In this document: positions 1 to 64,000 of the stretch, piece by piece
Numbering within the stretch: the stretch's first letter is position 1
Layout of the letters: each line of letters starts with the position of its first letter
DNA from: Escherichia phage mogra
Length of the DNA stretch: 64,000 bases
Sequence record: MN850579.1
Strand: one strand, 5' to 3'
The notes under the pieces: generated by a model
Database searches by the model: none
The model's input: the letters and a program-made list of their open reading frames with translations, nothing else
What the model was told of the DNA's origin: nothing
Position numbers and translations under genes: made by a program

Positions 1-69
1 TACTCGTCGGGTTTCTGCTCCTAAACATGTGAATGGTGGTTTTTACGACTTACTTAAGAAGGGATAATT

Positions 70-495
70 ATGGCTTTTAAAGGTTTTGAAGTTGGTAAGA
101 AATATCGTATTATCAAAGGTCAAGAAGATAATTTCTTGAGAATTCTTAATACGACTGGTAAACGTCTTAATACTAATCTGCATACTACTTTATTGTCCAA
201 AGATTTTATTGTGGAAGAGATGATTGGTTACGGTGTTTCGGTTATTGCTGTAGAAGCCGTAGGCGATTATGGCCGAACTATTCATAGTATGCAAGGTGAT
301 ATTCTGCTTTATGGTGCAGAATTTAAATTCTTTGAAGAAGTTCCGGAACCAGATACAGCTGTCGATTTCAAAAAAGACTCTATAGAATTTGTTGATGGTT
401 CTGTGATCGTATCAGGCGATGTGGTCATTACAGTTAAAAGTGAACAAGGGCGTTTGGCTGCAATTGATGCACTTCAGAAAATTAAATTTAAATAA
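70..495 (+). CDS. hypothetical protein (141 aa)
   Basis: ATG ORF from the six-frame track, immediately followed by a UUCG-loop terminator; no recognisable motif. In T4 the region upstream of gene 39 holds small early ORFs (39.1/39.2/goF) but I cannot assign one. Confidence 0.5.
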   Translation: MAFKGFEVGKKYRIIKGQEDNFLRILNTTGKRLNTNLHTTLLSKDFIVEEMIGYGVSVIAVEAVGDYGRTIHSMQGDILLYGAEFKFFEEVPEPDTAVDFKKDSIEFVDGSVIVSGDVVITVKSEQGRLAAIDALQKIKFK

Positions 496-512
496 GGGCT
501 TCGGCCCTTTTT
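496..512 (+). terminator. intrinsic terminator (GGGCTTCGGCCC hairpin + T5)
   Basis: Perfect 4-bp/UUCG-loop/4-bp GC hairpin 496-507 followed by TTTTT, 1 nt after the stop of the upstream ORF. Confidence 0.6.
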
Positions 513-536
513 GCTTTAGATTTCGGATGATAGAAT
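510..536 (+). promoter_or_regulatory. putative MotA-dependent middle promoter for gene 39
   Basis: ttTGCTTTA (matches T4 MotA box wwTGCTTyA) at 510-518, 12-bp spacer, TAGAAT -10-like hexamer at 531-536; 22 nt upstream of the gene 39 ATG. Confidence 0.4.
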
Positions 537-558
537 ACCTTCATAACGAGGAGACAAC

Positions 559-2376
559 ATGATTAAAAATGAAATTAAGGTATTGTCAGATGTAGAACAT
601 ATTAAGAAACGTAGTGGTATGTATATTGGTTCTTCAGCTAAAGAAGCCCACGAGCGTTTTTTGTTTGGTAAATATCAACAAGTTGAATATGTTCCTGGTC
701 TGGTTAAATTAATCGATGAGATTATTGACAACTCGGTTGATGAAGCTATTCGTACATCATTTAAGTTTGCAAATAAAATTGATGTGCAAATTAAAAATAA
801 TCAAGTTTCGGTGGAAGATAACGGACGTGGTATTCCTCAAGGTTTAGTTACCGACCAAACAGGTGAACAAATTCCTGGGCCTGTAGCAGCCTGGACTATT
901 CCAAAGGCTGGTGGTAACTTTGGTGATGATTCTGAACGCAAGACTGGTGGTATGAACGGCGTCGGAAGTAGTTTAACTAATATCTTCTCTACGTTGTTTA
1001 CAGGCATCACGTCAGATGGCGAAAACGAAATCACTGTTAACTGTTCAAACGGAATGGAAAACAAATCATGGTCTTCTAAGAAATCTAAAGGTAAAGGCAC
1101 TAAAGTAATCTTCACTCCTGATTTCTCTTCATTTGAAGAGCATAATTTATCTCAAATTTATTTAGATATTACTTTAGACCGACTTCAAACATTGGCAGTC
1201 GTTTATCCTGATATCAAGTTCACATTTAATGGTAAAAAGGTTGACGGTAATTTTAAACGATTTGCTAAACAATTTGGTGAAGATACCATCATTCAAGAAA
1301 ATGATAAAGTCTCTATAGCATTCACAACATCACCAGATGGCTTCCGTCATTTAACTTATGTGAATAATATCCATACTAAAAATGGTGGACATCATGTTGA
1401 ATGTGTAATGGACGATATCTGCGAACATCTTTTGCCGGGTATTAAAAAGAAATATAAGGGTATTGAAGTCACTAAAGCTCGTGTTAAAGAATGTCTCACA
1501 ATGTTGATGTTTATTAGAGACATGAGCAACATGCGTTTTGATTCTCAAACTAAAGAACGTTTAACGTCAACGTATGGTGATATTCGTAATCATATCCAAT
1601 TAGATGCTAAGAAAATTGCTCAGGCGCTTCTTAAAAACGAAGCCTTGATTATGCCTATTGTTGAAGCAGCATTAGCTCGTAAATTGGCGGCAGAAAAGGC
1701 TGCAGAAACTAAAGCAGCTAAAAAGGCAACTAAAGCTAAGGTTCATAAGCATATTAAAGCTAACCAATGTGGTAAAGATGCAGATACGACATTGTTTTTA
1801 ACAGAAGGTGATTCTGCAATTGGTTATCTCATTGATGTTCGTGACCGTGAACTACACGGTGGATTCCCATTACGTGGTAAGGTGATGAATAGCTGGGGTA
1901 TGTCATATGCCGATATGATGAAGAACAAAGAGCTCTTTGATATCTGTGCTATCACAGGTCTTATTCTTGGTGAAAAGGCAGAGAATACGAACTATCGTAA
2001 TATTGCAATTATGACCGATGCCGATCATGACGGTCTTGGAAGTATTTATCCTGCTTTGCTTGCTTTCTTTAGTAATTGGCCTGAATTGTTTGAACAAGGA
2101 CGTATTCGCTTTGTTAAAACACCTGTAATTATTGCACAAATTGGCAAAACTCAAAAATGGTTTTATACTGTAGCTGAGTATGAAGAAGTTAAAGATACAC
2201 TGCCTAAGCATAGTATTCGATACATCAAGGGATTAGGCTCCCTTGAAAAGTCAGAATATCGTGAAATGATTCAGAACCCTGTGTACGACGTAGTTAAACT
2301 TCCTGAAAATTGGAAAGAACTCTTTGAAATGTTGATGGGTGATGATTCAGAACTTCGTAAAGAATGGATGTCCTAA
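559..2376 (+). CDS. 39: DNA topoisomerase II large (ATPase) subunit, gp39 with the gp60 segment fused in one ORF (605 aa)
   Basis: N-terminus MIKNEIKVLSDVEHIKKRSGMYIGS (GyrB-type ATPase) and C-terminal part ...IAIMTDADHDGLGSIYP...RKEWMS match what I recall of T4 gp39 plus gp60; continuous frame, no stop or bypass gap. Confidence 0.9.
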   Translation: MIKNEIKVLSDVEHIKKRSGMYIGSSAKEAHERFLFGKYQQVEYVPGLVKLIDEIIDNSVDEAIRTSFKFANKIDVQIKNNQVSVEDNGRGIPQGLVTDQTGEQIPGPVAAWTIPKAGGNFGDDSERKTGGMNGVGSSLTNIFSTLFTGITSDGENEITVNCSNGMENKSWSSKKSKGKGTKVIFTPDFSSFEEHNLSQIYLDITLDRLQTLAVVYPDIKFTFNGKKVDGNFKRFAKQFGEDTIIQENDKVSIAFTTSPDGFRHLTYVNNIHTKNGGHHVECVMDDICEHLLPGIKKKYKGIEVTKARVKECLTMLMFIRDMSNMRFDSQTKERLTSTYGDIRNHIQLDAKKIAQALLKNEALIMPIVEAALARKLAAEKAAETKAAKKATKAKVHKHIKANQCGKDADTTLFLTEGDSAIGYLIDVRDRELHGGFPLRGKVMNSWGMSYADMMKNKELFDICAITGLILGEKAENTNYRNIAIMTDADHDGLGSIYPALLAFFSNWPELFEQGRIRFVKTPVIIAQIGKTQKWFYTVAEYEEVKDTLPKHSIRYIKGLGSLEKSEYREMIQNPVYDVVKLPENWKELFEMLMGDDSELRKEWMS

Positions 2377-2398
2377 GCTCCTTCGGGAGCTTCATTTT
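2377..2398 (+). terminator. stem-loop / weak terminator after gene 39
   Basis: GCTCC-TTCG-GGAGC hairpin 2377-2390 directly after the TAA, followed by T-rich TTCATTTT. Confidence 0.4.
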
Positions 2399-2418
2399 AA
2401 TTTTAATAAGGCTTAATT

Positions 2419-3519
2419 ATGAAAGTTATGTTTATCCCATCTCGTGCAGTCCCATTTAACCCAGAACGTGTACAAGGTGGTCTTGAAGCAGTACATTTAA
2501 ATGTGTTGAAATATTTAGTTTCTATTGGTGCTGATATTGATTATATCGGTTTTGATAATGACACATTTGGTGATTGGAAAGTTAATCATCATCCTGTTGG
2601 TCATCTGACTAAATTCAGTCTAGGTATGAGTTATACTATGGCTCGTAAGATTGTTGAACTAGCCGGCATCCATGAATACGATTTTGTTGTTACTATGGAA
2701 CCGACTAAACTAACCGTTCAGGCAATTAAAGACGCAGGTCTCTCTAAAGTTCATAAGAATTTTATGGCAACACCATTTGAACCGGTATCTCGTGGCATTG
2801 TTCAAATTTGGGACCAGACTATTCAAATTCATAAGAATGGTGGTAAGAGTTATGCTCCTACTAAAGCCTTCCGTGAATTTGAACGCAAATATTGTTATAT
2901 GACTTCAGGTCTGACTGACAAAATTGATTATGATTATTGGCGAGCAAATCCGTTGTTTGAAGCCGAAGATTATCCGGTTATTTGTTTGACTGAGAAACCT
3001 GAAGTTCTTCCGGCGACGGATCTGATTATTAGTGCACAACGTTATGACACTAAAATGCGTCGTACTGATGTTGCTCTTGAAGCGATTAAAGCACTAGGCG
3101 AAAATGGTGTAGGATACTGTCCTAGTAAATGGGCACCACCGGCTAAGTATCCTGTTATTATTGATGCTCCACACAGTGAAATCATGGAACGTCTTAAAAC
3201 AGCTAAAGCACTTATCAATACGTGTCCTGACACGGGTACGGTAGAGAATAGTTCTATTGAAGCCATCTCTAAAGGTGTCCCTGTGATTCAGTTAGTTTTT
3301 AAGGATTATCCGCACGCGACATTCGAATATGACCCGGATACTGTGCGTGTAGAAATTGATTCCTCTACTCCTAAGAAAGAAGTAGTTGCGCTTTACACAA
3401 AAGCTGTATTAGAATTCACTGACACATACGAAGCTCGAGTTAAACGTGCTGAAGCAGTATGGAAGAAGTATAACCGAGATGCAGTTGTTGCGATGTGGGA
3501 TAAAATCTTCACAGCGTAA
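2419..3519 (+). CDS. putative GT-B fold glycosyltransferase (366 aa), candidate DNA-modifying sugar transferase
   Basis: N-terminal MKVMFIPSRAVPFNPERVQGGLEAVHLNVLKYL (beta-strand plus Gly-rich loop) and C-terminal CPDTGTVENSSIEAISKGVPVIQ (E..EA..G.PVI donor-site-like motif) resemble GT4-type glycosyltransferases. Motif-level inference only; no counterpart at this locus in T4. Confidence 0.45.
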   Translation: MKVMFIPSRAVPFNPERVQGGLEAVHLNVLKYLVSIGADIDYIGFDNDTFGDWKVNHHPVGHLTKFSLGMSYTMARKIVELAGIHEYDFVVTMEPTKLTVQAIKDAGLSKVHKNFMATPFEPVSRGIVQIWDQTIQIHKNGGKSYAPTKAFREFERKYCYMTSGLTDKIDYDYWRANPLFEAEDYPVICLTEKPEVLPATDLIISAQRYDTKMRRTDVALEAIKALGENGVGYCPSKWAPPAKYPVIIDAPHSEIMERLKTAKALINTCPDTGTVENSSIEAISKGVPVIQLVFKDYPHATFEYDPDTVRVEIDSSTPKKEVVALYTKAVLEFTDTYEARVKRAEAVWKKYNRDAVVAMWDKIFTA

Positions 3520-3535
3520 ATCCTGAATCGCCTGA

Positions 3536-3586
3536 GGCACTATTACACATAAGATGATAGATTATATGGTCTTTAGTAATAGTGCC
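3536..3586. repeat. 11-bp perfect inverted repeat with 29-nt loop upstream of rIIA.1/rIIA
   Basis: GGCACTATTAC (3536-3546) and its exact reverse complement GTAATAGTGCC (3576-3586); the loop contains the AT-rich GATAGATTATATGG. Confidence 0.5.
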
Positions 3587-3611
3587 CTAGGAATCTACTG
3601 AAGAGAATATT

Positions 3612-3812
3612 ATGAGAACATATAACGTGGACTTGGAACTTTTTGATAAAGCAGTGCTCCGGGAATTCCGGCTTATCCAAAGATTTTTTGATATCGAGTC
3701 AGCAGAGTCCTTTAAAGAACGCTTTAAAGAAATTCGATATAAAATACAAACCGATACAGCTACTAAAGAAGAACTTCTTGAAGTAGCAGAAATTTTTAAA
3801 CGTAACTTGTGA
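3612..3812 (+). CDS. small hypothetical protein (66 aa), rIIA.1-like by position
   Basis: ATG ORF with GAAGAGAAT RBS-like sequence, immediately upstream of rIIA, where T4 has rIIA.1; sequence identity not verifiable from memory. Confidence 0.45.
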   Translation: MRTYNVDLELFDKAVLREFRLIQRFFDIESAESFKERFKEIRYKIQTDTATKEELLEVAEIFKRNL

Positions 3813-3824
3813 TGAGAGAAAAAT

Positions 3825-6038
3825 ATGATTATTGAAACGGCTAAAGAAACGATTATTGGTTCAGGCGGTAAGAGCACAGCATTCACTATTCAAGGCAATA
3901 GCAAAGTTTATAAGATTTTGTCTAATGACCTTTATACAAACAAAGAATTGGCTTGTGTACGTGAATTAATCACAAACTGTATCGATGGACAAATTCTTAA
4001 CGGTTGCACTGATAAGTTTATTGTTCAGGCTCCAGGTCGTTTGGACCCACGTTTTGTAGTTCGAGACTTTGGTCCTGGTATGAGTGATTTCACCATTCGA
4101 GGTAATGACGAAGAGCCAGGAATCTATAACTCATATTTTGCTTCAACTAAAACATCGAGTAACGATTTCATTGGTGGATTCGGACTCGGCTCTAAAGCTC
4201 CACTAGCATATACCGATACGTTTAACCTTACGTCTTATCACAACGGTGAAGTTCGTGGTTACGTAATCTACCAAGATGACACGGGTCCACAAATTAAGCC
4301 GACCTTTGTAGATAAGATGGGTCCTGATGACCGGACCGGCGTTGAAGTAGTTGTGCCTGTTAACCCAGAAGATTTTGAAAAGTTCGCATCTGAAATTGCA
4401 TATGTTATGCGTCCTCTAGGTGATATTGCAGAAGTTCGTGGTGTTAAAGATATTAAATACTTCCCTGAATTTGACGATGTATATTTGGCCAAGGAAGCTC
4501 CATGGGGTGAACGCGGTAATATCATGGCTGTTTACGGTGGTATTGTATATCCAATCGGAAGTGTTATTAAAGAACAAACATGGATGATGACACGATGCAC
4601 TACAGCTTATATTAAATTCCCTATGGGTGAACTAGATGTAGCCCCGTCTCGTGAAGCATTGTCATTTGATAAACGTACAGTAGCAAATATCCATAAACGT
4701 GTTGCAGAAATTGATGCAAAATTATTTGCTGAAGATTCTAAGAAATGGATTGATTGTAAATACCCACGTCATGTGTTCCGTGAAATTGATTCTCTTGGCT
4801 ATACCGCTCGTAAATACATGGAAAAGGCCGGGTCTAATATTGAATCACTGAAATACTCTAAAGAACAACTAACTTATTCTGAGTTGTACAAACGTTTTAA
4901 AATGGGGCCTGAGTGGTGTAATCTTGGTGTAGTATACGATATCGTTGAATCCCCTCGTCTTCGTCGTATTCGTGAAAGCGGTAGCTCAACGGCAACCATT
5001 TCAATTAACAGTCTGATTGGCATTAACATTAAAAATGTTGAAATTGTTATTGACGACGTTAATGGACGCGTTCCATTAATGCGAGCTCTTAATTCAATTG
5101 AAATGTCTAAAGACGAGGTTAAATTAACTGGTAAAGTTCCACGCGGTTTTGGTAAAAGTGTACTATTCGTTGACCCTACAGACGAAGATGCAATGAAACT
5201 TCTGGAACGCCTTAAAGTTATCTTTGATGGCGACAACATTAACATGTACAAGACTTCAGAGCTTTTACAAATCGTTAAGCCATGGATTGAAGTCAGGAAA
5301 CGGACTAATGAGCCTCGTCCTAAATCGCCAAGTGCTCATCGATTCTTTAAGAATGAAAATGACGTTTGGGTATCAGAAGACCTCTTTATTCCGGCAAGTG
5401 AAGCAGATGAAATCCAAGGTTATGCTATAGTTCGTAATCGTTCTAATGCTGAATGTCTTGACTCAGATAAAGGTTGGTTGAACTATGACTCCAATTTCTT
5501 GACCCGTATTGCTGATTTGTCAGGTATTAAAGAGTTCACTGTAGTTCGTCCACAGATTGCTAAGAAAGTTCGTAAACTTGGTGAAGTAGAATGCTTGTTC
5601 GAAAAATCAATTAATGACTATATTACGCTAATCGATAAAGTGGATTATGATGAGTATGTATCACCAAGTCGTAGAGCACAGCCCTATCTAAACCATATTA
5701 CTCGTAATGAAGAGCTTAACTTCCTTAGTAAGTATTTTAGCTCTAAGAACAAAGAAATCAGTAAAGATTTTGCAAAACTTTCAACAGTAAATAATCGTTG
5801 GGGTTGGAATCGATTCGCAGGTGCTACTAATACAGATCTGAATAAGAAGTTAGAATTGTGTGCTAAAATTTTCGATAAGCTTAAAGATAATGCTTACGAT
5901 AATGATGATAAAATGGTTATTGAATTCGAAACCAATTATCATATTGTGTCAGACTACATGGGACGACGTGGTACTCTTTCCAAAGAACAGGTCGCTCAAA
6001 TCGTTAAATTCATGAAGGCCGTGGAAGCGGCCAAATAA
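3825..6038 (+). CDS. rIIA: rIIA membrane-associated protector from prophage-induced early lysis (737 aa)
   Basis: N-terminus MIIETAKETIIGSGGKSTAFTIQGNSKVYKILSNDLYTNKELACVRELITNCIDGQ matches recalled T4 rIIA (GHKL-ATPase-like N-domain); size about 725 aa in T4; synteny with rIIB. Confidence 0.9.
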   Translation: MIIETAKETIIGSGGKSTAFTIQGNSKVYKILSNDLYTNKELACVRELITNCIDGQILNGCTDKFIVQAPGRLDPRFVVRDFGPGMSDFTIRGNDEEPGIYNSYFASTKTSSNDFIGGFGLGSKAPLAYTDTFNLTSYHNGEVRGYVIYQDDTGPQIKPTFVDKMGPDDRTGVEVVVPVNPEDFEKFASEIAYVMRPLGDIAEVRGVKDIKYFPEFDDVYLAKEAPWGERGNIMAVYGGIVYPIGSVIKEQTWMMTRCTTAYIKFPMGELDVAPSREALSFDKRTVANIHKRVAEIDAKLFAEDSKKWIDCKYPRHVFREIDSLGYTARKYMEKAGSNIESLKYSKEQLTYSELYKRFKMGPEWCNLGVVYDIVESPRLRRIRESGSSTATISINSLIGINIKNVEIVIDDVNGRVPLMRALNSIEMSKDEVKLTGKVPRGFGKSVLFVDPTDEDAMKLLERLKVIFDGDNINMYKTSELLQIVKPWIEVRKRTNEPRPKSPSAHRFFKNENDVWVSEDLFIPASEADEIQGYAIVRNRSNAECLDSDKGWLNYDSNFLTRIADLSGIKEFTVVRPQIAKKVRKLGEVECLFEKSINDYITLIDKVDYDEYVSPSRRAQPYLNHITRNEELNFLSKYFSSKNKEISKDFAKLSTVNNRWGWNRFAGATNTDLNKKLELCAKIFDKLKDNAYDNDDKMVIEFETNYHIVSDYMGRRGTLSKEQVAQIVKFMKAVEAAK

Positions 6039-6047
6039 GGAAACATT

Positions 6048-6974
6048 ATGTACAATATTAAATGCTTGTCCCAAGAAGAACAGTTAGAAGCTTACGGCCT
6101 GGTTGAATCAGGCAAATGGACTCGTCGGGAAATTGCTGATTACTTCGACATTTCAACAGATACTCTTCGTAAGATTGTTAAGAATTTTAAAGCCGAAGAT
6201 GAGACTTCGAAAGTTGAAGAAGTTCCAGAAAATGATGAACCTATTATCGGCGGCCATCGTCCTGAAATCGTATGGAATGCGTCATCTAAATTTATTTCAA
6301 TTATTGAAGGACGCGTAGCATACAATGCGACTCCATCAAGTCATGCAAATTTTGAAGAAATTAAAGCTAATCTGGTCGCAGGAAACCTTAGTAAAGCTGT
6401 CGAACTTATTAACATCAAGAAAGCTATTAGTAAGTTTGTTGACGGTAATGTTGTTATTGAAGGCGGTAGTTTATTTTATCAAGGTATAGAGATTCGTTCT
6501 GGCCTGGTTAATCGTATTATTGATTCTATGGAAAAAGGCGAAGACTTTAAATTCTATCTACCGTTCCTTGAAAACCTGTTAGAAAACCCGAGCGAAAAAG
6601 CTGTACAACGTTTATTCGACTTCTTGGTTGCAAATGATATTGAAATCACTGAAGATGGTCATTTCTATGCGTGGAAAGTAGTTCGTAAGGACTATTTAGA
6701 CTGCTATAGTGGTACATTTGATAACTCCCCAGGTAAAGTTGTTTCAATGCCTCGTACTCGTGTTAACGATGATGATACACAAACCTGCTCCCGCGGTCTC
6801 CACGTTTGTGCTAAATCTTATATTCGCCACTTTGGTTCTAGCTCAGATAAAGTTGTTAAGGTTAAAGTTCATCCACGTGATGTTGTATCTATCCCAGTTG
6901 ACTATGGCGATGCTAAGATGCGTACTTGTCGTTACGAAGTAATTTCAGACGTTACTGAATTATTTGCAGAATAA
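6048..6974 (+). CDS. rIIB: rIIB (308 aa)
   Basis: Immediately downstream of rIIA; size and N-terminus MYNIKCLSQEEQLEAYGL consistent with T4 rIIB (312 aa as recalled). Confidence 0.85.
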   Translation: MYNIKCLSQEEQLEAYGLVESGKWTRREIADYFDISTDTLRKIVKNFKAEDETSKVEEVPENDEPIIGGHRPEIVWNASSKFISIIEGRVAYNATPSSHANFEEIKANLVAGNLSKAVELINIKKAISKFVDGNVVIEGGSLFYQGIEIRSGLVNRIIDSMEKGEDFKFYLPFLENLLENPSEKAVQRLFDFLVANDIEITEDGHFYAWKVVRKDYLDCYSGTFDNSPGKVVSMPRTRVNDDDTQTCSRGLHVCAKSYIRHFGSSSDKVVKVKVHPRDVVSIPVDYGDAKMRTCRYEVISDVTELFAE

Positions 6975-6979
6975 TAATT

Positions 6980-7002
6980 GGGGACTTCGGTCCCCTTTTT
7001 TT
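6980..7002 (+). terminator. intrinsic terminator (GGGGACTTCGGTCCCC + T7)
   Basis: Perfect UUCG-tetraloop hairpin 6980-6995 followed by TTTTTTT, 6 nt after the rIIB stop. Confidence 0.7.
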
Positions 7003-7016
7003 CTTTAGGGGTAATT

Positions 7017-7304
7017 ATGATTCATCCATTTGACGTATCAGAATCCAAAATTGCTAATCTTCGTGGTCATCATAAGTGTAAATCAGTTTATTGCGCTAAA
7101 TTGGTAAAACATCCTGGTGATGCACACTACGGCTGGTTAGAATGCGACGAAGTTGTTATTGAAATCCCACCGGTAGATGCAGAATATCTTGAAGAAGGTG
7201 ACCGCATTTATTTTGGCGAACTACACATCAGAGGTATCTATGGTAAAGACGAACTTGGGGCTGTTGAGGCTGAAGAGTCTTCCGACATTTATCCTGTCGA
7301 ATGA
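7017..7304 (+). CDS. hypothetical protein (95 aa)
   Basis: ATG at 7017 with AGGGG RBS; the track ORF start at 6978 is a TTG inside the terminator hairpin and was rejected. No recognisable motif. Confidence 0.45.
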   Translation: MIHPFDVSESKIANLRGHHKCKSVYCAKLVKHPGDAHYGWLECDEVVIEIPPVDAEYLEEGDRIYFGELHIRGIYGKDELGAVEAEESSDIYPVE

Positions 7305-7797
7305 GTTTTTGACTAGCGAAATGAAGGTTAAGATTGCTGATACTGCTCGGTACTCGTTGAAACAAGATCCAGGTCAAATAAAAGAAGACGTTGTTCGACG
7401 TTGTAAGGTTGCAGTCTTTGCAGAGTATGTAGTAGCAAATTGGCTAGACGGATATGTTAATAAAGGTATTGAAGATGTAGAAGACCCGTACACGTATGCA
7501 TGGGACGTGTTAGCTCATCCTAAGTACTGTGGTCTACGCGTAGAAGTAAAGACCCATCAGATGGATTCGAAATGGATTTCGGTTACCACAGGATACAGTG
7601 GTGATTATCCGGGTGGTAATGGAATCAATATAGGGCCCTTCTTGAATCATCGAGTCGCAGATTGCATTATTATATTAGATGTCAAAGAAACCTCACCTGA
7701 CGTCTTCTCTTATTCTATAAAGTTCGTGGGAGACCATGAAGACCTAAAGAAAATCGTCCGCAAGAGCAACTACAACGGATGGTATCTTCATCTTTAA
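7240..7797 (+). CDS. hypothetical protein (185 aa from ATG 7240), possible PD-(D/E)xK-type nuclease; positional candidate for DenB-like endonuclease
   Basis: Three in-frame ATGs (7177, 7240, 7321); 7240 has a GAGGT RBS and gives 185 aa (T4 DenB recalled as 185 aa). ...AWDVLAHPKYCGLRVEVKT... fits a D-x(n)-E-x-K pattern. Lies between rIIB and ndd as denB does in T4. Start and function are uncertain. Confidence 0.3.
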   Translation: MVKTNLGLLRLKSLPTFILSNEFLTSEMKVKIADTARYSLKQDPGQIKEDVVRRCKVAVFAEYVVANWLDGYVNKGIEDVEDPYTYAWDVLAHPKYCGLRVEVKTHQMDSKWISVTTGYSGDYPGGNGINIGPFLNHRVADCIIILDVKETSPDVFSYSIKFVGDHEDLKKIVRKSNYNGWYLHL

Positions 7798-7809
7798 TTT
7801 CATAAAAGT

Positions 7810-7846
7810 GTTTACAACTAAGTAGGACTATGTTATAGTAGTCCTA
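7810..7846 (+). promoter_or_regulatory. T4-type early promoter with -10 region inside an 8-bp stem-loop
   Basis: GTTTACA -35-like (7810-7816), TATAGT-like -10, embedded in the dyad TAGGACTA(7823-7830)/TAGTCCTA(7839-7846); AGAGGA RBS and ATG at 7866 follow. Confidence 0.6.
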
Positions 7847-7865
7847 TCTAAAAGAGGATAACATC

Positions 7866-8129
7866 ATGAAATTTAAATTTTTCTACGCAAAACATAAAGT
7901 AACAGGCGAATTTGTTTCAATGTACAACACCGCAGATGACGAAGGGATGATTTATACCCATTTGGGTCTATCTCATTGGGACTCAGACGTGCCTTATATG
8001 TCATCTGAAGCCGAAATAACTCGTTTAGTTAACGGACATATGAACGACCATTTTGGTGTTATTCTTTCTAAAGACCTTAAAGAGGTTATCAACAAAGGAT
8101 ATATGGAACTCGCGGAAGTTGAGATATGA
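7866..8129 (+). CDS. hypothetical protein (87 aa)
   Basis: ATG ORF with AGAGGA RBS downstream of an early promoter; located in the rIIB-ndd interval where T4 has ndd.x small ORFs. Confidence 0.5.
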   Translation: MKFKFFYAKHKVTGEFVSMYNTADDEGMIYTHLGLSHWDSDVPYMSSEAEITRLVNGHMNDHFGVILSKDLKEVINKGYMELAEVEI

Positions 8130-8321
8130 GTTCTAAAATGTGGATAGGAATATGGTTGCTTAGTATCCCAATGATTTGTATAATATTTTCAATTGTGTTG
8201 AGGTACTTATGAAAAATGCACTTCTTATTGTACTAAGAACAATTTGTGATGCTTGGTTTTACATTGCATGTTCGTTCACTGGAACGTGGTTGGCTTTAAC
8301 ATATTTTAATGTAATTTAATT

Positions 8322-8359
8322 GTTTACAACAAGGTAGGATTATGGTATAGTAGTCCTAC
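8322..8359 (+). promoter_or_regulatory. T4-type early promoter with dyad symmetry
   Basis: GTTTACA (8322-8328) plus TATAGT-like -10; dyad GTAGGA(8334-8339)/TCCTAC(8354-8359); near-copy of the 7810 element. Confidence 0.55.
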
Positions 8360-8379
8360 TGAAACATGAGGAACACAAA

Positions 8380-8580
8380 ATGGCTAAGCTTTTTAAAGAT
8401 GTTGAAATTGGTGAAAAATTTGTTCTGAATAATGGTCAGCAGCTTATTCGTGTAGCTTCTATCGCCGGACAAACTCATAACTGTATCGCCCCAACATGTT
8501 GGATTCGATTCTTTATTGAAGATGACACTGAATGTTTAACTGTTGAAGAGCTTTTTGAACGTTCTGATATAGCCGAATAA
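8380..8580 (+). CDS. hypothetical protein (66 aa)
   Basis: ATG ORF with GAGGAA RBS immediately downstream of an early promoter. Confidence 0.5.
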   Translation: MAKLFKDVEIGEKFVLNNGQQLIRVASIAGQTHNCIAPTCWIRFFIEDDTECLTVEELFERSDIAE

Positions 8581-8582
8581 AA

Positions 8583-8618
8583 TTGTACAAACTCTTGAGA
8601 GCAGAGTATAATGCTCTC
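8583..8618 (+). promoter_or_regulatory. T4-type early promoter (ndd) with TATAAT inside a 7-bp stem-loop
   Basis: TTGTACA -35-like (8583-8589), TATAAT at 8607-8612, dyad GAGAGCA(8597-8603)/TGCTCTC(8612-8618); ndd ATG at 8657. Confidence 0.6.
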
Positions 8619-8656
8619 ATGGATTACAAAAACATTAATCAATTGAGGAAATTAGC

Positions 8657-9103
8657 ATGTCCAAATATTTAACTCGTAAAGACCTTCTGGCAGTTGGTGG
8701 TGAAGTTGTTGCAGTAGTTCGTAATGGCGAATACGGTTCCGAAGTTTCTAAAGAGTTTCGCTCTCGTGAAGGTTTTTACTTCTTTGTTAAAAGTTCATCT
8801 GATTGGCGACAAGTAGCAGCACGTTTCTTTGTAGGACGTCAACGTTCTAAACAAGGGTTGGATGCAATTCTTTCTCACATTCGCCAAGGCCGTTCGCAAC
8901 TAGCCCGTACCATGGGTACTAACAATATTGAATATGATGTAATCTTTGTTGCAGCTAAGAACATGAAACCACTGACCACTGGTTATGGTAAAGGTCAATT
9001 GGCTCTGGCATTCACTCGCAACCATACATCAGAATATCAAACACTCACTGAAATGAACCGTCTTCTGGCTGATAATTTCAAATTCATTCTGCAGAGTTAC
9101 TAA
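8657..9103 (+). CDS. ndd: Ndd nucleoid disruption protein (148 aa)
   Basis: Segments ...[11 protein letters not shown]..., ...[14 protein letters not shown]... and C-terminus ...[21 protein letters not shown]...LADNFKF... match recalled T4 Ndd (151 aa). Confidence 0.8.
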
Positions 9104-9155
9104 TTTATACAGGCCTATTAAGTTGGGCCTTTAATTTATTTTTGAGGTAATTAAA

Positions 9156-9302
9156 ATGGTAGCATGGATTATTGCATTGCTGTGTTGGTCGTTTTTATTC
9201 GTTAACACTTTAGTTACAGGCGAAACAACAGTATTTCAACAGGCCGTATCACAAGGTACCTTAGCGGTCTTAGCTCTTCTTAACGTGTTAAAAGGCGAGT
9301 AA
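9156..9302 (+). CDS. small hydrophobic protein (48 aa), possible membrane peptide
   Basis: ATG ORF with GAGGTAA RBS; MVAWIIALLCWSFLFVNTLVTG... is one predicted TM helix; below the size cut-off of the ORF track; sits between ndd and 52 where T4 has ac/stp-class small genes. Confidence 0.3.
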   Translation: MVAWIIALLCWSFLFVNTLVTGETTVFQQAVSQGTLAVLALLNVLKGE

Positions 9303-9442
9303 TGATTAAGAAAATCTTAGCAGGAGCCTTCGGGCTCTTGTTGTTGCTTACGGTTCTGTACTACGGTGTGATGTTTGGGCTAATCCAAGTAGTGCTTTTC
9401 ATTTCAGATGTTATAATGGTTATTCGTTCATTAATATGGTGA
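9302..9442 (+). CDS. small hydrophobic protein (46 aa), possible membrane peptide
   Basis: ATG overlaps the stop of the previous micro-ORF (TAATG coupling); MIKKILAGAFGLLLLLTVLYYGVMFGLIQVVLFISDVIM is largely hydrophobic. Confidence 0.3.
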   Translation: MIKKILAGAFGLLLLLTVLYYGVMFGLIQVVLFISDVIMVIRSLIW

Positions 9443-9446
9443 AAAT

Positions 9447-10772
9447 ATGCAATTGAATTCTCGTAATCTAAAAAGTATTATTGATAACGAAGCCTTAGCA
9501 TATGCGATGTACACCGTTGAAAACCGTGCAATCCCAAACATGATTGATGGATTTAAGCCGGTTCAACGTTTTGTGGTTCATCGTGCGTTAGATTTGGCTC
9601 GTGGTAATAAAGAAAAATTTCATAAACTTGCGTCAATTGCAGGCGGTGTTGCAGATTTAGGTTATCACCATGGTGAATCTTCTGCACAAGATGCAGGTGC
9701 ATTAATGGCTAACACATGGAACAACAACTATCCACTGTTAGATGGCCAAGGCAACTTTGGTTCTAGAACAGTCCAAAAAGCTGCAGCATCTCGTTATATT
9801 TTTGCTCGTGTAAGTAAAAATTTCTATAACGTATATAAAGATACTGAATATGCTCCAGCTCATGAAGATAAAGAACACGTTCCACCAAAATTCTATCTTC
9901 CTATTATTCCGACAGTTCTTTTGAATGGTGTATCTGGTATTGCAACCGGTTACGCAACAAATATTCTGCCTCATAGTTTTAAATCAGTCAAAAAGGCTGT
10001 ATTACAAGCTCTTCAAGGTAAAAATGTCACTAAGCCAAAAGTTGAATTCCCGGAATTCCGCGGTGAAGTACATGAAGTTGATGGGCGTTATGAGATTCAC
10101 GGAACATATAAGTTCACATCTCGCACTCAAATGCAGATAACTGAAATCCCATATAAATTCGACCGTGAAACGTATGTGAGTAAGGTTCTTGACCCGTTGG
10201 AAGACAAAGGTCTAATCTCATGGGAAGATGATTGCGGTGAACATGGCTTTGGGTTTAAGGTGAAGTTCCGTAAAGAGTACTCGCTTCCTGATGATGAAGA
10301 GCTACGTCATGAAAAAATCATGAAAGATTTTAGTCTCATCGAACGTCGTTCACAAAACATCACAGTGATTAATGAAAAGGGTAAATTAGCTGTCTATGAT
10401 AACGTAGTGGACTTAATCAAAGATTTTGTTGAAGTCCGTAAGACTTACGTTCAGAAACGTATTGACAACAAAATCATTGAATCTGAAAAAGCATTTAAAC
10501 TGGCTTTTGCTAAGGCGCACTTCATCAAAAAAGTTATCAACGGTGAAATTGTGATTCAGGGCAAGACTCGTAAAGCTTTGACTGAAGAGCTAGCACAAAT
10601 CGAAATGTATAAAGAACATGTCGATAAACTGGTAGGTCTTAACATCTTCCATATCACTTCCGATGAAGCACGTAAACTAGCAGAAGAAGCTAAAGCTAAG
10701 AAAGAAGAAAATGAGTATTGGAAGTCTACTGATGTTGTGACAGAGTACACTAAAGACTTGGAGGCACTTTGA
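9447..10772 (+). CDS. 52: DNA topoisomerase II medium subunit gp52 (441 aa)
   Basis: GyrA-like N-terminus ...AYAMYTVENRAIPNMIDGFKPVQRFVVHRA... with the breakage-reunion region; size matches T4 gp52 (442 aa as recalled); synteny with motA. Confidence 0.9.
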   Translation: MQLNSRNLKSIIDNEALAYAMYTVENRAIPNMIDGFKPVQRFVVHRALDLARGNKEKFHKLASIAGGVADLGYHHGESSAQDAGALMANTWNNNYPLLDGQGNFGSRTVQKAAASRYIFARVSKNFYNVYKDTEYAPAHEDKEHVPPKFYLPIIPTVLLNGVSGIATGYATNILPHSFKSVKKAVLQALQGKNVTKPKVEFPEFRGEVHEVDGRYEIHGTYKFTSRTQMQITEIPYKFDRETYVSKVLDPLEDKGLISWEDDCGEHGFGFKVKFRKEYSLPDDEELRHEKIMKDFSLIERRSQNITVINEKGKLAVYDNVVDLIKDFVEVRKTYVQKRIDNKIIESEKAFKLAFAKAHFIKKVINGEIVIQGKTRKALTEELAQIEMYKEHVDKLVGLNIFHITSDEARKLAEEAKAKKEENEYWKSTDVVTEYTKDLEAL

Positions 10773-10849
10773 GTGCCCTAGCCTTAGGATTTCTCGGTGC
10801 AATAGCTGCACTAGTGATTTGGCTGTATTGGTTGGACAAACATGATTAA

Positions 10850-10868
10850 GGAGCTTCGGCTCCTTTTT
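10850..10868 (+). terminator. intrinsic terminator (GGAGCTTCGGCTCC + T5)
   Basis: UUCG-loop hairpin 10850-10863 followed by TTTTT. Confidence 0.65.
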
Positions 10869-10889
10869 GTGCATTTTTCTCACAAAACA

Positions 10890-10918
10890 GTTTACATGTG
10901 CTTCAAACATGATATTAT
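10890..10918 (+). promoter_or_regulatory. T4-type early promoter for motA
   Basis: GTTTACA at 10890-10896 and TATTAT at 10913-10918; motA ATG at 10958 preceded by a GGAGAAA RBS. Confidence 0.55.
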
Positions 10919-10957
10919 AGACCTATCAAAACAAAACAACCAAATTGGAGAAACAAA

Positions 10958-11608
10958 ATGTCTAAAGTTACTTACATCATCAAAGCTTCTGAAAACGCTC
11001 TGAATGAAAAAACTGCTGCAATAATGGTTTATATCATTAAGAACAACTTCACCACCGCTGCCAATGTCCGTGAAGCCCTGGAAGCGGAATACAATGCATC
11101 GGTTGTTAACTCTAACATTGGTGTATTGATTAAGAAAGGTTTAGTCGAAAAATCCGGTGATGGACTTGTAGCAACAGGCGAAGCAATGGATATTATCCAA
11201 AAAGCTGCAGACCTATTTGCTCAAGAAAATGCTCCAGAACTTCTTCAGAAACGTAACACCAGAAAAGCACGTGGAGTTACTCCTGAAATGCATGAATTAG
11301 CAAACTTTGTTTTTGAAAATATTAAAGATAAAGTTGAAGTTAAAGAAATTGGTGAAAACCGTAGTAACTTAGAAGTTCGATTTGCAAAACGAGTTCTAGG
11401 TATTCGTCAGATCGAAATTCGTCGAGATGGCGCTCTTAGAATCTTTGCATACAACATGTCAGAAACTGAATCAAAGCTGTTTACTTCTCTTGAAAATGAT
11501 GTTAAGATTAAGATCGGTGGTAAATATACTTACATTGACTTCCCTAATGTGTCCAAAGAAATCATTACCCTTGTAACTAATGTACTGTCAGGAATACATA
11601 ATGAATAA
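10958..11608 (+). CDS. motA: MotA activator of middle-mode transcription (216 aa)
   Basis: N-terminus MSKVTYIIKAS... and ...VVNSNIGVLIKKGLVEKSGDGL... match recalled T4 MotA (211 aa); adjacent to gene 52 as in T4. Confidence 0.85.
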   Translation: MSKVTYIIKASENALNEKTAAIMVYIIKNNFTTAANVREALEAEYNASVVNSNIGVLIKKGLVEKSGDGLVATGEAMDIIQKAADLFAQENAPELLQKRNTRKARGVTPEMHELANFVFENIKDKVEVKEIGENRSNLEVRFAKRVLGIRQIEIRRDGALRIFAYNMSETESKLFTSLENDVKIKIGGKYTYIDFPNVSKEIITLVTNVLSGIHNE

Positions 11609-11945
11609 GCTGAATATTATTAACGAACTTCGTAAATGTGCAGAACCTACTCAGGAAGGATGGGATATTTGGTACCATGGAGCTTATCTTGGAACTATCG
11701 TTAAAGTTAGAGCTGGGTTATATTTAATTATTCGCGAAAATTCTGAATTCCATAATGGAGTAGCTCCTGGTGGTATACGTAAAAACTTTATGGCAGCGAT
11801 CAGTTCATTTGTTGATGCAGCTTACGAAATCTATAAAGAAGATTATAAAGAATATCAGCAGTCACAACCGGTTATTCGTTCAATTGGTGTTAATAAACAA
11901 GCACAAAAATCTATTTGGCAACGTATTAAGGAATGGTTTAAATGA
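11601..11945 (+). CDS. hypothetical protein (114 aa)
   Basis: ATG 11601 with AGGAA RBS (track start 11580 is further upstream in the same frame); early-region small ORF, no motif. Confidence 0.45.
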
Positions 11946-12403
11946 AAACTTTTAAAGAACGTTTAGCTCTGTTAGATAAAGCTTTGTCGCGTGAGACTCC
12001 GGAAAGTCTGGCTGCTAAATTAGCTTCTTACGGTGGTGAATATACAGAACAAAATGTTTTAGATGAAGTTCCTGAAATCTGTTGGCAGACTCTGTATTGG
12101 GATGAAAACCAAAAGTATCAACGACGAATTGTCTGCGCAGCCAACCGTTTTAAATTAAAAGATGGACGAACTCTTATTATTCCAGGTGCTCGTCATTATT
12201 CTAAAGATATGGCAGAAGTTTTAGATGTAGTTAAACCTCAATTAGTTACTCAACAAGTTTGTGATGACGACCAAGGGTTTATTGACCAATATAGTAATTA
12301 TTGGACACGTGAAGAAGCAATGATTATTGCAACTTACGCTGGACAAGTACGTATTGAACGTGGTGGTAATGAAAAAGAACTTTATTCAGAGGACCTTTAT
12401 TAA
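11942..12403 (+). CDS. hypothetical protein (153 aa)
   Basis: ORF translationally coupled to neighbours (ATGA overlap); no motif recognised. Confidence 0.5.
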
Positions 12404-12684
12404 TGAATATTAAACAACTCCAGAAAGATGCTATTGAATCACGTATCCAAGATATCAAACGTCTTAATCATATAATGGAAGAAAATTATGGTATGTATGC
12501 TAATCAGCCTGGTTGGGATGCTTTAGACCATCCTTATTTGGTTAATTTATGTAAAGGTGATACGTTAGCAATTATTCGTGATGGGTTAAAACCTTTCTTG
12601 CGCGACATGTATATTAAAATGAACGAAGAAATTATTAGCTCGTTGCAGTATCAATTAAGGAAATTAGATGATGAGAATAATTGA
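12403..12684 (+). CDS. hypothetical protein (93 aa)
   Basis: ORF with TAATG-type coupling to the upstream gene. Confidence 0.5.
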   Translation: MNIKQLQKDAIESRIQDIKRLNHIMEENYGMYANQPGWDALDHPYLVNLCKGDTLAIIRDGLKPFLRDMYIKMNEEIISSLQYQLRKLDDENN

Positions 12685-12895
12685 TTCTAAAGCAGATTAT
12701 TTTAATTCTGTTAATGATAAGAATAAAGCTTTAATTCGTCACTTTATTACTGAGATAGGATATACTAACTCTAAAGATTTGAAAGAGCACATTATCGAAT
12801 GTTCTGTGGCTAAAAAGTTTTCTTTCACAGACAAATGTTTAAATGAGGTTATAAAGCATTATGAACAATCTTGTAGCAAAACACGATTTCAATAA
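12668..12895 (+). CDS. hypothetical protein (75 aa)
   Basis: ORF overlapping the previous stop; no motif. Confidence 0.4.
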   Translation: MMRIIDSKADYFNSVNDKNKALIRHFITEIGYTNSKDLKEHIIECSVAKKFSFTDKCLNEVIKHYEQSCSKTRFQ

Positions 12896-12969
12896 GGCTT
12901 CTGTTCATAAGGACAAGAAGAAATCAGAACTTCAATCTAAACCCAAACAAAAACATAAGGGTAAAGACT

Positions 12970-13269
12970 ATGTTTACTAAAATCAAAGAAAATCCTGCCA
13001 CTGAACTTGTTATTCGTTGTGAAGAACTTGCAGAGCTTTATCAGGTTAACCGAGAAGTGTGTCGTAGTGTTATCGTAGATATGGCAGACGAAGTATGTTC
13101 TCGTATTCCTTTTAGTGTCGATTTCAATCATATGAAGCCTGGTGAAATCACTATCGTCTTTGGTTCTGACTATACTGAAGAACGGGCTCTTAATGTCCTA
13201 GAATATGAAATGTCATTCTTCGACATACAGGACTACATTGATAGTTATAAGGAACAATATGAGTCATAA
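12970..13269 (+). CDS. hypothetical acidic protein (99 aa); position compatible with an Arn-like anti-restriction protein
   Basis: Acidic composition; located between motA and asiA where T4 carries arn. Assignment is positional only. Confidence 0.4.
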   Translation: MFTKIKENPATELVIRCEELAELYQVNREVCRSVIVDMADEVCSRIPFSVDFNHMKPGEITIVFGSDYTEERALNVLEYEMSFFDIQDYIDSYKEQYES

Positions 13270-13420
13270 TCTTCAGAACGTAGTAGAGGCCGAACGTGAG
13301 CGTGAGGCTTTAGTCTATAATGAACTATTAGTTCCATTCTTGGCCTTACACTCGTATGAACAGGAAGACTACATTGATTACGTTAAAAGCGTAGAAAAAG
13401 CCGTTTACAATCAACACTGA
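13259..13420 (+). CDS. small hypothetical protein (53 aa from ATG 13259)
   Basis: AGGAACAAT RBS plus ATG at 13259; the longer track ORF (13205) would overlap the upstream gene by 65 nt. Confidence 0.35.
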   Translation: MSHNLQNVVEAEREREALVYNELLVPFLALHSYEQEDYIDYVKSVEKAVYNQH

Positions 13421-13466
13421 TAATGGTACTATATCCATATCAACTAAGTGGAATGAATAAAACGTT

Positions 13467-13739
13467 ATGAATAAAGACATTGAAATCGTACGCGAAATTA
13501 TTACTATTGCTTCTATTTTGATTAAATTCTCTAGGGAAGATATTGTTGAAGACCGAGCAAGTTTTATCGGTTTCTTGAATGAGATTGGAATTAAAAAAGA
13601 TGGTCGGCAGCTAAATCAGAATTCTTTTAGAAAACTAATTACAAATTTAACTGCCGAAGAAAAGAAAACACTGATTAGTGAATTCAATGAAGGTTTTGAA
13701 AATATTTATCGTCATTTAGCGATGTATTCTAACAACTAA
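13467..13739 (+). CDS. asiA: AsiA anti-sigma-70 factor (90 aa)
   Basis: MNKDIEIVREIITIASILIKFSREDIVEDRASFIGFLNEIG...LISEFNEGFENIYRHL aligns along its whole length with recalled T4 AsiA (90 aa). Confidence 0.85.
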   Translation: MNKDIEIVREIITIASILIKFSREDIVEDRASFIGFLNEIGIKKDGRQLNQNSFRKLITNLTAEEKKTLISEFNEGFENIYRHLAMYSNN

Positions 13740-14399
13740 TTATTTAGCCCTTCCTAGTATTCGGACCGCTTGGTTGCATATAGCTGCTAAGCGATCTTCC
13801 TCAAGTATATTACTCCCCTTATACCAATACATCGTCACAGTTCCAGCGTAGATGTTATCCAAATTAAAGTATGGACAACTATACATATAAGAAAGTTCGG
13901 CAGTCTTAGATTTTGTAGGCAAAAATGCAAATTCTGATTTAGACGAGAAATGACGGCCACTTAAATGAATTATATATTCATTGGCCGTTTTATCTACTGG
14001 GAATCCACCAAGGGACTTTTCAGAAATTGTGCTAGGCAGTTTGCCTTCATAAGCTATAAGGTCGACGAAATAATTTAAGTTTTTAGGTCTGAAAGAATAC
14101 ACAGCACTAAAATCTGCACCAGATGAGATATGAACTATTTGCAGTTGTTCTAGAGCCGCAGATTCAAAACGTAAAGCTCGTTCTTTTTGGATTATTTCAG
14201 TATAAGTATCGTACTTAGCTCTTACATAATAATCCAGCAAAATACTTCCTTTGTACCATATTAGTGCCATTAGGAACAAAAGAATAATTACCGCTACTCG
14301 GGACATTAAAACCTTTCCAGTAGCGTTATCTTTGAAAATACGATCTAGCAACCCAAATAGAATATCACTAAGCGAAAATGATACTTTTGGTGTTGCCAT
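13740..14399 (-). CDS. t: holin T (219 aa)
   Basis: ...SDILFGLLDRIFKDNATGKVLMSRVAVIILLF... and C-terminus ...YMYSCPYFNLDNIYAGTVTMYWY...RILGRAK match recalled T4 holin (218 aa). Confidence 0.9.
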   Translation of the reverse strand: MATPKVSFSLSDILFGLLDRIFKDNATGKVLMSRVAVIILLFLMALIWYKGSILLDYYVRAKYDTYTEIIQKERALRFESAALEQLQIVHISSGADFSAVYSFRPKNLNYFVDLIAYEGKLPSTISEKSLGGFPVDKTANEYIIHLSGRHFSSKSEFAFLPTKSKTAELSYMYSCPYFNLDNIYAGTVTMYWYKGSNILEEDRLAAICNQAVRILGRAK

Positions 14400-14408
14400 A
14401 ATACCTCC

Positions 14409-14960
14409 TTACTTAAAGATATTTATAATCGCTTTGATAATAGATTTGTTTTCAAGGTCAGGGAATTTAGGGAATTCGCCGCCAAGATGTTCATGTTTTT
14501 CTAAAAGGGCAAAGAATTTTTTGAGCTCTTTAAATTTTCGTTTTTCTTCTCTATTAGCAACCTCTGCGTCAATAAGAGAACTTAAAACACTGAATAATTT
14601 ATAGAGTTCATGAATTTTCTTATCACGTTGAACTACGCGTTTATATGCTTCATCTTCCTTCCACCCGTCGTCGGTCCAAATGTCAAATTCACCAGGTTCT
14701 TCCGTAGTAACATTTTGAAGAGCACCCGGAGTGTCAATAACAATTTTTTGCTTATCATAAGTCCATACTGTTTTTCCACGATGGTCTTCAACATATACCC
14801 ATTCTTGTTCGCGTTCATCAAATAAAACAGCATAGCCTTCTTTAGGGTCTAAAGGTTTTTTTGGTGTTGAATGAGCCGGAAATCCTACACCTTTTAATGG
14901 TTTATAATTTTCTTCTTTGTAAAATTCTTTAGTGTCAAAATAATAATGATAGAGTTTCAT
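14409..14960 (-). CDS. 38: gp38 tail fiber assembly/adhesin protein, T4-type (183 aa)
   Basis: MKLYHYYFDTKEFYKEENYKP...DEPGEFDIWTDDGWKED...LEKHEHLGGEFP matches recalled T4 gp38 (183 aa); directly downstream of gene 37. Confidence 0.85.
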   Translation of the reverse strand: MKLYHYYFDTKEFYKEENYKPLKGVGFPAHSTPKKPLDPKEGYAVLFDEREQEWVYVEDHRGKTVWTYDKQKIVIDTPGALQNVTTEEPGEFDIWTDDGWKEDEAYKRVVQRDKKIHELYKLFSVLSSLIDAEVANREEKRKFKELKKFFALLEKHEHLGGEFPKFPDLENKSIIKAIINIFK

Positions 14961-14965
14961 ATTAT

Positions 14966-14984
14966 AAAAAGGGACCGAAGTCCC
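14966..14984 (-). terminator. UUCG-loop hairpin plus T-run between genes 37 and 38 (minus strand)
   Basis: On the minus strand GGGACTTCGGTCCC (plus-strand 14971-14984) followed by TTTTT; sits in the 30-nt gap between gene 37 stop and gene 38 start. Confidence 0.45.
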
Positions 14985-14990
14985 TTCTCC

Positions 14991-17900
14991 TTATGCTAAA
15001 CGAACGATATAGTTAAAAGCAACGTTTTTAACAGTGTTTTCTGTATTTCCTGTGGCATTTACAGTTATTGTATGTCTATGGGAACCAATCGCTACCGAAT
15101 GAGAGTGGGCACCAATACCTACCGAATGGGTATGAGCACCAATACCCACAGTATGAGCATGGTTACCCGTAGAGCTAGTAGTACCAGACCAACTATGGGT
15201 GTGGGCACCGTCTGAAGAAGTTTTGGCCATATTCGACGATGCAGTAGCACCGCTCACGGTTGCAGTGAATTTAGCGTTGCCGTTTGCACCCGCACTATTG
15301 TATCCATCATAGAATATGCTAGTGGGTATGCCGCCTTGTACCTGAGGACCTGAACGCGCGTGTTGGTGCGCACCAGCGGAACTAGTATTACCACTCACTG
15401 TATGGTTATGGTTACCAGTGGTATTACTGGTCTTAGTACCATAATCAAAGCTTGAAGTAGTTTTGCTGCCGTAATCAAAACTAGAAGTGGTCTTAGTACC
15501 CAAATCTGTGCTTGATGCACTTGCACTATGGCTATGTGACTTAACACCGTCTGCTTCTGTACTCAATACAGCACGCCCAGATGGTTTACCCTTGATAGTT
15601 TGACCACGCATATCAGGCAGAGTGCCGGAAGGATACACCGCAGCTAACTTAGGATACAAGTCAGCATCAAATGTTTGACCTTCCATTATGGCATAACCTT
15701 CAGGAGGTGTATCAGTAGGCCATGGAATCGGAGCACCAATTGGATAGCTTGAGACGATATCTGTCTTAAGGTTATTTATTGTGGTATTCAAGTTAGCAAA
15801 ATTACCAGAACCACCAGTAATATTACCATCAGTACCAATACGAACATTACCAGCGCCTAATTTACCAGGAGAATAAAAATCACCGTTTTTATTAAATTCC
15901 CATCCAAGATCCTTTATAACAGCACCAGTAGAAACGCCGTCACCACCTTCATGATAATGAACTCTAAAGTTACCACCATTAATTAAAGTACCAATAGAAT
16001 AGCAACTATTATTTTGAACGTATCTTTGTTTCACAATAGGAACATAAGTGCTTGTATCTGTTCTATCAATATTCATATAGAACGGAGCACGAACGTTTTC
16101 ATTATTTTGTGAAGCAAAAGAACCGGCACCAGCAGGTCGTGCAGTATCAGTACATTCAGCGTCGATATATGCCGATTGTCCTAATTGCATACGGTAATTA
16201 GGAGAAATGCGACTATGGCTAGTTATAACAACAAGTTTATTATCATTATCAACGGTCACCATATTACCGCCAGCACCATCATCACCTAACGTAACAGAAT
16301 GGCGCATTTGAACCATACCGTTGTTAAGAGAAACACTCAATGGGCGAAGGTTAGAAATACCACCACTTTCACCTGCATCTTTAAATGTAGGTATAATATG
16401 CAAAGACGCTTCAGAACGACGGAAAATAGCACCGTATTCGGCATTCCAAATTCTTAATGCATCAGCAGTTCCGCCAAATTTGCCTTGACCGTTTACTGAC
16501 ATACCGTTATTAACACTCAAAGAAGATTCGGTTGTAATAGAACCAGAAGCAACAATACTACCTGAAGTCAATAAGCCACCGTTAACTCGGAATTGAATAG
16601 GTCCGACAGTAGAACCTGCACCAGGAGCAACTCGTTGAGAATAAAAATGGTAACCTTGTCCATCTGTTACTTCAAAAACTGTTTCACGGGAATGATCGCC
16701 AGATGCGTTAAAGGCATTACCCCATGCTTTAACAGTTACATAACTCTTATTCTGGCCTGCTCGAGTGCCGCCTTCCCAAAGGATTTGTTTGGTGCCATCA
16801 ATCGTGGTAGTTGCTGAAAAAGTCAAACCTGCTGTTGAGTTATTAGCTGCTAAATATACGCCGTTATATATTGAAAGCTGCTTAACAGATGTAATACCGC
16901 CATCAGCATAAAACCTTACATTATTAGCGCCTGTTACTAGTTTAAGAACACCCGGGTTAATTTCCATACCTTCTTGGGTATTAATATTCATTTGGCCTTT
17001 ACCGCGGAAATAGTGCGACATTTTTCCACCAGAGTTATAGCCAATATGCGTCTGACCGTCCCCTGCGTTATTCACATCCGCTTGAGTTTGGACTGATAAA
17101 AATGCAGCATTAGTACCAGGCATAATCCATGTAGTGCCTTGGTCTTCTGAGCGGCCAAATATACCTTTACGAGTACTACGGAAACTGTCAGGAGTGATAG
17201 AAGCAACAGATAAACCACTACCAACTAAATCATATACGCCGGTTTTTTTCCAACTCATCCCGGTTGCATTATCGCCAAGAGCAATATAAGCGGTATCATA
17301 TCCTAAAGCAGCGCCATTACCATAATCACTAGAAGGGAAATCGGCGGTCATAGTACCTATTGCGAGCGAGTTGCGTATAATCATACGCCCATCGTTGCGA
17401 ATACCTGTCTGTTTAAACGATGGTGTTGAACCGGTCCACCAAGAAATTTCATCCGATTGACCTGTCTGGGCCGATGCTAATTCGTGGAAAATAGTACCGC
17501 CGGATTTAGCTCGAACTTTACGGAGGTAGTTGACCGCATTCGTTTCACCGGTTCCACCATAAACATAGTTAACCAATGATTGTGAATCATAAGTACCAAA
17601 TGATTTACCGTCATGGTTAATTAAATTGACAGTCAAATTCGGCGTAGAAATAGATGTAGTAGCATTAACTTTAGGAGATTGGAATATACCACCATTACTG
17701 GAAATAAAATGGAACTCTATATTACCTGCACCGTCGGCAGAGCCTTGACGAACACGAAGAGTAATAGTACCTTCATTAGCTAATTGCGGTTTGGCATATA
17801 AAACACCGCGTTCACGACCGTCAGTATTTTCAAACCAAAAATGAGCATTTGATGTATCATTAGATGCGCGAGAATAAAATGAACCATTTCTTGCTCTATA

Positions 17901-18188
17901 AACTAAAGCACTCATTCCTGCGCCAGCGTAAATATCACCAGTAACTTGCATTCCGCCGGTTTGAGTGTAATCACCTTTGAGGGTTAAAAGTCCATTAATA
18001 GTCACATTTCCATCAACTTGGCCGCCTTTGGCAAACCCGAGACTAATAATATTACCGAGGTCATCTTTAGTAAAAAGAGTTCGATCTTTTAAGTTTATCG
18101 CTAATTCGCCTTCGGCTAATTGTGCTGCAGTAGGATTAACTCCTGCCACTTTGCTTCTTTTAAATTGTATCTGTTTTAATGTAGCCAT
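14991..18188 (-). CDS. 37: gp37 long tail fiber distal subunit, receptor-binding (1065 aa)
   Basis: N-terminus [13 protein letters not shown]...; C-terminal His-box array (GAHTHSWSG...[33 protein letters not shown]) and terminal ...NYIVRLA typical of the T4 gp37 needle domain; T4 size 1026 aa as recalled. Confidence 0.9.
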
Positions 18189-18196
18189 AAGTCCTC

Positions 18197-18859
18197 TTAA
18201 TAATAGCCGAAATCTTGAACAGAATCTTTAATTACAATCTGGTCGAAACGAGGAACATGATTAGCCTCAGACGCCGGATTCTGTGAGAAAAAGTTTGGTG
18301 CTGTTAAAGTACCAGTCATGGTATCGCCTTTACGCAATACACGGGAATTTGCGTTATCCGTAACAATATTTATTCGTCCATCAACATAATCTTTACGAGT
18401 AAGGTCATTTGCTGCTATAGGAGCAGTAGCGTTAGAACGGACAGGACCAATTGCATAAAAACCACCCTTAGTGCTGATATCACCGGTACGAGCGTTAATT
18501 ACAACAGTTCGGTCTGCTGAACCTTGTGATGACTTAAAACCAATACCATTCCACGAAACGATGTCAATATTTGCCATATCAAAAGTAGCTGCATCACCGT
18601 TACCTGGATAAACACCACACTGTTGACTACTACCTACAGTAGGAACATGTACTCCTCCATTAAATCGAACAGTTGCAGCGTAAGTACCACCATTAGCTTT
18701 AGAAACGAAATCGTTATCAGCCGCTTGTGGTTTATTATATTCTGAATAAAGTTTAAACGTTTTATACAGGACGTCATCACCTGCTGGCATTAAAGGGAAA
18801 TTACCTTGATGCCATATGACAGCACCGCCAGTTGTACTACCAGCTTTTAAATCGGCCAT
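18197..18859 (-). CDS. 36: gp36 long tail fiber distal connector (220 aa)
   Basis: Size (T4 221 aa) and position between genes 35 and 37; preceded on the minus strand by a TATAAATA late promoter and GGAGA RBS. Confidence 0.8.
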
Positions 18860-18883
18860 AGTTGTCTCCTTATATGTATACCA

Positions 18884-18891
18884 TATTTATA
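18884..18891 (-). promoter_or_regulatory. late promoter (TATAAATA) for gene 36
   Basis: Exact T4 late consensus TATAAATA on the minus strand, about 25 nt upstream of the gene 36 ATG. Confidence 0.6.
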
Positions 18892-18916
18892 CAAAAATGG
18901 GAGACCGAAGTCTCCC
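18891..18916 (-). terminator. intrinsic terminator after gene 35 (GGGAGACTTCGGTCTCCC + T-run, minus strand)
   Basis: 18-nt UUCG-loop hairpin (plus-strand 18899-18916) followed on the minus strand by TTTTTGT; the same 18-mer recurs at 27229 and 42840. Confidence 0.6.
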
Positions 18917-18921
18917 TAAAT

Positions 18922-20049
18922 TTATTCTGATGCTTCTTTAAATTCTTGTCCAAATACCTTACCAGTATCAGTTGAAGATTGAGTAGGTAATGTCATTATG
19001 TCTGGAGCACTTAAAGATTCTGAAACATAATTTACACGAATACCATTTATACCAAACTCAGCAGGTTTTGAAACGCTTCCATTACATGATACTTCAGTGA
19101 ATATAACGTTTCTTAATCCACCTTGCCCGACTGGAGCTGTACGATAACAATAAATCGTGAACCCGTCAGCACCAGCAGGAATTTCTATGTAGTCTTCATA
19201 TATCTTCCATTCACCTGCGCCCCCATCAAAGTTTATATCCTTAAATGAAATAGGTGAAGTAGAAGGAGATTTAAAGAAACGAATAGAAAGTCGTGTCGTC
19301 CCTTGTGCTAACAAATCGGCATCGGCCATTAGTTGGAATTTCATATAAAGGAAATCTCCAGGCTTCAATTTATACCCAGCGAGAGGTGTAATAAGGGATG
19401 TTGTAGGCATCCTTTTAATTTCATTATTAGTACCTCCAATGGCAGATAAAAATGTGTCTGACGATTCATACGTACGTCTAGGGAAGCCGGTAGCACCAAT
19501 ATCATCGATCGTGTCGTACACAACATCAAGTGGTGTACTATAGTCGGTTGAAGTTTTCTTATTACTATACTTAATATGTTCTAGTGCTATAGCATTCTTA
19601 CCAGAAATATAAAATGCAGAATAAGAAATGTCCACTATATTTAAAACTTGTTGAGCTAATGGAATAGCAGAACTCCCAGCTTTAGTAAACCATGCAAGAA
19701 CTTCTGGTGGAAAGTTTGTTTTAGCGTTAGTAACAAGAGCAAATATAAAATTTGAAGCATATGTGTCCATGAAAGTAACAAATGCACTTGACGTGGTGTC
19801 GTTTTCAGTAGAGAAATTATATGTCTTAGATTCAACTACTGCACCTGTTGTAGGATTTATTACACGAACGTTTAATCCAACGGAAAAAACCTGGGACCCA
19901 AGTGGATTATCCTGGAACTTAATATAAGCAGGAGATGTTGATAGCGGGCAAGATCCCGCTATGCTTAATTTAAATCGTACTGAATTGCTTTCCGATAAAA
20001 ATGGCGTTTGGACGTATCCTTGTCCAAACTTAGCCATAAATTTTTCCAT
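18922..20049 (-). CDS. 35: gp35 long tail fiber hinge connector (375 aa)
   Basis: Size (T4 372 aa) and position between genes 34 and 36. Confidence 0.8.
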   Translation of the reverse strand: MEKFMAKFGQGYVQTPFLSESNSVRFKLSIAGSCPLSTSPAYIKFQDNPLGSQVFSVGLNVRVINPTTGAVVESKTYNFSTENDTTSSAFVTFMDTYASNFIFALVTNAKTNFPPEVLAWFTKAGSSAIPLAQQVLNIVDISYSAFYISGKNAIALEHIKYSNKKTSTDYSTPLDVVYDTIDDIGATGFPRRTYESSDTFLSAIGGTNNEIKRMPTTSLITPLAGYKLKPGDFLYMKFQLMADADLLAQGTTRLSIRFFKSPSTSPISFKDINFDGGAGEWKIYEDYIEIPAGADGFTIYCYRTAPVGQGGLRNVIFTEVSCNGSVSKPAEFGINGIRVNYVSESLSAPDIMTLPTQSSTDTGKVFGQEFKEASE

Positions 20050-20057
20050 AATACCTC

Positions 20058-23000
20058 TTATTCAATCCACTCGAATTTAACAGATTTATTCACAGGGTCT
20101 GGAATAATGCGGACATTACCAATCCTTAAGAAATCCCTTATTGTCAAGTTTCCGATTGTTGCATTATCAGAAGGTAAAGCACCAATATCAGATGGCTGAG
20201 GAGGGTTACCCCCATCAAATACTTGAACAAAACTTGACCAAGAATTTTTAGTTTTCTGCCATGTACGAGTCCAACGGGTTGTACGTGCTTCTGGGGTTGT
20301 TGGATAAGTAATCCAATCTTGGTAAAGTGAATCAAGTGTGTTACCAAACTGAGTCAGTGTACCAGGAGATTTAACTTCTTCGCCACGTTCTAAGTATGGA
20401 AGCCCAGTCACTTCATTAGTTTTTTCAACCATTTTAAAATAACCTGGGAACTGGTTATAAGTGGCTGAATCGTTAATATCAATTGACCAGAATCCTACAT
20501 TATCAGATGTTGGCGCACGGGTATATAAATCAGATGTTTTATTACCCTGAGAACGAATTCTAGAGTTAACAGTCAAACCACCTGAATTTATAGTAGCACC
20601 TTTAGCAATAACAAGCCCTTCGGCAATTGTAACCTGGCCGGATTGATTATTAATAGCTAAAGGACGCAATCCACTAAATCCGCCAGTCTGGCCTCCTGGA
20701 TGGGTTAGCAAAAAATAGGTATTAGAGCCATCATTGCGAATAAGGAATCCGTAATCACCACTAATTGCTCTGAAAGCATTTGCAGACTTGCTAATGAATT
20801 CACCATTGGCTGTAACTGAACTACCAAATGTTGCTACACCATTCGCATTTAACGTGCCTGAAGCGTTAACATTTATTGGCATCACAGTACCATTAATGCT
20901 AAACGTTATATTCCCAGCTTTATTACGTTGAGAATAAAAGTGATTAGATGTTTCATCACCGACTTCGAATACAGTAGAACGTGTTGTATCTGAACCACCA
21001 CCAAATTCATTTCCCCAAACTCTGATAGTCATCGTCTGTGCTGGGTTAGTTCCAGTCTGAGGTCCTTTCTCAAAAATTAGACGAGTAGCTGTTCCCGTAT
21101 TAGAAATAGTCAGTGTACTATTAGCAGATACCGAACCACCAAACGTAGCAGTACTAGATGATACAAGAGGGGCACTCAGATTCGTTTGTTGGGTTAAGGT
21201 TAGTGAACCATTAACCGTCTGTGCAATATCCCTACGAATGAACTGAGATGAATCTAGACCATCTAATAAATTACTATCTACGGCTTTAGCTTTCAATGGC
21301 AAATAGTTAGCAAGTACACGGTTTAATTCATATGGAGATATAGCATAGCTATTTTTTTCATATGATTCTAAAGGTTGTGTTGAACCAACCGTATCATTAC
21401 CAACGAATGTAATAGAACCGGATGAAGTTTTAACGAATCCACGAATCGCCGTAGTAGCAGCCCATGTTGGTTCATTCTGGACAATCCATTTTAAATTCTT
21501 AGGAGATACAGCAGTATTAGCAGAAGTTCCTGTTACAGTTTCAGCCTGAGTAGCAACCTTAATTACGCCTTCAGACGTTTCAGTGGACTTAGTCCCTAAA
21601 AGCTTTTTAGGAGTAATAAGAACATCATCTAAAGTTCCTGCATTAGATTCTGCCTGGGTCGCTACGCGAAGTGTACCACGTTGTGTTTCATTTGCTTTAG
21701 AAATATCAAGAGTATAATGGTTCCACAAGGTTCCTTCTTCAATAAGTCCGGAATCAGAATTAACACTTGTACGGTCAGAAGAATCAAAATGAGTTTTAAT
21801 TTTCAGTGGAGTTGAGATACGAGTATCGTCAGTTCCAGTATCAAATTCAACTTGCGTAGCAAGTTCGGCTATGCCGGATAATCCTTCCGTAGCTTTCCTA
21901 TCATTTAACGTCTTAGGCGTTACTGCACGTGTATAATCAGTCCCATCATTAGTTTCTGCTTGCGTAGCAATTTCAATTAAACCAATACGTCCATCAGTAG
22001 AAGTTTTCTTATGTAGTGTTTCAGGAGTTACTACAGCGTGAGAATAACCTGCTTGGGATTGACCAGCAATTACTTCACTATCGACAGCTAAAATTACTGC
22101 ACCTTGTTGAGCATAAGTTGCTTTATATTGGTCAAGGGCTTTAGGAGAAATAGTTAAATTATTTACAGTTTTATTATAAACGTTAGTGCCTGCGGTACCA
22201 CGAGTTTCAGCAGGAGTAGCAGAAGTAGTTGATACATATTTAACTATACCAGATAGTGTTTCAGAACCCTGACGGGCCTGTAATTTCTTAGGCGTAATAA
22301 TCGTTGTGTCATCAAGACCAGCATCGGTTTCAGCCTGAGTAGCAATTTCAGCAAGACCACGACGAGTTTCAGTTGCTGTACGCTCATTTAGTTTTTTAGG
22401 CGTAACAACAGTATCGTCCACAAATGATGCTGTGGAATTCTGGTTAACTTGTGCTGTTGTAGCAATTTTAGCGATACCACGTCGAGCTTCAGTTGCTGTA
22501 CGATTTGCCAACGTTTCAGGAGTAATAGCCACTTCTTTAGCCGGAGTATTCTCTAAATCAACATTTGCTTGCGCTTGAGTAGCAAGAGCAATAACACCTA
22601 AACGAGCTCGTGTAGCATCAGTTCCAGCATCAACACGTTCTACAGTTGGGACGTTTTGTTGAACAACCCAATAACGTGTACCAGCAACGGTGTCTTCGAT
22701 ATACGCTAATTCTAATACAGGAACATATGAAGTAGTGCCATTGAATTCTAGTTCAGTAACAGAGACCCATTGAGCATCAGGTGGATATTCAGAACGTTTA
22801 GGGAACTGAAGCAATGCAACAGAAGAAGCAATTGTATCACCTTCGGCAGCTTTAATTTTTACTGTTTGGCCTTTACGCATGTAGTTCATTGAAATTTTAA
22901 CAGTGTCACCACTCAAAATTCCGGAAGGCAGCGTAAGATTAATAGTTCCGGCTGTACCGTTATTTGTGCCAAAAATAAGAACTTCTTCATTTGGACGAAT

Positions 23001-23933
23001 ATTTGAATCCGCACGGATAATACGAAGACGCGATTTCTGGTCGCCTTCCCATATACGCCATAAACTATTTGCAGCATCAAAAACAAAAAACGCGTCAGAG
23101 TCATTTCTGCCTTCGGCAATATGAGTCCCGACTTCACCAATAGACGTTGTATCATCAAATGTTTTAACAATTGTATGATACAGCGGGTTTAATCTATCTA
23201 AATCGACTAGGCTGATTATATCACCATTGTTAGCATTACGTGGAAGTGTAATGTTGATTGGTGCTGCACTAGTAAAACGACGAACGATAAAATCATTTGC
23301 TTGTGCTTGATATGGTGTCGCAGGTGTAACAGTGATTGATTCTTTACCGTAATCGGTAATATACATCTGCCACAAACGATTACTAAACACAAACAATAGT
23401 TGTGAACGTGGGCGCGTCATTAAAACTGTACGAACTTGTTCACCTCTAAAGTTTAAAATACTCTGCACAGACGCGTTAATCTGTACTTTAACTGTCCCGG
23501 TTCTTCCACCAATATCAGCCAAAACAACAGTATCACCATCAACCGGCGTATTTGGCAACGTGAAAACCATATCATTGCCGGCACCAGTGTTAACTGAAAT
23601 CGATTCACCTGAAGAAAGTTGATAAGTCCCAGAAGCGACAGTTATCCATTGTGCATCAGTACGAACTGCACGCCATTGTAAAAGGTTAAATGCCCCGGAA
23701 GGAGACACGATATCATTTATTGCTTGATATAAACGGTTGTCATAAAGAACAACAAATCCTTTGTTATATCCACGCGTAGAATCATATACTTGAACGGTGT
23801 TTTCTTGTACCAGGAAGTCAACGTTTACGCCATCAGTACCTACTGTACGGTCGGCTAATGCTACGTTAACAATCTTGTCGCCACCGGCGTCCAGACCGTC
23901 TTCGGCTCTGAACTTACGTTTGATGTTGGCCAT
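20058..23933 (-). CDS. 34: gp34 long tail fiber proximal subunit (1291 aa)
   Basis: Size (T4 1289 aa), N-terminus MANIKRKFRAEDGLDAGGDKIVNVALADRT..., internal ...IATQAE...TPKKL... repeats; divergent from rnh as in T4. Confidence 0.9.
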   Translation of the reverse strand: MANIKRKFRAEDGLDAGGDKIVNVALADRTVGTDGVNVDFLVQENTVQVYDSTRGYNKGFVVLYDNRLYQAINDIVSPSGAFNLLQWRAVRTDAQWITVASGTYQLSSGESISVNTGAGNDMVFTLPNTPVDGDTVVLADIGGRTGTVKVQINASVQSILNFRGEQVRTVLMTRPRSQLLFVFSNRLWQMYITDYGKESITVTPATPYQAQANDFIVRRFTSAAPINITLPRNANNGDIISLVDLDRLNPLYHTIVKTFDDTTSIGEVGTHIAEGRNDSDAFFVFDAANSLWRIWEGDQKSRLRIIRADSNIRPNEEVLIFGTNNGTAGTINLTLPSGILSGDTVKISMNYMRKGQTVKIKAAEGDTIASSVALLQFPKRSEYPPDAQWVSVTELEFNGTTSYVPVLELAYIEDTVAGTRYWVVQQNVPTVERVDAGTDATRARLGVIALATQAQANVDLENTPAKEVAITPETLANRTATEARRGIAKIATTAQVNQNSTASFVDDTVVTPKKLNERTATETRRGLAEIATQAETDAGLDDTTIITPKKLQARQGSETLSGIVKYVSTTSATPAETRGTAGTNVYNKTVNNLTISPKALDQYKATYAQQGAVILAVDSEVIAGQSQAGYSHAVVTPETLHKKTSTDGRIGLIEIATQAETNDGTDYTRAVTPKTLNDRKATEGLSGIAELATQVEFDTGTDDTRISTPLKIKTHFDSSDRTSVNSDSGLIEEGTLWNHYTLDISKANETQRGTLRVATQAESNAGTLDDVLITPKKLLGTKSTETSEGVIKVATQAETVTGTSANTAVSPKNLKWIVQNEPTWAATTAIRGFVKTSSGSITFVGNDTVGSTQPLESYEKNSYAISPYELNRVLANYLPLKAKAVDSNLLDGLDSSQFIRRDIAQTVNGSLTLTQQTNLSAPLVSSSTATFGGSVSANSTLTISNTGTATRLIFEKGPQTGTNPAQTMTIRVWGNEFGGGSDTTRSTVFEVGDETSNHFYSQRNKAGNITFSINGTVMPINVNASGTLNANGVATFGSSVTANGEFISKSANAFRAISGDYGFLIRNDGSNTYFLLTHPGGQTGGFSGLRPLAINNQSGQVTIAEGLVIAKGATINSGGLTVNSRIRSQGNKTSDLYTRAPTSDNVGFWSIDINDSATYNQFPGYFKMVEKTNEVTGLPYLERGEEVKSPGTLTQFGNTLDSLYQDWITYPTTPEARTTRWTRTWQKTKNSWSSFVQVFDGGNPPQPSDIGALPSDNATIGNLTIRDFLRIGNVRIIPDPVNKSVKFEWIE

Positions 23934-23963
23934 TCGTTTTTCCTTTATTGTTTCAATAATACT

Positions 23964-23971
23964 TATTTATA
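23964..23971 (-). promoter_or_regulatory. late promoter (TATAAATA) for gene 34
   Basis: Minus-strand TATAAATA 31 nt upstream of the gene 34 ATG. Confidence 0.6.
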
Positions 23972-23974
23972 CCA

Positions 23975-24004
23975 GTTTACGCTTTCAAATGAGTGTGTTA
24001 CTAT
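23975..24004 (+). promoter_or_regulatory. T4-type early promoter for rnh
   Basis: GTTTAC at 23975-23980, 18-bp spacer, TACTAT at 23999-24004; rnh ATG at 24037 with AGAGG RBS. Confidence 0.5.
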
Positions 24005-24036
24005 AGACAAGTTGACTAACTGAACAAGAGGTTCAT

Positions 24037-24954
24037 ATGGATTTAGAAATGATGTTGGATGAAGATTACAAAGAAGGTATTGCACTTGCCGACTTTAGTA
24101 ACATTGCATTGGCAGCCGCATTAAACAACTTTGAAGACGGCGATAAAATTACTGTACCAATGGTCCGCCATGTAATCTTGAATTCAATTCGTAAAAACGT
24201 CGTGATGTTCCGTAAGCAAGGCTATACAAAATTTGTATTGTGTATGGATAATGCTACTTCAGGTTATTGGCGTCGTGACTTTGCTTACTATTACAAGAAA
24301 AATCGTAAAACCGATCGTGAAGCTTCAAAGTGGGATTGGGAAGGATATTTTACTGCACTCCATCAAGTTGTTGATGAGATTAAGAAATACATGCCATACG
24401 TTGTAATGGATATTGACAAGTATGAAGCGGATGACCATATCGGCGTATTAACTAAATATTTGTCATTAGCTGGACATAAAGTATGTATTGTTGCATCAGA
24501 TGGTGACTTTACACAATTACACAAATATCCTAACGTTAAACAGTGGTCGCCACCACAGAAAAAATGGGTTAAAATTAAGAACGGTTCTGCTGAAATTGAT
24601 TGTATGACTAAAATTCTTAAAGGTGACCGTAAAGACGGCGTTGCATCTGTTCGAGTTCGTGGTGACTTCTGGTTTACCAGAGTTGATGGTGAACGAACTC
24701 CAAGCATGAAAACAACGATTATTGAAGCAATTGCCAATGACCGTTCTCAAGCTGAAGTATTATTAAGTGCAGAAGAATATAAACGGTATCAAGAAAATTT
24801 GGTTCTCATTGATTTTGATTATATCCCTGATAATATTGCTTCAACCATTATAGAGTATTATAACTCATATAAACCACAACCTAAAGGCAAGATTTATTCA
24901 TACTTTGTAAAATCTGGCCTTTCTAAATTAACAAGTGTAATTAATGAATTCTGA
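24037..24954 (+). CDS. rnh: RNase H / 5'-3' flap exonuclease (305 aa)
   Basis: MDLEMMLDEDYKEGIALADFSNIA...YEADDHIGVL...ASDGDFTQLHKYPNVKQWSP... matches recalled T4 RNase H (305 aa, FEN-family acidic cluster). Confidence 0.9.
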   Translation: MDLEMMLDEDYKEGIALADFSNIALAAALNNFEDGDKITVPMVRHVILNSIRKNVVMFRKQGYTKFVLCMDNATSGYWRRDFAYYYKKNRKTDREASKWDWEGYFTALHQVVDEIKKYMPYVVMDIDKYEADDHIGVLTKYLSLAGHKVCIVASDGDFTQLHKYPNVKQWSPPQKKWVKIKNGSAEIDCMTKILKGDRKDGVASVRVRGDFWFTRVDGERTPSMKTTIIEAIANDRSQAEVLLSAEEYKRYQENLVLIDFDYIPDNIASTIIEYYNSYKPQPKGKIYSYFVKSGLSKLTSVINEF

Positions 24955-24961
24955 GGTAAAC

Positions 24962-25231
24962 ATGGCTAAGAAAGAAACAGTTGAATTTAATCAAGATGTG
25001 CATGGTGAAGAACTGGCTAAACTAGTCAAGGAAGCTTCCGATAACAAACTTAAAATTTCTGGTTATAATGAACTGATTAAAGACATTCGTACTCGTGCTA
25101 AAGAAGAGCTTGGCGTCGATGGAAAAATGTTTAATCGTTTGTTAGCTCTTTATCATAAAGACGCTCGTGACCAATTTGAAGCTGAAAACGAAGAGGTAGT
25201 CGAGCTTTATGACACAGTTTTCACTAAGTGA
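24962..25231 (+). CDS. dsbA: DsbA double-stranded DNA-binding protein (89 aa)
   Basis: ATG 24962 with GAGGTAAA RBS gives 89 aa (T4 DsbA 89 aa); located between rnh and gene 33 as in T4. Confidence 0.7.
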   Translation: MAKKETVEFNQDVHGEELAKLVKEASDNKLKISGYNELIKDIRTRAKEELGVDGKMFNRLLALYHKDARDQFEAENEEVVELYDTVFTK

Positions 25232-25547
25232 TATTAAACCGGTTGATGAGGCCGGTTTATCTGAACAAGAATTAGCAGTAAAACACAATAAAGATGATAT
25301 CGCTAAATTGCTTGACCGACAAGAAAACGGATTCATTATCGAATCCATGGTTGAACAATTTGGTATGTCTTATTTAGAAGCAACAACTGCTTTCTTGGAA
25401 GAAAATTCTATTCCAGAAACACAATTTGCTAAATTTATTCCTACAGGAATTGTTGAAAAAATTACAAGCGAAGCAATTGACGAAAACATGCTTCGCCCAT
25501 CAGTTGCTCGTGGTGAAAAAACTAATACGTTAGATTTCTTATTATGA
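25209..25547 (+). CDS. 33: gp33 late transcription co-activator (112 aa)
   Basis: 112 aa ending ...TNTLDFLL as recalled for T4 gp33; synteny dsbA-33-59. Confidence 0.8.
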   Translation: MTQFSLSDIKPVDEAGLSEQELAVKHNKDDIAKLLDRQENGFIIESMVEQFGMSYLEATTAFLEENSIPETQFAKFIPTGIVEKITSEAIDENMLRPSVARGEKTNTLDFLL

Positions 25548-26197
25548 TTAAAATACGCATGCCTCCTGATGGAGAACGTTATATTAACGGAAAATCGGTA
25601 TACAAACTATACTTGATGTGCAAACAACATTTTAATGGTCGGTATGACGTAATCAAATATAACTGGTGCATGCGTGTTTCGGATAATGCGTATCAAAAAC
25701 GCCGAGATAAATATTTCTTTGAAAAACTAGCAGAGAAATATAAATTGAAGGAACTCACCTTGATATTCATAAGCAACTTAGTTGCTAACCAAGACGCATG
25801 GATTGGTGAGATATCAGACGCTGATGCATTAGTTTTCTATAGGGAATATATTGGACGTCTCAAACAAGCCAAGGAGACGTTTGCTGAAGATGTACGTAAC
25901 ATCTACTATTTCAGTAAGAAAGTGGAAGTTAGTGCGCTTCAAGAGATATTTGATTATAATAATAAAGTTCAGTCGAGCTACATATTTAAATTGCTACAAA
26001 GCAATATAATTTCATTTGAAACTTTCTTATTGTTGGACTCATTTTTGAATATTATAGATAAGCACGACGAACTCACCGATAACTTAGTCTGGCAAAATTA
26101 TTCTACCAAATTAAAGGCATATCGAAAAATACTTCAAATCGATGGAAATGCTGCTAAGAAATTGTTCATAGAAACAATCAAATCATGCAAGTATTAA
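25544..26197 (+). CDS. 59: gp59 helicase loader (217 aa)
   Basis: MIKIRMPPDGERYINGKSVYKLYLMCKQHFNGRYDVIKYNW... matches recalled T4 gp59 (217 aa). Confidence 0.9.
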   Translation: MIKIRMPPDGERYINGKSVYKLYLMCKQHFNGRYDVIKYNWCMRVSDNAYQKRRDKYFFEKLAEKYKLKELTLIFISNLVANQDAWIGEISDADALVFYREYIGRLKQAKETFAEDVRNIYYFSKKVEVSALQEIFDYNNKVQSSYIFKLLQSNIISFETFLLLDSFLNIIDKHDELTDNLVWQNYSTKLKAYRKILQIDGNAAKKLFIETIKSCKY

Positions 26198-26226
26198 GCT
26201 TTATTTCTTGTGTGTTAAAATTACTT

Positions 26227-26234
26227 TATAAATA
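26227..26234 (+). promoter_or_regulatory. late promoter (TATAAATA) upstream of gene 32
   Basis: Exact TATAAATA on the plus strand in the gene 59-32 intergenic region. Confidence 0.5.
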
Positions 26235-26244
26235 AATCATACCA

Positions 26245-26322
26245 GCTACGAGGTATAAGTGTCGTAGCAACCAACTGTAAATAAATTAAATAAATTAAAT
26301 AATCTAAATAAAGGTAAATATA
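26245..26322 (+). promoter_or_regulatory. gene 32 translational operator (hairpin/pseudoknot plus unstructured A/U-rich tract)
   Basis: Hairpin GCTACGA(26245-26251)/TCGTAGC(26262-26268) followed by AAATAAATTAAATAAATTAAATAATCTAAATAAAGG up to the ATG, the arrangement known for T4 gp32 autoregulation. Confidence 0.7.
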
Positions 26323-27222
26323 ATGTTTAAACGTAAATCTACTGCTGACCTCGCTGCTCAAATGGCTAAACTGAATGGTAACAAAGGTTTCTCTTCAGAA
26401 GATAAAGGTGAATGGAAACTGAAACTCGATGCATCCGGTAATGGTCAAGCGGTAATTCGTTTCCTGCCGGCAAAAACAGATGACGCACTTCCGTTTACAA
26501 TTCTTGTTAACCACGGGTTCAAGAAAAATGGCAAATGGTATATTGAAACCTGTTCATCTACACACGGCGATTATGACTCTTGTCCGGTATGTCAGTACAT
26601 TAGTAAAAATGACCTGTACAATACAAACAAAACAGAATATTCTCAACTGAAACGTAAAACTTCTTATTGGGCTAATATCCTGGTTGTTAAAGACCCACAA
26701 GCTCCAGATAATGAAGGTAAAGTATTCAAATACCGTTTTGGTAAAAAGATTTGGGACAAAATCAATGCAATGATTGCAGTTGATACCGAAATGGGTGAAA
26801 CTCCTGTTGATGTAACTTGCCCATGGGAAGGTGCTAACTTTGTGCTGAAAGTTAAACAGGTTTCTGGTTTCAGTAACTACGACGAATCTAAATTCCTGAA
26901 TCAATCTGCGATTCCAAACATTGATGATGAATCTTTCCAGAAAGAATTGTTCGAACAAATGGTTGACCTTTCTGAAATGACTTCTAAAGATAAGTTCAAA
27001 TCGTTTGAAGAATTGAATACTAAATTTAATCAAGTTCTTGGTACTGCCGCTCTTGGTGGTGCAGCAGCTGCCGCAGCTTCTGTTGCAGATAAAGTTGCTT
27101 CTGACCTTGACGATTTTGATAAAGACATGGAAGCCTTTAGTTCTGCAAAAACTGAAGATGACTTCATGAGTTCCTCGTCTTCTGACGATGGCGACCTCGA
27201 TGACCTGTTAGCTGGTCTATAA
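26323..27222 (+). CDS. 32: gp32 single-stranded DNA-binding protein (299 aa)
   Basis: [36 protein letters not shown]...[39 protein letters not shown]... and acidic C-tail match recalled T4 gp32 (301 aa). Confidence 0.92.
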
Positions 27223-27228
27223 TAAATT

Positions 27229-27250
27229 GGGAGACTTCGGTCTCCCTTTT
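27229..27250 (+). terminator. intrinsic terminator (GGGAGACTTCGGTCTCCC + T4)
   Basis: 18-nt UUCG-loop hairpin 27229-27246 followed by TTTT, 6 nt after the gene 32 stop. Confidence 0.7.
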
Positions 27251-27277
27251 GAGTATCTGTAAATTGCCGAAAAAGTT

Positions 27278-27306
27278 GTTTACTTCTTCCCTGGACGTGT
27301 TAGTAT
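27278..27306 (+). promoter_or_regulatory. T4-type early promoter
   Basis: GTTTAC at 27278-27283 and TAGTAT at 27301-27306; ATG at 27336 with GAGGAAA RBS. Confidence 0.5.
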
Positions 27307-27335
27307 AGACCTATCAACAACATGAGGAAATCAAA

Positions 27336-27728
27336 ATGGAAATCGGAAAATCTTATATCATTAACCCTTTATTTAAAGATGACTTTGTTCAAGAAGCACC
27401 ACATAATAACGCTAAGATGTTAAAATTGATTGAACTCCACGGGCCTAGTTTTGTTGTAAACGGAATGGAACCTGATTATGATAGCGATACGTCAAACGTA
27501 GTAAGTGTAACTATGGAAGATGGTACTGTATGTTCTGCCGGTGGTGAAATTGAAACTTATTTTGAGATTTATCCTGACGAGTTCAAATACTTTACTGAGG
27601 TAGATTTAGTAAAGCCTCAACCTACTAACGAAGGTATAACTTTAGGCGTAACAAAAATCCATTGTATCGTAGATGAAACTAACGTCGACGAAATCATCAA
27701 ACTTTTGCAAAAAACTTTTAAAAAGTAG
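27336..27728 (+). CDS. hypothetical protein (130 aa)
   Basis: ATG ORF with GAGGAAA RBS between gene 32 and frd (frd.x region in T4); no motif. Confidence 0.5.
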   Translation: MEIGKSYIINPLFKDDFVQEAPHNNAKMLKLIELHGPSFVVNGMEPDYDSDTSNVVSVTMEDGTVCSAGGEIETYFEIYPDEFKYFTEVDLVKPQPTNEGITLGVTKIHCIVDETNVDEIIKLLQKTFKK

Positions 27729-27766
27729 TTTATAACAAGATAGGGCTATGTTATAATAGCCCTATC
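27728..27766 (+). promoter_or_regulatory. early promoter embedded in a 10-bp stem-loop (PeSL-like)
   Basis: GTTTAT at 27728-27733, TATAAT at 27752-27757 in the loop of the perfect dyad GATAGGGCTA(27739-27748)/TAGCCCTATC(27757-27766). Confidence 0.6.
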
Positions 27767-27790
27767 AAATCAAAAGTGAAGGAGAATAAA

Positions 27791-28039
27791 ATGAGATTAC
27801 AACGCCAGAGCATCAAAGATTCTGAAGTTAGAGGTAAATGGTACTTCAACATCGTTGGTAAAGACGCTGAACTCCTTGAACAAGCTGAAGAAGCTTTACG
27901 TGAAATGGGTTGGAACGAAGAATGTGATGGATGTCCACTCTACGAAGATGGTGAAAGTGCAGGATTCTGGATTCACCACTCTGATGTTGAATCGTTTAAA
28001 GCTGATTGGAAAGTTGTTAAGAAAAATCTGAGGAAATAA
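27791..28039 (+). CDS. hypothetical protein (82 aa from ATG 27791)
   Basis: AAGGAG RBS then ATG at 27791; the track start 27776 is a GTG within the RBS. Confidence 0.45.
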   Translation: MRLQRQSIKDSEVRGKWYFNIVGKDAELLEQAEEALREMGWNEECDGCPLYEDGESAGFWIHHSDVESFKADWKVVKKNLRK

Positions 28040-28041
28040 TT

Positions 28042-28290
28042 ATGAATGTTGTTGTTGAATACTCTCAAGGCGCTGATGTCGGATATGAAGTTTATACTTC
28101 AGTTAATTTAGACCATCCGGATTTGGCCGAATTCATTGGTGACGCATTTGATTTGTCTGGGCGATACACAACAAAACCTCGCGTTTGTGTTATAATATTT
28201 GACCCGACCGATGGCTGTCAAATCCAGACTGATTTGGTTTCTTCTAAATCACAAATCCAAAAAGTTATTAAAGGACTTAAAAATGCTTAA
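28042..28290 (+). CDS. hypothetical protein (82 aa)
   Basis: ORF whose stop overlaps the frd start region. Confidence 0.45.
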   Translation: MNVVVEYSQGADVGYEVYTSVNLDHPDLAEFIGDAFDLSGRYTTKPRVCVIIFDPTDGCQIQTDLVSSKSQIQKVIKGLKNA

Positions 28291-28870
28291 ATTAGTATTC
28301 GCATGCGCACCGTCTAAAACAGTTGATGATAAACTGGAATATGCTTTTGGATTAGGTGATGGACTTCCATGGAAGCATATCAAACAAGATATGAGTAACT
28401 TTGTTGCTCGCACTAAAAACACTGTAATGGTTATGGGTGCTAAGACTTTTGCATCATTACCTCGTCTACTACCAGATCGTACTCATGTGGTTGTCACTGA
28501 TATGGCCAGAAAACTGCCTAGGACTAAAACTGATGAACTTGCACGGTTCTATATCACCCAATCTGAATTTATTACCTTGGTAACAGGTGGTGAAATTAAC
28601 CTGTTTAGCCCTGCAACTGATGTACCGTTTAAACTTTCTACTGAACATGTTGATGTCTCGGTTATTGGTGGTCCTGCTTTATTAAAACAAGCACTGCCTT
28701 ATGCCGATGAAATCGTGATGACTAAAATCATTAAGAAATGTCGTGTTAATTCCGATGTTCAACTTGATAAAGATTTCGTCCAAGATATTATGCTTCAACG
28801 TTCTATGGTAGAATCTCATTACTACAGAATCGATGAACTCACCGAAATTACTGAGAGCGTTTATAAATGA
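28283..28870 (+). CDS. frd: dihydrofolate reductase (195 aa from ATG 28283)
   Basis: [40 protein letters not shown]... is a DHFR N-terminus; ATGA overlap with td as in T4; T4 Frd is 193 aa as recalled. Confidence 0.8.
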   Translation: [195 protein letters not shown]

Positions 28871-29727
28871 AACAATACCAATACCTGATTAATGATATCC
28901 TAGAAAATGGCTACGAAACAGACGACCGTACAGGCACAGGAACAATTGCCCTGTTCGGAACTAAATTACGTTGGGATCTGACTAAAGGATTCCCTGCGGT
29001 AACAACTAAGAAATTAGCGTGGAAAGCTTGTATTGCCGAGTTACTGTGGTTCATGTCTGGTTCTACCAATGTTAATGATTTGCGTATTCGTACTCATGGT
29101 AGTCTTATTCAAGGTAAAACTATTTGGGACGACAACTATGAAAATCAGGCAAAAGACCTTGGGTATCATAGCGGCGAACTTGGTCCTATTTATGGTAAGC
29201 AATGGCGTGATTTTGGTGGTGTAGACCAATTGGACAAAACTATCGACCGTATTAAAGCTCTTCCTAATGATCGTCGTCAAATAGTTTCTGCATGGAACCC
29301 GGCCGAAATTGACCAAATGGCTCTTCCTCCTTGTCATATGTTCTATCAATTTAATGTGCGTAATGGACATCTTGATTTACAATGGTATCAACGCAGTGTA
29401 GATGTTTTCTTGGGCTTGCCATTCAACATTGCCTCGTACGCTGCCTTGACGCATATTGTAGCGAAGATGTGTAACCTTATCCCAGGTGATTTAGTGTTCT
29501 CAGGCGGCAACACTCATATCTACAGCAATCATGTAGAACAATGCAAAGAAGTTCTTCGTCGTGAACCTAAAGAGTTATGTTCTCTTGAAATTAATTGGCC
29601 TAGTAATTTTGAGAATTGGCCTACAAAAATCCAAATGGACTGGGTTACTGGAACGATGACACATTCTGATTTCGTTCTTAAAAATTACGAATCTCATCCA
29701 ACTATCAAAGCTAAAATGGCGGTATAA
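28867..29727 (+). CDS. td: thymidylate synthase, uninterrupted (286 aa)
   Basis: ...LPPCHMFYQFNV...QRSVDVFLGLPFNIASYA... ThyA active-site motifs; same length as T4 Td; continuous frame, so no group I intron. Confidence 0.92.
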   Translation: MKQYQYLINDILENGYETDDRTGTGTIALFGTKLRWDLTKGFPAVTTKKLAWKACIAELLWFMSGSTNVNDLRIRTHGSLIQGKTIWDDNYENQAKDLGYHSGELGPIYGKQWRDFGGVDQLDKTIDRIKALPNDRRQIVSAWNPAEIDQMALPPCHMFYQFNVRNGHLDLQWYQRSVDVFLGLPFNIASYAALTHIVAKMCNLIPGDLVFSGGNTHIYSNHVEQCKEVLRREPKELCSLEINWPSNFENWPTKIQMDWVTGTMTHSDFVLKNYESHPTIKAKMAV

Positions 29728-29982
29728 ATGATTTTACGTTTTATTAATTCATATGGCACCACAATTTTTGAAATGAAAAATCCTACCGAACTAGATATCC
29801 CTTCACCGAATAGTGAAATCACAGTTAAAGGTGAACGATTCATTTGCTATTCACATGAACGAATTTATGAATATCGTGAATTTTGTGGTGGATTCGGTAT
29901 AGAAAAAGAACCGTTGGTTTATTTCAATATCACAGTCTTGACACCTAAAGAATATGAAGAAATTATTGCTGTGGATAATTAA
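29728..29982 (+). CDS. hypothetical protein (84 aa)
   Basis: ATG directly after the td stop; no motif. Confidence 0.45.
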   Translation: MILRFINSYGTTIFEMKNPTELDIPSPNSEITVKGERFICYSHERIYEYREFCGGFGIEKEPLVYFNITVLTPKEYEEIIAVDN

Positions 29983-30013
29983 CGCTTCAGTTTAAAAGTG
30001 TATAATAAATTAA

Positions 30014-30035
30014 CGGGATAAATACTATCCCGTTT
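30014..30035 (+). other. stem-loop (CGGGATA/TATCCCG) upstream of nrdA
   Basis: 7-bp perfect dyad with 5-nt loop followed by TTT; possible weak terminator or RNA-stability element. Confidence 0.35.
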
Positions 30036-30069
30036 GGAGTAATGTCTATCAACCTATACTGAGGAATAT

Positions 30070-32325
30070 ATGCAAGTAACTAAGAGCAGTGGTGTATCCC
30101 AAAATTTTGATGCACAGAAAATTATTCAAGTCTTAACTTGGCAATGTGAAGGAACACAAATTGACCCATATGAATTGTATGAAGAAATTAAGACCCATCT
30201 TGTCGACGGGATGAGCACCAAAGATATCCAGAAGATTTGTATTAAAGTTGCAGCTAACTCGATTTCTGTCGAAGAACCTGATTATCAGTATGTCGCCGCC
30301 AAAGGGCTAATGTTTGCACTTCGTAAAGATGTATATGGGCAGTTTGAACCGCCTGCTTTTATCGACCATATTTCTTATTGTGTTAATGAAGGCAAATATG
30401 ACCCTGAGCTGTTGTCTCAATATTCAGCAGAAGAAATCATTTATCTCGATTCACAGATTAAACATGAACGAGACTTTGACCTGACTTATGCTGGTGCTAT
30501 GCAGCTTAAAGAAAAATATCTAGTTAAAGATAAAACAACTGGGAAGATTTATGAAACTCCCCAGTTTGCTATCATGGCTATTGGCATGGCCTTACACCAA
30601 GACGAAACTCATGACCGTTTGAAACATATTATTCGTTTTTATAATGCCGTTTCTACTCATCAAGTTTCATTGCCAACCCCAATTATGGCAGGTGCTCGTA
30701 CTCCAACTCGCCAGTTCTCTAGTTGTGTAGTTATTGAAGCCGGTGATTCGTTAAAATCTATTAACAAAACTTCAGCATCAATTATTGAATATATTTCTAA
30801 ACGAGCTGGTATTGGTATCAACGTTGGTATGCTTCGTGCAGAAGGTTCTAAGATCGGTATGGGTGAAGTTCGACATACGGGTGTTATTCCATTCTGGAAA
30901 CATTTCCAAACTGCAGTAAAATCTTGTTCTCAAGGTGGTATTCGTGGTGGTGCTGCTACAGCGTATTATCCGATGTGGCACTTAGAAGTAGAGAACCTAT
31001 TAGTTCTGAAAAATAACAAAGGCGTGGATGAAAACCGTATTCGACATATGGACTACGGAATTCAGATTAATGACCTTATGATGGAACGCCTTGGTAAAAA
31101 TGATTATATTACTTTATTTAGCCCTCACGAAATGTCAGGCGAACTATACTACTCGTTCTTTGAAGATCAAGATAAATTCCGTGAGCTTTATGAGAAAGCT
31201 GAAAAAGACCCAACAATCAGAAAGAAAAGAATCAAAGCACTAGAACTCTTTGAATTGTTCATGACTGAACGCTCTGGTACTGCTCGAATTTATCCGCAGT
31301 TTGTTGATAACACGAATAACTACACTCCGTTTATTCGTGAAAAAGCTCCAATTCGTCAGAGTAACTTATGTTGTGAAATCGCTATTCCAACTAATGATGT
31401 GAATGGTCCTGATGCTGAAATTGGTTTATGCACATTATCTGCTTTTGTATTAGATAAATTTGATTGGCAAGACCAAGATAAAATTAATGAACTTGCTGAA
31501 GTACAAGTACGTGCACTTGATAACCTGTTAGACTATCAAGATTATCCAGTTCCAGAAGCTTTAAAAGCTAAAAAGCGTCGTAATCTTGGTGTTGGTGTTA
31601 CGAACTATGCTGCATGGTTAGCTTCTAACTTTGCTTCATATGAAGACGCTAACGATTTGACTCATGAATTGTTTGAGAGATTGCAATATGGCCTTATCAA
31701 AGCTTCAATCAAACTCGCCAAAGAAAAAGGACGTTGCGAGTATTATTCAGACACTAAATGGTCTCGAGGCGAATTACCTATCGACTGGTACAATAAAAAA
31801 ATTGACCAAATCGCAGCCCCGAACTACGTCTGTGACTGGGAAGAACTTCGAGCTGAACTCAAAGAACATGGAATTCGTAACTCAACGTTGTCTGCACTCA
31901 TGCCTTGTGAGTCAAGCAGTCAAGTATCAAACTCTACAAACGGGATTGAGCCACCGCGTGGTCCAGTAAGTATTAAAGAATCTAAAGAAGGCAACTTCCG
32001 ACAGGTTGTTCCTAATATCGAACATAACATGAGTCTTTACGACTACGCGTGGAAACTTGCTAAGAAAGGTAATAAACCTTATTTGACCCAAGTTGCTATC
32101 ATGTTGAAATGGGTGTGCCAATCTGCTTCTGCTAATACTTACTATGACCCTGCAGTATTTGAGAAAGGTAAAGTGCCAATGTCAGTAATGCTTGACGATC
32201 TGCTTTACTTCTGGTACTTTGGCGGAAAAAACCTCTACTATCATAACACTCGTGATGGGTCTGGTACAGACGACTATGAATTAGAAACACCTAAAGCCGA
32301 TGATTGTGCAGCGTGTAAATTGTAA
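30070..32325 (+). CDS. nrdA: ribonucleotide reductase large subunit (751 aa)
   Basis: Class Ia NrdA features (N-terminal ATP-cone, ...NLCCEIA... active-site cysteines, C-terminal CxxC); T4 NrdA 754 aa as recalled. Confidence 0.92.
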   Translation: MQVTKSSGVSQNFDAQKIIQVLTWQCEGTQIDPYELYEEIKTHLVDGMSTKDIQKICIKVAANSISVEEPDYQYVAAKGLMFALRKDVYGQFEPPAFIDHISYCVNEGKYDPELLSQYSAEEIIYLDSQIKHERDFDLTYAGAMQLKEKYLVKDKTTGKIYETPQFAIMAIGMALHQDETHDRLKHIIRFYNAVSTHQVSLPTPIMAGARTPTRQFSSCVVIEAGDSLKSINKTSASIIEYISKRAGIGINVGMLRAEGSKIGMGEVRHTGVIPFWKHFQTAVKSCSQGGIRGGAATAYYPMWHLEVENLLVLKNNKGVDENRIRHMDYGIQINDLMMERLGKNDYITLFSPHEMSGELYYSFFEDQDKFRELYEKAEKDPTIRKKRIKALELFELFMTERSGTARIYPQFVDNTNNYTPFIREKAPIRQSNLCCEIAIPTNDVNGPDAEIGLCTLSAFVLDKFDWQDQDKINELAEVQVRALDNLLDYQDYPVPEALKAKKRRNLGVGVTNYAAWLASNFASYEDANDLTHELFERLQYGLIKASIKLAKEKGRCEYYSDTKWSRGELPIDWYNKKIDQIAAPNYVCDWEELRAELKEHGIRNSTLSALMPCESSSQVSNSTNGIEPPRGPVSIKESKEGNFRQVVPNIEHNMSLYDYAWKLAKKGNKPYLTQVAIMLKWVCQSASANTYYDPAVFEKGKVPMSVMLDDLLYFWYFGGKNLYYHNTRDGSGTDDYELETPKADDCAACKL

Positions 32326-33023
32326 TGAATTATCAAAAAATCTATAACGACCTAATTTCCCGAGCTCAGGCTCGGGAACCTTTATCCGAATATAAAGAGA
32401 CACATCATATAGTCCCTAAATGCATGGGAGGTTCTGATGATAAAGAAAATTTAGTTGAATTAACAGCTAGAGAACATTTTATAGCGCATGCTATTTTATC
32501 AAAGATTTATCCGGTAAAATCTGTTATATTCGCATTTTTCATGATGTGCAATATGAAAGGAACTAAGAAACGTCATTATAAAGTTCATTCTAAAATATAT
32601 GCCCATGCAAAGAAGTTAAATTCGCAATTTCGCAAAGGTACGGTCATTTCTGAAGAAACGAGACTGAAAATATCAAAAGCGAAAACAGGTCTGCGTTTAA
32701 CAGAAGAAACCAAACACAAAATATCGGCGGCAACCAAAGGAAGGGCTAAAAGCGAAGAAACTAAGAAAAAGATGAGAAAGCCTAAAACTGAAGAAGCTAA
32801 AAAGAATATAGCTGCTGCTAAAGTTGGCGTGCTTAATCCGATGTATGGTACAATTTCTCCGACAAGAGATGTTCCTCATACTAAAGAAACTCGTGATTTG
32901 ATTTCTTTGAGAACTAAACAAGGAGCAGAGTATCCACCTTGCCCGCATTGTGGCAAGAAAGTTAATAAAGGCAATGCTCTAAGATGGCATTATGATAAAT
33001 GTAAATTTAAGGATTCTAAATGA
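32325..33023 (+). CDS. mobE: HNH homing endonuclease with NUMOD3-like repeats and C-terminal Zn-ribbon (232 aa), at the T4 mobE locus
   Basis: HNH core ...ETHHIVPKCMGGSDDKENLVELTAREHFIAH...; repeated EET(R/K)xKIS modules; CPHCGKKVNKGNALRWHYDKC; inserted between nrdA and nrdB with start/stop overlaps (TAATG, ATGA). Confidence 0.75.
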   Translation: MNYQKIYNDLISRAQAREPLSEYKETHHIVPKCMGGSDDKENLVELTAREHFIAHAILSKIYPVKSVIFAFFMMCNMKGTKKRHYKVHSKIYAHAKKLNSQFRKGTVISEETRLKISKAKTGLRLTEETKHKISAATKGRAKSEETKKKMRKPKTEEAKKNIAAAKVGVLNPMYGTISPTRDVPHTKETRDLISLRTKQGAEYPPCPHCGKKVNKGNALRWHYDKCKFKDSK

Positions 33024-34159
33024 GTACAGTTTTTAATACAAATCCAGTTGATGTTTTGAATGAACCGATGTTCTTTGGTTCTGGATTAGGTTTAGCTCGA
33101 TATGATATTCAACGACATCGAGTATTTGAAGAACTCATTGAGCGGCAACTCTCGTTCTTTTGGCGTCCCGAGGAAGTAAACTTGATGTTGGACTCTGCGC
33201 AGTTCAATAAGCTTCCTCAGTTCCAACAGGACATCTTTACAAACAATCTTAAGTATCAATCATTATTAGATTCTATCCAAGGCAGAGCCCCATCTGCGGT
33301 ACTTATGGCACTGATTTCCGACCCTTCATTAGATACGTGGGTTGCAACATGGACATTCAGTGAAACTATTCACTCTCGTTCATATACTCATATTATGCGA
33401 AATCTTTATACCGATCCATCCAAAGTATTTGATGAGATTGTATTAGACGAAGCAATAATGAAACGAGCTGAATCAATAGGTAAATATTACGATGATGTTC
33501 TAGTCAAGACTCGCCTTTACCAGAATGCTTTAGAAGAATATCACGAGTTTAGCGAAGGCGTAAAACAGGCTAAATACGAACTAATGCGTTCTCTTTACCT
33601 CTGTCTGCACGTAATCAACGCTCTGGAAGCTATTCGTTTTTACGTATCATTTGCATGTACTTTCAACTTCCATAAAAATATGGAAATTATGGAAGGTAAC
33701 GCAAAGATTATGAAGTTCATTGCTCGTGACGAACAACTCCACCTCAAGGGTACTCAATACATTATCCGTCAACTTCAATCTGGTACTGATGGTGATGAGT
33801 GGGTTCAAATTGCTAAAGAATGCGAACAAGAAGCAGTTGATATTTTTATGGAAGTAAATAGACAAGAGAAGGAATGGGCTGCACACCTCTTTAAAGACGG
33901 TACATGCCCAGGTATCAATACGCAGAGTATGTGTGCTTTTGTTGATTACTTGACTGTGTCTCGTATGAAACAGTGCGGTTTGCCATGCCCAATCACTGAT
34001 GCTCCGACCAAGCATCCGTATCCTTGGATTCGTGAATATCTGAACTCTGATTTAGTTCAAGCAGCTCCTCAGGAAGTTGAAATCAGTTCTTATCTTGTCG
34101 CACAAATTGATAATGATGTAGACCAAAATGTAATCAATTCATACAAAAAATATTTCTAA
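33020..34159 (+). CDS. nrdB: ribonucleotide reductase small subunit, uninterrupted (379 aa)
   Basis: Di-iron/tyrosyl-radical R2 family by position and size; continuous frame (T4 nrdB carries a group I intron). Confidence 0.9.
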   Translation: MSTVFNTNPVDVLNEPMFFGSGLGLARYDIQRHRVFEELIERQLSFFWRPEEVNLMLDSAQFNKLPQFQQDIFTNNLKYQSLLDSIQGRAPSAVLMALISDPSLDTWVATWTFSETIHSRSYTHIMRNLYTDPSKVFDEIVLDEAIMKRAESIGKYYDDVLVKTRLYQNALEEYHEFSEGVKQAKYELMRSLYLCLHVINALEAIRFYVSFACTFNFHKNMEIMEGNAKIMKFIARDEQLHLKGTQYIIRQLQSGTDGDEWVQIAKECEQEAVDIFMEVNRQEKEWAAHLFKDGTCPGINTQSMCAFVDYLTVSRMKQCGLPCPITDAPTKHPYPWIREYLNSDLVQAAPQEVEISSYLVAQIDNDVDQNVINSYKKYF

Positions 34160-34163
34160 GGAC

Positions 34164-34177
34164 GGGACTTCGGTCCC
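34164..34177 (+). other. UUCG-loop hairpin (GGGACTTCGGTCCC) between nrdB and denA
   Basis: Perfect hairpin 5 nt after the nrdB stop; followed by ACTTTATT (poor T-run), so more likely an RNA-stabilising or attenuating element than a strong terminator. Confidence 0.45.
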
Positions 34178-34185
34178 ACTTTATT

Positions 34186-34596
34186 ATGAAAGATATCGCC
34201 GCCGAATATTCCTTTATTAAATATACAGAATTGGAGCTATTAGAAGATGCAACAATTAAAACAGTTGATGTCCCTAATAAGAAAAATGTCATATATGCTA
34301 TTGCTATAGATGACGAACTTGTGTATATTGGTAAAACCAAGAATTTAAAGAAACGCATTAACTATTATCGAACAGCCATAAATCGAAAAGACCAGACTTC
34401 AGATTCAAGAAAATCACTTATGATTTTGGATGCCTTAATGCAAGGCAAAAAGGTTGAATTCTGGGCCCGCCAATGTTTTGACCTTTCAGTCACCAACGAA
34501 CTTGGTTCAATGACCATCGCAACAATGGACCTTGAAGAACCGCTTTTTATCAAAAAGTTCAACCCGCCTTGGAATATCCAACATAAGAAAAAGTAG
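34186..34596 (+). CDS. denA: endonuclease II, GIY-YIG family (136 aa)
   Basis: MKDIAAEYSFIKYTELEL...VIYAIAIDDELVYIGKTKNLKKRINYYR...FIKKFNPPWNIQHKKK matches recalled T4 DenA (136 aa) including the GIY-YIG motif. Confidence 0.88.
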   Translation: MKDIAAEYSFIKYTELELLEDATIKTVDVPNKKNVIYAIAIDDELVYIGKTKNLKKRINYYRTAINRKDQTSDSRKSLMILDALMQGKKVEFWARQCFDLSVTNELGSMTIATMDLEEPLFIKKFNPPWNIQHKKK

Positions 34597-34625
34597 TTTA
34601 CATACCACAAGGATTGTGGTACAAT
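34596..34625 (+). promoter_or_regulatory. T4-type early promoter for rnlA with spacer dyad
   Basis: GTTTAC at 34596-34601, TACAAT at 34620-34625, dyad CCACAA/TTGTGG in the spacer. Confidence 0.55.
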
Positions 34626-34642
34626 TTAAAAAAACTAACTGA

Positions 34643-35776
<1,134 letters not shown>

Positions 35777-35778
35777 TG

Positions 35779-35808
35779 GTTTACAAACACCAAGGATGGT
35801 GTTACTAT
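35779..35808 (+). promoter_or_regulatory. T4-type early promoter with spacer dyad
   Basis: GTTTAC at 35779-35784, TACTAT at 35803-35808, dyad ACACC/GGTGT; the element lies inside the 5' extension of the track ORF 35776. Confidence 0.55.
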
Positions 35809-35838
35809 GGTTTTTATCAACAACACGAGGAGAAAATT

Positions 35839-36339
35839 ATGAATATGCAATTGATTACTAACGATATGGTTGTGGCGGCATTTGGTGATTCTACAGATGG
35901 AATCCGGGTCTTTAAGAAAGGCCGTGCAGTTGGTTATCTTACGGACCTACGTGTTACACTAGCGAAAAATGCTAAAAAGAAGTTAAAGCAAAAGGAATAT
36001 TCAACACGTTACACCGAAGAGAAACGTGAAGCGATGCCGGAAGCAGTTAATGCTATGGTAGAATTTCTTCAAAACAATTTGACTAAATATGACGCTAATG
36101 TGTTCATTAATATTAGTCAACCAAACGTACATATCTCAGGTATAAAATTCTACATTATTTGCGACCCTCTTACCGACAAATTCAACCGTCTCGGAATCTC
36201 AAGTCCATATCATACAGCAGAAGAGCTGTGTGTAATGTTTGAGACCTACAAAATCCAAACTGATGGGCCTAAAACAGTTCTTATCAATGGATTATCCCGA
36301 GATGAAATCATTGAGATTATTAAAACATGCTTAAAGTAA
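35839..36339 (+). CDS. hypothetical protein (166 aa from ATG 35839); positional and size candidate for Alc-like host transcription inhibitor
   Basis: ACGAGGAGAAAATT RBS plus ATG at 35839 downstream of an early promoter; T4 has alc (167 aa as recalled) between rnlA and the pseT.3/pseT.2 spanin genes. No sequence-level confirmation. Confidence 0.35.
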   Translation: MNMQLITNDMVVAAFGDSTDGIRVFKKGRAVGYLTDLRVTLAKNAKKKLKQKEYSTRYTEEKREAMPEAVNAMVEFLQNNLTKYDANVFINISQPNVHISGIKFYIICDPLTDKFNRLGISSPYHTAEELCVMFETYKIQTDGPKTVLINGLSRDEIIEIIKTCLK

Positions 36340-36683
36340 ATCCGATTTACGCTATAGTAGCAGCTTTTGCTCTAGTTTCTACGATAACAATAGTTGTCTT
36401 AAACAACAAAGTTGATTCGTTGAATACTGAATTAGCTTCTGTCAAAGAGACCGCTAAAAACAATGCTAAAGTATTAGACGACTTCAAAGTTCAATATCAG
36501 TCAATCGAAGAAATGACTTATAAGAATCGTGTTTTAGTTGACCAACTTAAGGCTGAAAATGAAAAGCTCCGTAAGGATTCGAAGAAGAAGAACGTGGTGG
36601 CAAGTAAACCAGGATTGGTCGAAAAACAAATCAACAGGTCCTTCGATTCCTTTGCAGAAGACCTCAGGAAGCTCTCAGAATGA
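36327..36683 (+). CDS. i-spanin (Rz-like; T4 pseT.3 equivalent), 118 aa
   Basis: N-terminal TM helix (IYAIVAAFALVSTITIVVL) followed by a charged coiled-coil-type periplasmic domain; immediately upstream of a lipoprotein ORF. Confidence 0.6.
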   Translation: MLKVNPIYAIVAAFALVSTITIVVLNNKVDSLNTELASVKETAKNNAKVLDDFKVQYQSIEEMTYKNRVLVDQLKAENEKLRKDSKKKNVVASKPGLVEKQINRSFDSFAEDLRKLSE

Positions 36684-36970
36684 TTAAATTAACCGCAGTT
36701 GTATTATCTATTGGCATTTTGGCTGGATGTGCCCAGGATGTGCCCTTAAGCCCTAAAGAAACTTTACATCCGCCATGGCCTGAATCTATTGCTGAATATA
36801 ACCAGAAATGGCAAGTAAAGGTTATTGATGGTAATCCATGGGTTGGAATGCCATTTGAAGACTCTCAAGAATTTCGTATCTGGTTAAACGACGTAAAAAG
36901 ATATATACATGACCAGAAGACTATGTTATGTTATTATCGTAGTGGTTTAAAAGAGGAAAAATGCCAATGA
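36680..36970 (+). CDS. o-spanin lipoprotein (Rz1-like; T4 pseT.2 equivalent), 96 aa
   Basis: Signal peptide with lipobox ...SIGILAGC-AQD..., proline-rich mature part (PLSPKETLHPPWPE); ATGA overlap with the i-spanin gene. Confidence 0.6.
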   Translation: MIKLTAVVLSIGILAGCAQDVPLSPKETLHPPWPESIAEYNQKWQVKVIDGNPWVGMPFEDSQEFRIWLNDVKRYIHDQKTMLCYYRSGLKEEKCQ

Positions 36971-37185
36971 CTAAAGAACAGTATGAATACATTAAAGGGC
37001 TTATCTATGAATCTGAAATGGCGGCTATGATTTATGGGCGTCAGATTCAACGATTAGAATCTTTGCCTCCGACTAATGACCGCTTGTTAGTTCAGTCTCG
37101 TGCTAATCTGAAAAATGAATATCAGAATAAGTGGGCAGTAGCGACTAAAGCTCTTCATGAGTATATTGAATCTTTAGTAAAATAG
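36961..37185 (+). CDS. hypothetical protein (74 aa)
   Basis: ORF overlapping the o-spanin stop; no motif. Confidence 0.45.
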   Translation: MPMTKEQYEYIKGLIYESEMAAMIYGRQIQRLESLPPTNDRLLVQSRANLKNEYQNKWAVATKALHEYIESLVK

Positions 37186-37219
37186 TTTACAAACTCTCGG
37201 GAGCAGAGTATAATGCTCC
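37185..37219 (+). promoter_or_regulatory. early promoter with TATAAT inside a stem-loop (near-copy of the 8583 element)
   Basis: GTTTACAAACTCT...GGAGCAGAGTATAATGCTCC: GTTTAC at 37185-37190, TATAAT at 37209-37214, dyad GGAGCA/TGCTCC. Confidence 0.6.
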
Positions 37220-37242
37220 TATGGATAATTGAGGAAATCTAA

Positions 37243-37541
37243 ATGAAAACATTACTAGAGAATTACATCAAACGGTCGGATGAGTATATTGATATCTGTC
37301 GTGGAATGTCACTTGACAATTGTGACGAAGATGCAGCAAAGGCACTAGATGAAGCAGGTAAAGCTCTTCGTAAAGCTGCTAAAGAAAAAGGGTTGGATTT
37401 GCAACAACTCAAAAGTCATATGATTAAATTTATTTCTTCAAACGTTAGAAGCACGTCAATTAATAAAAACGTTGCTGAAATTAATAAAGACCGGCGCGAG
37501 CATAACATTCGTATTCTTGAAACTTTCTTAGGAATAAAATA

Positions 37542-37542
<1 letters not shown>
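37243..37542 (+). CDS. hypothetical protein (99 aa)
   Basis: ATG with GAGGAAA RBS downstream of an early promoter. Confidence 0.5.
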
Positions 37543-38628
<1,086 letters not shown>

Positions 38629-38629
<1 letters not shown>

Positions 38630-38820
38630 TGAAACGATTATATGAAGTGATTGAGGCCATCGAACAGCATAAAGAATATTTGTTTGTAGCCTGGCCTTTA
38701 GTAAATGGACAGTTCGGTATTGATGTGCTGGACTATGAGCATGAAGAACGTTTGGACGGCGGTATATTTGATAACGTCGACCAGGCAATTGAATGGTTAA
38801 ATGAAAACTATGTACGATAA
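38629..38820 (+). CDS. hypothetical protein (63 aa)
   Basis: ORF coupled to the pseT stop. Confidence 0.4.
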
Positions 38821-39025
38821 ACATCATGAAATCGAAGATGAAGCATACAAAATGCTTCGTAAACTAGTGGGACTTAATATGAGTCCTACATTAATAAACA
38901 AACTCGCAGGAATTCGTAATGATCTGAATACTCGTTACAAAGGCGAATATCATGTAGAGTTTGTTCCTGTAGGTGAACCGACCGAGCGATTTGTTGTTCG
39001 AGTTAAAGTAAATACTGTACACTGA
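38801..39025 (+). CDS. hypothetical protein (74 aa)
   Basis: ORF from the track; overlaps the upstream ORF by 20 nt, so the true start may be internal. Confidence 0.4.
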   Translation: MKTMYDKHHEIEDEAYKMLRKLVGLNMSPTLINKLAGIRNDLNTRYKGEYHVEFVPVGEPTERFVVRVKVNTVH

Positions 39026-39032
39026 GGTAATT

Positions 39033-39308
39033 ATGTTCCCAACTTATTCTGAAATTGTAAAGGTAGTCTTCAGTCAGATTATTGCTAATAATATGTTTGA
39101 AGTGCTTGATAATGCAGCCGAACTCAGAGTTCATGCTCAACTAACTCATGTACTCAATGTTTTGCTCCCAGACCAAGTAGATTCTATTGCTATTACTCTT
39201 CTCCCTGGGTCTGCACACGCCATAGTGGTATTTGATCTTGACGGCGATTTAGTTATCCAATGTGATATCAATTTCAGTACACAAAAAATTGAATGCAAAG
39301 CAATTTAA
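39033..39308 (+). CDS. hypothetical protein (91 aa)
   Basis: ATG with GAGG RBS; no motif. Confidence 0.45.
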   Translation: MFPTYSEIVKVVFSQIIANNMFEVLDNAAELRVHAQLTHVLNVLLPDQVDSIAITLLPGSAHAIVVFDLDGDLVIQCDINFSTQKIECKAI

Positions 39309-39310
39309 TG

Positions 39311-39349
39311 GTTTACAACATGGTGGAGTTGTGATACTATAACTCTACC
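39311..39349 (+). promoter_or_regulatory. early promoter with dyad symmetry
   Basis: GTTTAC at 39311-39316, TACTAT at 39335-39340, imperfect 9-bp dyad GGTGGAGTT/AACTCTACC. Confidence 0.55.
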
Positions 39350-39368
39350 AACAAATGAGGAAATAGAA

Positions 39369-39605
39369 ATGCTAAGTGAAAACCCAATTACAGTACACGA
39401 ATTTCAGATTAAAGTAAAAGAATTTGCTCAAGCACTCATCAATAAAGTGTCTGAACGTTTCCAAGATGCATCATTACGAGTTATTCAAGAATCTCCACGT
39501 TCTTTTCTCATAATCGTTAATCCTAAAGATGGTGACCAAATTACTAATCTTAAATTAGGCAGTGATGGTCTTGTTGAAGCAACTCGAGTATACGGAACAC
39601 TATAA
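39369..39605 (+). CDS. hypothetical protein (78 aa)
   Basis: ATG with GAGGAAA RBS downstream of an early promoter. Confidence 0.5.
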   Translation: MLSENPITVHEFQIKVKEFAQALINKVSERFQDASLRVIQESPRSFLIIVNPKDGDQITNLKLGSDGLVEATRVYGTL

Positions 39606-39725
39606 TGAGAGCTATCTCATTACTATCAAGAATGGTCATAAATCTGAGCACTACCAACTTAGCCTGTCTAATCCGGTTAAAGGTATTGTTGAATCAGAAT
39701 CTGTTTATATCTCCTAAGGATTGTT

Positions 39726-40718
39726 ATGTTACCTGTCGTCGGAAAACTTATTTCTCCAAAAGAACTGGCTGAGATTATTCCTTTATCGGAAGCTTACGCA
39801 TCACAAGTGGCTTCTCATCGCGAACAAGTTAATTCGATTATGAACGGTGAAGACCCACGCAAACTTATTGTTGTAGGTCCTTGTTCAATTCATGACCCTA
39901 TTGCTGCTGTTGAATACGGCAAACGTCTGGCTGAACTTCAAACTAGTCTTCCTAATGTTCTGTTAGTGATGCGCGTTTATTTTGAAAAGCCTCGAACTAC
40001 CGTAGGTTGGAAAGGTCTTGTAAATGATCCATATCTTGACGGAAGTTTTGATATGAACCACGGTCTTATAGTTGCACGAACATTGTGTCGTAAACTTCTA
40101 CGTATGGGACTTCCATTAGCAACTGAAGTATTAGACCCATTCACGATTAAGTATCTTTCTGGTATTTTCTCATGGGTTGCTATTGGCGCCCGTACGACTG
40201 AAAGTCAGACACATCGTGAAATTGCTTCAGGTCTACCGATGTGCGTAGGCTTCAAGAACGCAACCAATGGTTCTATTAAAGTAGCTACAGACGCGATGTA
40301 TAGTGCCGCCTGGCCTCATCGGTATATGGGTATGGACGTCGATGGTACTGTAGGCATTGTTGAAGCTGAAGGTAATCAGAATACGCATATCGTATTGCGT
40401 GGCGGGACCAACGGCCCGAACTATCATTCTTCTGATATTCAAGAAGCTTCTAACAAAGCAAGTGCAGTAGGTCTGAATCATTATGTAATGGTTGACTGTA
40501 GCCATGCAAACGCTGCTGGGCATTATAGCAATCAAATTGGTATTGGTAAAAATTTAGCAGCTAATGATTTGGTCAAAGGAATTATGATAGAATCATTCCT
40601 ACATGAAGGAAATCAAAAAATTTCTGATAATATGTCCTATGGCGTTTCCATTACCGATGCGTGCATCAGTTGGGAACAAACTAAAGAGCTGTTAACTTAT
40701 ATTAATAAGGTTCAATAA
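39726..40718 (+). CDS. 3-deoxy-D-arabino-heptulosonate-7-phosphate (DAHP) synthase, class I AroG/AroF/AroH-like (330 aa)
   Basis: Hallmark motifs ...LIVVGPCSIHDP..., ...MRVYFEKPRTTVGWKGLVNDP..., ...WVAIGARTTESQTHREIASGLPMCVGFKN..., ...ESFLHEGNQ...SITDACISWE... align with recalled E. coli AroG; about 20 residues shorter at the N-terminus. Confidence 0.8.
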   Translation: MLPVVGKLISPKELAEIIPLSEAYASQVASHREQVNSIMNGEDPRKLIVVGPCSIHDPIAAVEYGKRLAELQTSLPNVLLVMRVYFEKPRTTVGWKGLVNDPYLDGSFDMNHGLIVARTLCRKLLRMGLPLATEVLDPFTIKYLSGIFSWVAIGARTTESQTHREIASGLPMCVGFKNATNGSIKVATDAMYSAAWPHRYMGMDVDGTVGIVEAEGNQNTHIVLRGGTNGPNYHSSDIQEASNKASAVGLNHYVMVDCSHANAAGHYSNQIGIGKNLAANDLVKGIMIESFLHEGNQKISDNMSYGVSITDACISWEQTKELLTYINKVQ

Positions 40719-41299
40719 TGAAAGCTAGCACATATCTTCAGATTGCTTATCTGATTTCTCAAGAATCAAAATGTTGTTCATGGAAAGTTGGCGCCGTCAT
40801 TGAAAAAGATGGACGCATTATTTCTACAGGTTATAATGGCTCTCCTTCAGGTGGTACAAACTGTTGCGAACATGCATCCGAAAACGGTTGGTTGAAGAAT
40901 AAACCAAGCCCGGTCATCGTTGCTGGGCATAAAGAAGGCACTACAGCATTTGGACGGGTGGATAATTTTGTTTTGGCTAAAGAACATCGGGCCGCTCATA
41001 GTGCATGGTCTGCTAATAACGAAATCCATGCTGAATTGAATGCAATTTTGTTTGCAGCTCGTAAAGGTAATTCTATTGAAGGTGCTACGTTATATACGAC
41101 GCTTTCTCCGTGTCCTGATTGCACTAAAGCTATTACACAGTCAGGTATTAAAAAGGTTGTATACGCAGAATTATATGACAGATCTCCTGAAAATTGGGCA
41201 GACATTCTAAAACAAGCCGGTATTGAAGTAATTCAGTACTCTCGTAATAATCTTCGTTCTCTGAATTGGGAACAAATCCGAAACTTTTGTGGTGAATAA
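40718..41299 (+). CDS. cd: dCMP deaminase (193 aa)
   Basis: Zinc-binding deaminase motifs ...HAELNAI... and ...LSPCPDCTKAI...; same size as T4 Cd (193 aa). Confidence 0.9.
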   Translation: MKASTYLQIAYLISQESKCCSWKVGAVIEKDGRIISTGYNGSPSGGTNCCEHASENGWLKNKPSPVIVAGHKEGTTAFGRVDNFVLAKEHRAAHSAWSANNEIHAELNAILFAARKGNSIEGATLYTTLSPCPDCTKAITQSGIKKVVYAELYDRSPENWADILKQAGIEVIQYSRNNLRSLNWEQIRNFCGE

Positions 41300-41300
41300 T

Positions 41301-41597
41301 ATGATTTTAACTGAACAAGAGACTATGGTTCTTCGTGAACGTATTAAAACTATTCTGTCTGTAGGCGTTCATCGTGTTGTATTTGAAAAGGCTAACGGTG
41401 AGGTACGCACTATGTTTGCTTCTCGCGATGAACTTGAAGTCAAATATGAAAATAACAATCCGGCAACAGAAGTTCGTTCTGAACCTCGTGAATCAGTTCG
41501 AGCATTCGACACCAAGTTAGGACAGTGGCGTTCTTTCCGCCTTGATAAAGTAATTTCGGTTGATGGTACTCCGGTAGAACGTTTGCTTCTTATGTAA
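41301..41597 (+). CDS. hypothetical protein (98 aa from ATG 41301)
   Basis: ATG 2 nt after the cd stop; the track start 41289 is a GTG inside cd. Confidence 0.45.
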   Translation: MILTEQETMVLRERIKTILSVGVHRVVFEKANGEVRTMFASRDELEVKYENNNPATEVRSEPRESVRAFDTKLGQWRSFRLDKVISVDGTPVERLLLM

Positions 41598-41624
41598 TAT
41601 GCTTTACGAATAGTATGGTATTAT
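41598..41624 (+). promoter_or_regulatory. putative MotA-dependent middle promoter for gene 31
   Basis: taTGCTTTA at 41598-41606, 12-bp spacer, TATTAT at 41619-41624; gene 31 ATG at 41655. Confidence 0.5.
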
Positions 41625-41654
41625 TAATCTATCGTCAAACAACAAGGAAATAAG

Positions 41655-41987
41655 ATGTCTGAAGTACAACTCCCAATTCGTGCTGTTGGTGAATATGTCA
41701 TTCTGGTTTCTGAACCCGCTCAAGCAGGTGATGAAGAAGTTACCGAATCAGGACTTGTGATTGGTAAACGTGTTCAAGGTGAAGTTCCTGAACTATGTGT
41801 AGTTCATTCTGTAGGTCCTGATGTTCCTGAAGGTTTTGTTGAAGTCGGTGATTTGACTCCACTACCAGTTGGACAAATTCGAAATGTTCCACATCCATTT
41901 GTGGCTTTGGGACTTAAACAACCTAAAGAAATTAAACAGAAATTCGTAACATGCCACTATAAAGCTATTCCGTGTCTTTATAAGTGA
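41655..41987 (+). CDS. 31: gp31 co-chaperonin (GroES analogue), 110 aa
   Basis: [60 protein letters not shown]...[11 protein letters not shown] matches recalled T4 gp31 almost residue for residue. Confidence 0.92.
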
Positions 41988-41995
41988 TATAAATA
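41988..41995 (+). promoter_or_regulatory. late promoter (TATAAATA)
   Basis: Exact TATAAATA 1 nt after the gene 31 stop; about 115 nt upstream of the next ORF. Confidence 0.45.
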
Positions 41996-42111
41996 ACTAT
42001 ATGAAGAGAACACTCTTCTAAGCGGTAGCCTACAACTGAGAGACTTGTCGAAAGAAGGTGAAATTCAGACGAACGTGGCTACTAAATATTATCTCGAATT
42101 GAGAATTTAAA

Positions 42112-42360
42112 ATGATTAAACAATTACAACACGCTCTTGAACTGCAACGCAACGCATGGAATAACGGTCACGAAAACTATGGCGCGTCGATTGATGTTGA
42201 AGCCGAAGCACTGGAAATCCTGCGTTATTTCAAACATCTGAACCCGGTACAGGCAGCTTTGGCCTCTGAACTGGAAGCAAAAGATGAACTGAAATATGCT
42301 AAGCCTTTGGCTTCTGCAGCTCGTAAAGCAGTACGTCATTTTGTTATTACCCTTAAATAA
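42112..42360 (+). CDS. hypothetical protein (82 aa); rIII-like by size and position
   Basis: 82 aa, same length as T4 RIII as recalled, located next to gene 31 and downstream of a late promoter; not verified at sequence level. Confidence 0.45.
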   Translation: MIKQLQHALELQRNAWNNGHENYGASIDVEAEALEILRYFKHLNPVQAALASELEAKDELKYAKPLASAARKAVRHFVITLK

Positions 42361-42469
42361 GTTTTAGGTGATTCGCTACCTTAGTGCGGCTAGAAAATCG
42401 AGGAGCCGTCGAACTGTCTGATTAATGATTTGTGAATCATTATAGTTTTAAGACCCCGACAGTTTTACG

Positions 42470-42498
42470 GTGTACCTCTTGAATGTATTTTGTACTAT
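42470..42498 (+). promoter_or_regulatory. putative early promoter inside the long non-coding region
   Basis: GTGTAC at 42470-42475, 17-bp spacer, TACTAT at 42493-42498; would give a leader of about 150 nt before the 59-aa ORF. Confidence 0.4.
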
Positions 42499-42654
42499 CA
42501 CGCGTCAGAAAAAGGTTATCTGTCTAAGTCGCGGTTGGTATGATGACGGGTTTATGGTTATCCTGTCGTTAAATATCCAAAACCTATGTTCCCATTGAGG
42601 GCTTGCGCAGGCAATGTCAATAAGTCCTGCATTTTCATTTAAAGAGAATTTATA

Positions 42655-42834
42655 ATGGCAAAACAAGCTAAAGCAAAGAAAGCAGTTGAAAAGAAAGTTG
42701 ATGGTACCTCTAAACGCGCTGGATACAAGCGTGGGTCGAACTCTCGTATTAATCAAACAGTTGAGAAGATCATGCGCAGAGCACGTGCAGTTCTTCGAGA
42801 TGATGCTTCTCGTTTTGGAAAGGTTGTTGCATAA
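42655..42834 (+). CDS. small basic protein (59 aa, Lys/Arg-rich)
   Basis: ATG ORF MAKQAKAKKAVEKKVDGTSKRAGYKRGSNSRINQTVEKIMRRARAVLRDDASRFGKVVA; followed 5 nt later by a strong terminator; below the ORF-track size cut-off. Confidence 0.45.
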   Translation: MAKQAKAKKAVEKKVDGTSKRAGYKRGSNSRINQTVEKIMRRARAVLRDDASRFGKVVA

Positions 42835-42839
42835 TTTTA

Positions 42840-42861
42840 GGGAGACTTCGGTCTCCCTTTT
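42840..42861 (+). terminator. intrinsic terminator (GGGAGACTTCGGTCTCCC + T-run)
   Basis: Third copy of the 18-nt UUCG hairpin (42840-42857) followed by TTTTGTG. Confidence 0.7.
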
Positions 42862-42894
42862 GTGCGTTTAGGGCAGAAAAAGTTTAAAAAAGAT

Positions 42895-42923
42895 GTTTAC
42901 TCTCCTGTAGGATGTGTTACTAT
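42895..42923 (+). promoter_or_regulatory. T4-type early promoter
   Basis: GTTTAC at 42895-42900, 17-bp spacer, TACTAT at 42918-42923; ATG at 42966 with GGAGAA RBS. Confidence 0.55.
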
Positions 42924-42965
42924 AGACTTGTACCATCTAATCAATAAAACAACCTGGAGAACAAA

Positions 42966-43334
42966 ATGAAAATCAATCTGAACTCATACATCAAATGTAA
43001 AGACCACGATGGTTATAAAGCTATCGAAATTAAAGAATTCCAGTGGATGTTATACAAAGAGCAATTTGAGTTCGTAGGTTGTATGACCCCTGAAGGTCCT
43101 TCTGATGATTTCTCTTGGAAAATTGTGTTAGCAAACTTTTTCACAGGTGACACATACGAATTAAAAACTATTATTACCAGTAAAATTCGTTCAGAAACAT
43201 ATGTTGACGAAGAAACTGGTTACTCTGAAGATGTTACATGGTATCAAAATGGACGCATTACAGCAGATAACCTGATAGAAAAAATGAAAGCCAAAGGTGT
43301 TTTAAATTTAGACAATTGGATTAAAGTTGCATAA
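42966..43334 (+). CDS. hypothetical protein (122 aa)
   Basis: ATG ORF downstream of an early promoter; no motif. Confidence 0.5.
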   Translation: MKINLNSYIKCKDHDGYKAIEIKEFQWMLYKEQFEFVGCMTPEGPSDDFSWKIVLANFFTGDTYELKTIITSKIRSETYVDEETGYSEDVTWYQNGRITADNLIEKMKAKGVLNLDNWIKVA

Positions 43335-43338
43335 ACCA

Positions 43339-43378
43339 GTTTACTTTGGTACAGGTTATGTTATTATAGACCTGTACC
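43339..43378 (+). promoter_or_regulatory. early promoter embedded in an 8-bp stem-loop
   Basis: GTTTAC at 43339-43344, TATTAT at 43362-43367 within the loop of the dyad GGTACAGG(43348-43355)/CCTGTACC(43371-43378). Confidence 0.55.
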
Positions 43379-43408
43379 AACAAACAACTTAAACATCTGG
43401 AGAATAAA

Positions 43409-43774
43409 ATGAACTACACCAACTTCGAACGTAAATATGTTTCTAACGGTATTGCTGGTTCTTCTGAAGTTATTTGCTTATGGAAACACGAAAACGGTAC
43501 AGTTTGTGAAATCGAACAGTGCATGACTCCTAATTACGTTTATATGCGATTTGAAAATGGTATCACGGTTTCAATCACGATGGAAGGTTCAAATTTTAAA
43601 ATTGCATTAGATGATGATTTCCGTCAGCGTGATTTAGGTACTCATCCTTGTTGGAATGGTGTTAATCGTAAACTTCTGGTTAAAACTTGGATTCGTCATA
43701 TCCTGAGTAACCGAGCTAAACCTGAACATCTCGAAGCAATCTTTGATGTAGTTCTTAACGAATTTGATATCTAA
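43409..43774 (+). CDS. hypothetical protein (121 aa)
   Basis: ATG with GGAGAA RBS downstream of an early promoter. Confidence 0.5.
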   Translation: MNYTNFERKYVSNGIAGSSEVICLWKHENGTVCEIEQCMTPNYVYMRFENGITVSITMEGSNFKIALDDDFRQRDLGTHPCWNGVNRKLLVKTWIRHILSNRAKPEHLEAIFDVVLNEFDI

Positions 43775-43781
43775 ATTAATT

Positions 43782-43797
43782 GGGAGCTTCGGCTCCC
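43782..43797 (+). other. UUCG-loop hairpin (GGGAGCTTCGGCTCCC) without T-run
   Basis: Perfect hairpin 8 nt after the stop, followed by ACTGAGG (RBS of the next gene) rather than a T-run. Confidence 0.45.
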
Positions 43798-43809
43798 ACT
43801 GAGGAAATT

Positions 43810-44424
43810 ATGTTTAAAGTTAATACTTTTTATAAAATGAATTTTAAAAATGGGGATATTACTCCACGCCTTAAAAACATGTTCTCATATGACCTTATTG
43901 AGCCTTTTGAAGTTTTAGAAGTTACTGATGCCGGCTCAGTTTGTGAAATTAGAACTTCTGAAGGTAAAATTTATCAGGCCGGTGTTGGTAAATTCAGTAA
44001 TTGTTTTACTTTAATATTCTCGACCGATTTAGATGAGCATTTTATTGAATGTCCTAACCCTAAGGTCTATGAAGTTCCACATCAAGAAACTAAGAAAAAT
44101 GGGCCGCACGAATATACGAAGGTTGAAACTCCTCACGGCGGGATGTGGCGACATAACTCTCCTTTTGGAAGTAAAGGAACATTTGCTCAACTGGCTAAGC
44201 CCTACGACGATGAAAAATATGTAGTAGTCCTTTTATCTGAACAGGGTACTCAAGACCGTGGATGCCAGCGTTCCGGTTTATTGAGTGAACTCGAAGCTCA
44301 TAACCTAGCACGTGAATTCGTTGAGAAAAATCCTGGTTCTGAAGCTCTAGTCATGAAAGCAATTACTCAATATATCACTGCTCAACCTGTTGTTCATCCG
44401 GTAGAAATTAATTTCATTAAGTAG
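43810..44424 (+). CDS. hypothetical protein (204 aa from ATG 43810)
   Basis: GAGGAAATT RBS plus ATG at 43810; the track start 43780 lies within the upstream hairpin. Confidence 0.5.
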   Translation: MFKVNTFYKMNFKNGDITPRLKNMFSYDLIEPFEVLEVTDAGSVCEIRTSEGKIYQAGVGKFSNCFTLIFSTDLDEHFIECPNPKVYEVPHQETKKNGPHEYTKVETPHGGMWRHNSPFGSKGTFAQLAKPYDDEKYVVVLLSEQGTQDRGCQRSGLLSELEAHNLAREFVEKNPGSEALVMKAITQYITAQPVVHPVEINFIK

Positions 44425-44454
44425 TGTACATCCAAGGACGGATTAGAGTATAAT
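44424..44454 (+). promoter_or_regulatory. T4-type early promoter
   Basis: GTGTACA at 44424-44430 and TATAAT at 44449-44454; ATG at 44479. Confidence 0.5.
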
Positions 44455-44478
44455 GATTTCTTTAGTAAGTGGAAAAAT

Positions 44479-44676
44479 ATGAAATTTTTAATAGCACAAA
44501 CAGTCCAATTAAAAGGTGTTGGAATCCCTGGGATGATTTTTAAAGTTCTCAACGAATTTAAAACTGCCGCTGGAATTATCAATGAAGCGTATGCTGTTCA
44601 ATGGGTTGATGGGACTTCTGACATACGTATGGGTAAAGAGTTATCTCCTATTAAAGGGTTGAAACATGTTGAATAA
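44479..44676 (+). CDS. hypothetical protein (65 aa)
   Basis: ATG ORF downstream of an early promoter. Confidence 0.45.
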   Translation: MKFLIAQTVQLKGVGIPGMIFKVLNEFKTAAGIINEAYAVQWVDGTSDIRMGKELSPIKGLKHVE

Positions 44677-44884
44677 ATTAATCCAGAAATTGTTTGGTAC
44701 GGAAATGATTGAAGTTACTTATCGTGTAACCGACGTTTTTCCATATTACGCGGAAAACCGTTTAGAACCATACGTTACGTCAATTAAAATGCCTAAAAAT
44801 GACAGAAATTTATCTATCGAAGACCGTATACCTGGATACGGACATTGGGCTGATGTTGAAATTATAAGTGTTAAAGATGTCTGA
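44666..44884 (+). CDS. hypothetical protein (72 aa)
   Basis: Coupled ORF; no motif. Confidence 0.45.
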   Translation: MLNKLIQKLFGTEMIEVTYRVTDVFPYYAENRLEPYVTSIKMPKNDRNLSIEDRIPGYGHWADVEIISVKDV

Positions 44885-45335
44885 ATTAGAAATAAGAAGT
44901 AATTTCAAATGGCCGTCATGTGCATTAAGTAACTTTGCTCAATGGCCTTTTGTTATGGATGGTATTCAATTCGGAGGTCTTGAAGGATTTCTCCAAGGAT
45001 GTAAGGTGAAAAATGTTGAACAACAAAGACGTATATTTGGGTTGTCTGGATTGGCTGCACAGCAAGCTGGAAGGTCTTACGCAAGAGCTCAGGACCGTGG
45101 GACTCTCTTCTGGTTAGGAGTTCCATTTTCAAGATACTCCGAAGCGTGGAAAGAATTATACACAAATGCATATTTTGAAGCCGCGATCCAAAACAAGGGG
45201 TTTCGTGATGCCTTACAAGCCTCTAAAGGAAAAATTTTGAAGCACAGCATGGCCAGCCACCTAACAAAAGATGATACAATACTAACTGAAGATGAATTTA
45301 TTGACGTGTTAAACCTATTAAGAGACTCTTTATGA
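44877..45335 (+). CDS. NADAR-domain (YbiA-like) protein, putative N-glycosidase / ADP-ribosyl hydrolase (152 aa from ATG 44877)
   Basis: ...CALSNFAQWPFVMDGIQFGGLEGFLQGCKV... matches the YbiA/NADAR core (SNFAAWPIKVDGKTWPTSEHYFQAQKF in E. coli YbiA as recalled), plus a downstream ...AIQNKGFRDALQASKGKIL... block. Confidence 0.6.
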   Translation: MSELEIRSNFKWPSCALSNFAQWPFVMDGIQFGGLEGFLQGCKVKNVEQQRRIFGLSGLAAQQAGRSYARAQDRGTLFWLGVPFSRYSEAWKELYTNAYFEAAIQNKGFRDALQASKGKILKHSMASHLTKDDTILTEDEFIDVLNLLRDSL

Positions 45336-46156
45336 AGCCTACTATTTTGACTGATATTGATGGTGTATGTTTAAGCTGGCAATCTGGACTTCCTTATTTT
45401 GCCCAAAAATATAACCTTCCATTAGAACATATTTTAAAAATGATTCAGGACGAAAAATTTATTTCTCCTGGTAAACTGTTCAATACCGACGATAACCTTG
45501 GTAAACAATTAATAGAAAAATATAATAGCTCTGATTTTATTCGTTACTTAGCGCCTTATTCTGATGCTCTTCGAGTTATCAATAAACTAAAAGAAGACTA
45601 TAATTTTGTAGCCGTGACGGCGCTAGGTGATTCAATTGATGCTCGATTGAATAGACAATTTAATTTGAATGCTTTGTTCCCAGGCGCTTTCTCTGAAGTA
45701 ATGATGTGTGGTCATGATTCTTCAAAGGAACAATTATTCGAACTAGCTAAAACAAAATATAACATAATTTGTTACGTTGACGATTTAGCTCATCATTGTG
45801 ACCATGCGGCAGAAATTCTTAATGTACCGATTTATTGGTTGGCTCGTGGTGAACGTGATGCCATTCCTCGTACTGCACAACGTGTACACACGTGGGATGA
45901 TATTGAATCTCGTTTGGTTCCACCTGAGCATAATTCAGATTCAGATCGTGAAGACCTTTTAAAACGATTGGCGGATTTGCTTAAAGAATCTGGTGCAACA
46001 AGTCCAGGTGCATGGCCTAATCAAATTGGTGGCCCCTCGACAACACGTACTCCATATACCTGGCGAACCCCAGGACCAACTGATATGCAACCGTGGTGGA
46101 CGATTCAAAACTTTCCTTTAGATTCGTCTAAATGGACTTGGACTATAAATTGTTAA
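45332..46156 (+). CDS. HAD-superfamily phosphatase-like protein with Trp/Pro-rich C-terminal tail (274 aa)
   Basis: HAD motif I ...ILTDIDGVCLSW... (DxDGV), motif II ...FVAVTAL..., motif IV ...ICYVDDLAHH...; the last 50 aa (PGAWPNQIGGPSTTRTPYTWRTPGPTDMQPWWTIQNFPLDSSKWTWTINC) have unusual low-complexity composition. Confidence 0.5.
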   Translation: MKPTILTDIDGVCLSWQSGLPYFAQKYNLPLEHILKMIQDEKFISPGKLFNTDDNLGKQLIEKYNSSDFIRYLAPYSDALRVINKLKEDYNFVAVTALGDSIDARLNRQFNLNALFPGAFSEVMMCGHDSSKEQLFELAKTKYNIICYVDDLAHHCDHAAEILNVPIYWLARGERDAIPRTAQRVHTWDDIESRLVPPEHNSDSDREDLLKRLADLLKESGATSPGAWPNQIGGPSTTRTPYTWRTPGPTDMQPWWTIQNFPLDSSKWTWTINC

Positions 46157-46165
46157 GGGTTAATT

Positions 46166-46435
46166 ATGTTTGTAGTTCATGATATTACAGATGGCAAAAA
46201 TACCACACGTGACTACGGTCACGTTAACATGTTCTTTCGAGACTGGCCATTGTTTCGTTCAGTAAAAGACGCAGAAATATTTAAAGAGTGTGTTGAACAA
46301 GGGTTCATCTACATTTCAGAATACTATGTTGAAGGACTCGGTAAATGGATTACCACTTATCAGAAAACGCTGAAATCGCTTCTAGATGAAGTGGCTTATA
46401 ATAGAACCGTAACCAAAATCGAGGATATCAAATGA
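46166..46435 (+). CDS. hypothetical protein (89 aa)
   Basis: ATG ORF immediately upstream of the DNA ligase gene and coupled to it (ATGA). Confidence 0.45.
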   Translation: MFVVHDITDGKNTTRDYGHVNMFFRDWPLFRSVKDAEIFKECVEQGFIYISEYYVEGLGKWITTYQKTLKSLLDEVAYNRTVTKIEDIK

Positions 46436-47925
46436 TTTTAGATATTTTAAACCAAATAGCTGCGATCGGTTCTACTAAAACAAAACAAGAAATCCTTAAG
46501 AAAAATAAGGACAACAAATTACTTGAACGTGTGTATCGTTTAACATATGCACGTGGTATCCAGTATTATATTAAGAAATGGCCAGGACCGGGTGAAAGGT
46601 CTCAAGCGTATGGACTTCTTGAATTAGATGACATGTTGGATTTTATTGAGTTCACATTAGCCACTCGTAAACTCACCGGTAATGCTGCAATTAAAGAGCT
46701 CATGGGTTATATCGCTGACGGTAAACCTGATGATGTAGAAGTCCTTCGTCGTGTAATGATGCGCGACCTTGAAGTAGGTGCTTCAGTGTCTATCGCGAAT
46801 AAGGTGTGGCCTGGACTTATTCAATTGCAACCACAGATGTTAGCATCTGCATATGATGAGAAATTGATTACTAAAAATATTAAATGGCCTGCATTTGCCC
46901 AATTAAAAGCAGATGGTGCTCGTTGTTTCGCTGAAGTTCGCGATGATGGTGTTCAATTCTTTTCTCGTGCCGGTAACGAATATCATGGTCTTACTCTATT
47001 AGCGGATGAACTGATGGAAATGACTAAAGAAGCTCGTGAAAGACACCCTAATGGGGTTTTAATCGACGGTGAATTAGTTTACCATTCATTTGATATTAAA
47101 AAGGCTGTGAGCTCAGGAAATGACCTGTCGTTCTTATTTGGTGATAATGAAGAATCCGAAGAAGTACAAGTTGCGGACCGTAGCACTTCAAACGGTTTAG
47201 CAAATAAATCTCTTCAAGGGACTATTTCTCCTAAAGAAGCTGAAGGTATGGTTCTTCAAGCCTGGGACTATGTTCCTTTAGATGAAGTCTATTCTGATGG
47301 CAAAATTAAAGGTCAGAAATACGATGTTCGTTTTGCTGCTCTTGAAAATATGGCTGAAGGCTTTAAACGAATTGAGCCAATTGAAAATCAGTTAGTTCGT
47401 AATCTTGACGAAGCTAAAGTGGTTTATAAAAAATATGTTGACCAAGGTCTTGAAGGTATTATCCTTAAAAACCGTGATTCATATTGGGAAAACAAACGTT
47501 CTAAGAACCTAATTAAATTTAAAGAAGTTATTGATATCGCTTTAGAAGTTGTAGGATACTATGAACACTCTAAAGACCCTAACAAATTAGGTGGTGTCGA
47601 ACTCGTATCACGTTGTCGTCGTATTACAACCGATTGTGGTTCAGGGTTTAAAGATACAACTCATAAAACAGTTGATGGTGTAAAGGTTCTTATTCCTTTA
47701 GATGAGCGACATGATTTGGACCGTGAACGATTAATGACCGAAGCTCGTGAAGGTAAATTGATTGGACGTATTGCTGATTGTGAATGCAATGGTTGGGTTC
47801 ATTCTAAAGGACGTGAAGGCACTGTAGGTATTTTCCTCCCAATTATTAAAGGGTTCCGTTTTGATAAAACAGAAGCGGATTCGTTTGAAGACGTATTTGG
47901 ACCGTGGTCCCAGACAGGTTTATAA
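46432..47925 (+). CDS. 30: ATP-dependent DNA ligase gp30 (497 aa)
   Basis: MILDILNQIAAIGSTKTKQEILKKNKDNKLLERVYRLTYARGIQYYIKKWPGPG... and adenylation motif ...FAQLKADGARCFAEV... match recalled T4 DNA ligase (487 aa). Confidence 0.92.
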   Translation: MILDILNQIAAIGSTKTKQEILKKNKDNKLLERVYRLTYARGIQYYIKKWPGPGERSQAYGLLELDDMLDFIEFTLATRKLTGNAAIKELMGYIADGKPDDVEVLRRVMMRDLEVGASVSIANKVWPGLIQLQPQMLASAYDEKLITKNIKWPAFAQLKADGARCFAEVRDDGVQFFSRAGNEYHGLTLLADELMEMTKEARERHPNGVLIDGELVYHSFDIKKAVSSGNDLSFLFGDNEESEEVQVADRSTSNGLANKSLQGTISPKEAEGMVLQAWDYVPLDEVYSDGKIKGQKYDVRFAALENMAEGFKRIEPIENQLVRNLDEAKVVYKKYVDQGLEGIILKNRDSYWENKRSKNLIKFKEVIDIALEVVGYYEHSKDPNKLGGVELVSRCRRITTDCGSGFKDTTHKTVDGVKVLIPLDERHDLDRERLMTEAREGKLIGRIADCECNGWVHSKGREGTVGIFLPIIKGFRFDKTEADSFEDVFGPWSQTGL

Positions 47926-48113
47926 TGAAAGCTTATTTAGAAACAGTTATTGTAGCTAAGAAGGATGGTGGAGATGTTTCCACCTCTTGCTCTCAGATTA
48001 TATTAGATTTTCCTAATAACGATTCCTATCATATTTTTATGGACAATTTCGATAAGTACGAAAAAGGCTCTAATTTTGAAGTTTATCGTACTTTGCTTCC
48101 GATTGTGGATTAA
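47925..48113 (+). CDS. hypothetical protein (62 aa from ATG 47925)
   Basis: TAATG overlap with the ligase stop; followed by a strong terminator. Confidence 0.4.
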   Translation: MKAYLETVIVAKKDGGDVSTSCSQIILDFPNNDSYHIFMDNFDKYEKGSNFEVYRTLLPIVD

Positions 48114-48132
48114 GAGCCTTCGGGCTCTTTTT
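48114..48132 (+). terminator. intrinsic terminator (GAGCCTTCGGGCTC + T5)
   Basis: UUCG-loop hairpin 48114-48127 followed by TTTTTGG. Confidence 0.7.
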
Positions 48133-48168
48133 GGCATAAATATAAATTATTACTAAAAGGAAAACACT

Positions 48169-50256
48169 ATGTCTGAACAATTAAATGAAGTGTTTGAATC
48201 TGAAGGCAGTCTTCCTGTCGTCAATTTGAACCCTAAAGCTAAAGTTCCACAAGTCTGGAAAATTGGTGATATCGATACAAATATTGTAGTTCGTTTATTC
48301 TCTTACCTTTCCGAAGGCGACGCTGTAAAACAAGTTAAACTTGGCGACAAATACGCTCATGTTGTTATTATGAGTCTGTCTGAAAAGGGTAATCTAGCTG
48401 AATTGAAAAATGGCCTTGGTCCTGCTCCTATTGATGCAATCAACACCATTTTCAATACAGTGTATGAACAGGTTAAAGCTCTTCGTATGGATGCAGTTCT
48501 GTTCCGATTCCCTACCAAGAAATTGAAAGGACGTGGACAACAACTTCAAACTCTTCTTGCTCGTTTAGTTTCTACTAAAACCGGTGGTCGTTTTAAAGTA
48601 TTGTCGGCAATGTATCAATTCACAGGTAAACACACCTATGTGATGATGGTTCGTAAAAATGCCAACATTGAAGATATTAAAGGCATCCCTAACATTAACA
48701 CAGAGTTGTACACGAAAGTAGATTCTGATGTTGGCGAAGTTTATGTGAGTAAAAAGACCGGCGAAAAGGTCACCAAAGAAACGGCTATCGCTGGTTCTAT
48801 TGCTGCTGTAGAAGAAAAACGTAAAGATAAGCCTGTTATTGCTCGTACTAAAATTTCTCGTCGTGCTATTGCAGCAAGTCAATCTTTAGAAGCTGACCGC
48901 CAAGAAGGTGAGTTATTCCAGAAATACGAAAATTCTGCTAAAGAAGTTAGTGGCCCAGCTACAGCCGAATTACTTCCTGAAGCATATGAAATCGTACTAG
49001 CCCAAGCATCATCCACAGCAAAAGGCACTTTAGTTGCTGATATCGAAAATAAGATTTATAATCGTATTGATGAATCCTTTAGATTTGCTGATGAAGTTTC
49101 TTATGGTAGTGTTATTAAGCCAACTTTAGAAAAGTTTGCTAAGAAAATTAAAACTGAAAAAACAACATCTGTTAAAGCATTAGCTGCTTTTGTTGAAGCT
49201 GCAAACGAAATTGCGGACTCTATTAAAGACGAATGGTTTGAAGATTTTAGACGTGATAATTTCCAACTGGCCGATGATGTTTTAGCTGAAGTATCTGAAA
49301 AAACTTGGAAACAACGTAAATCAGCGTTCTTGTCTAATGTGATGTATACTTATGCACGAGAATCGGCTAGAGGCACCTTTAATATAACAATGAATCGGGA
49401 CCCTAAACAATACTCTGTTGCTGAAAAACGAGCTATTCGCGAATATGCCTCTTCTGCGTATACAGATATCAATAATATGTTGTTAGGTCGTTATAAACCA
49501 GATTTTTACGATGTTGCAGATGAAGATGAAGTTAAACGCGCTATTGATGGTCTTGATTCGGCGTTTTTAAATGGAGACCGTTTACCTGAAGGACTAACGT
49601 TATATAGAGCTCAGTCTATCAGAATGCCTATTTACGAAGCAATGGTTAAAAATAAGGTATTCTATTTCAGAAACTATGTTTCCACTTCACTAGCTCCTAT
49701 TATTTTCGGTGGGTTTAAAGAGAACGTTGCCCTTGGACTTGCTCCTGAAGAAGTTCGCAAAGAGCTTAACATTGACAATAACGACGAAGGTGTTACTATT
49801 TCTCCTAGTCAAGTAAGAACAGCTATGCATGCACCAGAACAAATCCGTGTTAACGTTGGATGGGCTATTGATGGCGCTCATAAAGTTAACGTGATTTATC
49901 CAGGACAGTTGAGTAATCACCCTAATGAGCAAGAAATTATTTTGCCTAGAGGCATTCTCTTACAGATAAATAAAATTACAGATGCGTCATCTGACACTGG
50001 TGCAGGTTTAGAATCCAACCTTAAATTTATTCAAGCTGAAGTCATGTCCTCGGACCAGTTGGACGAAGCTGTCATTTACGATGGTGATGTTCTCATGGAA
50101 ACAGGCGAGGTAGTTGCTATGACTGGTGAAATCGAATCAGATGAGCCGGTATCTTTTGCCTCATTTGTAGAAAAAACTAGTGCACCTAAAGGTTTGAAAT
50201 TGTTAGCATCTTTAATGGATTTAGAATCAGTTCCGTTTAAATTTGTCCAAGGATAG
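48169..50256 (+). CDS. alt: Alt ADP-ribosyltransferase (virion-packaged; modifies host RNA polymerase), 695 aa
   Basis: Multiple blocks match recalled T4 Alt (682 aa), e.g. ...YFRNYVSTSL..., ...VNVIYPG..., ...NEQEIILPRG..., ...INKITDAS..., C-terminus ...VPFKFVQG. Confidence 0.88.
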   Translation: MSEQLNEVFESEGSLPVVNLNPKAKVPQVWKIGDIDTNIVVRLFSYLSEGDAVKQVKLGDKYAHVVIMSLSEKGNLAELKNGLGPAPIDAINTIFNTVYEQVKALRMDAVLFRFPTKKLKGRGQQLQTLLARLVSTKTGGRFKVLSAMYQFTGKHTYVMMVRKNANIEDIKGIPNINTELYTKVDSDVGEVYVSKKTGEKVTKETAIAGSIAAVEEKRKDKPVIARTKISRRAIAASQSLEADRQEGELFQKYENSAKEVSGPATAELLPEAYEIVLAQASSTAKGTLVADIENKIYNRIDESFRFADEVSYGSVIKPTLEKFAKKIKTEKTTSVKALAAFVEAANEIADSIKDEWFEDFRRDNFQLADDVLAEVSEKTWKQRKSAFLSNVMYTYARESARGTFNITMNRDPKQYSVAEKRAIREYASSAYTDINNMLLGRYKPDFYDVADEDEVKRAIDGLDSAFLNGDRLPEGLTLYRAQSIRMPIYEAMVKNKVFYFRNYVSTSLAPIIFGGFKENVALGLAPEEVRKELNIDNNDEGVTISPSQVRTAMHAPEQIRVNVGWAIDGAHKVNVIYPGQLSNHPNEQEIILPRGILLQINKITDASSDTGAGLESNLKFIQAEVMSSDQLDEAVIYDGDVLMETGEVVAMTGEIESDEPVSFASFVEKTSAPKGLKLLASLMDLESVPFKFVQG

Positions 50257-50285
50257 TTTACAAACACATGGATGTGTGATACTAT
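50256..50285 (+). promoter_or_regulatory. T4-type early promoter with spacer dyad
   Basis: GTTTAC at 50256-50261, TACTAT at 50280-50285, dyad ACACAT/ATGTGT; ATG at 50315 with GAGGAAAA RBS. Confidence 0.55.
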
Positions 50286-50314
50286 CATCCCATCAACAAC
50301 ATGAGGAAAACGTT

Positions 50315-50608
50315 ATGAAATCTATGCTTCGCTTTAATGGTCAAGAACTAGTAGTTGAAGATGCTATCCCAGCGGATGATGTTTTTAACGAAGCTGTGAT
50401 TGACGAATTGAATCGAGTATTCCCAGGTGCATTCCATATTGCTATGGAACCTCTTAAAAACTTTCGTGACCCTGAGCACACTGATCAAATTTTTATCGGT
50501 GTGGTGACAGGTCATTTAGAAACAGAGGTACCAATGGTCGTATTAGTTAAATACTCTAAAGATGATACTCCATTCCGAGCACCAGCATTCCTTTCATTCC
50601 GTAAATAA
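50315..50608 (+). CDS. hypothetical protein (97 aa from ATG 50315)
   Basis: ATG with GAGGAAAA RBS downstream of an early promoter; the track start 50243 is a TTG inside alt. Confidence 0.5.
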   Translation: MKSMLRFNGQELVVEDAIPADDVFNEAVIDELNRVFPGAFHIAMEPLKNFRDPEHTDQIFIGVVTGHLETEVPMVVLVKYSKDDTPFRAPAFLSFRK

Positions 50609-50617
50609 ACCCCTAAA

Positions 50618-50640
50618 GGGAGACGTTGTCTCCCTTTTTT
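50618..50640 (+). terminator. intrinsic terminator (GGGAGAC-GTT-GTCTCCC + T6) at the convergence with gene 54
   Basis: 7-bp hairpin 50618-50634 followed by TTTTTT; the gene 54 stop (minus strand) is at 50642-50644, so the element separates convergent transcription units. Confidence 0.65.
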
Positions 50641-50641
50641 C

Positions 50642-51604
50642 TTATAGTCCTAAAACTCTTGACGCAGAATTCACAACACCTGTCAATGTGTTTATATTAG
50701 ACACACCACCAGCAGTCCCACCTAATCTAGAAAGTCTTGATACTGCACTTCCTAGTCCAGAATCATTCTGATTATTTCCAAACATTCCTGAAACACTACT
50801 AATAAGTCCTGATTCCAGCCATTCTAAAGCAGCCTGTCTATTTACAGCACCTGATTGCATAACACGATAAGCAAATGTTACATCAAAAACTGTTATCTGA
50901 TTATCACCATCATACGTTAACTCAGGAGAAGAGACACTAACAGGAATACATCCGGTGAACATGACAGCGGTATGTGGTAAACCATTTCGTGCGTGTAAAT
51001 TAACCTGAATATCTGCTTCGACGTCTTGTGGTAAAGCGCGAAGACCTGTTACAGGGTCTTGGACTGAGTTTACCCAGTCTTGCATTGCTCTAAAGTTAGA
51101 TGCTTCAGAATCCATTCTAAAGCTTATTACTAACGGGTCCATTTCACGACCGGTAATTCGGATGTTCGGGGAGTTATAGTTGAAATCTGTTTCATACGAT
51201 AATCGATTCTCAGGCATTTTTACAGAATAAATCATTAAACCTGTATTATTATATGCCATATTGAAGAAGTCTATCAGATAAGCTCCTACTGTGAACTCAC
51301 CTAACAAGCTTTGTACCGTACGTTGGCTCATTGCTCCAATCAGATATTTACTTATACCCGATTTTCGAATTAATTTCTGTGTTCCTGCTGTAATCAGGGT
51401 TGTTACGCCCTGATTGATATCACCTTGAGACAATCCTAACCAATCAGAATCCAACCCTAAGTTATTATAAGCAAAACTACCAATTGACGAAATTAGCGAA
51501 GACGATTTGGTTGATGGTGTAGTAGCAAATACACAACTAAACATATTGTTTCGTTGGAAATCCGCATTTATAGCTTGGTTATTAAATTCTTCTAAAGAGT
51601 ACAT
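50642..51604 (-). CDS. 54: gp54 baseplate tail-tube initiator (320 aa)
   Basis: Same size as T4 gp54 (320 aa); last gene of the 51-27-28-29-48-54 hub operon by synteny. Confidence 0.8.
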   Translation of the reverse strand: MYSLEEFNNQAINADFQRNNMFSCVFATTPSTKSSSLISSIGSFAYNNLGLDSDWLGLSQGDINQGVTTLITAGTQKLIRKSGISKYLIGAMSQRTVQSLLGEFTVGAYLIDFFNMAYNNTGLMIYSVKMPENRLSYETDFNYNSPNIRITGREMDPLVISFRMDSEASNFRAMQDWVNSVQDPVTGLRALPQDVEADIQVNLHARNGLPHTAVMFTGCIPVSVSSPELTYDGDNQITVFDVTFAYRVMQSGAVNRQAALEWLESGLISSVSGMFGNNQNDSGLGSAVSRLSRLGGTAGGVSNINTLTGVVNSASRVLGL

Positions 51605-52713
51605 TAGAAAGTCCCCGCATAAAGTGAAGAACGGTTTAATGTAATAATTTCTCGCATTGTTATCTCTAACGTAAATGTTGATGGTAAGTTAGGAGCAACA
51701 GCAAGACCATTAAATTGTCCATTTGGAGTTTTATCAAAACGTACGCTTTGAATTTGACACGGGCCAAATACGTCAGTTAATCCATCAAATTTAGATGTAT
51801 AACCAAAGTTTTTAACCATCCAAATTGTAGGGTTGCTTACAACTAATACATTTGTTAATGACGCAGTAATCTTTTCAAATAATGTCTTATTTTTTACTGC
51901 ATCATCTGGCGTCATAGGCTCAATAAACGTTGAACGGTACCATTCGTCTAAATAACTTTTAATCTCTTGGGCGTACTGTGATTTACCGGTCTCACCATAT
52001 GAGAAATAGTTAAAATACTGGTAAATGTTTATAATAGCCATAAGGTCTTCAGTTGAACGCGGAGTTAAATCCCATGTAAAGACTTTAGTACGGTTCTCGG
52101 CACCGCCATACATACTACGAGAAGTCGTATAAATCTGTTCGTTATTATCAGCCATAAGCCCTTGAGTAATAGAATCTAATGCACCAAAAACTGCGGTAGA
52201 AGCAATGTTACTTAAAACACCCGTAGCAGTACCTCCACCTTTAGTAATAAGGCTATCACCGATATCATTAAAACGATGTGAAGTTGTATCAACATCAGAT
52301 TTGGAACGTGGCAAAAGTATATTAGCAACAGGAGTTTTGTTTATAGTAGACTTATTAGCTCCGGCAGGAAGCAAGCCATTTGAGAATTTAGTCACTGCAT
52401 CTTTCACGTTATCAGTTAAATCTGATATGATACCATTAGATGAAGTCCCAGCGTATGCCGGACGTAAATTCCTGAGGGATCCTGAATCGCGTGCAGACAT
52501 ATTGTACGCGGTAAATAATAATCCATTCTTATAAAGGTCTGTTACCTGGAAGTCTCCTGTGGAGTCATTTCCGGCTGCTCTTCCTGTAGGAAATTGAGCA
52601 ACATAAGTTTTAGTAGTTGTTTCGGTTTTAGTGCTTTGCCCAGCACTTTCTGAGACTGGGATTGCTTTATTTAAATCCTTTGCATCTACTACTATTTCTT
52701 TTACACTAATCAT
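51604..52713 (-). CDS. 48: gp48 baseplate tail-tube cap (369 aa)
   Basis: Size (T4 364 aa) and position between genes 29 and 54; TAATG-type coupling. Confidence 0.8.
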   Translation of the reverse strand: MISVKEIVVDAKDLNKAIPVSESAGQSTKTETTTKTYVAQFPTGRAAGNDSTGDFQVTDLYKNGLLFTAYNMSARDSGSLRNLRPAYAGTSSNGIISDLTDNVKDAVTKFSNGLLPAGANKSTINKTPVANILLPRSKSDVDTTSHRFNDIGDSLITKGGGTATGVLSNIASTAVFGALDSITQGLMADNNEQIYTTSRSMYGGAENRTKVFTWDLTPRSTEDLMAIINIYQYFNYFSYGETGKSQYAQEIKSYLDEWYRSTFIEPMTPDDAVKNKTLFEKITASLTNVLVVSNPTIWMVKNFGYTSKFDGLTDVFGPCQIQSVRFDKTPNGQFNGLAVAPNLPSTFTLEITMREIITLNRSSLYAGTF

Positions 52714-52721
52714 AATAATCC

Positions 52722-54494
52722 TTAATTAACACCGGTGGCATGGAAAATTCCAGGAGCCGTTGTACTTGTTACAGGGGTCATATTCTGGACTACGGTATTC
52801 TTTTTGACGACATTATTTGTGTTACTAATCGCCGCTACCGGTTGCTGTTGTTTAGATTCAGAAGCACGTCCTTTCTCTATTGACTGAACTTGTTTTGCTT
52901 CCGGAGATTTAGACGAAGATTCAGGCTTAACTGTTGTCTGAGCCTTTTTGGCTTCAGCCATTTTATTATTTAGCTTTTCAAATCTAGCATCTAATTCCTT
53001 TTTAACAACAGGAGTTTTATTAAGTTCAGGGTCTTTAATAAGTTTACTTAAATCAGCATAAGACTTCTCGACGTTTTTAGCATTTTCCGGATTAGTCATA
53101 TCGATTTTATCGATATAATCCTCAAATCTAACCAGTGCCGCACGAGTTTCATTAGCTTTTATATACGCCTCTTTACGCTCCTCTTCAGGTAACTCTTTTA
53201 ATTTTGCCGATTCCGCAGCACGCTCATCACTTGTACTAAACTCTTCTTTATTGTCATTACCACGAACCCAGTTAGTAACGAATGTTTTGCCGCGTTGTAG
53301 CATATCAAGACCTTTAGAAACGGTTCCTAATTCCCCATCGTCACGCTTCATTTGATATTTAGCGACTTTCTCTTGGTCTTCTTTCTTTAATTTGTTCCCA
53401 GTAGTTTCTTGGAATCCTTCTAAAGCACGTCCTTCTATTTCGTCTGCGGTATCACCAAAACCTATAGCACGCAATATAGACGCGGAGAGTTTAGCCATTC
53501 CTAATTGAATTAGTTCACCTAAGTTCATTAATGCTGTTCCTACACCTTTGACAATAGCAACGGTTAAACCACCCCAGTCTCCAGCTTCCCACAATTGTTT
53601 TATCGAGTCAATAGAAGTGAATATATCACTTAAGAATTTACCCCACTCTTTAGCTTCATCGGAGAATTTAGTAAAGTTTTCATCAAATAAATCCCAGGCA
53701 GAAGTGAACTTGTCTGTCCAATATTTGAAATGGACTATCAATAAATCAATACCGATAACAATACCAAGAATAAGTGCGGCCATTTTTGCCGCTTCAATAG
53801 CAGCCGTTATAGTGTATTTGAAAAGCATTCCAGCAATTCTGTCTGAAATTGATATTGATTTATTAAACCCGGCTTGAACCGTTTTGGTGAGCATTGCAAT
53901 TTTATCGCTCAATTTAAAGCTAATTCCGCCTTTAGAATCGGAAGTAGAATTAGCACTTTCTTGAACCGGCGTTGGGAAGAAATCTTCGTCTGGCTTATTA
54001 TCAATCTTTTCAGGTGTAGGTAATGCTTTAAACAACTCATCAGAAGTTTCGTTCTCAACCACTTTAACAGGTATCGCGTTCTCAATTACTTCAAGAGAGG
54101 TGCCTCCTGTATTTTGAATAGCGGTAGATGTTTGTAATTTTTGCTCTAATAATGTAGCTAATCGGTCTAACTTAGAGCTTATTGCACTAGAAACTTCGTT
54201 TATACTTTTAGTGACTTCAGTTTGTTTTTCAATAACTTCTGCGATAAGCTCTGTGCCTTCAGCAGTATTATCTGTCGAATTCTTTAAGTCTCCAATTGAT
54301 TCAATAATTCCATTGCCTTTATCTTCTACACTTTGCGATGTGAGTTCAGACGCGGCTTGGACATCGTCTAGTTTTGATGAAATATCATTCAATGCTTCTA
54401 ATGAATCGGTAGCTGCTGTTGCAGCTACTTTTTGTGGTTTATTATCGGCAATGACCTTATTTCTACGCATGGATTTCATTTCTTCAGGTTTCAT
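52722..54494 (-). CDS. 29: gp29 baseplate hub subunit / tail length tape-measure (590 aa)
   Basis: Same size as T4 gp29 (590 aa); coiled-coil-rich N-terminal half, hydrophobic central segment; synteny. Confidence 0.8.
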   Translation of the reverse strand: MKPEEMKSMRRNKVIADNKPQKVAATAATDSLEALNDISSKLDDVQAASELTSQSVEDKGNGIIESIGDLKNSTDNTAEGTELIAEVIEKQTEVTKSINEVSSAISSKLDRLATLLEQKLQTSTAIQNTGGTSLEVIENAIPVKVVENETSDELFKALPTPEKIDNKPDEDFFPTPVQESANSTSDSKGGISFKLSDKIAMLTKTVQAGFNKSISISDRIAGMLFKYTITAAIEAAKMAALILGIVIGIDLLIVHFKYWTDKFTSAWDLFDENFTKFSDEAKEWGKFLSDIFTSIDSIKQLWEAGDWGGLTVAIVKGVGTALMNLGELIQLGMAKLSASILRAIGFGDTADEIEGRALEGFQETTGNKLKKEDQEKVAKYQMKRDDGELGTVSKGLDMLQRGKTFVTNWVRGNDNKEEFSTSDERAAESAKLKELPEEERKEAYIKANETRAALVRFEDYIDKIDMTNPENAKNVEKSYADLSKLIKDPELNKTPVVKKELDARFEKLNNKMAEAKKAQTTVKPESSSKSPEAKQVQSIEKGRASESKQQQPVAAISNTNNVVKKNTVVQNMTPVTSTTAPGIFHATGVN

Positions 54495-55024
54495 TCAAGC
54501 AATCCAATAATTTCTGCTATACCCTTAATAGGACCATTAGGGCCTGGAATAGCAATAGTTGTCGAAAGGTCTTCTGCCCATTTGATTACAAAAGCAGGCA
54601 TCTCAAGGAAAGAAATTTCTTTCTCTTCGTCATTAACTTTTATTAAGCAATTTGATAGCATTTCACTGATTGTAGCGAATTGTTCAAATTTGCCTGGAGG
54701 TCTAAAATAAAAAGTATTGCCTTGGAATTGGAATTCTGTTCGTTGGCATACATAGACGTCATCTAGTTTATACGTGAATCCGTCTTTTTCAACTTCAGAC
54801 TTAAGTTTGTTATTAAATTCCAATATATGTAGACATGCAAAATCAAAATCAGCAGGACTCATATTTTTACAAATAGAATCAGCTAAGATTTTCATGTTTT
54901 CATCAGGACCTTTAACGTCCTTTAAAAGATTATAATGTTTGAGCCCTAATTTGGGAATCATTACCTTTTTATTAGACTGCGGTAGAATTATTTTCTTTAG
55001 AGGTAGAATCAGATTTAAGTTCAT
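54491..55024 (-). CDS. 28: gp28 baseplate hub distal subunit (177 aa)
   Basis: Size equals T4 gp28 (177 aa); between genes 27 and 29. The start overlaps gene 27 by 53 nt, so an internal start is possible. Confidence 0.7.
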
Positions 55025-56144
55025 TTTTAACCTTAACTGGGTTAACAGGTTCTAACACCATTGAGTTGGTAAACATGTACAGATGAGTTTGTGAGTTGTT
55101 ATTTGATAACTCATGAATAACTTCATCTACGTAAAATTCGGATTTGAATTGGTTCTTTTGGTCAACAAATATAATTTTAGTAGCAGGCGTTATGTTAAAA
55201 TTGCCTGTAGTAGTGCATTTAGCATATCCGTCATATTGAGCCATTGTCTGAAGACGACTTGCTTCTTCAAATCCATTACGATAGGTCATTTCGGAATATC
55301 CACCGGATCTTGACACAAGAATAGCATTATCACCATCGCCTGTAACAATAACCGGAATAGATGTATCTAAAAATGAATGAGCGAATATCGTGGCGTTTTT
55401 AATAGGGTCTCTTGTAAATTGGTTAGCTTTAGTCATCCAGGTGAAATCCCATACTAATGGATACTCAAGCTCTTGAATATACTGACCTACAGTATTTGGC
55501 TCACCTACAATCATCTTAATGCCTTCCTGACCAATAAGAGTATCGTAGTCAATCATGTTTACGCCTAAAATATCTTGCCATACGAATACGAACTTATCAC
55601 TCGCTGTAGCAAGTCCTAATTCTCTGACATATGCCAAATAATCATCAAATGTGCTTGTCCAAGGGATATCAGGAACATAAGCATTAATAGTGTTTATTGG
55701 CGGGGTAATTAACGCACGGTCTTTGTATATGACACCTAACATTTCACGTATAGATTCTCCTGCGTCCGGGAAGAATGGTCGCCCAAATTTAAGATTCTCT
55801 ATAGAATGTATTGTTCCAAGCTCAATTGCAATAATATTGTCACCTTTTGAGTCCACAGACACAGAATAATGTTTGCATCCATAAATTCGAGTTCTAACTT
55901 GGAGAGGTGTGTTTGAATTTGAAACAGAGATTTGAACTATCTGTCTACCGTCCATTTTAGTGTGGATGTTTTTAGTGTCATAAAATTGAAGAATCCCTTC
56001 ATTTCTTCCATATAGCGAATCTCGCATGGTTAAAGTTGTTATTGTTGCCGCGAGTTCAACGTATCTATTTTCTTGCCAAGCCGAATAATCTTGGTATAAT
56101 TTAACGCTTAAGTTAGGATATCCTGGACGTTGGAATACTTTCAT
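54972..56144 (-). CDS. 27: gp27 baseplate hub subunit (390 aa)
   Basis: Size (T4 391 aa) and position downstream of gene 51. Confidence 0.8.
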
Positions 56145-56893
56145 TTTTTATGGTCCTTTTCTACTAATGTTAAAGCAATACCACGTTCAACAGGAATCAT
56201 TTGCATAATAGAATCCAATGTGTATTGACTCTTTACCAGTGAATGGTTTATCTGATAGAATGTAAAAATCTCATCAGGGTTAACTAACAATTTAAAAACC
56301 TCTAAGATATCAGTATATGTTTTAACATGTCGTTCACAACAACCTAATCTAAGGGTCAAATTAATAGGGTTCATAGAAGCAATAACCTTCTCGAGCGAGT
56401 CAATGTCTATTGCTTCTATTACTTGGATTTGGTTCTCTTCAGTCAAATCATTCCATGGGTACCATTCGTCATTATAATATATTTCTTTTATGTTTTCACT
56501 TATCATTAATGCCTTGTTGTCATAAAACTTTTCAGGGAAAGAAAAACGTATTTTTATACCAGCAACATCAAGTTCAGGTTCGACTAGTTCTTTTTGATAT
56601 ATCTCAAATGGTGCAGTTTTTTCTTTAGAGCATTTAGGGCAAGTGAAAATAACGGGAACTTTTGTTTTGCCTATAGAGCCTGCAAAAACTTGCAGGAATA
56701 TAAATGGTTGCCATGTTTTAGGGTACTCACCAAAATAATCATCAATCAGATCGGCAATTATTTCTTTTTGTTCTTGCGGCGAACGATGTTCGATATCATT
56801 TCTAACTAGTAAAAAGTCTCTATAATCCGCCACAGTGAACGGCTTAAAACGATGAACACCATCCGGTAATTTACAACGAATTATATTAGCCAT
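56141..56893 (-). CDS. 51: gp51 baseplate hub assembly catalyst (250 aa)
   Basis: Size (T4 249 aa); divergent from gene 26 with a shared late-promoter region. Confidence 0.7.
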
Positions 56894-56910
56894 AATTACT
56901 CCTTTTCTAT

Positions 56911-56918
56911 TATTTATA
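56911..56918 (-). promoter_or_regulatory. late promoter (TATAAATA) for gene 51
   Basis: Minus-strand TATAAATA 18 nt upstream of the gene 51 ATG; overlaps the plus-strand late promoter by 4 nt. Confidence 0.6.
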
Positions 56919-56922
56919 AATA
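56915..56922 (+). promoter_or_regulatory. late promoter (TATAAATA) for gene 26
   Basis: Plus-strand TATAAATA 19 nt upstream of the gene 26 ATG, followed by an AAGGAG RBS. Confidence 0.6.
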
Positions 56923-56940
56923 CACAATAAAGGAGTTAAC

Positions 56941-57567
56941 ATGTACAAATATACGTTTACCGTACGTTTAGGCGATAAAGAAGTGAATTGTAGAGCCTTT
57001 ACTTTAAAAGAATATTTAGGACTCATAGGTGCGCGGGCTACCGGTACTATTGAATCCGCAGTGAACAATATTATCACTAATTGCTCTAACGCTAAAAACT
57101 TGACTAAACAAGAAGCCGAGCTATTGTTGGTAAATCTGTGGGCACATTCATTAGGTGAAGTGAATCAAGAACACACCTGGAATTGTTCCTGTGGGCATTC
57201 ATTTCAAGTCTATATGAATTTATTGCACACTCAATTAGATGAACAGGCCGATCCCTGGTATTCGTTTAGTGGTATTAAAATTAAGTTCCGTCAACCTAAA
57301 TTATTTGACGATAAAAATATCGCATTAATGATTGCTTCATGTATTGAGGCCGTTTTTGTCAATGGAGAGTCCATCCCTGTTGAAGATTTAACTGAAGCAG
57401 AAATAAACGACCTTTACGGCCTTATAACAGAAGATGACATGATCAATATTAAAAATCTTTTGGTATTGCCATCAATTTATCTGGCAACCCCTATTAAATG
57501 TCCCAAATGCGGGGCGTCACACGTTCACACAATACGAGGCCTCAAAGAATTCTTTGAGTTACTATAA
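56941..57567 (+). CDS. 26: gp26 baseplate hub subunit (208 aa)
   Basis: Same size as T4 gp26 (208 aa); synteny 51/26/25. Confidence 0.7.
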   Translation: MYKYTFTVRLGDKEVNCRAFTLKEYLGLIGARATGTIESAVNNIITNCSNAKNLTKQEAELLLVNLWAHSLGEVNQEHTWNCSCGHSFQVYMNLLHTQLDEQADPWYSFSGIKIKFRQPKLFDDKNIALMIASCIEAVFVNGESIPVEDLTEAEINDLYGLITEDDMINIKNLLVLPSIYLATPIKCPKCGASHVHTIRGLKEFFELL

Positions 57568-57965
57568 TGTCTAATATCAATAAACTTTATTCAGATATCG
57601 ATCCAGAAATGCGTATGGATTGGAACAAGGACGTTGCTCGTTCTGTAGGACTTCGTTCTATTAAAAATAGTCTTCTTGGTATAGTGACAACTAGAAAAGG
57701 CTCACGCCCCTTCGACCCTGAATTTGGATGTGATTTGGTTGATGAACTTTTCGAGAACATGACACCACTTACAGCCGATACGATTGAGCGTAATATCCAG
57801 GCAGCTGTCCGTAACTATGAGCCACGCATCGACAAACTTTCTGTAAGTGTAACGCCAGTATATGATGACTATACGGTTATAGTAGAGATTAGATTTTCGG
57901 TCGTAGACAACCCTGACGATATTGAACAAATTAAACTTCAGTTAGCGTCAAGCAATAGAGTGTAA
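57567..57965 (+). CDS. 25: gp25 baseplate wedge subunit (gpW/LysM-like), 132 aa
   Basis: Same size as T4 gp25 (132 aa); N-terminus MSNINKLYSDIDPEMRMDWNKD... as recalled for T4 gp25. Confidence 0.8.
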   Translation: MSNINKLYSDIDPEMRMDWNKDVARSVGLRSIKNSLLGIVTTRKGSRPFDPEFGCDLVDELFENMTPLTADTIERNIQAAVRNYEPRIDKLSVSVTPVYDDYTVIVEIRFSVVDNPDDIEQIKLQLASSNRV

Positions 57966-57990
57966 TGCTTCAAGGCAACCTATGTATAAT
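57964..57990 (+). promoter_or_regulatory. putative MotA-dependent middle promoter for uvsY
   Basis: aaTGCTTCA at 57964-57972, 12-bp spacer, TATAAT at 57985-57990; uvsY ATG at 58045. Confidence 0.55.
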
Positions 57991-58044
57991 GGTTTTAGGT
58001 CCTTCCGATACAGCCGGGAGATTATTAGTTAAAGAGAGAATATT

Positions 58045-58458
58045 ATGAAGCTGGAAGATTTACAGGAAGAGTTAGACGCGGACTTAGCTATTGATATGAC
58101 AAAGTTGCAATATGAGACGGCGAATAATGTTAAGTTATACAGCAAATGGCTACGTAAGCACTCATTTATTCGTAAAGAAATGTTGCGTATAGAGACTCAG
58201 AAGAAAACTGCTCTAAAAGCAAGATTAGACTACTACTCGGGACGAGGTGACGGTGATGAATTCAGTATGGACCGATACGAGAAATCTGAAATGAAAACTG
58301 TCCTGGCTGCAGATAAAGATGTGCTTAAAATAGAGACTACTTTACAATACTGGGGAATTTTACTTGAGTTCTGTAGTGGTGCACTTGACGCAGTTAAGTC
58401 TCGTAGTTTTGCACTTAAACATATCCAAGATATGCGAGAATTTGAAGCGGGGCAATAA
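58045..58458 (+). CDS. uvsY: UvsY recombination mediator (137 aa)
   Basis: Same size as T4 UvsY (137 aa); N-terminus MKLEDLQEELDADLAIDMTKLQYETANNVKLYSKWLRK... matches as recalled. Confidence 0.85.
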   Translation: MKLEDLQEELDADLAIDMTKLQYETANNVKLYSKWLRKHSFIRKEMLRIETQKKTALKARLDYYSGRGDGDEFSMDRYEKSEMKTVLAADKDVLKIETTLQYWGILLEFCSGALDAVKSRSFALKHIQDMREFEAGQ

Positions 58459-58682
58459 TGCGTTATTCAATTGAAGATGCCTTTAATAATGACGAAGAAT
58501 TTGAAACTGAAATTAAATTCTTAATGGAAAAGTATCGTCTACGTCGTCAGGATATTCGTATCCTGGCAGACCACCCTTGTGGCGAAGACGTCCTTTATAT
58601 TAAAGGAAAATTTGCCGGATATCTTGATGAATATTTTTATTCTAAAGATATGGGCATTGATATGCATATGAGAGTTGTATAA
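58458..58682 (+). CDS. hypothetical protein (74 aa), uvsY.-1-like by position
   Basis: ATGA-coupled to uvsY. Confidence 0.45.
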   Translation: MRYSIEDAFNNDEEFETEIKFLMEKYRLRRQDIRILADHPCGEDVLYIKGKFAGYLDEYFYSKDMGIDMHMRVV

Positions 58683-58714
58683 ATAGATATGTAATTTCAA
58701 CTTAGGAGGCAATC

Positions 58715-58882
58715 ATGTCAGATAAGATTTGTGTTGTCTGTAAAACTCCAATCGATTCTGCATTGGTTGTTGAAACAGACAAAGGTCCAGCACATCCTGG
58801 TCCTTGTTATAATTATGTCCAACAATTACCGGTTTCAGAAAGTTCAGAAGAGCAATTGAACGAAACCCAACTTTTACTATAG
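58715..58882 (+). CDS. small Cys-containing protein (55 aa), uvsY.-2-like by position
   Basis: AGGAGG RBS plus ATG at 58715; MSDKICVVCKTPIDS...PGPCYNY contains a CxxC...C pattern; more plausible than the overlapping minus-strand track ORF. Confidence 0.4.
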   Translation: MSDKICVVCKTPIDSALVVETDKGPAHPGPCYNYVQQLPVSESSEEQLNETQLLL

Positions 58883-58903
58883 TGTTACCTTTTTTGCCTA
58901 TGG

Positions 58904-58938
58904 TTTTTGGCCCTTCCAAAAAGGTCGGGCCTTTTTTT
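58904..58938. terminator. bidirectional terminator between convergent units
   Basis: GC-rich dyad GGCCC...GGGCC (58909-58931) flanked by T-runs on both strands (TTTTT 58904-58908; TTTTTTT 58932-58938). Confidence 0.5.
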
Positions 58939-58940
58939 AA

Positions 58941-59171
58941 TTAGAAGTCTTCTTCCGCATCCTCATCATCGCCTTCAAGTTCGGCACGCTTACCTGCTAA
59001 GGCATCCCTGACAGAAATATCATCTGTATCTTTTAATTCCGTTTCTTTTATACGTTTCTTATAATAAGCTTCCAATTCTTCAAGCCCTTCTAGGGTGTGA
59101 CAACTAGCAATTTTACCCATGAATTCGTCAATAGATGCTTCGTATAAAAATTGTTTAAATTCAAGTACCAT
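58941..59171 (-). CDS. small acidic protein (76 aa), UvsW.1-like
   Basis: 76 aa as recalled for T4 UvsW.1; directly downstream of uvsW on the minus strand. Confidence 0.55.
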   Translation of the reverse strand: MVLEFKQFLYEASIDEFMGKIASCHTLEGLEELEAYYKKRIKETELKDTDDISVRDALAGKRAELEGDDEDAEEDF

Positions 59172-59184
59172 TTTTATCTCCTAA

Positions 59185-59196
59185 GGGCCGAAGCCC
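59185..59196 (-). other. intercistronic UUCG-loop hairpin between uvsW and the 76-aa ORF
   Basis: Minus-strand GGGCTTCGGCCC immediately after the uvsW stop and directly followed by the AGGAG RBS of the next gene. Confidence 0.45.
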
Positions 59197-60711
59197 TTAT
59201 AAATTAATTGTTTTCATTACATAGTTAAATTTCTCATCAGCGTAACGTTGGATACGATCAATACCGTGTTTTAACAAGTAATTAAGATGAGTATACTTCT
59301 TTTTAGTATTTAATGATTTAGGTTTTACACCTGCGTCATCGATGAGATCCCAAACTGTAGCAACAGCTTTAGAACCATGCTTACGAAGCACACGACCTAC
59401 GGTTTGAAGTACGATAATTTTTGATTTAACACCATGGGCAAAAATAACATGATGAAGATTCTTGACTGAAATACCAGTAGAGAATACTCCATATGATGCG
59501 ACAATAATAATGCCTTTACCATTTTCTGCCATGACTTTAAGCGCGTTACGTGTTTCAGTATCAACTTCACCTGATACGTAATAAACTTTTTCGTATCCAA
59601 GCTCTTTAATAGCTTCAAATATTTCTTTACCGTGTGTAACGTGTTTAAACATTACAAAAGCGTTCTCGTCTTTCTTAGCCAATTTGACTGAAAGTTGAGC
59701 AATCCACTTTGTACGTCGTTTTAGTCCGGTAATAATTTTAACTTCTTCTTGGTATGTTTTACCTTTTAATTTGGTGGCGAATTCGTCTGGATAACGAAGG
59801 AAAATACTATTAATCTTAAGCTCAGTTACCTGTCCATCTTCCATTAATTTAGACGTGCTAACAGGACGGAAGATTTCGCCGAACATACCTACGTATTGCA
59901 TTACATTGGCTTTTCCGTCTCTTAATGAGCCAGATAAACCGAATTTAAACATACAATTATTTAATCCTGCGATGATTGAAGAAATACTTTTGCCTGTTGC
60001 TAAGTGGCATTCATCGTTCATCATCATACCGAACTGAGAGAACCATTCTTTAGGCTGCTTAACTACTGTTTGCCATGTGCCAACAATAATTGGAGCGTCG
60101 TTTTTAGATTTGTCTGCTTTATCAGCACCACCGCCAATTTTCTTAATCATCGAATGACTAAACAAGCGATAATCAACAAAATCATTAGCCATCTGGGTTG
60201 TCAATGCTGTTGTAGGGACGATAATGAGAATTTTACCTTCATAATTCTCTAGATAATATCGAGCTAAAAGTGCTTGGATTAGTGATTTACCTGCTGATGT
60301 CGGAAGGTTTAAAATTCGACGACGATTAACTAGTCCTTCATATACTGCATCTTTTTGATACCAATGTGGTTCGATTTTGGCGTTGCCTGAATAAATTTCT
60401 TGTTTAGAAAGCCATGCGTCAAAATCTTCTCTGGTAAGGTCTTCGGTCTCAAAGATTTTAGGGTCAATCCATACAGAATAACTCATATTGCTACAGAACT
60501 TTTTTATTTGTCCTACAAGTCCATATGGTAACAAACGGTTGTAATCTAAAAGTCGAATTCTACCATCCCATTGCCCATAGCGATATTTTGGGTTAAATTT
60601 ATACCCGTCAGCTTCAAAGCTAAAAAAGTCACGAAGTTCGTAAAACGTACTTTCGTCGCATTCAATGCGCACGTGACTAAAATCATAAAAATGTACTTTA
60701 ATGTCAGTCAT
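59197..60711 (-). CDS. uvsW: UvsW SF2 DNA helicase (504 aa)
   Basis: MTDIKVHFYDFSHVRIECDESTFYELRDFFSFEADGYKFNPKYRYGQWDGRIRLL..., Walker A ...LPTSAGKSL..., DECH box; matches recalled T4 UvsW. Confidence 0.92.
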   Translation of the reverse strand: MTDIKVHFYDFSHVRIECDESTFYELRDFFSFEADGYKFNPKYRYGQWDGRIRLLDYNRLLPYGLVGQIKKFCSNMSYSVWIDPKIFETEDLTREDFDAWLSKQEIYSGNAKIEPHWYQKDAVYEGLVNRRRILNLPTSAGKSLIQALLARYYLENYEGKILIIVPTTALTTQMANDFVDYRLFSHSMIKKIGGGADKADKSKNDAPIIVGTWQTVVKQPKEWFSQFGMMMNDECHLATGKSISSIIAGLNNCMFKFGLSGSLRDGKANVMQYVGMFGEIFRPVSTSKLMEDGQVTELKINSIFLRYPDEFATKLKGKTYQEEVKIITGLKRRTKWIAQLSVKLAKKDENAFVMFKHVTHGKEIFEAIKELGYEKVYYVSGEVDTETRNALKVMAENGKGIIIVASYGVFSTGISVKNLHHVIFAHGVKSKIIVLQTVGRVLRKHGSKAVATVWDLIDDAGVKPKSLNTKKKYTHLNYLLKHGIDRIQRYADEKFNYVMKTINL

Positions 60712-60740
60712 GTCAAATTACCATGTAATAAATATAGTTA

Positions 60741-60748
60741 TATTTATA
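60741..60748 (-). promoter_or_regulatory. late promoter (TATAAATA) for uvsW
   Basis: Minus-strand TATAAATA 30 nt upstream of the uvsW ATG. Confidence 0.55.
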
Positions 60749-60761
60749 ATGAGGAAATACC

Positions 60762-61430
60762 ATGATCGATAAAGACTATATTGAAGAGTTACGTGCTCTT
60801 TCTGATAAAAAGGAAGCCAAAGCTAAACTGTTCGAATATGCGAAACAATTTGGCATTAGTGTTAAGAAAACAAAATCATTCGATAATATTGTTATTGATA
60901 TCGAAGAAGCTCTTAACGCACTGGCTGATGAACCATTACCTGAAACTGATGGATTATCTATCACTGATTTAATTACTGCCGCAGATGATGTGGACGGTGT
61001 TAATTTCACCAACGAAGAAGTTAAAGAAGAAGCTATTCTGTTGTTTGATTCTCCAACAGAACAAGTTGAAGTATTAGAAGTTGTCGAACAAGAAAAAGAA
61101 TTCGACCATGATAAATTCGAAGAAGCAATTACTCAGGTTGTTGAATCTGAAAAAGAGCCTGAGACAGAGGTAAATAAAGAAGTAAAATTTGTTCTGCCTG
61201 AAAATTTTAGTCCTACACTCATTAAATTAGGCAAAGCCCCAGGATATGTTACTGTTCCTTGGTGGATTTATCAATGGATAGCCGAAACCCCGGATTGGAA
61301 ATCTCGCCCAACTAGTTTTGTGCATGCTTCTGCTCACCAAACATTATTTAGCTTAATTTATTATATTAATCGCGACGGATCAGTTCTAATTCGTGAAACT
61401 CGTAATTCTTCTTTCGTAACATTAAAATAA
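60762..61430 (+). CDS. hypothetical acidic protein (222 aa); Inh-like (prohead protease inhibitor) by position and size
   Basis: Located immediately upstream of hoc as inh is in T4 (226 aa as recalled); not verified at sequence level. Confidence 0.45.
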   Translation: MIDKDYIEELRALSDKKEAKAKLFEYAKQFGISVKKTKSFDNIVIDIEEALNALADEPLPETDGLSITDLITAADDVDGVNFTNEEVKEEAILLFDSPTEQVEVLEVVEQEKEFDHDKFEEAITQVVESEKEPETEVNKEVKFVLPENFSPTLIKLGKAPGYVTVPWWIYQWIAETPDWKSRPTSFVHASAHQTLFSLIYYINRDGSVLIRETRNSSFVTLK

Positions 61431-61439
61431 GGATAACTT

Positions 61440-62570
61440 ATGGCTTTTACAGTTGATATAACTCCTAAAACACCTACTGGGGTTATAGATGAGACTAAGC
61501 AGTTTACTGCTACTCCCGGTGGTCAAACTGGAGATGGACCTATTACATATGCTTGGAGCGTAGATAATGTTCCTCAAGTAGGATCGGCCGAAACTTTTGA
61601 TTACGTGTTAAAAGGACCTGCTGGAACAAAAACAATTAAAGTTGTTGCAACAAATACAGTTCCAGAAGCTGAAGCTGAAACAGCAGAAGCTTCTACAACT
61701 ATCACGGTTAAAAATAAAACTCAGTCAACTACGTTGGCAGTAACTCCCAATAGTCCTTCAGCTGGAGTAATTGGAACCCCAGTTCAATTTACTGCTGCCT
61801 TAGCTTCTCAACCAGCTGGAGCGTCTGCTACGTATCAGTGGTATGTAGATGATTCACAGGTTGGTGGAGAAACTAACTCTACATTTAGCTATACTCCAAC
61901 TACAAGTGGAGTAAAAAGAATTAAATGTGTAGCCCAAGTAACTGCGACAGATTATGATGCAAAGGAAGTTACTTCGAATGAAGTATCATTAACGGTTAAT
62001 AAGAAGACAATGAATCCACAGGTTACATTGACTCCTCCTTCTATTAACGTTCAGCAAGATGCTTCGGCTACATTTACGGCTAATGTTACGGATGCTCCAG
62101 AAGAAGCGCAAATTGCGTATTCATGGAAGAAAGATTCTTCTCCTGTAGAAGGGTCAACTAATGTATATACCGTTGATACCTCATCTATTGGAAGTCAAAC
62201 TATTGAAGTTACTGCAACTATTACTGCAACTGATTACGATAGCAAAACTATTACAGCAGAAGGTCAAGTTCAGGTAACCGATAAAGTTGCTCCAGAACCA
62301 GAAGGTGAACTACCTTATGTTCATCCTCTTCCACATCGTACTTCAGCTTACATCTGGTGCGGTTGGTGGGTTATGGATGAAATCCAAAAAATGACTGAAG
62401 AAGGTAAAGATTGGAAAACTGAAGATCCAGATAGTAAATACTACCTGCATCGTTACACTCTTCAGAAGATGATGAAAGACTATCCGGAAGTTGATGTTCA
62501 AGAATCACGTAATGGATACATCATCCATAAAACTGCTTTGGAAACTGGTATCATCTATACATATCCATAA
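61440..62570 (+). CDS. hoc: Hoc highly immunogenic outer capsid protein (376 aa, Ig-like domains)
   Basis: MAFTVDITPKTPTGVIDETKQFTATPGGQTGDGPITYAWSVDNVPQ... and C-terminus ...LPYVHPLPHR...YIWCGWWVMDEIQKMTEEGKDWKTEDPDSKYYLHRYTLQKMM...GIIYTYP match recalled T4 Hoc (376 aa). Confidence 0.9.
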   Translation: MAFTVDITPKTPTGVIDETKQFTATPGGQTGDGPITYAWSVDNVPQVGSAETFDYVLKGPAGTKTIKVVATNTVPEAEAETAEASTTITVKNKTQSTTLAVTPNSPSAGVIGTPVQFTAALASQPAGASATYQWYVDDSQVGGETNSTFSYTPTTSGVKRIKCVAQVTATDYDAKEVTSNEVSLTVNKKTMNPQVTLTPPSINVQQDASATFTANVTDAPEEAQIAYSWKKDSSPVEGSTNVYTVDTSSIGSQTIEVTATITATDYDSKTITAEGQVQVTDKVAPEPEGELPYVHPLPHRTSAYIWCGWWVMDEIQKMTEEGKDWKTEDPDSKYYLHRYTLQKMMKDYPEVDVQESRNGYIIHKTALETGIIYTYP

Positions 62571-62576
62571 TCGTAA

Positions 62577-62603
62577 GGGGCTTCGGCCCCTTTCTTCGTT
62601 TTT
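62577..62603 (+). terminator. intrinsic terminator (GGGGCTTCGGCCCC + T-rich tract)
   Basis: UUCG-loop hairpin 62577-62590 followed by TTTCTTCGTTTTT. Confidence 0.6.
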
Positions 62604-62671
62604 AAAGCATACAAAACACAACTTGAGATTGATGTATATAATGGCACAAACCAAATAATACGGGATTGATT

Positions 62672-62866
62672 ATGAGAGCTGAAGTTGAAGTTTATACATT
62701 ACATGAGGCGGGATTTTCATTCGTAGAAATTGCTCAAAAAATTGGTTTACAACCTAAAGAAGTTGGATTACTATGGACTAAAGCCGAGACAGCTCGGTCA
62801 AAGTTTAAAGCAAAAGAAAAAGTTGTATACCGTAAACGTTTGATTAACAAAAAGGTGAAGAAATGA
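62672..62866 (+). CDS. small basic protein with HTH-like segment (64 aa from ATG 62672)
   Basis: ...TLHEAGFSFVEIAQKIGLQPKEVGLLW... resembles a helix-turn-helix; Lys-rich C-terminus; weak RBS. Confidence 0.4.
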   Translation: MRAEVEVYTLHEAGFSFVEIAQKIGLQPKEVGLLWTKAETARSKFKAKEKVVYRKRLINKKVKK

Positions 62867-63114
62867 GTTTTGCACAGGAATTAAGAGAAAGGGCTCTGGC
62901 CACTAAAGCTAATTTGTTGAGTGATTTTATTACTAACTTCTCTGTGATGGCAGAGAAAGCCGCTGACAAAGGCCAGACACAATTTACATACTATCCATCA
63001 AAGAATGATTTAACTATAACTGAACAAGTCGGTCAATGGCTTCGTGATAACGGCTTTCAGTACAAAATTAATCACGACCAGCGTGATGGTCATTGGATAG
63101 AAATCAAGTTCTAA
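62863..63114 (+). CDS. hypothetical protein (83 aa)
   Basis: ATGA-coupled ORF; no motif. Confidence 0.45.
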   Translation: MSFAQELRERALATKANLLSDFITNFSVMAEKAADKGQTQFTYYPSKNDLTITEQVGQWLRDNGFQYKINHDQRDGHWIEIKF

Positions 63115-63142
63115 TATGCTTTACAATTTTTGATGGTATAAT
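63115..63142 (+). promoter_or_regulatory. putative MotA-dependent middle promoter for rnlB
   Basis: taTGCTTTA at 63115-63123, 13-bp spacer, TATAAT at 63137-63142; a 7-bp hairpin CAGAGAC/GTCTCTG (63180-63196) lies in the leader. Confidence 0.5.
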
Positions 63143-63233
63143 GAATCTAGGTTCTATCCATTCAAATTAAACATCTAGTCAGAGACAGAGTCTCTGCTAA
63201 TTATTTTGATATTATTATTTATAATGGTGATTT

Positions 63234-64000
63234 ATGTTTAAGAAATACAGCAGTCTTGAAAACCACTACAACTCTAAGTTTATTGAAAAACTCTACACTA
63301 ATGGTTTGACTACTGGTGTTTGGGTAGCACGTGAGAAAATCCATGGGACTAACTTCTCGTTAATAATTGAACGTGACAACGTCACATGCGCCAAGCGCAC
63401 AGGCCCTATTCTTCCAGCAGAAGATTTTTATGGTTATGAAATCGTACTTAAGAAGTATGATAAAGCTATTAAAGCCGTTCAGGAATTCATGTACACAGCT
63501 CGAGCCGTATCATATCAAGTATTCGGTGAATTCGCTGGTGGTGGAATCCAGAAAGGTGTTGACTACGGTGAAAAAGATTTTTATGTGTTCGATATCCTTA
63601 TCAATACAGAAAGTGGTGATAATACGTATTTGACCGATTACGAAATGCAAGATTTCTGTAATGAATTCGGTTTTAAAATGGCACCAATGCTCGGTCGTGG
63701 AACATTCGATGCTCTTATCGCGATTCCAAATGACCTTGATTCCGTCTTAGCCGCTTATAATGCTACTGCGTCAGAAGACCTTGTAGAAGCAAATAATTGT
63801 GTATTTGATTCTAATGTTATTGGCGATAATACGGCAGAAGGTTATGTTCTGAAGCCTTGTTTCCCTAAATGGCTGCCAAACGGTACTCGTGTAGCTATTA
63901 AGTGCAAGAACTCTAAATTCAGTGAAAAGAAAAAGTCTGATAAGCCTATTAAAACTCATGTTCCATTAACCGAAATTGACAAAAACTTGCTTGATGTTCT
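63234..64000 (+). CDS. rnlB: RNA ligase 2 (T4 gene 24.1), 5' partial (runs off the window end)
   Basis: [60 protein letters not shown]... with ligase motif I KIHGTN; matches recalled T4 Rnl2. Absent from the ORF track because no stop codon lies in the window. Confidence 0.88.

Follow-up and report, generated by a model that had tools for sequence, protein, structure and literature searches.

Stem-loops embedded in predicted early promoters of Escherichia phage mogra are PeSL-type cassettes with conserved pairing

Promoter-early stem-loops (PeSLs) are known from phages RB49 and phi1, where, according to Arbiol 2010 (PMC2839356), each comprises an AT-rich upstream region with a stop codon, a sigma70-type promoter, and a ribosome-binding site with its ATG, and carries a stem-loop in the -35/-10 interval or around the -10, with G-T pairs tolerated. 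Many copies lie beside small ORFs without known function, and indels between close relatives involve them. The same paper reports that RB49 PeSL promoters are highly active, that the stem-loop of PeSL211/210 lowered lacZ read-through as much as rrnB T1, and that RB49 mini-circle crossovers mapped in or beside the stem-loop. Comeau 2014 (PMC4122927) extended PeSLs to T4/PST, with a promoter of the form TTTACW-N17-TAYWAT and a stem AGNA-loop-TCNT, and named the ndd-denB region a shuffling hot spot. "PeSL-like" elements at internal-protein loci are attributed to Repoila et al. 1994 in a citing paper, and the accessible portions of the two PeSL papers (PMC2839356, PMC4122927) contain no mention of RB69-type phages. 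A related arrangement is found in the leaders of T4 gene e, soc, and I-TevI (PMC3014915), in which a promoter lies inside a hairpin and yields a transcript without the 5' arm.

We analyzed 64,000 nt of Escherichia phage mogra (MN850579.1), referred to here as the window. Mogra is a T4-like coliphage of the genus Mosigvirus (RB69-type). An initial annotation of this DNA had claimed ten promoter-dyad sites and likened them to PeSLs. All ten are present at the positions it gave, and the likeness holds for the elements described in PMC2839356 and PMC4122927. The mogra elements are PeSL-type cassettes, a kind already described; the finding is sound and not new. Each site has a -35 of GTTTAC, GTTTAT, or TTGTAC, a spacer of 17-18 nt, and a -10 of the form TAnnnT, often with TGn. 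A ribosome-binding site and ATG follow 20-36 nt past the predicted transcription start, which sets the leader length, and a stop codon overlaps the -35 or ends 0-13 nt ahead of it. At seven promoters the extended -10 (TGnTAnnn) forms the loop of a 6-13 bp stem. The earlier description placed the -10 hexamer within the loop; the final 1-2 bases of the hexamer in fact belong to the 3' arm, and it is the extended -10 that makes up the loop. The remaining three sites have a dyad in the spacer. The elements are as follows.

27728..27766, + strand: promoter-hairpin of the frd.1 homolog (ATG 27791), predicted start ~27764; -35 GTTTAT 27728-27733, which overlaps the frd.2 homolog's TAG stop; -10 TATAAT 27752-27757; stem 27739-27749 / 27756-27766, 11 bp, loop GTTATA; MFE -19.0, z = -7.5
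7810..7847, + strand: promoter-hairpin of an 87-aa ORF (ATG 7866); -35 7810-7815; -10 TATAGT 7834-7839; stem TAGGACTA/TAGTCCTA, 7823-7830 / 7839-7846; 10 pairs including G-U (7822-7847); z = -4.4
8322..8360, + strand: promoter-hairpin of a 66-aa ORF (ATG 8380); -35 8322-8327; -10 TATAGT 8346-8351; stem 8333-8343 / 8350-8360 with a U·G wobble (GGATTA/TAGTCC); sense z = -4.1
8583..8619, + strand: promoter-hairpin of ndd (ATG 8657); -35-like TTGTAC 8583-8588; -10 TATAAT 8607-8612; stem TGAGAGCA/TGCTCTCA, 8596-8603 / 8612-8619; z = -3.3; paralogous to the 37185 element
37185..37220, + strand: promoter-hairpin of a 99-aa ORF (ATG 37243); -35 37185-37190, overlapping the TAG stop of the upstream gene; -10 TATAAT 37209-37214; stem 37199-37205 / 37214-37220; z = -3.2
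39311..39350, + strand: promoter-hairpin of a 78-aa cd.2-like ORF (ATG 39369); -35 39311-39316; -10 TACTAT 39335-39340; stem 39321-39333 / 39338-39350, 13 pairs, 3 of them G-U; sense z = -5.2
43339..43380, + strand: promoter-hairpin of gene 30.7 (ATG 43409); -35 43339-43344; -10 TATTAT 43362-43367; stem TTGGTACAGGT/ACCTGTACCAA, 43346-43356 / 43370-43380; z = -5.2
34596..34625, + strand: rnlA early promoter with spacer dyad; -35 34596-34601; -10 TACAAT 34620-34625; stem TACCACAA/TTGTGGTA, 34603-34610 / 34614-34621, loop GGA; z = -3.0
35779..35808, + strand: alc early promoter with spacer dyad; -35 35779-35784; -10 TACTAT 35803-35808; stem AACACCA/TGGTGTT, 35786-35792 / 35797-35803; z = -1.5, marginal
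50256..50285, + strand: early promoter downstream of alt; spacer palindrome ACACATGGATGTGT (50264-50277); -10 TACTAT 50280-50285
13403..13446, + strand: asiA early promoter, a possible and weak eighth -10-enclosing case that the initial annotation lacks; bulged stem GATA(A)TGG/CCATATC around the -10 TACTAT (13427-13432), variants of which occur in relatives; MFE -6.2

Several stems are longer than had been claimed. The dyad at 27739-27766 has 11 perfect pairs and a 6-nt loop rather than 10-bp arms, that at 43346-43380 has 11 perfect pairs rather than 8, and that at 39321-39350 has 13 pairs if G-U is counted, in place of 9 bp with one mismatch. On the + strand, both of the "mismatches" (sites 8334 and 39322) are G·T. 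A further promoter, at 10890, was left out of the hairpin promoters because its 5-bp spacer dyad is broken in phage NBG1. Separately, the NBG1 record carries an annotated promoter at the site of the 37185 element.

The mogra elements share with the RB49/phi1 PeSLs (PMC2839356) the whole layout from AT-rich, stop-containing upstream region to ATG, both positions of the stem-loop, the tolerance of G-T pairs, and the many copies beside small ORFs; an association with indels between close relatives may be a further common trait. The same two layouts emerged when RB49 itself was scanned as a positive control, for example GGGGATATagcataATATCCCC around the -10. By contrast, the -35 in mogra is GTTTAC (T4 type) rather than TTGACA, the stems are of mixed sequence rather than polyG/polyC, and the copies vary more among themselves. 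Measurements of termination, promoter strength, and mini-circles come from RB49/phi1 alone, for a spacer-type stem. The promoter consensus of the T4/PST PeSLs (PMC4122927) is likewise shared, their AGNA-loop-TCNT corresponds to the AGGA...TCCT of TAGGACTA/TAGTCCTA, and the ndd-denB region that the paper calls a shuffling hot spot is represented here too. Three mogra elements have hairpin-bearing T4 orthologs (predicted starts 146107, 133295, and 129883). A figure legend in PMC4122927 places the stems "just upstream" of the promoter, whereas in mogra and in the T4 orthologs examined they enclose the -10. Hairpin promoters make up 8 of 14 promoters in the window and 18 of 45 in RB69, versus 4 of 16 in T4.

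The gene e, soc, and I-TevI leaders resemble the mogra elements in that the full hairpin exists in the read-through transcript and not in the local one (PMC3014915). There, the promoter inside the hairpin is a late one and the hairpin covers the ribosome-binding site, whereas here the ribosome-binding site lies 12-25 nt past the stem. Masking of the ribosome-binding site in read-through RNA was considered for 14 mogra promoters and rejected, the unpaired probability shifting in no consistent direction. A literature search for transcript 5'- or 3'-end maps of T4-type early regions returned nothing usable.

The promoter-embedded dyads are real and far commoner than in shuffled sequence or other intergenic DNA. 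In sense RNA folding, the seven -10-enclosing hairpins score z from -3.2 to -7.5. The spacer dyads are uneven: the one at 34603-34621 stands (z = -3.0), the one at 35786-35803 is marginal (z = -1.5), and the 6-bp palindrome with a 2-nt loop at 50264-50277 is not significant alone (z = 0.0). For enrichment, 13 promoters were chosen blind to dyads and shuffled with the -10 preserved. The longest perfect stem averages 6.15 in these promoters, compared with 3.93 +/- 0.25 after shuffling (0 of 2000 as high); stems of at least 6 bp occur in 7 of the 13, where 0.72 are expected, and the mean MFE is -9.7 versus -3.1 +/- 0.5 kcal/mol. The initial annotation had held that its idea would fail if dyads were no commoner at promoters than in AT-rich intergenic sequence. 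Against 344 non-promoter intergenic windows of equal AT, promoter MFE is -9.8 versus -4.5 (Mann-Whitney p = 8e-4), and values of -12 or below are reached by 6 of the 13 promoters and by 1.5% of the windows. Across all 64 kb, the two longest perfect hairpins (11 bp apiece) both lie within promoters. Rfam gave no family match anywhere in the window.

Relatives retain the pairing through compensatory changes, and even through shifts in register. The frd.1 promoter hairpin is kept in 13 of 13 orthologs with at least five arm sequences (GATAGGGCTA/TAGCCCTATC, CAGGGTAAT/ATTACCCTG, AGGCTAT/ATAGCCT, ATGGGGCTAT/ATGGTCCCAT, and AGGGTAGTAGT/ACTATTACCCT) in three registers relative to the -10; its T4 ortholog has a predicted start at ~146107. 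The 30.7 element is kept in T4 (predicted start ~129883) and in 13 distinct ortholog sequences. The 39311 element has its T4 ortholog in the early promoter Pe133295, with the same hairpin but other wobble positions; our rule for predicting start sites recovers the catalogued coordinate of Pe133295. A note on Pe133295 in the T4 record suggests an invertible-loop switch, which we rejected since the inverted loop occurs in no ortholog; an old sequencing error is the simpler reading of that note. Among the spacer dyads, the rnlA dyad has the same CCACA-N5-TGTGG in T4, but behind a Mot box rather than a -35, and orthologs of the palindrome downstream of alt have better versions, such as CCACAaggaTGTGG and GCACaaggaaGTGC.

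Because the frd.1 stems occupy three registers, a single structure line for all orthologs is impossible, and pairs were therefore counted on a set of 29 hairpin promoters that share one register and were drawn from several loci and phages. All nine pairs have changed on both sides, with 44 such cells versus 11.9 +/- 3.6, and the covariation score is 0.583 versus 0.287 (0 of 500 shuffles reach it), in sequences that were pre-selected for pairing; 27 of 157 unique promoter segments passed this selection, where by our own estimate well under one is expected. Slid registers of the 29 promoters give only 33-51% pairing.

The mismatches that interrupt the stems favor one strand. In 91 distinct stems, internal mismatches scored alike comprise 26 G·T and 1 A·C, or about 15:1 as independent events. 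The background G·T:A·C ratio is 62:73 in shuffled promoter segments; an exhaustive count in real sense-strand sequence, promoter hairpins included, gives 27:16, and its shuffles ~1.1-1.2:1. Another background, 64:22 from randomly sampled coding windows, was discarded as inflated by resampling of the same stems, promoter hairpins among them. With ~12-16 independent events, p for the test ranges over 0.005-0.03 with the choice of null, and a mutation bias linked to transcription may have a share in the G·T excess. Antisense folds of the 8322 and 39311 elements (z = -1.0 and -1.4) are no better than shuffles. This sense-strand bias points to an RNA hairpin in read-through transcripts from the upstream gene, and we infer that the hairpin is under selection on the sense strand, probably in that RNA form.

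Embedded hairpins and canonical terminators also appear to exclude each other. Canonical T4-type UUCG terminators, consisting of GGGACUUCGGUCCC and a U-run, lie at 6981, 27229, 34164, and 42839 and stand 24-36 nt ahead of a plain promoter. Both kinds of structure are 3'-end hairpins of transcription units and apparently serve as alternatives, and they differ in that the embedded hairpins have loops of 6-13 nt and no U-run. When promoters in the window, RB69, and T4 were sorted by whether a canonical hairpin with a T-run lies within 90 nt upstream, embedded hairpins were found behind such a terminator at 0 of 3, 0 of 6, and 0 of 4 promoters, respectively, and without one at 8 of 11, 18 of 39, and 4 of 12. 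Pooled, the counts are 0 of 13 versus 30 of 62 (Fisher p = 0.001), an exclusivity that could in part be the product of two paralogous cassette families rather than of independent events. Intergenic gaps measure 55-76 nt where the hairpin is embedded and 113-185 nt where the terminator stands apart.

The sequence after the -10-enclosing stems is A/C-rich and U-poor, with a mean of 1.7 T in 8 nt (range 0-3) against 31% T genome-wide. Without a U-tract, classical intrinsic termination is not expected of these stems, and the label "terminator" may be wrong for the class. A + strand terminator scan accepted a single embedded hairpin, that of alc at 35786-35803 (tail ACTATGGTTT).

These observations are probably best explained by a PeSL-type cassette in which the RNA hairpin is the 3'-end structure of the upstream unit and replaces a separate terminator. 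A strong host-sigma70 early promoter, as predicted, would occupy the short gap between two co-directional genes, and the stem arms would use promoter positions without base-specific sigma70 contact (~-29 to -17 and -7 to ~+6), leaving the extended -10 as the loop or placing the entire stem inside the spacer. The hairpin would form in RNA reading through from the upstream gene, and local transcripts, beginning at the end of the 3' arm, would lack it. In the read-through RNA it may attenuate or pause transcription, or block 3' exonucleases, on behalf of the upstream transcription unit, while the embedded promoter would restart transcription for the next gene, so that each small gene cassette would be self-contained. 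The repeated cassettes may further provide short homologies for gene gain and loss, in line with the dispersed promoter repeats and the NBG1 indel described below. If so, early genes of RB69-type phages would be organized as self-contained cassettes in which each promoter also marks the end of the gene before it, saving about 40-100 nt per junction, and promoter-hairpin junctions would be likely seams for gene gain and loss. The accessible portions of the PeSL papers (PMC2839356, PMC4122927) lack the compensatory conservation among orthologs with its register shifts, the sense-strand G·U bias toward RNA, and the mutual exclusion of embedded hairpins and canonical terminators. These results refine a known element and leave the picture of T4 biology as it was.

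We consider it rather doubtful that the -10-enclosing hairpins form a device of their own, as opposed to weak versions of ordinary terminators, and stop read-through only together with a second factor. Such a factor would be needed because the U-tract is absent and the hairpins are seated over a promoter predicted to be very strong. Candidates are a polymerase already sitting on the embedded promoter as a roadblock and a cut at a RegB site 15-19 nt downstream. A hairpin working in this manner would be an undescribed, promoter-coupled way to end the upstream message.

A possible alternative, held tentatively, is that the hairpin is a stability or processing element: transcription would not be stopped, the read-through message would be cleaved within the leader further downstream, by RegB at the ribosome-binding site's GGAG or by RNase E, for instance, and the hairpin would shield the upstream cistron from 3' exonucleases. 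The absence of a U-tract after the -10-enclosing stems agrees with this, and the sense-strand bias and terminator exclusivity fit it equally well. The strong RegB consensus GGAGRAYARAA (PMC3014915) is present four times, where 0.45 are expected; three copies are at early-gene ribosome-binding sites, and two of these three (27781 and 43399) are found 15-19 nt downstream from the pair of longest hairpins. Of the seven -10-enclosing elements, however, five have GAGGA-type ribosome-binding sites without GGAG, and the RB49 reporter result was interpreted as termination (PMC2839356). The present evidence cannot separate stability from attenuation.

It is unlikely that the dyads have no role in RNA, whether as passengers of mobile promoter cassettes or as elements acting only in DNA, by recombination homology or as single-stranded DNA hairpins. 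The chief dispersed repeats in the window are indeed the promoters (families D1, D3, D4, D5, D11, and D16; 60-83% identity over 32-54 nt). The 7810 element belongs to family D4, the 8322 element is 83% identical to the copy at 7793-7846 over 54 nt, and RB69 has at least nine near-identical TAGGACTA...TAGTCCTA copies. NBG1, 97% identical to mogra, has an extra 71-aa ORF between two copies of a cassette that is single here at 10889-10966. Breakpoints of homology with T4, several of them at promoters, fall at 7816, 37178, 43339, 44479, and 50298, and the block 37178-37731, a promoter with two small ORFs, is missing from T4. The RB49 mini-circle crossovers in or beside the stem-loop (PMC2839356) point the same way. 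In single-stranded DNA, too, G·T is the most tolerated mismatch. Nevertheless, recombination between direct repeats requires no inverted repeat, the arms vary between copies yet remain complementary and shift in register, and hitchhiking would explain neither why hairpins are missing behind canonical terminators nor why the strands differ. Promoter cassettes are involved in only 1 of ~5 indels versus NBG1 and 2 of 7 versus RB69, most being homing-endonuclease or tail-fibre events elsewhere. The earlier proposal that the elements act as recombination sites, to be judged by synteny breakpoints, is borne out in part: one clean promoter-flanked indel and several T4 breakpoints at promoters speak for it, and the location of most NBG1 and RB69 indels speaks against it.

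Action of the dyad in duplex DNA, as a cruciform under supercoiling or a site for a dimeric protein over the -10 that tunes or switches the promoter, is very improbable. The dyad centre coincides with the -10, extrusion is conceivable for the 27739 stem (11 bp, 6-nt loop), and Horwitz and Loeb reportedly described, in 1988, an engineered E. coli promoter controlled through cruciform extrusion. Stems of 6-8 bp with loops of 8-13 nt are unfavourable for extrusion, and most stems here have these dimensions. Duplex structure needs both strands, yet the 26 G·T versus 1 A·C lie on one; arm sequences differ from copy to copy, leaving no common protein site, and the register slides relative to the -10. 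We rejected the cruciform and operator readings because of this strand bias, variable arms, and variable register. Of the two routes offered by the initial annotation, an RNA structure is supported by the sense-strand G·U bias and the terminator exclusivity, and tuning of promoter strength through DNA structure is not upheld. That the hairpins terminate antisense transcription is extremely improbable: on the minus strand, a T-rich stretch complementary to the -35 and upstream A-tract comes after the stem, and a minus-strand terminator scan ranks 27766-27739 first (tail TTGTTATAAA), but the strand bias, by which a sense G·U becomes an A·C mismatch in antisense RNA, and the weak antisense folds of two elements led us to reject it, the minus-strand tails of other elements are not T-rich, and no minus-strand genes lie nearby.

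One further promoter in the window resembles a degraded member of the set.

42895..42935, + strand: 30.8 promoter, degraded relative; 3' flank TATAGACTTGTACC like the 3' arm of the 30.7 element, complementary 5' arm absent; canonical UUCG terminator upstream (42839-42858)

The source of the window is a T4-like coliphage (genus Mosigvirus), whose nearest records are vB_EcoM_G2469, NBG1 and JK42 (identity ~97%). Its orientation is the reverse of the usual T4 one, and the genes run gene 39, rIIA/rIIB, ndd, motA, tail-fibre genes, gene 32, frd, td, nrdAB, rnlA, alc, pseT, cd, gene 30 and alt. The ten promoter-dyad sites listed in the initial annotation are all found in the sequence as described, and the observation that promoters lie within hairpins is confirmed. 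They share a T4-type -35, a spacer of 17-18 nt and a TAnnnT -10, often with TG before it; a ribosome-binding site and ATG follow 20-36 nt past the predicted start at all ten. At seven sites (-35 starts at 7810, 8322, 8583, 27728, 37185, 39311 and 43339), stem arms flank the -10, as had been claimed. The element named first in the initial annotation is placed as follows:

27728-27766: hairpin promoter between the frd.2 homolog (27336-27728) and the frd.1 homolog (27791-28039), which lie 62 nt apart

The dyads are real, but several stems had been given too short: 27739-27766 and 43346-43380 each form 11 perfect pairs, and 39321-39350 forms 13 pairs with G-U included. The placement of the -10 in the loop needs a similar adjustment, since the hexamer's final one or two bases fall within the 3' arm, so that it is the extended -10 that forms the loop. 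Folded as sense RNA, the seven -10-enclosing hairpins score z = -3.2 to -7.5. Among the three dyads placed in the spacer, 34603-34621 at rnlA is solid (z = -3.0), 35786-35803 at alc is marginal, and 50264-50277 downstream of alt is not significant alone. Within the 27728 copy, TTATAACA (27730-27737, overlapping the -35) is complementary to TGTTATAA (27749-27756, extended -10), a pairing that is possible only because this copy has GTTTAT, not GTTTAC, and that excludes the main 27739-27766 hairpin; the complementarity is probably due to chance.

Enrichment was measured on thirteen window promoters picked by rules blind to dyads. Their longest perfect stem averages 6.15, compared with 3.93 +/- 0.25 when sequences are shuffled with the -10 left intact (0/2000), and their mean folding energy is -9.7 versus -3.1 +/- 0.5 kcal/mol in shuffles. 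The dyads are likewise enriched over AT-rich intergenic DNA (energy -9.8 versus -4.5 in 344 non-promoter intergenic windows of equal AT content), with energies of -12 or below in 6/13 promoters and 1.5% of those windows (p = 8e-4). The two longest perfect hairpins in the window are both promoter-embedded.

The mismatches within stems bear on the molecule in which the structure acts. At internal positions of 91 distinct stems, with the same penalty for G·T and A·C, the sense strand carries 26 G·T mismatches versus 1 A·C. Counted as independent events, the ratio is ~15 to 1, or ~11 to 1 without the loop-proximal pairs that come from promoter consensus bases. Backgrounds are 62:73 in shuffled promoter segments, 27:16 on the real sense strand and ~1.1-1.2:1 in sense-strand shuffles, against which the excess has p roughly 0.005-0.03. 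In antisense RNA folding, two elements are no longer significant. Because the structure is selected on a single strand, a cruciform, a symmetric site for a protein and a terminator of antisense transcripts are all disfavoured. For the sense strand in single-stranded form, the simplest candidate is RNA, and both arms are present only in read-through RNA coming from the upstream gene; the predicted local transcription start lies where the 3' arm ends. Applied to T4, this start-site rule gives the catalogued coordinate of promoter Pe133295, which is orthologous to the 39311 element. The T4 record marks 14 bp there (T4 133300-133313; 14301-14314 of the T4 locus L013) as 'inverted complement of previously reported sequence', correcting Pe133295. 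This stretch is the loop between the hairpin arms. An early sequencing mistake is the probable cause of the discrepancy, although an inversion between the arms would have the same outcome.

Relatives were compared through 30 loci from viral contigs plus NBG1, T4, RB69 and RB49. The frd.1 promoter hairpin occurs in 13/13 orthologs with varying arm sequences and in three registers relative to the -10; the orthologs share a hairpin spanning the -10 but no one sequence. Covariation was scored on 29 same-register promoters from several loci and phages, pre-selected for pairing. All 9/9 pairs changed on both sides (44 cells versus 11.9 +/- 3.6), the covariation score is 0.583 versus 0.287 (0/500 shuffles), and pairing drops from 95% in the true register to 33-51% with slid partners. 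The pre-selection is itself far from chance, being passed by 27/157 unique promoter segments where we estimate well under one. One pair changes stepwise, from A-U (GGACTA/TAGTCC) through G·U (GGGCTA/TAGTCC, RB69 69240) to G-C (GGGCTA/TAGCCC, the window and RB69 145286). The T4 rnlA promoter has the spacer dyad CCACAtggagTGTGG, as at window 34603-34621, flanked by a Mot box (TGCTT) and the -10, so the hairpin is kept though the promoter class shifts from early to middle. An additional ORF lies between the hairpin promoter and frd.1 in T4 and the relatives' loci L005 and L012; the window is without it:

L013 ~27030-27100 (T4 ~146030-146100), minus strand: 22-codon hydrophobic ORF MFAPYIMAAVMLVCLYLLIKAC

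Two similar ribosome-binding-site stretches flank this ORF, which is not among the listed T4 features.

Leaders after the -10-enclosing stems are A/C-rich and U-poor (1.7 T in 8 nt), and a plus-strand terminator scan of the embedded hairpins accepted only 35786-35803 as terminator-like; these stems are thus not classical intrinsic terminators. Classical terminators (GGGACUUCGGUCCC plus a U-run) also occur in the window, in a family with the UUCG tetraloop, GGGACTTCGGTCCC, and a T-run:

6981-7002: after rIIB
27229-27252: after gene 32
34164-34185: after nrdB
42839-42863: after the gene before 30.8

Promoters 10890, 27278 and 42895 have a canonical terminator 24-36 nt upstream (a further copy, AAGGAGCTTCGGCTCCTT, at 10890; listed copies at the other two), and none of the three has an embedded hairpin. 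Promoter 23975 has neither a co-directional gene upstream nor an embedded hairpin, and the hairpin is present in 8/11 of the other window promoters. With versus without an upstream terminator, the counts are 0/6 versus 18/39 in RB69 and 0/4 versus 4/12 in T4, or 0/13 versus 30/62 with the window pooled (p = 0.001). Canonical terminator and embedded hairpin exclude each other. Intergenic gaps measure 55-76 nt with an embedded hairpin versus 113-185 nt with a separate terminator. The embedded hairpin would be the upstream unit's end structure, fitted into those parts of the promoter that sigma70 leaves unread, and it may stop transcription, cause pausing or merely protect the 3' end. Masking of the ribosome-binding site is rejected, as the site is not hidden. 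The strong RegB consensus GGAGRAYARAA has 4 matches in the window versus 0.45 expected, three of them at early-gene ribosome-binding sites:

27781: RegB consensus
42956: RegB consensus
43399: RegB consensus

Two of these three, at 27781 and 43399, follow the two longest promoter hairpins at a distance of 15-19 nt, but GGAG is missing in 5/7 -10-enclosing elements. A 9-bp hairpin, AACGGGATAaatacTATCCCGTT (30012-30034), immediately precedes the nrdA ribosome-binding site; it lacks a surrounding promoter and is terminator-like on the minus strand only.

The proposed likeness to promoter-early stem-loops (PeSLs) is supported at the level of anatomy: the elements show every sequence-level feature of the definition in Arbiol et al. 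2010 (PMC2839356) and fit the T-even consensus of Comeau et al. 2014 (PMC4122927). They belong to an already known kind. Neither paper mentions RB69-type phages, nor does the RB69 promoter survey of Nolan et al. 2006 mention hairpins. Embedded-hairpin promoters are commoner in the window and RB69 than in T4. The same scan code returns both layouts in RB49, whose -10-enclosing copies also precede U-poor sequence.

The suggestion that the cassettes serve as recombination sites is plausible but only partly shown. The window's main dispersed repeats are promoters. In NBG1, two promoter-cassette copies (L001 4627-4704 and 4949-5026) flank an additional 71-aa ORF, where the window has one chimeric copy (10889-10966); the sequences indicate a clean deletion or insertion by direct promoter-repeat recombination, with the topology described for RB49 ORF192 by Arbiol et al. 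T4 lacks 37178-37731, a stretch with a promoter and two small ORFs, and T4 homology restarts precisely with the -35 that belongs to the 30.7 element (43339). Most indels relative to NBG1 and RB69, however, have no connection with promoters. A second 82-aa ORF (28042-28290), directly 3' of the frd.1 homolog, is missing in RB69. The nrdA/nrdB gap holds a ~700-bp insert (32319-33018) with a 232-aa ORF (32325-33023), found in neither NBG1 nor RB69, at a position where T4-like phages carry homing endonucleases. A 330-aa ORF (39726-40718; segment 39620-40715), annotated as DAHP synthase in NBG1, is missing at the same position in RB69 and T4; a 19-nt overlap marks the junction in RB69. Finally, a 135-nt non-coding stretch 3' of rIII (42360-42495), shared with T4 and deleted in NBG1, holds the hairpin TAATGATTtgtgAATCATTA (42423-42442).

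Follow-up and report, generated by a model that had tools for sequence, protein, structure and literature searches.

Flux through the shikimate pathway is controlled mainly at DAHP synthase (DAHPS), and the engineering of aromatic overproducers classically begins by lifting the feedback inhibition of this enzyme. The closest described enzymes are AroF, AroG and AroH of Escherichia coli, with which the phage enzyme analysed in this work shares the family, the residues binding metal and PEP as well as erythrose-4-phosphate (E4P), the barrel, the N-terminal helices and the beta6a/beta6b hairpin. Like AroF, it carries Gly at the Tyr-type specificity position, and it differs from AroF and AroG by 8-9 fewer N-terminal residues, two shorter loops, a shorter C-terminal tail and six substitutions in the pocket region. 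In type I-alpha enzymes the Phe site is supplied by the N-terminal extension and the beta-hairpin (PMC4735112), and feedback-resistant AroG alleles include P150L, D146N, S180F, L175D, F209A/S, V221A and Q151 variants. AroG P150L is completely feedback-resistant, and F209A and F209S are resistant too; Q151/Q152 and S180/S181 bind the inhibitor through its main chain, S180F confers resistance, and the D155 salt bridge stabilises the inhibitor site (PMC9529685). The phage clade described below is naturally substituted at positions 150, 151, 180 and 209 and additionally changed at the salt-bridge residue D155. The alleles are single laboratory mutations, whereas the phage set is natural, combined, fixed, composed of other residues and predicted in its effect.

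An example from nature of a DAH7PS that does not respond to aromatic amino acids is PhzC of Pseudomonas aeruginosa, with which chorismate flows when these amino acids are high (PMC6435475). PhzC/PaeDAH7PS-PA1901 is a dedicated extra DAH7PS that follows the same logic as proposed here for the phage, and its aromatic allosteric sites are absent. It differs in being a type IIB enzyme belonging to a phenazine cluster, type II enzymes being less than 10% identical to type I. Its insensitivity, which was demonstrated by experiment, results from the absence of helices and from a differing quaternary structure, whereas that of the phage enzyme is predicted from sequence.

Annotated phage DAHPS (PHROG 5045, ORF64 of phage phiC120 and the gene of Klebsiella phage KLB31) belong to the same gene family as the protein studied here. 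The genes of phiC120 (PMC8022965) and KLB31 (PMC11845039) were each mentioned as a presumed amino-acid auxiliary metabolic gene, with no experiments. The gene is annotated as aroF, AroG or "DAHP synthetase" in more than 200 phage records, and our copy is about 99% identical to those of JS09, PhAPEC2 and phiC120, among others; the novelty implied by the initial annotation was therefore overstated. The gene itself is a known phage auxiliary metabolic gene, and its value lies in the signature of its regulatory site. Our literature searches found no study of the activity, regulation or regulatory-site sequence of a phage DAHPS, and the searchable papers contained no analysis of its N-terminus, synteny or presence/absence.

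The stretch of DNA analysed (the window, 64,000 nucleotides) is part of a Mosigvirus genome, a T4 relative of the RB69/JS09 kind, and contains the DAHPS gene in the following setting.

39311-39340, plus strand: probable early promoter, GGTTTACA-N17-TACTAT, homologous by position and sequence to a T4 early promoter
39369-39605, plus strand: cd.2 homologue (DUF7320), upstream gene of the putative DAHPS transcription unit (ORF, profile match, synteny)
39602-39620, plus strand: left arm of a direct repeat, a degenerate version of the cd start (ATAATGAGAGCTATCTCAT), identical to the right arm at 16 of 19 positions
39726-40718, plus strand: gene of a phage type I-alpha DAHP synthase, AroF-like, 330 aa (ORF; Pfam, NCBIfam and PHROG matches; AroF structure 6agm; AlphaFold2 model)
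40715-40733, plus strand: right arm of the direct repeat, the true cd start (repeat comparison; TAATG overlap)
40718-41299, plus strand: cd, dCMP deaminase, 193 aa, the downstream, probably co-transcribed gene (ORF and profile match)

The DAHPS ORF begins with ATG, is preceded by an AAGGA ribosome-binding site (39716-39720, 5 nt upstream of the start codon) and is not extendable at its N-terminus, given the upstream in-frame stops. It is preceded by homologues of pseT, cd.4, cd.3 and cd.2, is directly followed by cd and is embedded in the nucleotide-metabolism cluster frd-td-nrdA-nrdB...cd. Its stop codon and the cd ATG overlap as TAATG, implying probable translational coupling of the two genes. 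Its DNA matches that of numerous Escherichia and Shigella phages in the databases at 99.4-99.7% identity. The initial annotation had described a 330-aa ORF upstream of cd, encoding a class I DAHP synthase and lacking a counterpart in the T4 cd.x interval, and on these points it was correct, the slot being filled in T4 by the small ORF cd.1. Every AroG/AroF/AroH-type motif that it quoted was also located in the protein, namely GPCSIHDP (residues 51-58), KPRTTVGWKGL (88-98), AIGARTTESQTHRE (152-165), VGFKN (174-178) and ITDACISWE (309-317).

The ORF product is a type I-alpha (class I) DAHP synthase. A profile search with Pfam PF00793 gave E = 9.5e-75 and 251 bits (cutoff 25.5), and the NCBIfam models TIGR00034 (aroFGH equivalog, 426 bits) and NF009395 (subfamily, 455 bits) likewise scored above their cutoffs of 173 and 343, whereas the isozyme-specific models remained below theirs (AroG equivalog, 364 vs 568; AroH, 385 vs 463). 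The protein also matched PHROG 5045, "phospho-2-dehydro-3-deoxyheptonate aldolase", with E = 1.5e-181. Its closest solved structure is the Tyr-sensitive AroF of E. coli (6AGM/6AGL, E = 2e-104), followed by Neisseria meningitidis DAH7PS and AroG, and its full-length identity to the E. coli enzymes is 50% (AroF), 47% (AroG) and 44% (AroH). The AlphaFold2 model (pLDDT 91, pTM 0.91) shows the (beta/alpha)8 barrel, the N-terminal extension and the internal hairpin, with helices at residues 11-17 and 22-39 and the beta6a/beta6b strands at 198-203 and 209-214, and superposes on the structures of AroG and NmeDAH7PS with TM 0.94-0.95, reaching 0.95 for AroG, and rmsd 1.6-1.8 Å.

Functional segments were mapped within the gene as follows.

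39726-39755, plus strand: residues 1-10 (MLPVVGKLIS), a shortened N-terminus without counterparts of AroG 1-8 and AroF 1-9 (alignments)
39882-40001, plus strand: metal ligand Cys53 through the KPRTT E4P/PEP motif, residues 88-92 (mapping to AroG)
39882-39884, 39987-40001, 40503-40505, 40590-40592 and 40656-40658, plus strand: Cys53, KPRTT, H260, E289 and D311, respectively (mapping to AroG)
40146-40163, plus strand: remodelled inhibitor-site segment I141-K142...G146, corresponding to AroG P150, Q151 and D155 (clade-specific substitutions)
40236-40238, plus strand: Pro171, in place of AroG Ser180 and AroF Ser181 (clade-specific substitution)
40323-40367, plus strand: regulatory beta-hairpin (beta6a/beta6b) with Y200 (AroG F209) and A214 (AroG T223) (AlphaFold2 strands; clade-specific substitutions)

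Alignment with AroF, AroG and AroH revealed none of the losses of catalytic residues that had been named beforehand as grounds for rejecting the assignment. The four metal ligands C53, H260, E289 and D311 (AroG C61, H268, E302 and D326) and eleven PEP/E4P residues, including the equivalents of AroG R92, K97, R99, T100, R165, K186 and R234, are invariant in five phage genera. The phage protein is very probably an active DAHP synthase, predicted to convert PEP and E4P into DAHP.

The phage enzyme is 20 aa shorter than AroG, a shortfall to which the N-terminus contributes 8 residues, internal indels a net 7 (mainly the loss of 5 aa from one loop and of 2 aa from another) and a shorter C-terminal tail 5. 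The number of residues before GPCS is 50 in the window phage, 58 in AroG, 59 in AroF and 57 in AroH, so that 8, 9 and 7 N-terminal residues are absent relative to the three isozymes, and the greater part of the N-terminal extension is still present. The short N-terminus is common to 28 of 28 members of the phage clade, with 46-50 aa before GPCS vs at least 56 in bacteria. The missing stretch corresponds to AroG 1-8 and includes Asp6 and Asp7, two residues that, as Shumilin et al. 2002 reportedly described, touch bound Phe from the neighbouring subunit. Asn8 and Ile11 of AroF are feedback-resistance positions according to what Jossek et al. 2001 and related work reportedly found, and for AroF N8K nothing was found in the literature search. 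Phe-bound AroG (1KFL) has 350 modelled residues and the uninhibited entries 338-343, which, together with the published composition of the Phe site (PMC4735112), is consistent with a role of the missing stretch in the inhibitor site.

The pattern of substitutions in the clade bears more directly on regulation. We scanned the alignment columns of 28 phage and 98 bacterial homologues for positions at least 80% conserved in bacteria at which the phage clade is fixed (at least 90%) for a residue found in at most 5% of the bacterial sequences. Among the 145 columns conserved at this level in bacteria, 126 have the bacterial residue as the commonest one in the phage clade too, and only six are fixed differently, corresponding in AroG to P150I, Q151K, D155G, S180P, F209Y and T223A. 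Five of these six coincide with published inhibitor-site or feedback-resistance positions (P = 5e-6 in a hypergeometric test with a set of 11 eligible allosteric columns), and T223 is part of the regulatory hairpin, two positions past V221. What sets the clade apart is a concentration of changes in the inhibitor pocket, its catalytic site being unchanged. Nearly all phage-clade members have Ile-Lys...Pro where bacteria have Pro-Gln...Ser, a combination found in none of the bacterial homologues (P-Q-S in 85 of 97, V-Q-S in 9). The replacing residues are almost invariant (at least 96%) in the phage clade although the clade diverges to 56% identity, and the site could thus still bind something or be constrained at the dimer interface. 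In the pocket by which the feedback-regulated AroF, AroG and AroH are recognised, the phage enzyme has I, K, G, P and Y instead, and the AroG 1-8 counterparts are absent. The regulatory features that it keeps are D146, L179, V221, the hairpin and most of the extension, along with Gly at the AroG-211/AroF-212 position, as in Tyr-sensitive AroF, and P at AroF-148.

That the clade-defining changes sit on the inhibitor pocket supports, short of proof, a loss or alteration of aromatic amino-acid feedback in the phage enzyme. Based on the single-mutant phenotypes of the E. coli enzymes at these positions, Phe, Tyr and Trp would probably fail to inhibit it effectively, a prediction made with somewhat better than even confidence; the laboratory substitutions tested (Leu, Ala/Leu, Phe and Ala/Ser) differ from the natural Ile, Lys, Pro and Tyr. 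The initial annotation had also proposed lost feedback, ascribing it to a start about 20 residues later than that of AroG. The pocket substitutions agree with the direction of this proposal; the reason given for it largely falls away, with only 8 N-terminal residues missing relative to AroG and 9 relative to AroF.

A tblastn survey recovered 212 phage records with the gene, each with a full-length, single-piece match. About 139 of them are Mosigvirus records at 95% identity or higher, across which the gene is about 99% identical, and the other carriers belong to Marfavirus (phages of Klebsiella), Kanagawavirus (of Enterobacter and Edwardsiella), Winklervirus (of Serratia and Erwinia) and Bragavirus (of Proteus). 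A few weak, unrelated matches were also present among the tblastn results. In the homology search the phage sequences formed a tight clade of 24 clusters, with lengths of 319-343 aa and identities of 56% or more, followed by ordinary bacterial enzymes (341-385 aa, at most 55% identity). The close members of the clade are all on T4-like phages, and the borderline members P0020 and P0022 are on T4-like phage contigs, P0020 with the order pseT-x-DAHPS-cd, while P0024, with bacterial neighbours, is the first bacterial-type match. In five T4-like genera (Mosigvirus, Kanagawavirus, Marfavirus, Winklervirus and Bragavirus) DAHPS occupies the slot between cd.2 and cd, and synteny is likewise conserved in a metagenomic T4-like contig. 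Serratia phage X20 has a cd.1 homologue between DAHPS and cd, and the small ORF beside DAHPS in Proteus phage PM2 had no similarity to T4 cd.1.

Between genera dN/dS ranges from 0.14 to 0.20, and the gene is under purifying selection. Differences within Mosigvirus are mostly non-synonymous (8 non-synonymous to 1 synonymous and 7 to 3 in the pairs compared), at 5-10 per pair too few to interpret. The GC3 of DAHPS (0.29) matches that of the adjoining genes, its composition being fully ameliorated, and a search for a recent bacterial donor yielded none, the nearest bacterial homologues being at most 55% identical and taxonomically scattered. The low between-genus dN/dS, the ameliorated GC3 and the lack of a close bacterial donor point to a gene acquired long ago and kept by selection. 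RB69 is without the gene, its cd.2 abutting cd, and the empty cd.2-cd junction was found in ten records, including RB69, mar005P1, JK36, JK42, moha and ECO111 5-P, a gene-minus share of about 7% of the Mosigvirus records; the DAHPS gene is therefore accessory, that is, dispensable.

T4 has an annotated early promoter between cd.3 and cd.2, GGTTTACT-N17-TATTAT, and the window site at 39311-39340 is given weight because it is homologous to this T4 site and not as a scan result. It was one of 15 promoter-like sites in a scan that was not enriched over shuffles, and the generic promoter and terminator sites were dropped for this lack of enrichment, only the T4-homologous one being kept. The scan contained no terminator-like site between this promoter and DAHPS. 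A conserved T4-type promoter with no intervening terminator makes early co-expression of DAHPS with cd.2 and cd likely.

The explanation that we consider best overall, and hold to be rather more probable than its negation, is that of a competent DAHPS with a rebuilt allosteric site, probably unchecked during infection. The family assignment, the conserved catalytic residues, the site changes of the clade, the gene order and the purifying selection are direct results, and from them we infer enzymatic activity, early expression, feedback insensitivity and physiological benefit along the following lines. A T4-like ancestor would long ago have gained an AroF-like, Tyr-type bacterial enzyme, the gene of which would since have persisted between cd.2 and cd as an early, accessory gene, transcribed from the conserved T4-type early promoter and coupled in its translation to cd. 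The product would be a metal-dependent, catalytically competent enzyme condensing PEP and erythrose-4-phosphate into DAHP. Its allosteric machinery appears to have been rebuilt, with 8-9 N-terminal residues gone and I/K/G/P/Y/A in place of the bacterial P/Q/D/S/F/T in the Phe/Tyr pocket, and the most likely consequence would be that inhibition by Phe, Tyr and Trp is abolished. Carbon would then continue to enter the infected cell's shikimate pathway in the presence of abundant aromatic amino acids, a state in which the host isozymes would be inhibited and, with host transcription shut off, could not be derepressed. The DAHP formed would be processed by host AroB-AroC to chorismate, to be used for aromatic amino acids and/or for cofactors such as folate and quinones. 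If the phage clade did evolve feedback resistance, this would amount to a virus overriding host allosteric control, beyond the mere addition of enzyme, and would provide metabolic engineering with an off-the-shelf, feedback-resistant type I-alpha enzyme already optimised by evolution.

The phage enzyme might instead be an ordinary feedback-regulated DAHPS, probably Tyr-sensitive like AroF, that simply adds enzyme copies during infection, the substitutions being neutral or offsetting, at the dimer interface, the loss of N-terminal length. AroF is indeed the nearest solved relative, and the AroF-212 Gly, the D146 equivalent, the AroF-148 P, L179, V221, the hairpin and the greater part of the extension are all still present. 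However, five of the six clade-defining substitutions fall on positions that contact the inhibitor or at which changes weaken or abolish inhibition (PMC9529685), and the AroG 1-8 counterparts are missing from every clade member, making a still-regulated enzyme unlikely, though far from negligible. The same substitutions allow a different reading, in which the allosteric pocket was re-purposed and the invariant Lys142, Tyr200 and Pro171 bind another effector, coupling entry into the shikimate pathway to a phage-relevant signal; candidate effectors, offered as examples within this already improbable reading, would be the anionic intermediates chorismate and prephenate or a metabolite of the nucleotide pool. 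Invariance of at least 96% at 56% clade identity is unexpected for a decaying pocket, the hairpin survives, as does most of the extension, and the gene lies inside, and is probably translationally coupled to, the nucleotide-metabolism cluster frd-td-nrdA-nrdB...cd. Packing at the tight-dimer interface can, however, account for the invariance, and hairpin position 214 is variable. It is also conceivable, if rather doubtful, that T4-like phages of Enterobacterales possess a phage-only type I-alpha DAHPS subclass with a converted pocket, in which Ile/Lys/Gly/Pro/Tyr/Ala either locks the enzyme on or senses a phage-relevant metabolite; were the pocket so converted, the supply of chorismate, for example for folate cofactors, would be tied to the co-expressed nucleotide-synthesis genes.

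A shift of substrate to arabinose-5-P or another sugar phosphate, feeding DNA arabinosylation or another sugar pathway, is highly improbable and largely refuted. It could draw on the fold common to KDO8P synthase, on the presence of both DAHPS and an arabinose-5-P isomerase in most Mosigviruses and on the use of pentose-phosphate intermediates by both pathways. Against it, KPRTT, D326 and all E4P/PEP residues are the same as in AroF, AroG and AroH, and the NCBIfam matches comprised only DAHPS families, with none to KdsA; a KDO8P-like or otherwise altered substrate, which the initial annotation had entertained as the condensation of PEP with another sugar phosphate, was rejected on these grounds. 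RB69-type DNA contains arabosylated 5-hydroxycytosine made from ribulose-5-P (PMC13326640, PMC6024577), by a pathway that, as published, requires no DAHPS step (PMC13326640). RB69 arabinosylates its DNA without the gene, and the RB69-type arabinosylation module (RB69 gp45-55), with its genes for arabinose-5-P isomerase, a kinase/uridylyltransferase and an arabinosyltransferase, is found near gene 43, in a genome region different from that of DAHPS. The distributions across host genera also mismatch, DAHPS being present in 25 Klebsiella phage records, with fewer than three isomerase matches in Klebsiella, and the isomerase in 57 Acinetobacter phages, with a DAHPS match in only 4. The link to DNA modification, previously put forward as speculation, was accordingly abandoned. 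A role in defence or counter-defence gained no support, as no PADLOC family matched at E <= 0.01. That the gene is a decaying or non-functional hitch-hiker would fit its absence from about 7% of Mosigvirus records and the mostly non-synonymous differences within the genus, but it is intact and full-length in 212 of 212 phage records, with a between-genus dN/dS of 0.14-0.20, conserved catalytic residues and ameliorated codon composition, which leaves next to no credence for this reading.

If feedback resistance did evolve in the clade, the natural gene-minus relatives RB69, moha and JK36 would constitute a simple system for assessing the worth of aromatic or chorismate flux to a lytic phage. 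In the window the DAHPS cassette is flanked by a 19-nt imperfect direct repeat, formed by the degenerate cd start at 39602-39620 and the true one at 40715-40733. Recombination between the two arms would yield exactly the RB69 junction, an observation that is suggestive, not decisive; the repeat score was reached in 27 of 2000 shuffles.

The gene order of Serratia phage X20, cd.2-DAHPS-cd.1-cd, where DAHPS encodes the phage type I-alpha DAHP synthase and cd the dCMP deaminase, implies repeated gene gain and loss in the cd.2-cd slot; the X20 ORF lying between DAHPS and cd (3998-4339 of the X20 locus, L008) is a homologue of T4 cd.1 (30% identity, E = 2e-10). As a separate observation, the name mar005P1 covers records of unlike content: OZ035759.1 carries DAHPS (99.7% identity), whereas the cd.2-cd junction is empty in four LR0273xx records (LR027383.1/86/90/91).

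The DAHPS cassette of the window is bracketed by an imperfect repeat, listed here with the other features of the window.

Features of the window
32325-33023, (+): homing-endonuclease-type ORF of 232 aa with HNH and NUMOD3 motifs
39311-39340, (+): probable T4-type early promoter, near-identical to an annotated T4 early promoter
39602-39620 and 40715-40733: 19-nt imperfect direct repeat of the cd start, bracketing the DAHPS cassette
41289-41597, (+): 31.1-like gene downstream of cd, with a WYL_2 / Sm-like SH3 barrel domain

The 120-nt spacer 5' of DAHPS opens with ATGAGAGCTA, a degenerate copy of the cd start that translates as MRAIS, against MKAST in cd itself. The T4 counterpart of the early promoter is annotated and located between cd.3 and cd.2. 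At DAHPS residues 5-6 (window 39738-39743) the window allele reads MLPVVGKL and those of JS09 and 308Ecol101PP read MLPVIRKL. Differences in DAHPS within Mosigvirus were mainly non-synonymous, with non-synonymous to synonymous counts (8:1 and 7:3) too small for interpretation.

The cd gene of RB69 (11743-12252 of its locus, L004) is annotated at 169 aa, versus 193 aa in the window and in T4. In other Mosigviruses the cd stop lies 72 nt beyond the end of the RB69 match, an indication that RB69 cd is C-terminally shorter or was mis-called. RB69 also differs between nrdA and nrdB, where it has only a 55-nt gap, while in the window the HNH/NUMOD3 ORF is flanked by nrdA (30070-32325) and nrdB (33020-34159).

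Follow-up and report, generated by a model that had tools for sequence, protein, structure and literature searches.

T4 is the reference lytic phage, and the leader of its gene 32 contains a pseudoknot for autogenous control. From this pseudoknot to the Shine-Dalgarno (SD) sequence runs an unstructured A/U-rich tract that is coated by gp32. Small basic proteins that bind their own structured, sometimes pseudoknotted, leaders are also known from the rpsO gene (S15) and the alpha operon (S4). Phage tRNA arrays are processed from a precursor, as are T4 rnaC and rnaD, which belong to the tRNA cluster and are known to accumulate. In phage T7, RNase III cuts long interrupted hairpins in intercistronic regions. 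T4-type phages reportedly also carry PeSL (promoter-early stem-loop) cassettes, described by Arbiol et al. in 2010, and a 2003 study by Driukas and Nivinskas, cited in PMC9409239, is said to treat the expression of rIII and 30.9. In E. coli, S1 and the 30S subunit bind the tisB mRNA in standby at a pseudoknot plus single-stranded region, which lies about 100 nt before a sequestered ribosome-binding site (RBS; PMC7708055).

We analyzed a window of 64,000 nucleotides from Escherichia phage mogra (MN850579.1), a T4-like Mosigvirus, at the spacer between rIII and the homolog of T4 gene 30.9. Like the tisB (+42) mRNA, this spacer has a pseudoknot and a single-stranded stretch tens of nucleotides before a sequestered RBS, with stable hairpins in between. 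It differs from tisB in that the sequences are unrelated, that the mogra element lies inside a polycistronic phage message and not at a processed 5' end, and that S1/30S binding is a postulate for mogra. It shares with gene 32 the phage group and an H-type pseudoknot in a leader whose gene encodes a small protein of the nucleic-acid-binding type, and the gene 32 leader also lies in one of the largest T4 gaps (frd.3-32, 145 nt). However, the interval from the mogra pseudoknot to the SD is not an unstructured tract but is occupied by the stable hairpins F1 and F2, and binding by gp30.9 would be putative. As in the ribosomal protein leaders, the structured RNA precedes the gene of a small basic protein, which might regulate itself, but no relation of gp30.9 to ribosomal proteins was detected. 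The terminator downstream of 30.9 and the early promoter after it (42839-42923) have the same layout as PeSL cassettes, and short regulatory cassettes are likewise shuffled; the modules in the gap, in contrast, are structured RNA elements with conserved loops and not promoter/terminator pairs. The modules also resemble rnaC and rnaD in being small structured phage RNAs of unassigned function between genes, without sequence similarity to them.

The spacer fills the largest T4 gap in 50 kb, is conserved above its neighbors where it aligns, shows RNA covariation and is missing from Rfam, and no paper describing the rIII-30.9 leader was found in a literature search. With middling confidence, we propose that the 294-nt spacer is a cis-acting leader controlling 30.9 translation, and probably stability too, in which the pseudoknot would be an S1/30S standby site or a repressor site.

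The rIII-30.9 locus of phage mogra

The genes and signals around the gap are as follows.

41988-41995: late-promoter motif TATAAATA, upstream of rIII
42064-42092: sigma-70-like site from the promoter scan, upstream of rIII
42112-42360, + strand: rIII, 82 aa, annotated as rIII in phages 99% identical
42631-42654, + strand: translation initiation region of 30.9, with the AUG at 42655
42655-42834, + strand: homolog of 30.9, a 59-aa basic protein (tblastn, phrog_1427 profile)
42839-42864, + strand: intrinsic terminator with a 7-bp GC stem, UUCG loop and U run (sequence and G53 annotation)
42895-42923: early promoter of 30.8, GTTTAC-17-TACTAT, downstream of the 30.9 terminator

The preliminary description of this locus reported about 295 nt without a convincing ORF, and the gap indeed covers 294 nt (42361-42654), from the rIII stop (42360) to the ATG (42655). 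Its remark that such a length is rare in a tightly packed genome also holds: the homologous T4 gap (244 nt, 130541-130784 on the minus strand of NC_000866) exceeds all others in 50 kb of annotated T4, where the next large intergenic gaps measure 147, 145 and 138 nt. Gap lengths among relatives span 120 to 416 nt. The gene order rIII - 30.9 - 30.8 - 30.7 is present in mogra, with rIII as the upstream neighbor of the gap in the same orientation as 30.9. The strong terminator described past the 59-aa ORF is formed by the hairpin GGGAGAC-TTCG-GTCTCCC followed by TTTT (42840-42861), and is annotated as a terminator of -16.3 kcal in G53, a phage 99% identical to the window; our rule-based scan missed it.

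The Lys/Arg-rich ORF at 42655-42834 was confirmed as the homolog of T4 gene 30.9, with 96% identity to T4 gp30.9 and a match to phrog_1427 over residues 1-57 (E 2.4e-31). Homologs were found by tblastn in 1006 phage records, and the protein matches 127 clusters, of which the named ones are nearly all phage proteins. Its near-invariant motif is SKRAGYKR-SN-R; among 42 homologs, R21, Y24, K25, R26 and R31 are invariant, and conservation reaches at least 90% at S19, K20, A22, G23 and N29. AlphaFold2 predicted one C-terminal helix (34-54) and a basic N-terminal half without secondary structure (pLDDT about 56-60), and no relatives were found in Pfam, NCBIfam or the PDB. Thus, of the structured leader before a small nucleic-acid-binding protein suggested earlier, the structured RNA before a small basic protein stands, with a hairpin and a dyad that covary across phage genera, while the nucleic-acid-binding function stays a guess, given no database relatives and a low-confidence N-terminal half. 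This protein of unassigned function, present in more than 1000 phage records, gains a testable regulatory context from the leader.

An early promoter had also been proposed at 42470-42498. Its -35 hexamer, GTGTAC, fits TTGACA at two of six positions, its left half coincides with the 3' strand of helices P2 and P1 in RNA module B (listed below), and its -10 lies in a segment that is deleted in T4 and replaced in VR26. The scan found no sigma-70-like promoter in the gap, and the T4 middle and late types were checked by eye. GGGCTTG in module F1 was considered as a MotA box and rejected, with no TAnnnT seen by eye at the proper distance. Since no internal promoter is supported, and since the gap sits downstream of rIII and the co-oriented rIII promoters, it is not demonstrably the autonomous unit that had been suggested; a stand-alone small RNA gene with its own promoter was not found in the gap either. 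Transcripts that cross the gap likely come from the rIII promoters, and because of the missing promoter the spacer RNA would be an intercistronic leader.

Some GenBank records annotate small protein-coding genes in the gap, a reading to which we give next to no credence. Automated annotation calls ORFs of 37-68 aa there (G53, JM17, NicPhage, T2), and Swiss-Prot formerly had a 97-aa T4 30.9, extended upstream. However, the longest gap ORF is 42 aa in the window and varies from 16 to 82 aa over 62 related gaps, with length and frame unconserved even in near-identical phages; gap indels do not come in multiples of three, and an in-frame TAA at 42640 precedes 30.9 in the window. The interval is therefore not an unannotated small gene of relatives, the outcome that would have spoken against the earlier reading. 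AUGAUG before pseudoknot E was also considered as the start of a leader peptide and rejected: it opens a 10-codon frame in some lineages and meets an immediate stop or frame shift in others. The comparison corrects two kinds of database error, the spurious small ORFs in the gap and the labeling of 30.9 as 'glycogen branching enzyme'.

RNA modules of the gap

Read along the + strand, the gap consists of a series of RNA modules and ends in a hairpin at the SD.

42367-42397, + strand: module A, a small hairpin CGCUAC-CUUA-GUGCG (42374-42388) with a bulged C, from by-eye reading of related gaps
42398-42482, + strand: module B, a long interrupted hairpin topped by an 8-bp hairpin (42423-42442), from RNAalifold
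42495-42538, + strand: module C, a hairpin with an asymmetric internal loop (5' (U/C)GCG, 3' UAAGUC) and the inner stem CAGA/UCUG (42506-42522)
42545-42586, + strand: module E, an H-type pseudoknot, from covariation and a covariance model
42588-42605, + strand: module F1, a short hairpin CCC-AUUGA-GGG, from its presence in most related gaps
42607-42630, + strand: module F2, a hairpin GCAGG/CCUGC with the 14-nt loop CAAUGUCAAUAAGU, followed by a U-rich stretch

Compensatory changes back every module, with weak support for F1. In module A, the closing pairs covary by eye across lineages (C-G/U-A/A-U; G-C/A-U; A-U/G.U/G-C), the flanks GGUGAUU and GCUAGAAAA are conserved, and the position within the gap differs from genus to genus. 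The 8-bp hairpin noticed earlier, TAATGATT-TGTG-AATCATTA at 42423-42442, proved to be part of a covarying helix of module B, which consists of P1 (GAGG/CCUC), P2 (GCCGU/ACGGU) and P3 (GAACUGUC/GACAGUUU). RNAalifold gave 25 pairs for this module, 5 of them with changes on both sides. A minimized version that retains P1 and P2 is found in one relative (L039). Module C is missing in T4, and VR26-type phages carry the 137-nt module D instead, in which 19 of 40 predicted pairs are compensatory and whose motif occurs once per T4-like contig. The architecture of module C reappears in other lineages, in which three distinct outer and four distinct inner stems occur; these copies are variable in length, so they were folded individually rather than by joint RNAalifold. 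Module F1 lies in relatives either right ahead of F2 or immediately past the rIII stop, with conserved flanks GU(A/U) and CUUG and weak covariation (CCC/GGG, CCUC/GAGG, GCC/GGC). Module F2 keeps its loop among relatives while its stem takes at least 6 distinct sequences, and its own duplexes are more stable than foreign ones (-8.6 versus -4.8 kcal, permutation p<1e-4). With its U-rich tract it is weakly terminator-like.

The dyad GACGGG (42545-42550)/CCTGTC (42562-42567), also noted before, is the first stem (S1) of pseudoknot E. The second stem (S2) pairs the loop at 42553-42559 with 42581-42586 (GGUU/AACC and UA/UA across one bulged U), and the conserved A-rich linker GUUAAAUAUCCAA spans 42568-42580. 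In the window itself S2 is weak, with 4 contiguous pairs and 2 across the bulge, a point against the proposed leader function. Among 36 distinct sequences, changes on both sides were observed in 9 of 13 pairs. The covariation score was 0.350 against 0.140 for shuffles, none of 500 reaching 0.350, and at most 0.153 for slid partners; the MAFFT alignment agrees, and the shuffle statistics overstate the significance because the sequences are phylogenetically related. Own duplexes were distinguished from foreign ones for each stem (p<1e-4), and the second stem occurs in at least five unrelated versions (GUUGGUU/AACCAAC, UUGUGAG/CUCACAA, CAAGGUU/AAUCUUG, GUAGU/ACUAC, GAUGG/CCAUC). E thus has the two helices and the loop-to-downstream pairing of the H-type class, both helices covarying. 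Conserved unpaired nucleotides are GUU, GU.AAA and AAA.

A covariance model of E matched the 64-kb window once (42542-42591, 61 bits) and gave one match in 71 of 72 related loci. The only locus without E (L046) also lacks 30.9 and has a terminator directly after rIII. E is therefore the sole universal element of the gap and travels with 30.9. When repeats of E, F1 and A were sought by motif in the 64 kb, one copy of each was found.

The topology of E, its conserved loop nucleotides and its A-rich third loop recall the preQ1-I and SAM-II riboswitches, which share with it a stem 1, a short loop 1 and a stem 2 between loop and 3' tail, and E lies upstream of a gene with a sequestered RBS. We nevertheless regard it as quite improbable that E, alone or combined with other modules, acts as a metabolite-sensing aptamer for 30.9. 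Stem 1 and loop 3 of E are longer than in these riboswitches, and no riboswitch model matched even at E<=10: a search of 41500-43500 with the 4227 Rfam models at this threshold returned chance-level snoRNA, miRNA and terminator-type matches, none within the modules, and seven related loci searched at E<=1 had no match within the gap. The D core and E core motifs are absent from 185,579 bacterial and archaeal genomes, and gp30.9 has no metabolic link. Conserved alternative pairing between aptamer and SD, as an expression platform, was not found. An attenuator-type alternative helix of F1 and F2 (AGGGCUU/AAGUCCU) is thermodynamically favored in the window, yet it is confined to window-type sequences and unmaintained in other lineages, and was rejected.

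As for the strand, 44 of 60 gaps fold better as + strand RNA; the fold-stability z-scores (+ strand -1.2, - strand -1.9) are uninformative taken alone. The invariant G.U pairs of module B become mismatches if read on the opposite strand. Together with the compensatory changes, such strand-specific pairs point to RNA, and count against the conservation being that of a DNA-level element (promoter, replication origin, protein-binding or recombination site), to which we assign a very slight probability. The region does recombine, with cassette swaps at fixed junctions and a copy in phi92-like phages flanked by a direct repeat, but the gap has no promoter-like site, the GGGCTTG of F1 has no usable MotA-type -10 hexamer, and the annotated T4 origins oriF and oriG of the same 50-kb stretch lie elsewhere.

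The hairpins might instead serve generic mRNA housekeeping, as RNase III/E sites uncoupling rIII from 30.9, protectors of the rIII 3' end or structures that exclude Rho, with no specific ligand. By analogy, module B would be a long interrupted hairpin of the T7 RNase III-site kind. U-rich tracts follow F2-type hairpins, C'-type modules of three relatives (L029, L049, L036) resemble terminators (GAGCUCUUUUAUU, just ahead of the SD), and most modules are dispensable in some lineage, as in the gaps of L031 and L012. Generic stabilizers, however, would not need the conserved loops and linkers of E, F2 (CAAUGYCAAUAAG) and C (UGC/UAAGAC internal loop), nor a pseudoknot retained in every lineage. The endoribonuclease RegB targets a single-stranded GGAGRAYARAA (PMC1702504), and the conserved GGAG of the gap, its only one, was rejected as such a site: it reads GGAGCCGUCGA, misfits this sequence and is base-paired, in or beside P1 and P2 of module B. 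We consider the housekeeping function unlikely.

Conservation and turnover of the modules

Comparison of the window with T4 gives 95.4% identity for the gap where it aligns, against 85.9% for rIII (66% at third codon positions) and 92.1% for 30.9. By this measure the aligned gap is under tighter nucleotide constraint than the adjoining genes. Modules other than E are swapped, deleted or reordered between genera, and the swaps use fixed junctions (GAATGT | ... | TATGATG). Short gaps measure 120 nt in L031 and 162 nt in L012, a relative with an rIII 100% identical to that of the window. These swaps and minimal versions, with gaps of 120-416 nt, form a natural series that can serve in the manner of deletion mutants.

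Two cases separate the leader from 30.9. Phi92-like phages have a captured copy of a whole T4-type leader, without 30.9, between two tRNA genes; it is mini-circle-like and flanked by the 13-bp direct repeat TTTATTGGAGATT. In another relative (L036), the leader is kept despite truncation of 30.9 after about 16 codons, which argues against a role requiring gp30.9. A further point against the cis-acting reading comes from distant 30.9 homologs beyond T4-like phages, whose short leaders (about 70 nt in L132) contain a hairpin but lack E.

The spacer might instead be an array of small stable non-coding RNAs, processed from the rIII-30.9 transcript and acting in trans, for instance as decoys or binders of host or phage proteins such as S1. 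We take this to be a minor possibility. The modules behave as independent cassettes whose order and content vary by genus while the folds are kept, the nucleotide conservation of the gap exceeds that of the flanking genes, and the complexity of module D (137 nt, 40 pairs, 19 compensatory) is typical of autonomous RNAs. The leader copy between tRNA genes and the leader that outlasts an intact 30.9 also fit. On the other hand, the gap has neither a promoter nor a clear terminator at its end by scan, the array invariably runs up to the 30.9 initiation region and is lost along with 30.9, and the modules are unrelated to rnaC and rnaD. A broader form, in which autonomous, horizontally exchanged structured RNAs (E, D, A, B, C, G) make up a cassette array and an unrecognized class of trans-acting phage non-coding RNA, seems to us slightly less probable still. 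As an example, such RNAs could be high-affinity ligands or decoys of S1 or another host factor and act jointly with the S1-binding RIII of the neighboring gene, reprogramming translation or countering host defense.

A proposed cis-acting leader for 30.9

Control of 30.9 in cis agrees with the structure of its initiation region. Most lineages examined have a weak 30.9 RBS that is in part base-paired. In the window, the weak Shine-Dalgarno consists of the purines GAG (42644-42646), which are paired within a weak SD hairpin (AUUUUC/GAGAAU, 42631-42649). Among 31 distinct initiation regions, SD-like purines are paired with an upstream pyrimidine run in most; the variants include UUUUC/GAGAA, UCUCC/GGAAGA and CCUC/GAGG, in weak hairpins of -0.1 to -5.4 kcal. 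The layout of a standby site, a platform upstream of a sequestered RBS, is thus present by sequence and SD pairing.

We suggest that the spacer would be transcribed on the + strand within the rIII-30.9 message and would fold into independent modules. E and its A-rich single-stranded linker, about 70 nt before the AUG, may form a ribosome entry platform, a standby site of the tisB kind that binds the 30S subunit or protein S1. Alternatively, E may be the target of a repressor, for which the basic gp30.9 is the most plausible candidate. Indirect hints of such autoregulation are the basic character of gp30.9, its low-confidence N-terminal half and the co-occurrence of leader and gene, with L036 as a counter-example. 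A strict operator, moreover, should not tolerate the variation seen between phages in the spacing and in the modules from E to the AUG. In either form, translation of 30.9 could proceed or be shut off without regard to rIII, in spite of the stable hairpins in the interval. Should the pseudoknot turn out to serve as an S1/30S standby platform, it would represent this mechanism in a phage, next to a gene whose product binds S1.

Accessory roles would fall to the variable modules, which may contribute to stability, to processing, or to shielding of the long untranslated stretch. The complexity of module D in relatives goes beyond what translational control would call for.

The rIII-30.9 interval and its transcription

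The phage is T4-like, of the genus Mosigvirus, and its region 42000-43000 shows 99% identity to Escherichia phages F27, JM17 and G53. The 59-aa ORF behind the long spacer is the counterpart (homologue) of gene 30.9 in T4: its product shares 96% identity with T4 gp30.9, matches phrog_1427 (E 2e-31), and is annotated as 30.9 or gp30.9-like in IME08, VR26 and PG7.

Features of the locus
41655-41987, + strand: gene 31, preceded by cd, upstream of rIII
41988-41995: late-promoter motif TATAAATA, preceding rIII at the start of the 31-rIII spacer
42064-42092: sigma-70-like site TTCAGA-17-TATTAT, preceding rIII
42112-42360, + strand: rIII
42361-42654, + strand: the gap, 294 nt, between rIII and the 59-aa ORF
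42655-42834, + strand: 59-aa ORF, 30.9 homologue
42839-42864: terminator (7-bp GC hairpin, UUCG loop, U run) closing the unit 3' of 30.9
42895-42923: T4-type early promoter of 30.8, GTTTAC-17-TACTAT, within about 35 nt after the terminator hairpin
43340-43367: second early-promoter-like site, ahead of 30.7
After the 59-aa ORF, + strand: homologues of T4 30.8 and 30.7

The terminator and early promoter at 42839-42923 have the "promoter-early stem-loop" cassette layout of T4-type phages. All the sequence features listed in the preliminary description were present where it had placed them. It had also called the gap unusual for a tightly packed genome, and T4 bears this out: the layout is the same (rIII 130785-131033, 30.9 130364-130540, 244-nt gap between), and no intergenic interval in 50 kb of annotated T4 is larger than this gap, the next in size being 31-rIII (147 nt), frd.3-32 (145 nt) and frd.1-frd.2 (138 nt). 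The 31-rIII spacer of the window (41988-42111) is also long, at 124 nt, and contains a perfect 6-bp hairpin, GAAGAG-AACA-CTCTTC, at 42003-42018.

The earlier observation was real except for its candidate early promoter at 42470-42498. The -35 hexamer of this site agrees with the consensus at two of six positions, the 3' strand of RNA helices makes up its left half, the segment holding its -10 is absent from T4 and replaced in VR26, and a promoter scan of the gap detected no promoter-like site. Because the gap is promoter-free, with promoters before rIII and a terminator after 30.9, the spacer would most simply be an intercistronic leader inside an rIII-30.9 message. For T4 rIII, early, middle and late promoters have been reported (PMC9409239).

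Conservation of the gap and its pseudoknot

A blastn search with the gap matched 773 phage records, T4 among them, and a tblastn search with 30.9 matched 1006. Among about 70 loci gathered from annotated phages, IMG/VR and metagenomes (L-numbers below), there were 62 distinct gaps, which measure 120-416 nt. Hidden small genes are unlikely: none of the 62 holds a conserved ORF, the longest ORFs (16-82 aa) differ between near-identical sequences, and the small ORFs that some records annotate in the gap are not the same ones from record to record. The aligned part of the gap is conserved above the flanking genes, with 95.4% identity between the window and T4 against 85.9% for rIII (66% at third codon positions) and 92.1% for 30.9; the corresponding values against IME08 are 92.1%, 89.6% and 78.3%. 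Across genera, the gap is conserved as non-coding sequence.

The sole universal block of the gap is module E (42545-42586), an H-type pseudoknot. Its first stem is the dyad GACGGG/CCTGTC of the preliminary description, and its second joins the hairpin loop to a segment 3' of a conserved A-rich linker, GUUAAAUAUCCAAAA. The second stems are unrelated yet complementary by lineage (GUUGGUU/AACCAAC, UUGUGAG/CUCACAA, CAAGGUU/AAUCUUG, GUAGU/ACUAC, GAUGG/CCAUC and UAGUGGG/CCC(U)ACUA). When the duplex energy of each strand with its own partner was compared with that with partners from other sequences, S2 of E gave -6.39 kcal with own and -4.37 kcal with foreign tails, and S1 gave -4.40 and -2.53 kcal (permutation p<1e-4 in both cases). 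A model-guided alignment of 36 distinct sequences shows pairing in 80% of cells and changes on both sides in 9 of 13 pairs; the covariation score was 0.350, against 0.140 for shuffles (none of 500 reached 0.350) and at most 0.153 with slid partners, and a MAFFT alignment gave the same picture. Unpaired positions that never vary (UU in loop 1; GU, AAA and AAA in loop 3) are consistent with a compact pseudoknot whose loops contact its helices. The window's own copy has a modest stem 2, made up of GGUU/AACC and two further pairs beyond a bulged U.

A covariance model of E found one match in the 64-kb window (61 bits; next best 15.6) and exactly one in 71 of 72 loci. The exception, L046, is without 30.9 and has a terminator and an early promoter directly after rIII. 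Since this only E-less locus keeps rIII, the leader belongs with 30.9 and not with rIII.

We also considered a DNA element, which is unlikely. Several pairs of module B are invariant G.U, and G.U intermediates connect compensatory states; folding was better on the + strand than on the complement in 44 of 60 gaps (Wilcoxon p 1e-5, the samples not being independent), and stability alone was uninformative (z = -1.2 and -1.9). Covariation and wobble asymmetry point to a + strand RNA.

Modular composition of the leader

Alignment and inspection of all gaps revealed a mosaic, in which short folded blocks are retained, deleted, swapped or reordered.

Order of modules in the gap of selected phages and loci
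Window: A-B-C-E-F1-F2-SD
T4: A-B-E-F1-F2-SD
VR26: A-B-D-E-F1-F2-SD
Klebsiella phage LilPanda: G-E-A-D-F1-F2'-SD'
L031 (gap only 120 nt): F1-E-H-SD'
L012, 1750-1911 (gap 162 nt; rIII protein 100% identical to the window's): C-E-F1-F2-SD

L092/L093 resemble L012, with an identical rIII protein, a 162-nt gap and modules C-E-F1-F2. As these loci lack A and B despite the identical rIII, both modules are dispensable in a very close relative.

Module A is a 5-bp hairpin with a bulged C, whose closing pairs covary as read by eye. Module B (42398-42482), tipped by the 8-bp hairpin noticed earlier, has 25 pairs by RNAalifold, 5 of them changed on both sides; L027 carries compensatory changes in the tip and in helix P3, and L039 keeps the two outer helices alone. 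In module C an internal loop, UGC / UAAGAC, is conserved, and 3 outer and 4 inner stems differ among copies. Module F1 is a 3-4-bp hairpin with conserved flanks and weak covariation. Module F2 has at least 6 different stems among lineages, with duplex energies of -8.6 kcal for own and -4.8 kcal for foreign partners (p<1e-4).

Two further modules are absent from the window. Module D (137 nt) takes the place of module C in many relatives: VR26 (L007 836-972), LilPanda (L009 711-847), PG7, Moon and the T2-like metagenome contigs L094/L095. It occurs once per T4-like contig, its 3' part GCUAACGGUGUGCAACAGAUAAGAG is almost invariant, and Rfam has no match for it. By RNAalifold, it is predicted to form a multi-helix junction of 40 pairs, 19 of which show compensatory changes. 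Among the RNAs of the locus, this one may be the most interesting. Module G (CCCAC-CAUG-UGUACG-CAUG-GGUAAC; L009 597-626, also L048, L038, L090 and L134) recurs in relatives with a conserved UGUACG loop and covarying stems (CAUG/CAUG, CUCUG/CAGAG, CUUUG/CAAAG).

Possible roles of the leader

On its coding strand the interval carries a conserved RNA structure of several modules; its pseudoknot is invariant and linked to 30.9, and the ribosome-binding site is weak and partly paired. The earlier reading as a structured 5' UTR was essentially right. The Shine-Dalgarno sequence of 30.9 is weak (GAG, 8 nt before AUG). In most of the 31 distinct initiation regions, a pyrimidine run further upstream pairs with the purines of this sequence, the partners changing together (UUUUC/GAGAA, UCUCC/GGAAGA, CCUC/GAGG).

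We infer that the leader controls 30.9 translation, for which the closest working model would be the tisB mRNA. On that mRNA, S1/30S is bound by a pseudoknot together with a single-stranded stretch, some 100 nt upstream of the sequestered ribosome-binding site, and this standby site lets initiation proceed across stable structure; many pseudoknots are tight S1 binders according to the same authors (PMC7708055). In the window, 69 nt separate the end of the pseudoknot and its A-rich linker from the AUG, and the F1, F2 and SD hairpins lie in this interval. That the product of the neighbouring rIII binds S1 (PMC9409239) is a lead, not evidence.

Autogenous repression is familiar from T4 gp32 and ribosomal proteins, and the basic gp30.9 might likewise repress its own translation, a second possibility compatible with the first. 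Against a strict operator, the distance from E to the AUG and the elements that lie there are variable, module D of the relatives is very elaborate, and the leader persists in L036 with a truncated 30.9 and a different gene after it.

In this T4-like contig (L036 1750-2533), the leader is intact and 30.9 is cut after about 16 codons, running in frame into a 214-aa ORF with its own GAGG-ATG start inside the 30.9 remnant. The remnant start and the intact leader therefore indicate gene replacement with the leader left in place.

The main alternative to translational control would have the modules processed into stable trans-acting RNAs. In favour of this, the modules behave as cassettes, 19 of the 40 predicted pairs of module D are compensatory, and a leader copy has been captured between tRNA genes. 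This T4-type copy of the whole leader (A-B-E-F1-F2-SD) occurs in phi92-like phages, which are not T4-like, between tRNA-Gly and tRNA-Gln (L050 1296-1639, the same in L051; phi92 FR775895 53247-53917). It is followed by ATG, the last 26 rIII codons and a second copy of TTTATTGGAGATT, and the insert is missing from sister phages of the carriers. It resembles a circularly permuted mini-circle cassette captured from a Tequatrovirus. A role in mRNA housekeeping, be it RNase processing, protection of 3' ends or the exclusion of Rho, accounts for the hairpins but leaves the conserved loops and the universal pseudoknot unexplained. A metabolite riboswitch is unlikely.

No Rfam family matched, the modules are unrelated to T4 rnaC/rnaD, and the conserved GGAG misfits the published RegB consensus. 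Motif scans for modules D and E were negative in 185,579 bacterial and archaeal genomes, and our literature search, with Driukas & Nivinskas 2003 (rIII/30.9 expression) outside its scope, found no paper on the rIII-30.9 leader. A T4 review states that neither riboswitches nor trans-acting RNAs have been characterised in T4. On these grounds we file the leader as a new, putatively functional RNA family. Its kind is known, that of structured mRNA leaders containing a pseudoknot, and its modular evolution is unusual. The finding merits follow-up, and the pseudoknot supplies a precise mutation set for testing.

Homologues of gp30.9 form 127 clusters, the named ones almost all phage proteins, and none was found in Pfam, NCBIfam or PDB. 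The motif SKRAGYKR-SN-R is nearly invariant, and in the AlphaFold2 model the N-terminal half is of low confidence and has no secondary structure, while residues 34-54 form a single helix. Distant homologues (40-46% identity) in non-T4 contigs (L130 1384-1720, L132 1256-1720) are stand-alone single-gene units with a TTGACT-17-TATACT promoter, a short 5' hairpin leader (about 70 nt in L132) in which pseudoknot E is absent, a GGAG Shine-Dalgarno, the ORF and a strong terminator. This layout is the "autonomous unit" proposed earlier, but it occurs in other phages. In many GenBank records the 30.9 homologue bears the name "1,4-alpha-glucan (glycogen) branching enzyme, GH-13-type", which for a protein of 58-59 aa is plainly an error of the annotation pipeline, and Swiss-Prot extends T4 30.9 upstream into the leader, to 97 aa ("11.1 kDa protein in Gp30-rIII intergenic region").

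Follow-up and report, generated by a model that had tools for sequence, protein, structure and literature searches.

The window, that is, the whole stretch of 64,000 nucleotides from Escherichia phage mogra analysed here (sequence record MN850579.1), carries at 44877-45335 on the plus strand adfN (gene 30.3), which specifies a single-domain NADAR protein of the phage class, 152 residues long and predicted to be a DNA guanine ADP-ribosylglycohydrolase. The gene is held tightly between two neighbours. Upstream, the stop of the 30.4 homologue (44666-44884, plus strand; 72 residues, phrog_2042, no function assigned) overlaps its start by 8 nt; downstream, its own stop shares 4 nt, ATGA, with the start of the 30.2 homologue (45332-46156, plus strand), a 274-residue protein with a predicted nucleotidase-like phosphatase domain of the HAD superfamily and a variable tail rich in tryptophan and proline. 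Further 3' in this same-strand block come an ATP-dependent DNA ligase (46432-47925, plus strand) and alt (48169-50256, plus strand), the gene of an Alt-type ADP-ribosyltransferase (PF03496, E=6e-28), 2.8 kb downstream of adfN, in keeping with the 3 kb or so given by an initial annotation made from the sequence. From 30.9 to 30 the genes are closely packed, run in one direction and overlap at their start and stop codons. Their order (30.9, 30.8, 30.7, a variable slot, 30.5, 30.4, 30.3, 30.2, 30.1, 30, alt.1, alt) is that of T4 and RB69, and the open reading frame at 44877-45335 is therefore gene 30.3. The window DNA is 99.7% identical to that of Escherichia phages JM17 and FL18, members of Mosigvirus, the genus of RB69. 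Scans for promoters and terminators around adfN gave counts no higher than those of shuffled controls, and no site with a MotA-box-like pattern was found in 41625-55259; expression of the gene with an early or middle 30.x block would be expected from T4 synteny only. T4-like NADAR genes have been described as early genes co-expressed with phage ADP-ribosyltransferases (PMC9503650).

The variable slot deserves a word of its own. Two genes upstream of adfN, itself an anti-defence gene, a 204-residue reading frame (43810-44424, plus strand; phrog_17531, no Pfam match) occupies the place of gene 30.6 of T4 and RB69, and the DNA there aligns with neither of these phages. It is a variable accessory gene, present in about 120 phage records, all of them from Escherichia, Shigella, Enterobacteria or Citrobacter phages or recorded as Mosigvirus.

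The adfN frame opens with ATG at 44877. A mechanical list of reading frames starts it three codons earlier, at a GTG (44868); the ATG agrees with the annotations of T4 and JM17 and gives the published numbering of the residues E36 and K43. The peptide in which the initial annotation had recognized a NADAR core, LSNFAQWPFVMDGIQFGGLEGFLQGCK, spans residues 17-43. This is not a chance reading frame: its product matches PF08010 (Phage_30_3) with E=2.1e-69 (232 bits against a cut-off of 36 bits, over positions 1-138 of the 138 of the profile), homologues turn up by tblastn in 1510 phage records, with 80% or more of the protein covered in 1503 of them, and dN/dS relative to T4 is 0.05. A match to phrog_652 (E=2.4e-52) leads to the same family. 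The records are mainly those of Straboviridae infecting Escherichia, Klebsiella, Shigella, Aeromonas, Acinetobacter, Vibrio and Enterobacter; full-length copies identical or 99% identical to the window protein account for 64 of them, and nearly all database copies bear the label 'hypothetical protein'. The internal, out-of-frame reading frame 30.3' of T4 (75 residues) maps to window positions 45013-45243 (plus strand, frame +2 of adfN), where it meets a stop after 34 codons; the frame thus lacks conservation and is unlikely to be a genuine gene.

The window gene is the Mosigvirus orthologue of T4 gp30.3, now known as AdfN (anti-DarT factor NADAR). The two proteins, both of 152 residues, align without a gap and are identical at 146 positions (96%); the differences, with the window residue first, are K11R, E89P, I120V, M125I, H128G and D139A, and H128, a glycine in T4, sits five residues from the catalytic H123. 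They share the 30.4 and 30.2 neighbours, the triad E36, K43 and H123, the C-terminal helix, and a predicted NADAR core without added domains; apart from the six substitutions, they differ in that T4 is a Tequatrovirus whereas the window phage is a Mosigvirus, and in the closed 30.3' frame of the window. The coding sequences differ at 51 nucleotides; by the method of Nei and Gojobori, 40 of these changes count as synonymous and 11 as non-synonymous, over the six amino acid differences (dN/dS 0.05). The initial annotation had left it uncertain whether a NADAR homologue exists in the 30.x cluster of T4. There is one, this very gene, so that the locus is not novel: the finding is already known, the family, its fold, catalytic residues, substrate and role having been published between 2012 and 2026. 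Compared with its flanks (42600-47950), similarity to T4 rises steeply at adfN, to a local peak with 89% nucleotide identity, 96% amino acid identity and a dS of 0.60. Genes around it are far more diverged (ligase 63.6% amino acid identity, 30.2 62.5%, 30.4 51.4%, Alt 41.8%), and dS reaches 1.6-1.9 for 30.5 and for the N-terminal domain of 30.2; 30.7 and 30.9 are likewise unusually conserved. The peak could reflect very strong constraint, or an exchange of segments between T-even genera.

Membership of the NADAR superfamily had been proposed from the core peptide, with a search against PF08719 as its test. Taken alone, this search would have misled: the window protein gives no match to PF08719 at E<=0.1, and none at E<=1 in a family scan, because gp30.3 proteins have a Pfam family of their own, PF08010. 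A single-sequence phmmer search of PDB sequences found nothing either. Yet 23 of the 61 members of the family match PF08719 directly, the best at 1.5e-7, and one of them (P0064) carries PF08010 and PF08719 together, while the family profile reaches E. coli YbiA (E=0.0088) with the Glu and the Lys aligned. An absent match is therefore a false negative. It marks a limit of profile sensitivity and does not count against homology; the reading that a protein lacking PF08719 is no NADAR is ruled out by the family members, by the YbiA match and by the fold. As for the latter, the AlphaFold2 model of the window protein (pLDDT 92.8), computed from an alignment built without the T4 sequence, displays the alpha+beta fold of YbiA and NADAR proteins, and its three best Foldseek matches in the PDB are the three NADAR structures. 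The NADAR core seen at the outset is thus confirmed by fold, profile and relatives alike.

The catalytic residues, on which the proposal had also been made to depend, are all in place. Glu36 (codon GAA, 44982-44984, plus strand) aligns with the Glu of YbiA, Lys43 (AAG, 45003-45005, plus strand) is both catalytic and phosphate-coordinating, and His123 (CAC, 45243-45245, plus strand) lies in the last beta-strand, predicted at residues 120-123; each of the three is invariant in the alignment of 61 homologues, which reaches down to about 35% identity. Glu and Lys are separated by a spacing of 7, the same as in PnNADAR (E43/K50) and in the NADAR of E. coli C7 (E88/K95) (PMC11543638). In T4 AdfN, the E36A change abolishes de-ADP-ribosylation in vitro and weakens counter-defence, and both E36A and K43A impair rescue (PMC11825919). 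It is the residue of the last strand that tells the classes apart. In the classification that de Souza and Aravind drew up by bioinformatics, as cited in the NADAR literature, gp30.3 defines a 'phage NADAR' class with a His at this position, where the YbiA class has a Glu and the DarG1 class an Asp (PMC11125620, PMC11543638). With His123 in all 61 homologues, the window protein lacks the mark of the YbiA class, represented by E. coli YbiA itself (2B3W), a housekeeping N-glycosidase for riboflavin intermediates which shares some 20% identity with AdfN. It also differs from DarG1 (E. coli C7, Geobacter lovleyi 8BAT), which uses the Asp and has an N-terminal extension forming a positively charged channel, whereas AdfN is reduced to the core domain of 152 residues. 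The gene of DarG1 stands beside that of DarT1, while adfN has the 30.4 and 30.2 homologues as its neighbours and no DarT gene beside it. Between 42.5 and 50.5 kb, the part examined, Alt (PF03496) is the only ADP-ribosyltransferase, and it is not a DarT, making adfN an orphan. Finally, DarG1 detoxifies DarT1 in uninfected cells, and T4 AdfN does not.

What such an orphan does has been studied in T4. Resistance of T-even phages to DarTG1 maps to gene 30.3, hence renamed adfN (Johannesman et al., Nat Commun 2025, PMC11825919). Its deletion makes T4 sensitive to DarTG1, ectopic AdfN-T4 rescues RB69, and the purified protein strips ADP-ribose from DarT1-modified DNA without binding DarT1 (PMC11825919). 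Two other groups found that the T4 NADAR cleaves ADP-ribose in vitro from guanine and not from cytosine (PMC11125620, PMC12945103), and a transposon screen saw insertions in T4 30.3/adfN lost specifically when the host carried DarTG1 (bioRxiv 10.1101/2025.11.20.689424). The early proposal of an eraser protecting phage DNA from a DarT-type toxin has thereby been vindicated for a protein 96% identical to that of the window (PMC11825919). By analogy with T4, infection of a DarTG1 host would free DarT1, which would ADP-ribosylate guanines of the phage DNA at N2 and block its replication; AdfN, as a small single-domain N-glycosidase of NADAR fold, would then hydrolyse the bond between guanine and ribose, yielding ADP-ribose and unmodified guanine. 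Glu36 and Lys43 would hold ribose and diphosphate in place, His123 may stand in for the third acidic catalytic residue of the other NADAR classes, and DarT1 itself would be neither bound nor inhibited.

We hold with high confidence that the window AdfN is a NADAR-fold eraser of the guanine ADP-ribosylation made by DarT1, and a counter-defence against DarTG1. Orthology, fold, conserved catalytic residues and an unbroken C-terminal helix are seen in the window allele itself; the chemistry, the specificity for guanine (neither thymine nor cytosine), the absence of DarT1 binding and the need for AdfN in growth on DarTG1 hosts were established with the T4 orthologue, and would be expected to hold here by analogy. 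To be sure, T4 AdfN fails to protect uninfected cells against DarT1, and its rescue of non-T-even phages is only partial (PMC11825919, PMC11125620); the account of its mechanism in vivo is therefore incomplete; a T-even factor potentiating AdfN has been postulated (PMC11825919). Comparable solutions exist in other phages. AdfN-Bas32 and AdfN-Bas60, from T5-like phages and Vequintavirinae, are likewise orphan, phage-encoded ADP-ribosylglycohydrolases reversing DNA modification by DarT, but they come from different NADAR clades by independent acquisition, and act without T-even infection (PMC11825919). T4 Tk.4, or AdfM, is an orphan antitoxin-like macrodomain, rather than a NADAR, directed against the thymine-modifying DarTG2 (bioRxiv 10.1101/2025.11.20.689424). 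In view of the strong conservation of gp30.3 across Straboviridae of many hosts, the substrate under selection could be broader than DarT1-modified DNA.

The postulated T-even factor draws attention to the gene immediately downstream. A HAD-like phosphatase had been recognized there at first sight, rightly so as far as motifs and model go. The Pfam match of gp30.2 to HAD_2 is weak (E=0.024), but the four HAD motifs (D8xD10, T96, K132, D150-D151), which make up the full catalytic set, show little or no variation among 42 homologues. In a structural model that is confident over residues 1 to about 220, the phosphatase domain occupies residues 1 to about 195, and structural comparison ranks HAD phosphatases highest, 5'(3')-deoxyribonucleotidases among them; gp30.2 is thus predicted to be a HAD-fold phosphatase. 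Its C-terminal Trp/Pro-rich tail, modelled with low confidence, appears disordered and is completely different in T4. The 30.2 gene annotated in JM17 is 20 codons shorter than that of the window. Since a potentiating factor has been called for in T-even phages (PMC11825919), gp30.2 is a candidate, either as that factor or as part of it, the two genes then making a two-enzyme module. The ATGA overlap fits this proposal, and so do the adjacency of 30.3 and 30.2 in T-even phages of E. coli and in Acinetobacter phage 133, and the distribution of 30.2, found in 1441 phage records against 1510 for 30.3 with almost the same breakdown by genus. Against it, AdfN alone is active in vitro, and at two distant metagenomic loci with 30.3 homologues, L004 and L007, the downstream genes have no similarity to gp30.2; the pairing is therefore not universal, and a universal adjacency of 30.3 and 30.2 can be dismissed. 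A term search of the text of the transposon-screen preprint (bioRxiv 10.1101/2025.11.20.689424) found no mention of 30.2. On balance, we regard this module as unlikely.

A phosphatase of nucleotidase type next to a NADAR protein also invites a metabolic reading, in which AdfN would act on riboflavin intermediates, or clear soluble ADP-ribose derivatives used as immune signals, and possibly feed its product to the HAD enzyme. The initial annotation had allowed for such a role in salvage or in the processing of NAD-derived metabolites, and there is some ground for it: YbiA is the nearest solved relative detectable by sequence, and adfN overlaps, and is distributed together with, the phosphatase gene. 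A riboflavin or salvage role is disfavoured because His123 replaces the catalytic last-strand Glu of the YbiA class in every member (PMC11125620). Moreover, the published tree sets the gp30.3 cluster nearest to DarG1 antitoxins and not to YbiA, and in T4 the genetic phenotype of adfN is confined to DarTG1 and depends on the catalytic residues (PMC11825919). As the main function of AdfN the metabolic reading is very unlikely; a secondary role on small molecules is possible.

The presence of alt on the same strand, at the distance given above, had suggested yet another arrangement, the pairing of a writer of ADP-ribose with its eraser. AdfN would then remove from host proteins the ADP-ribosylation, or the RNA chains, put there by Alt, ModA or ModB, the phage's own enzymes. 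Proximity apart, nothing supports this. Every substrate on which the T4 enzyme has been shown to act is guanine-linked ADP-ribose on nucleic acids (PMC11125620, PMC12945103), the known one in infection being the product of the DarT1 of the host and not the protein marks of Alt, and the NADAR literature cited here reports no de-ADP-ribosylation of proteins. The vicinity itself is the ordinary, fixed T-even order, in which five genes are counted between the two (30.2, 30.1, 30, alt.1 and alt itself). Conservation is uncoupled as well, gp30.3 being 96% identical to its T4 counterpart when Alt is at 41.8%, and no listed neighbour of the distant 30.3 loci L004 and L007 has an ADP-ribosyltransferase Pfam match. 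That AdfN erases Alt-type marks is highly improbable, and DarT1-modified DNA is retained as its substrate.

Whether the eraser is functional in this particular phage is a fair question in the genus of RB69. In RB69, the insertion of a T after nucleotide 410 of the gene (nt 411) cuts off the last 15 residues of AdfN, which form the C-terminal helix; this truncation is the reason why RB69 is sensitive to DarTG1, the helix being needed for full activity and counter-defence (PMC11825919). When the window, T4 and RB69 copies are aligned as DNA, the additional T of RB69 sits between window positions 45286 and 45287, and the window does not have it. Unlike the naturally truncated AdfN-RB69, the window protein extends to residue 152 as that of T4 does, and its C-terminal alpha-helix (residues 138-151; 45288-45329, plus strand) is found in the model with high confidence and in the alignments with T4 and RB69. 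Over residues 1-137 the window and RB69 proteins are 97% identical, and identity in the flanking genes is 89-99%. Crosses have already produced this combination: RB69 x T2/T4 chimeras became resistant to DarTG1 on gaining only the 3' part of 30.3 (PMC11825919), so that an RB69-like N-terminus followed by an intact C-terminus works, and this is the arrangement of the window allele. As this allele is full length, unlike that of RB69, it is predicted to be active, and the phage to resist DarTG1. It is hardly credible that the allele has decayed as in RB69 and is kept by linkage with no protection against DarTG1, as kinship with a Mosigvirus whose copy is frameshifted and the truncation of several 30.3 database clusters might suggest, when the RB69 insertion is absent, the frame is open over all 152 codons, every catalytic residue is present, dN/dS is 0.05, and full-length, nearly identical copies recur in the 64 records mentioned above.

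Shortened entries are found elsewhere in the family. The clusters P0004-P0006, P0008, P0014, P0017 and P0049 gather close T-even relatives of gp30.3 that are truncated or fused, with sizes of 126, 109, 91, 107 and 86 residues, as in SV76, UGJNEcP4, vB_Eco_NR1 and RPN226. RB69 may therefore not be the sole T-even phage with a disrupted adfN, unless these forms are artefacts of gene calling rather than real frameshifts.

The window phage is thus a Mosigvirus with an intact copy of a gene that was lost in RB69, the type species, and its predicted natural resistance to DarTG1 has a bearing on the choice of therapeutic or model phages. The many database copies of gp30.3 could be re-annotated as AdfN. 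The comparison also touches on the question of why the AdfN of T-even phages needs a T-even infection to work fully.

Two further observations concern the surroundings. The distant locus L004, a metagenomic contig of 308 kb presumably derived from a phage, has a NUDIX hydrolase gene and a Thg1-family gene (7115-7879 and 8308-8468) less than 4 kb from its gp30.3 homologue, which hints at a different context for a phage NADAR, that of NAD or RNA repair. In the window itself, a gene for DAHP synthase, the first enzyme of the shikimate pathway (39726-40718, plus strand; 330 residues, PF00793, E=9.5e-75), lies directly upstream of that of dCMP deaminase (40718-41299), at a place where T4 has the small reading frames cd.1-cd.5; this Mosigvirus lineage carries it as an auxiliary metabolic gene.
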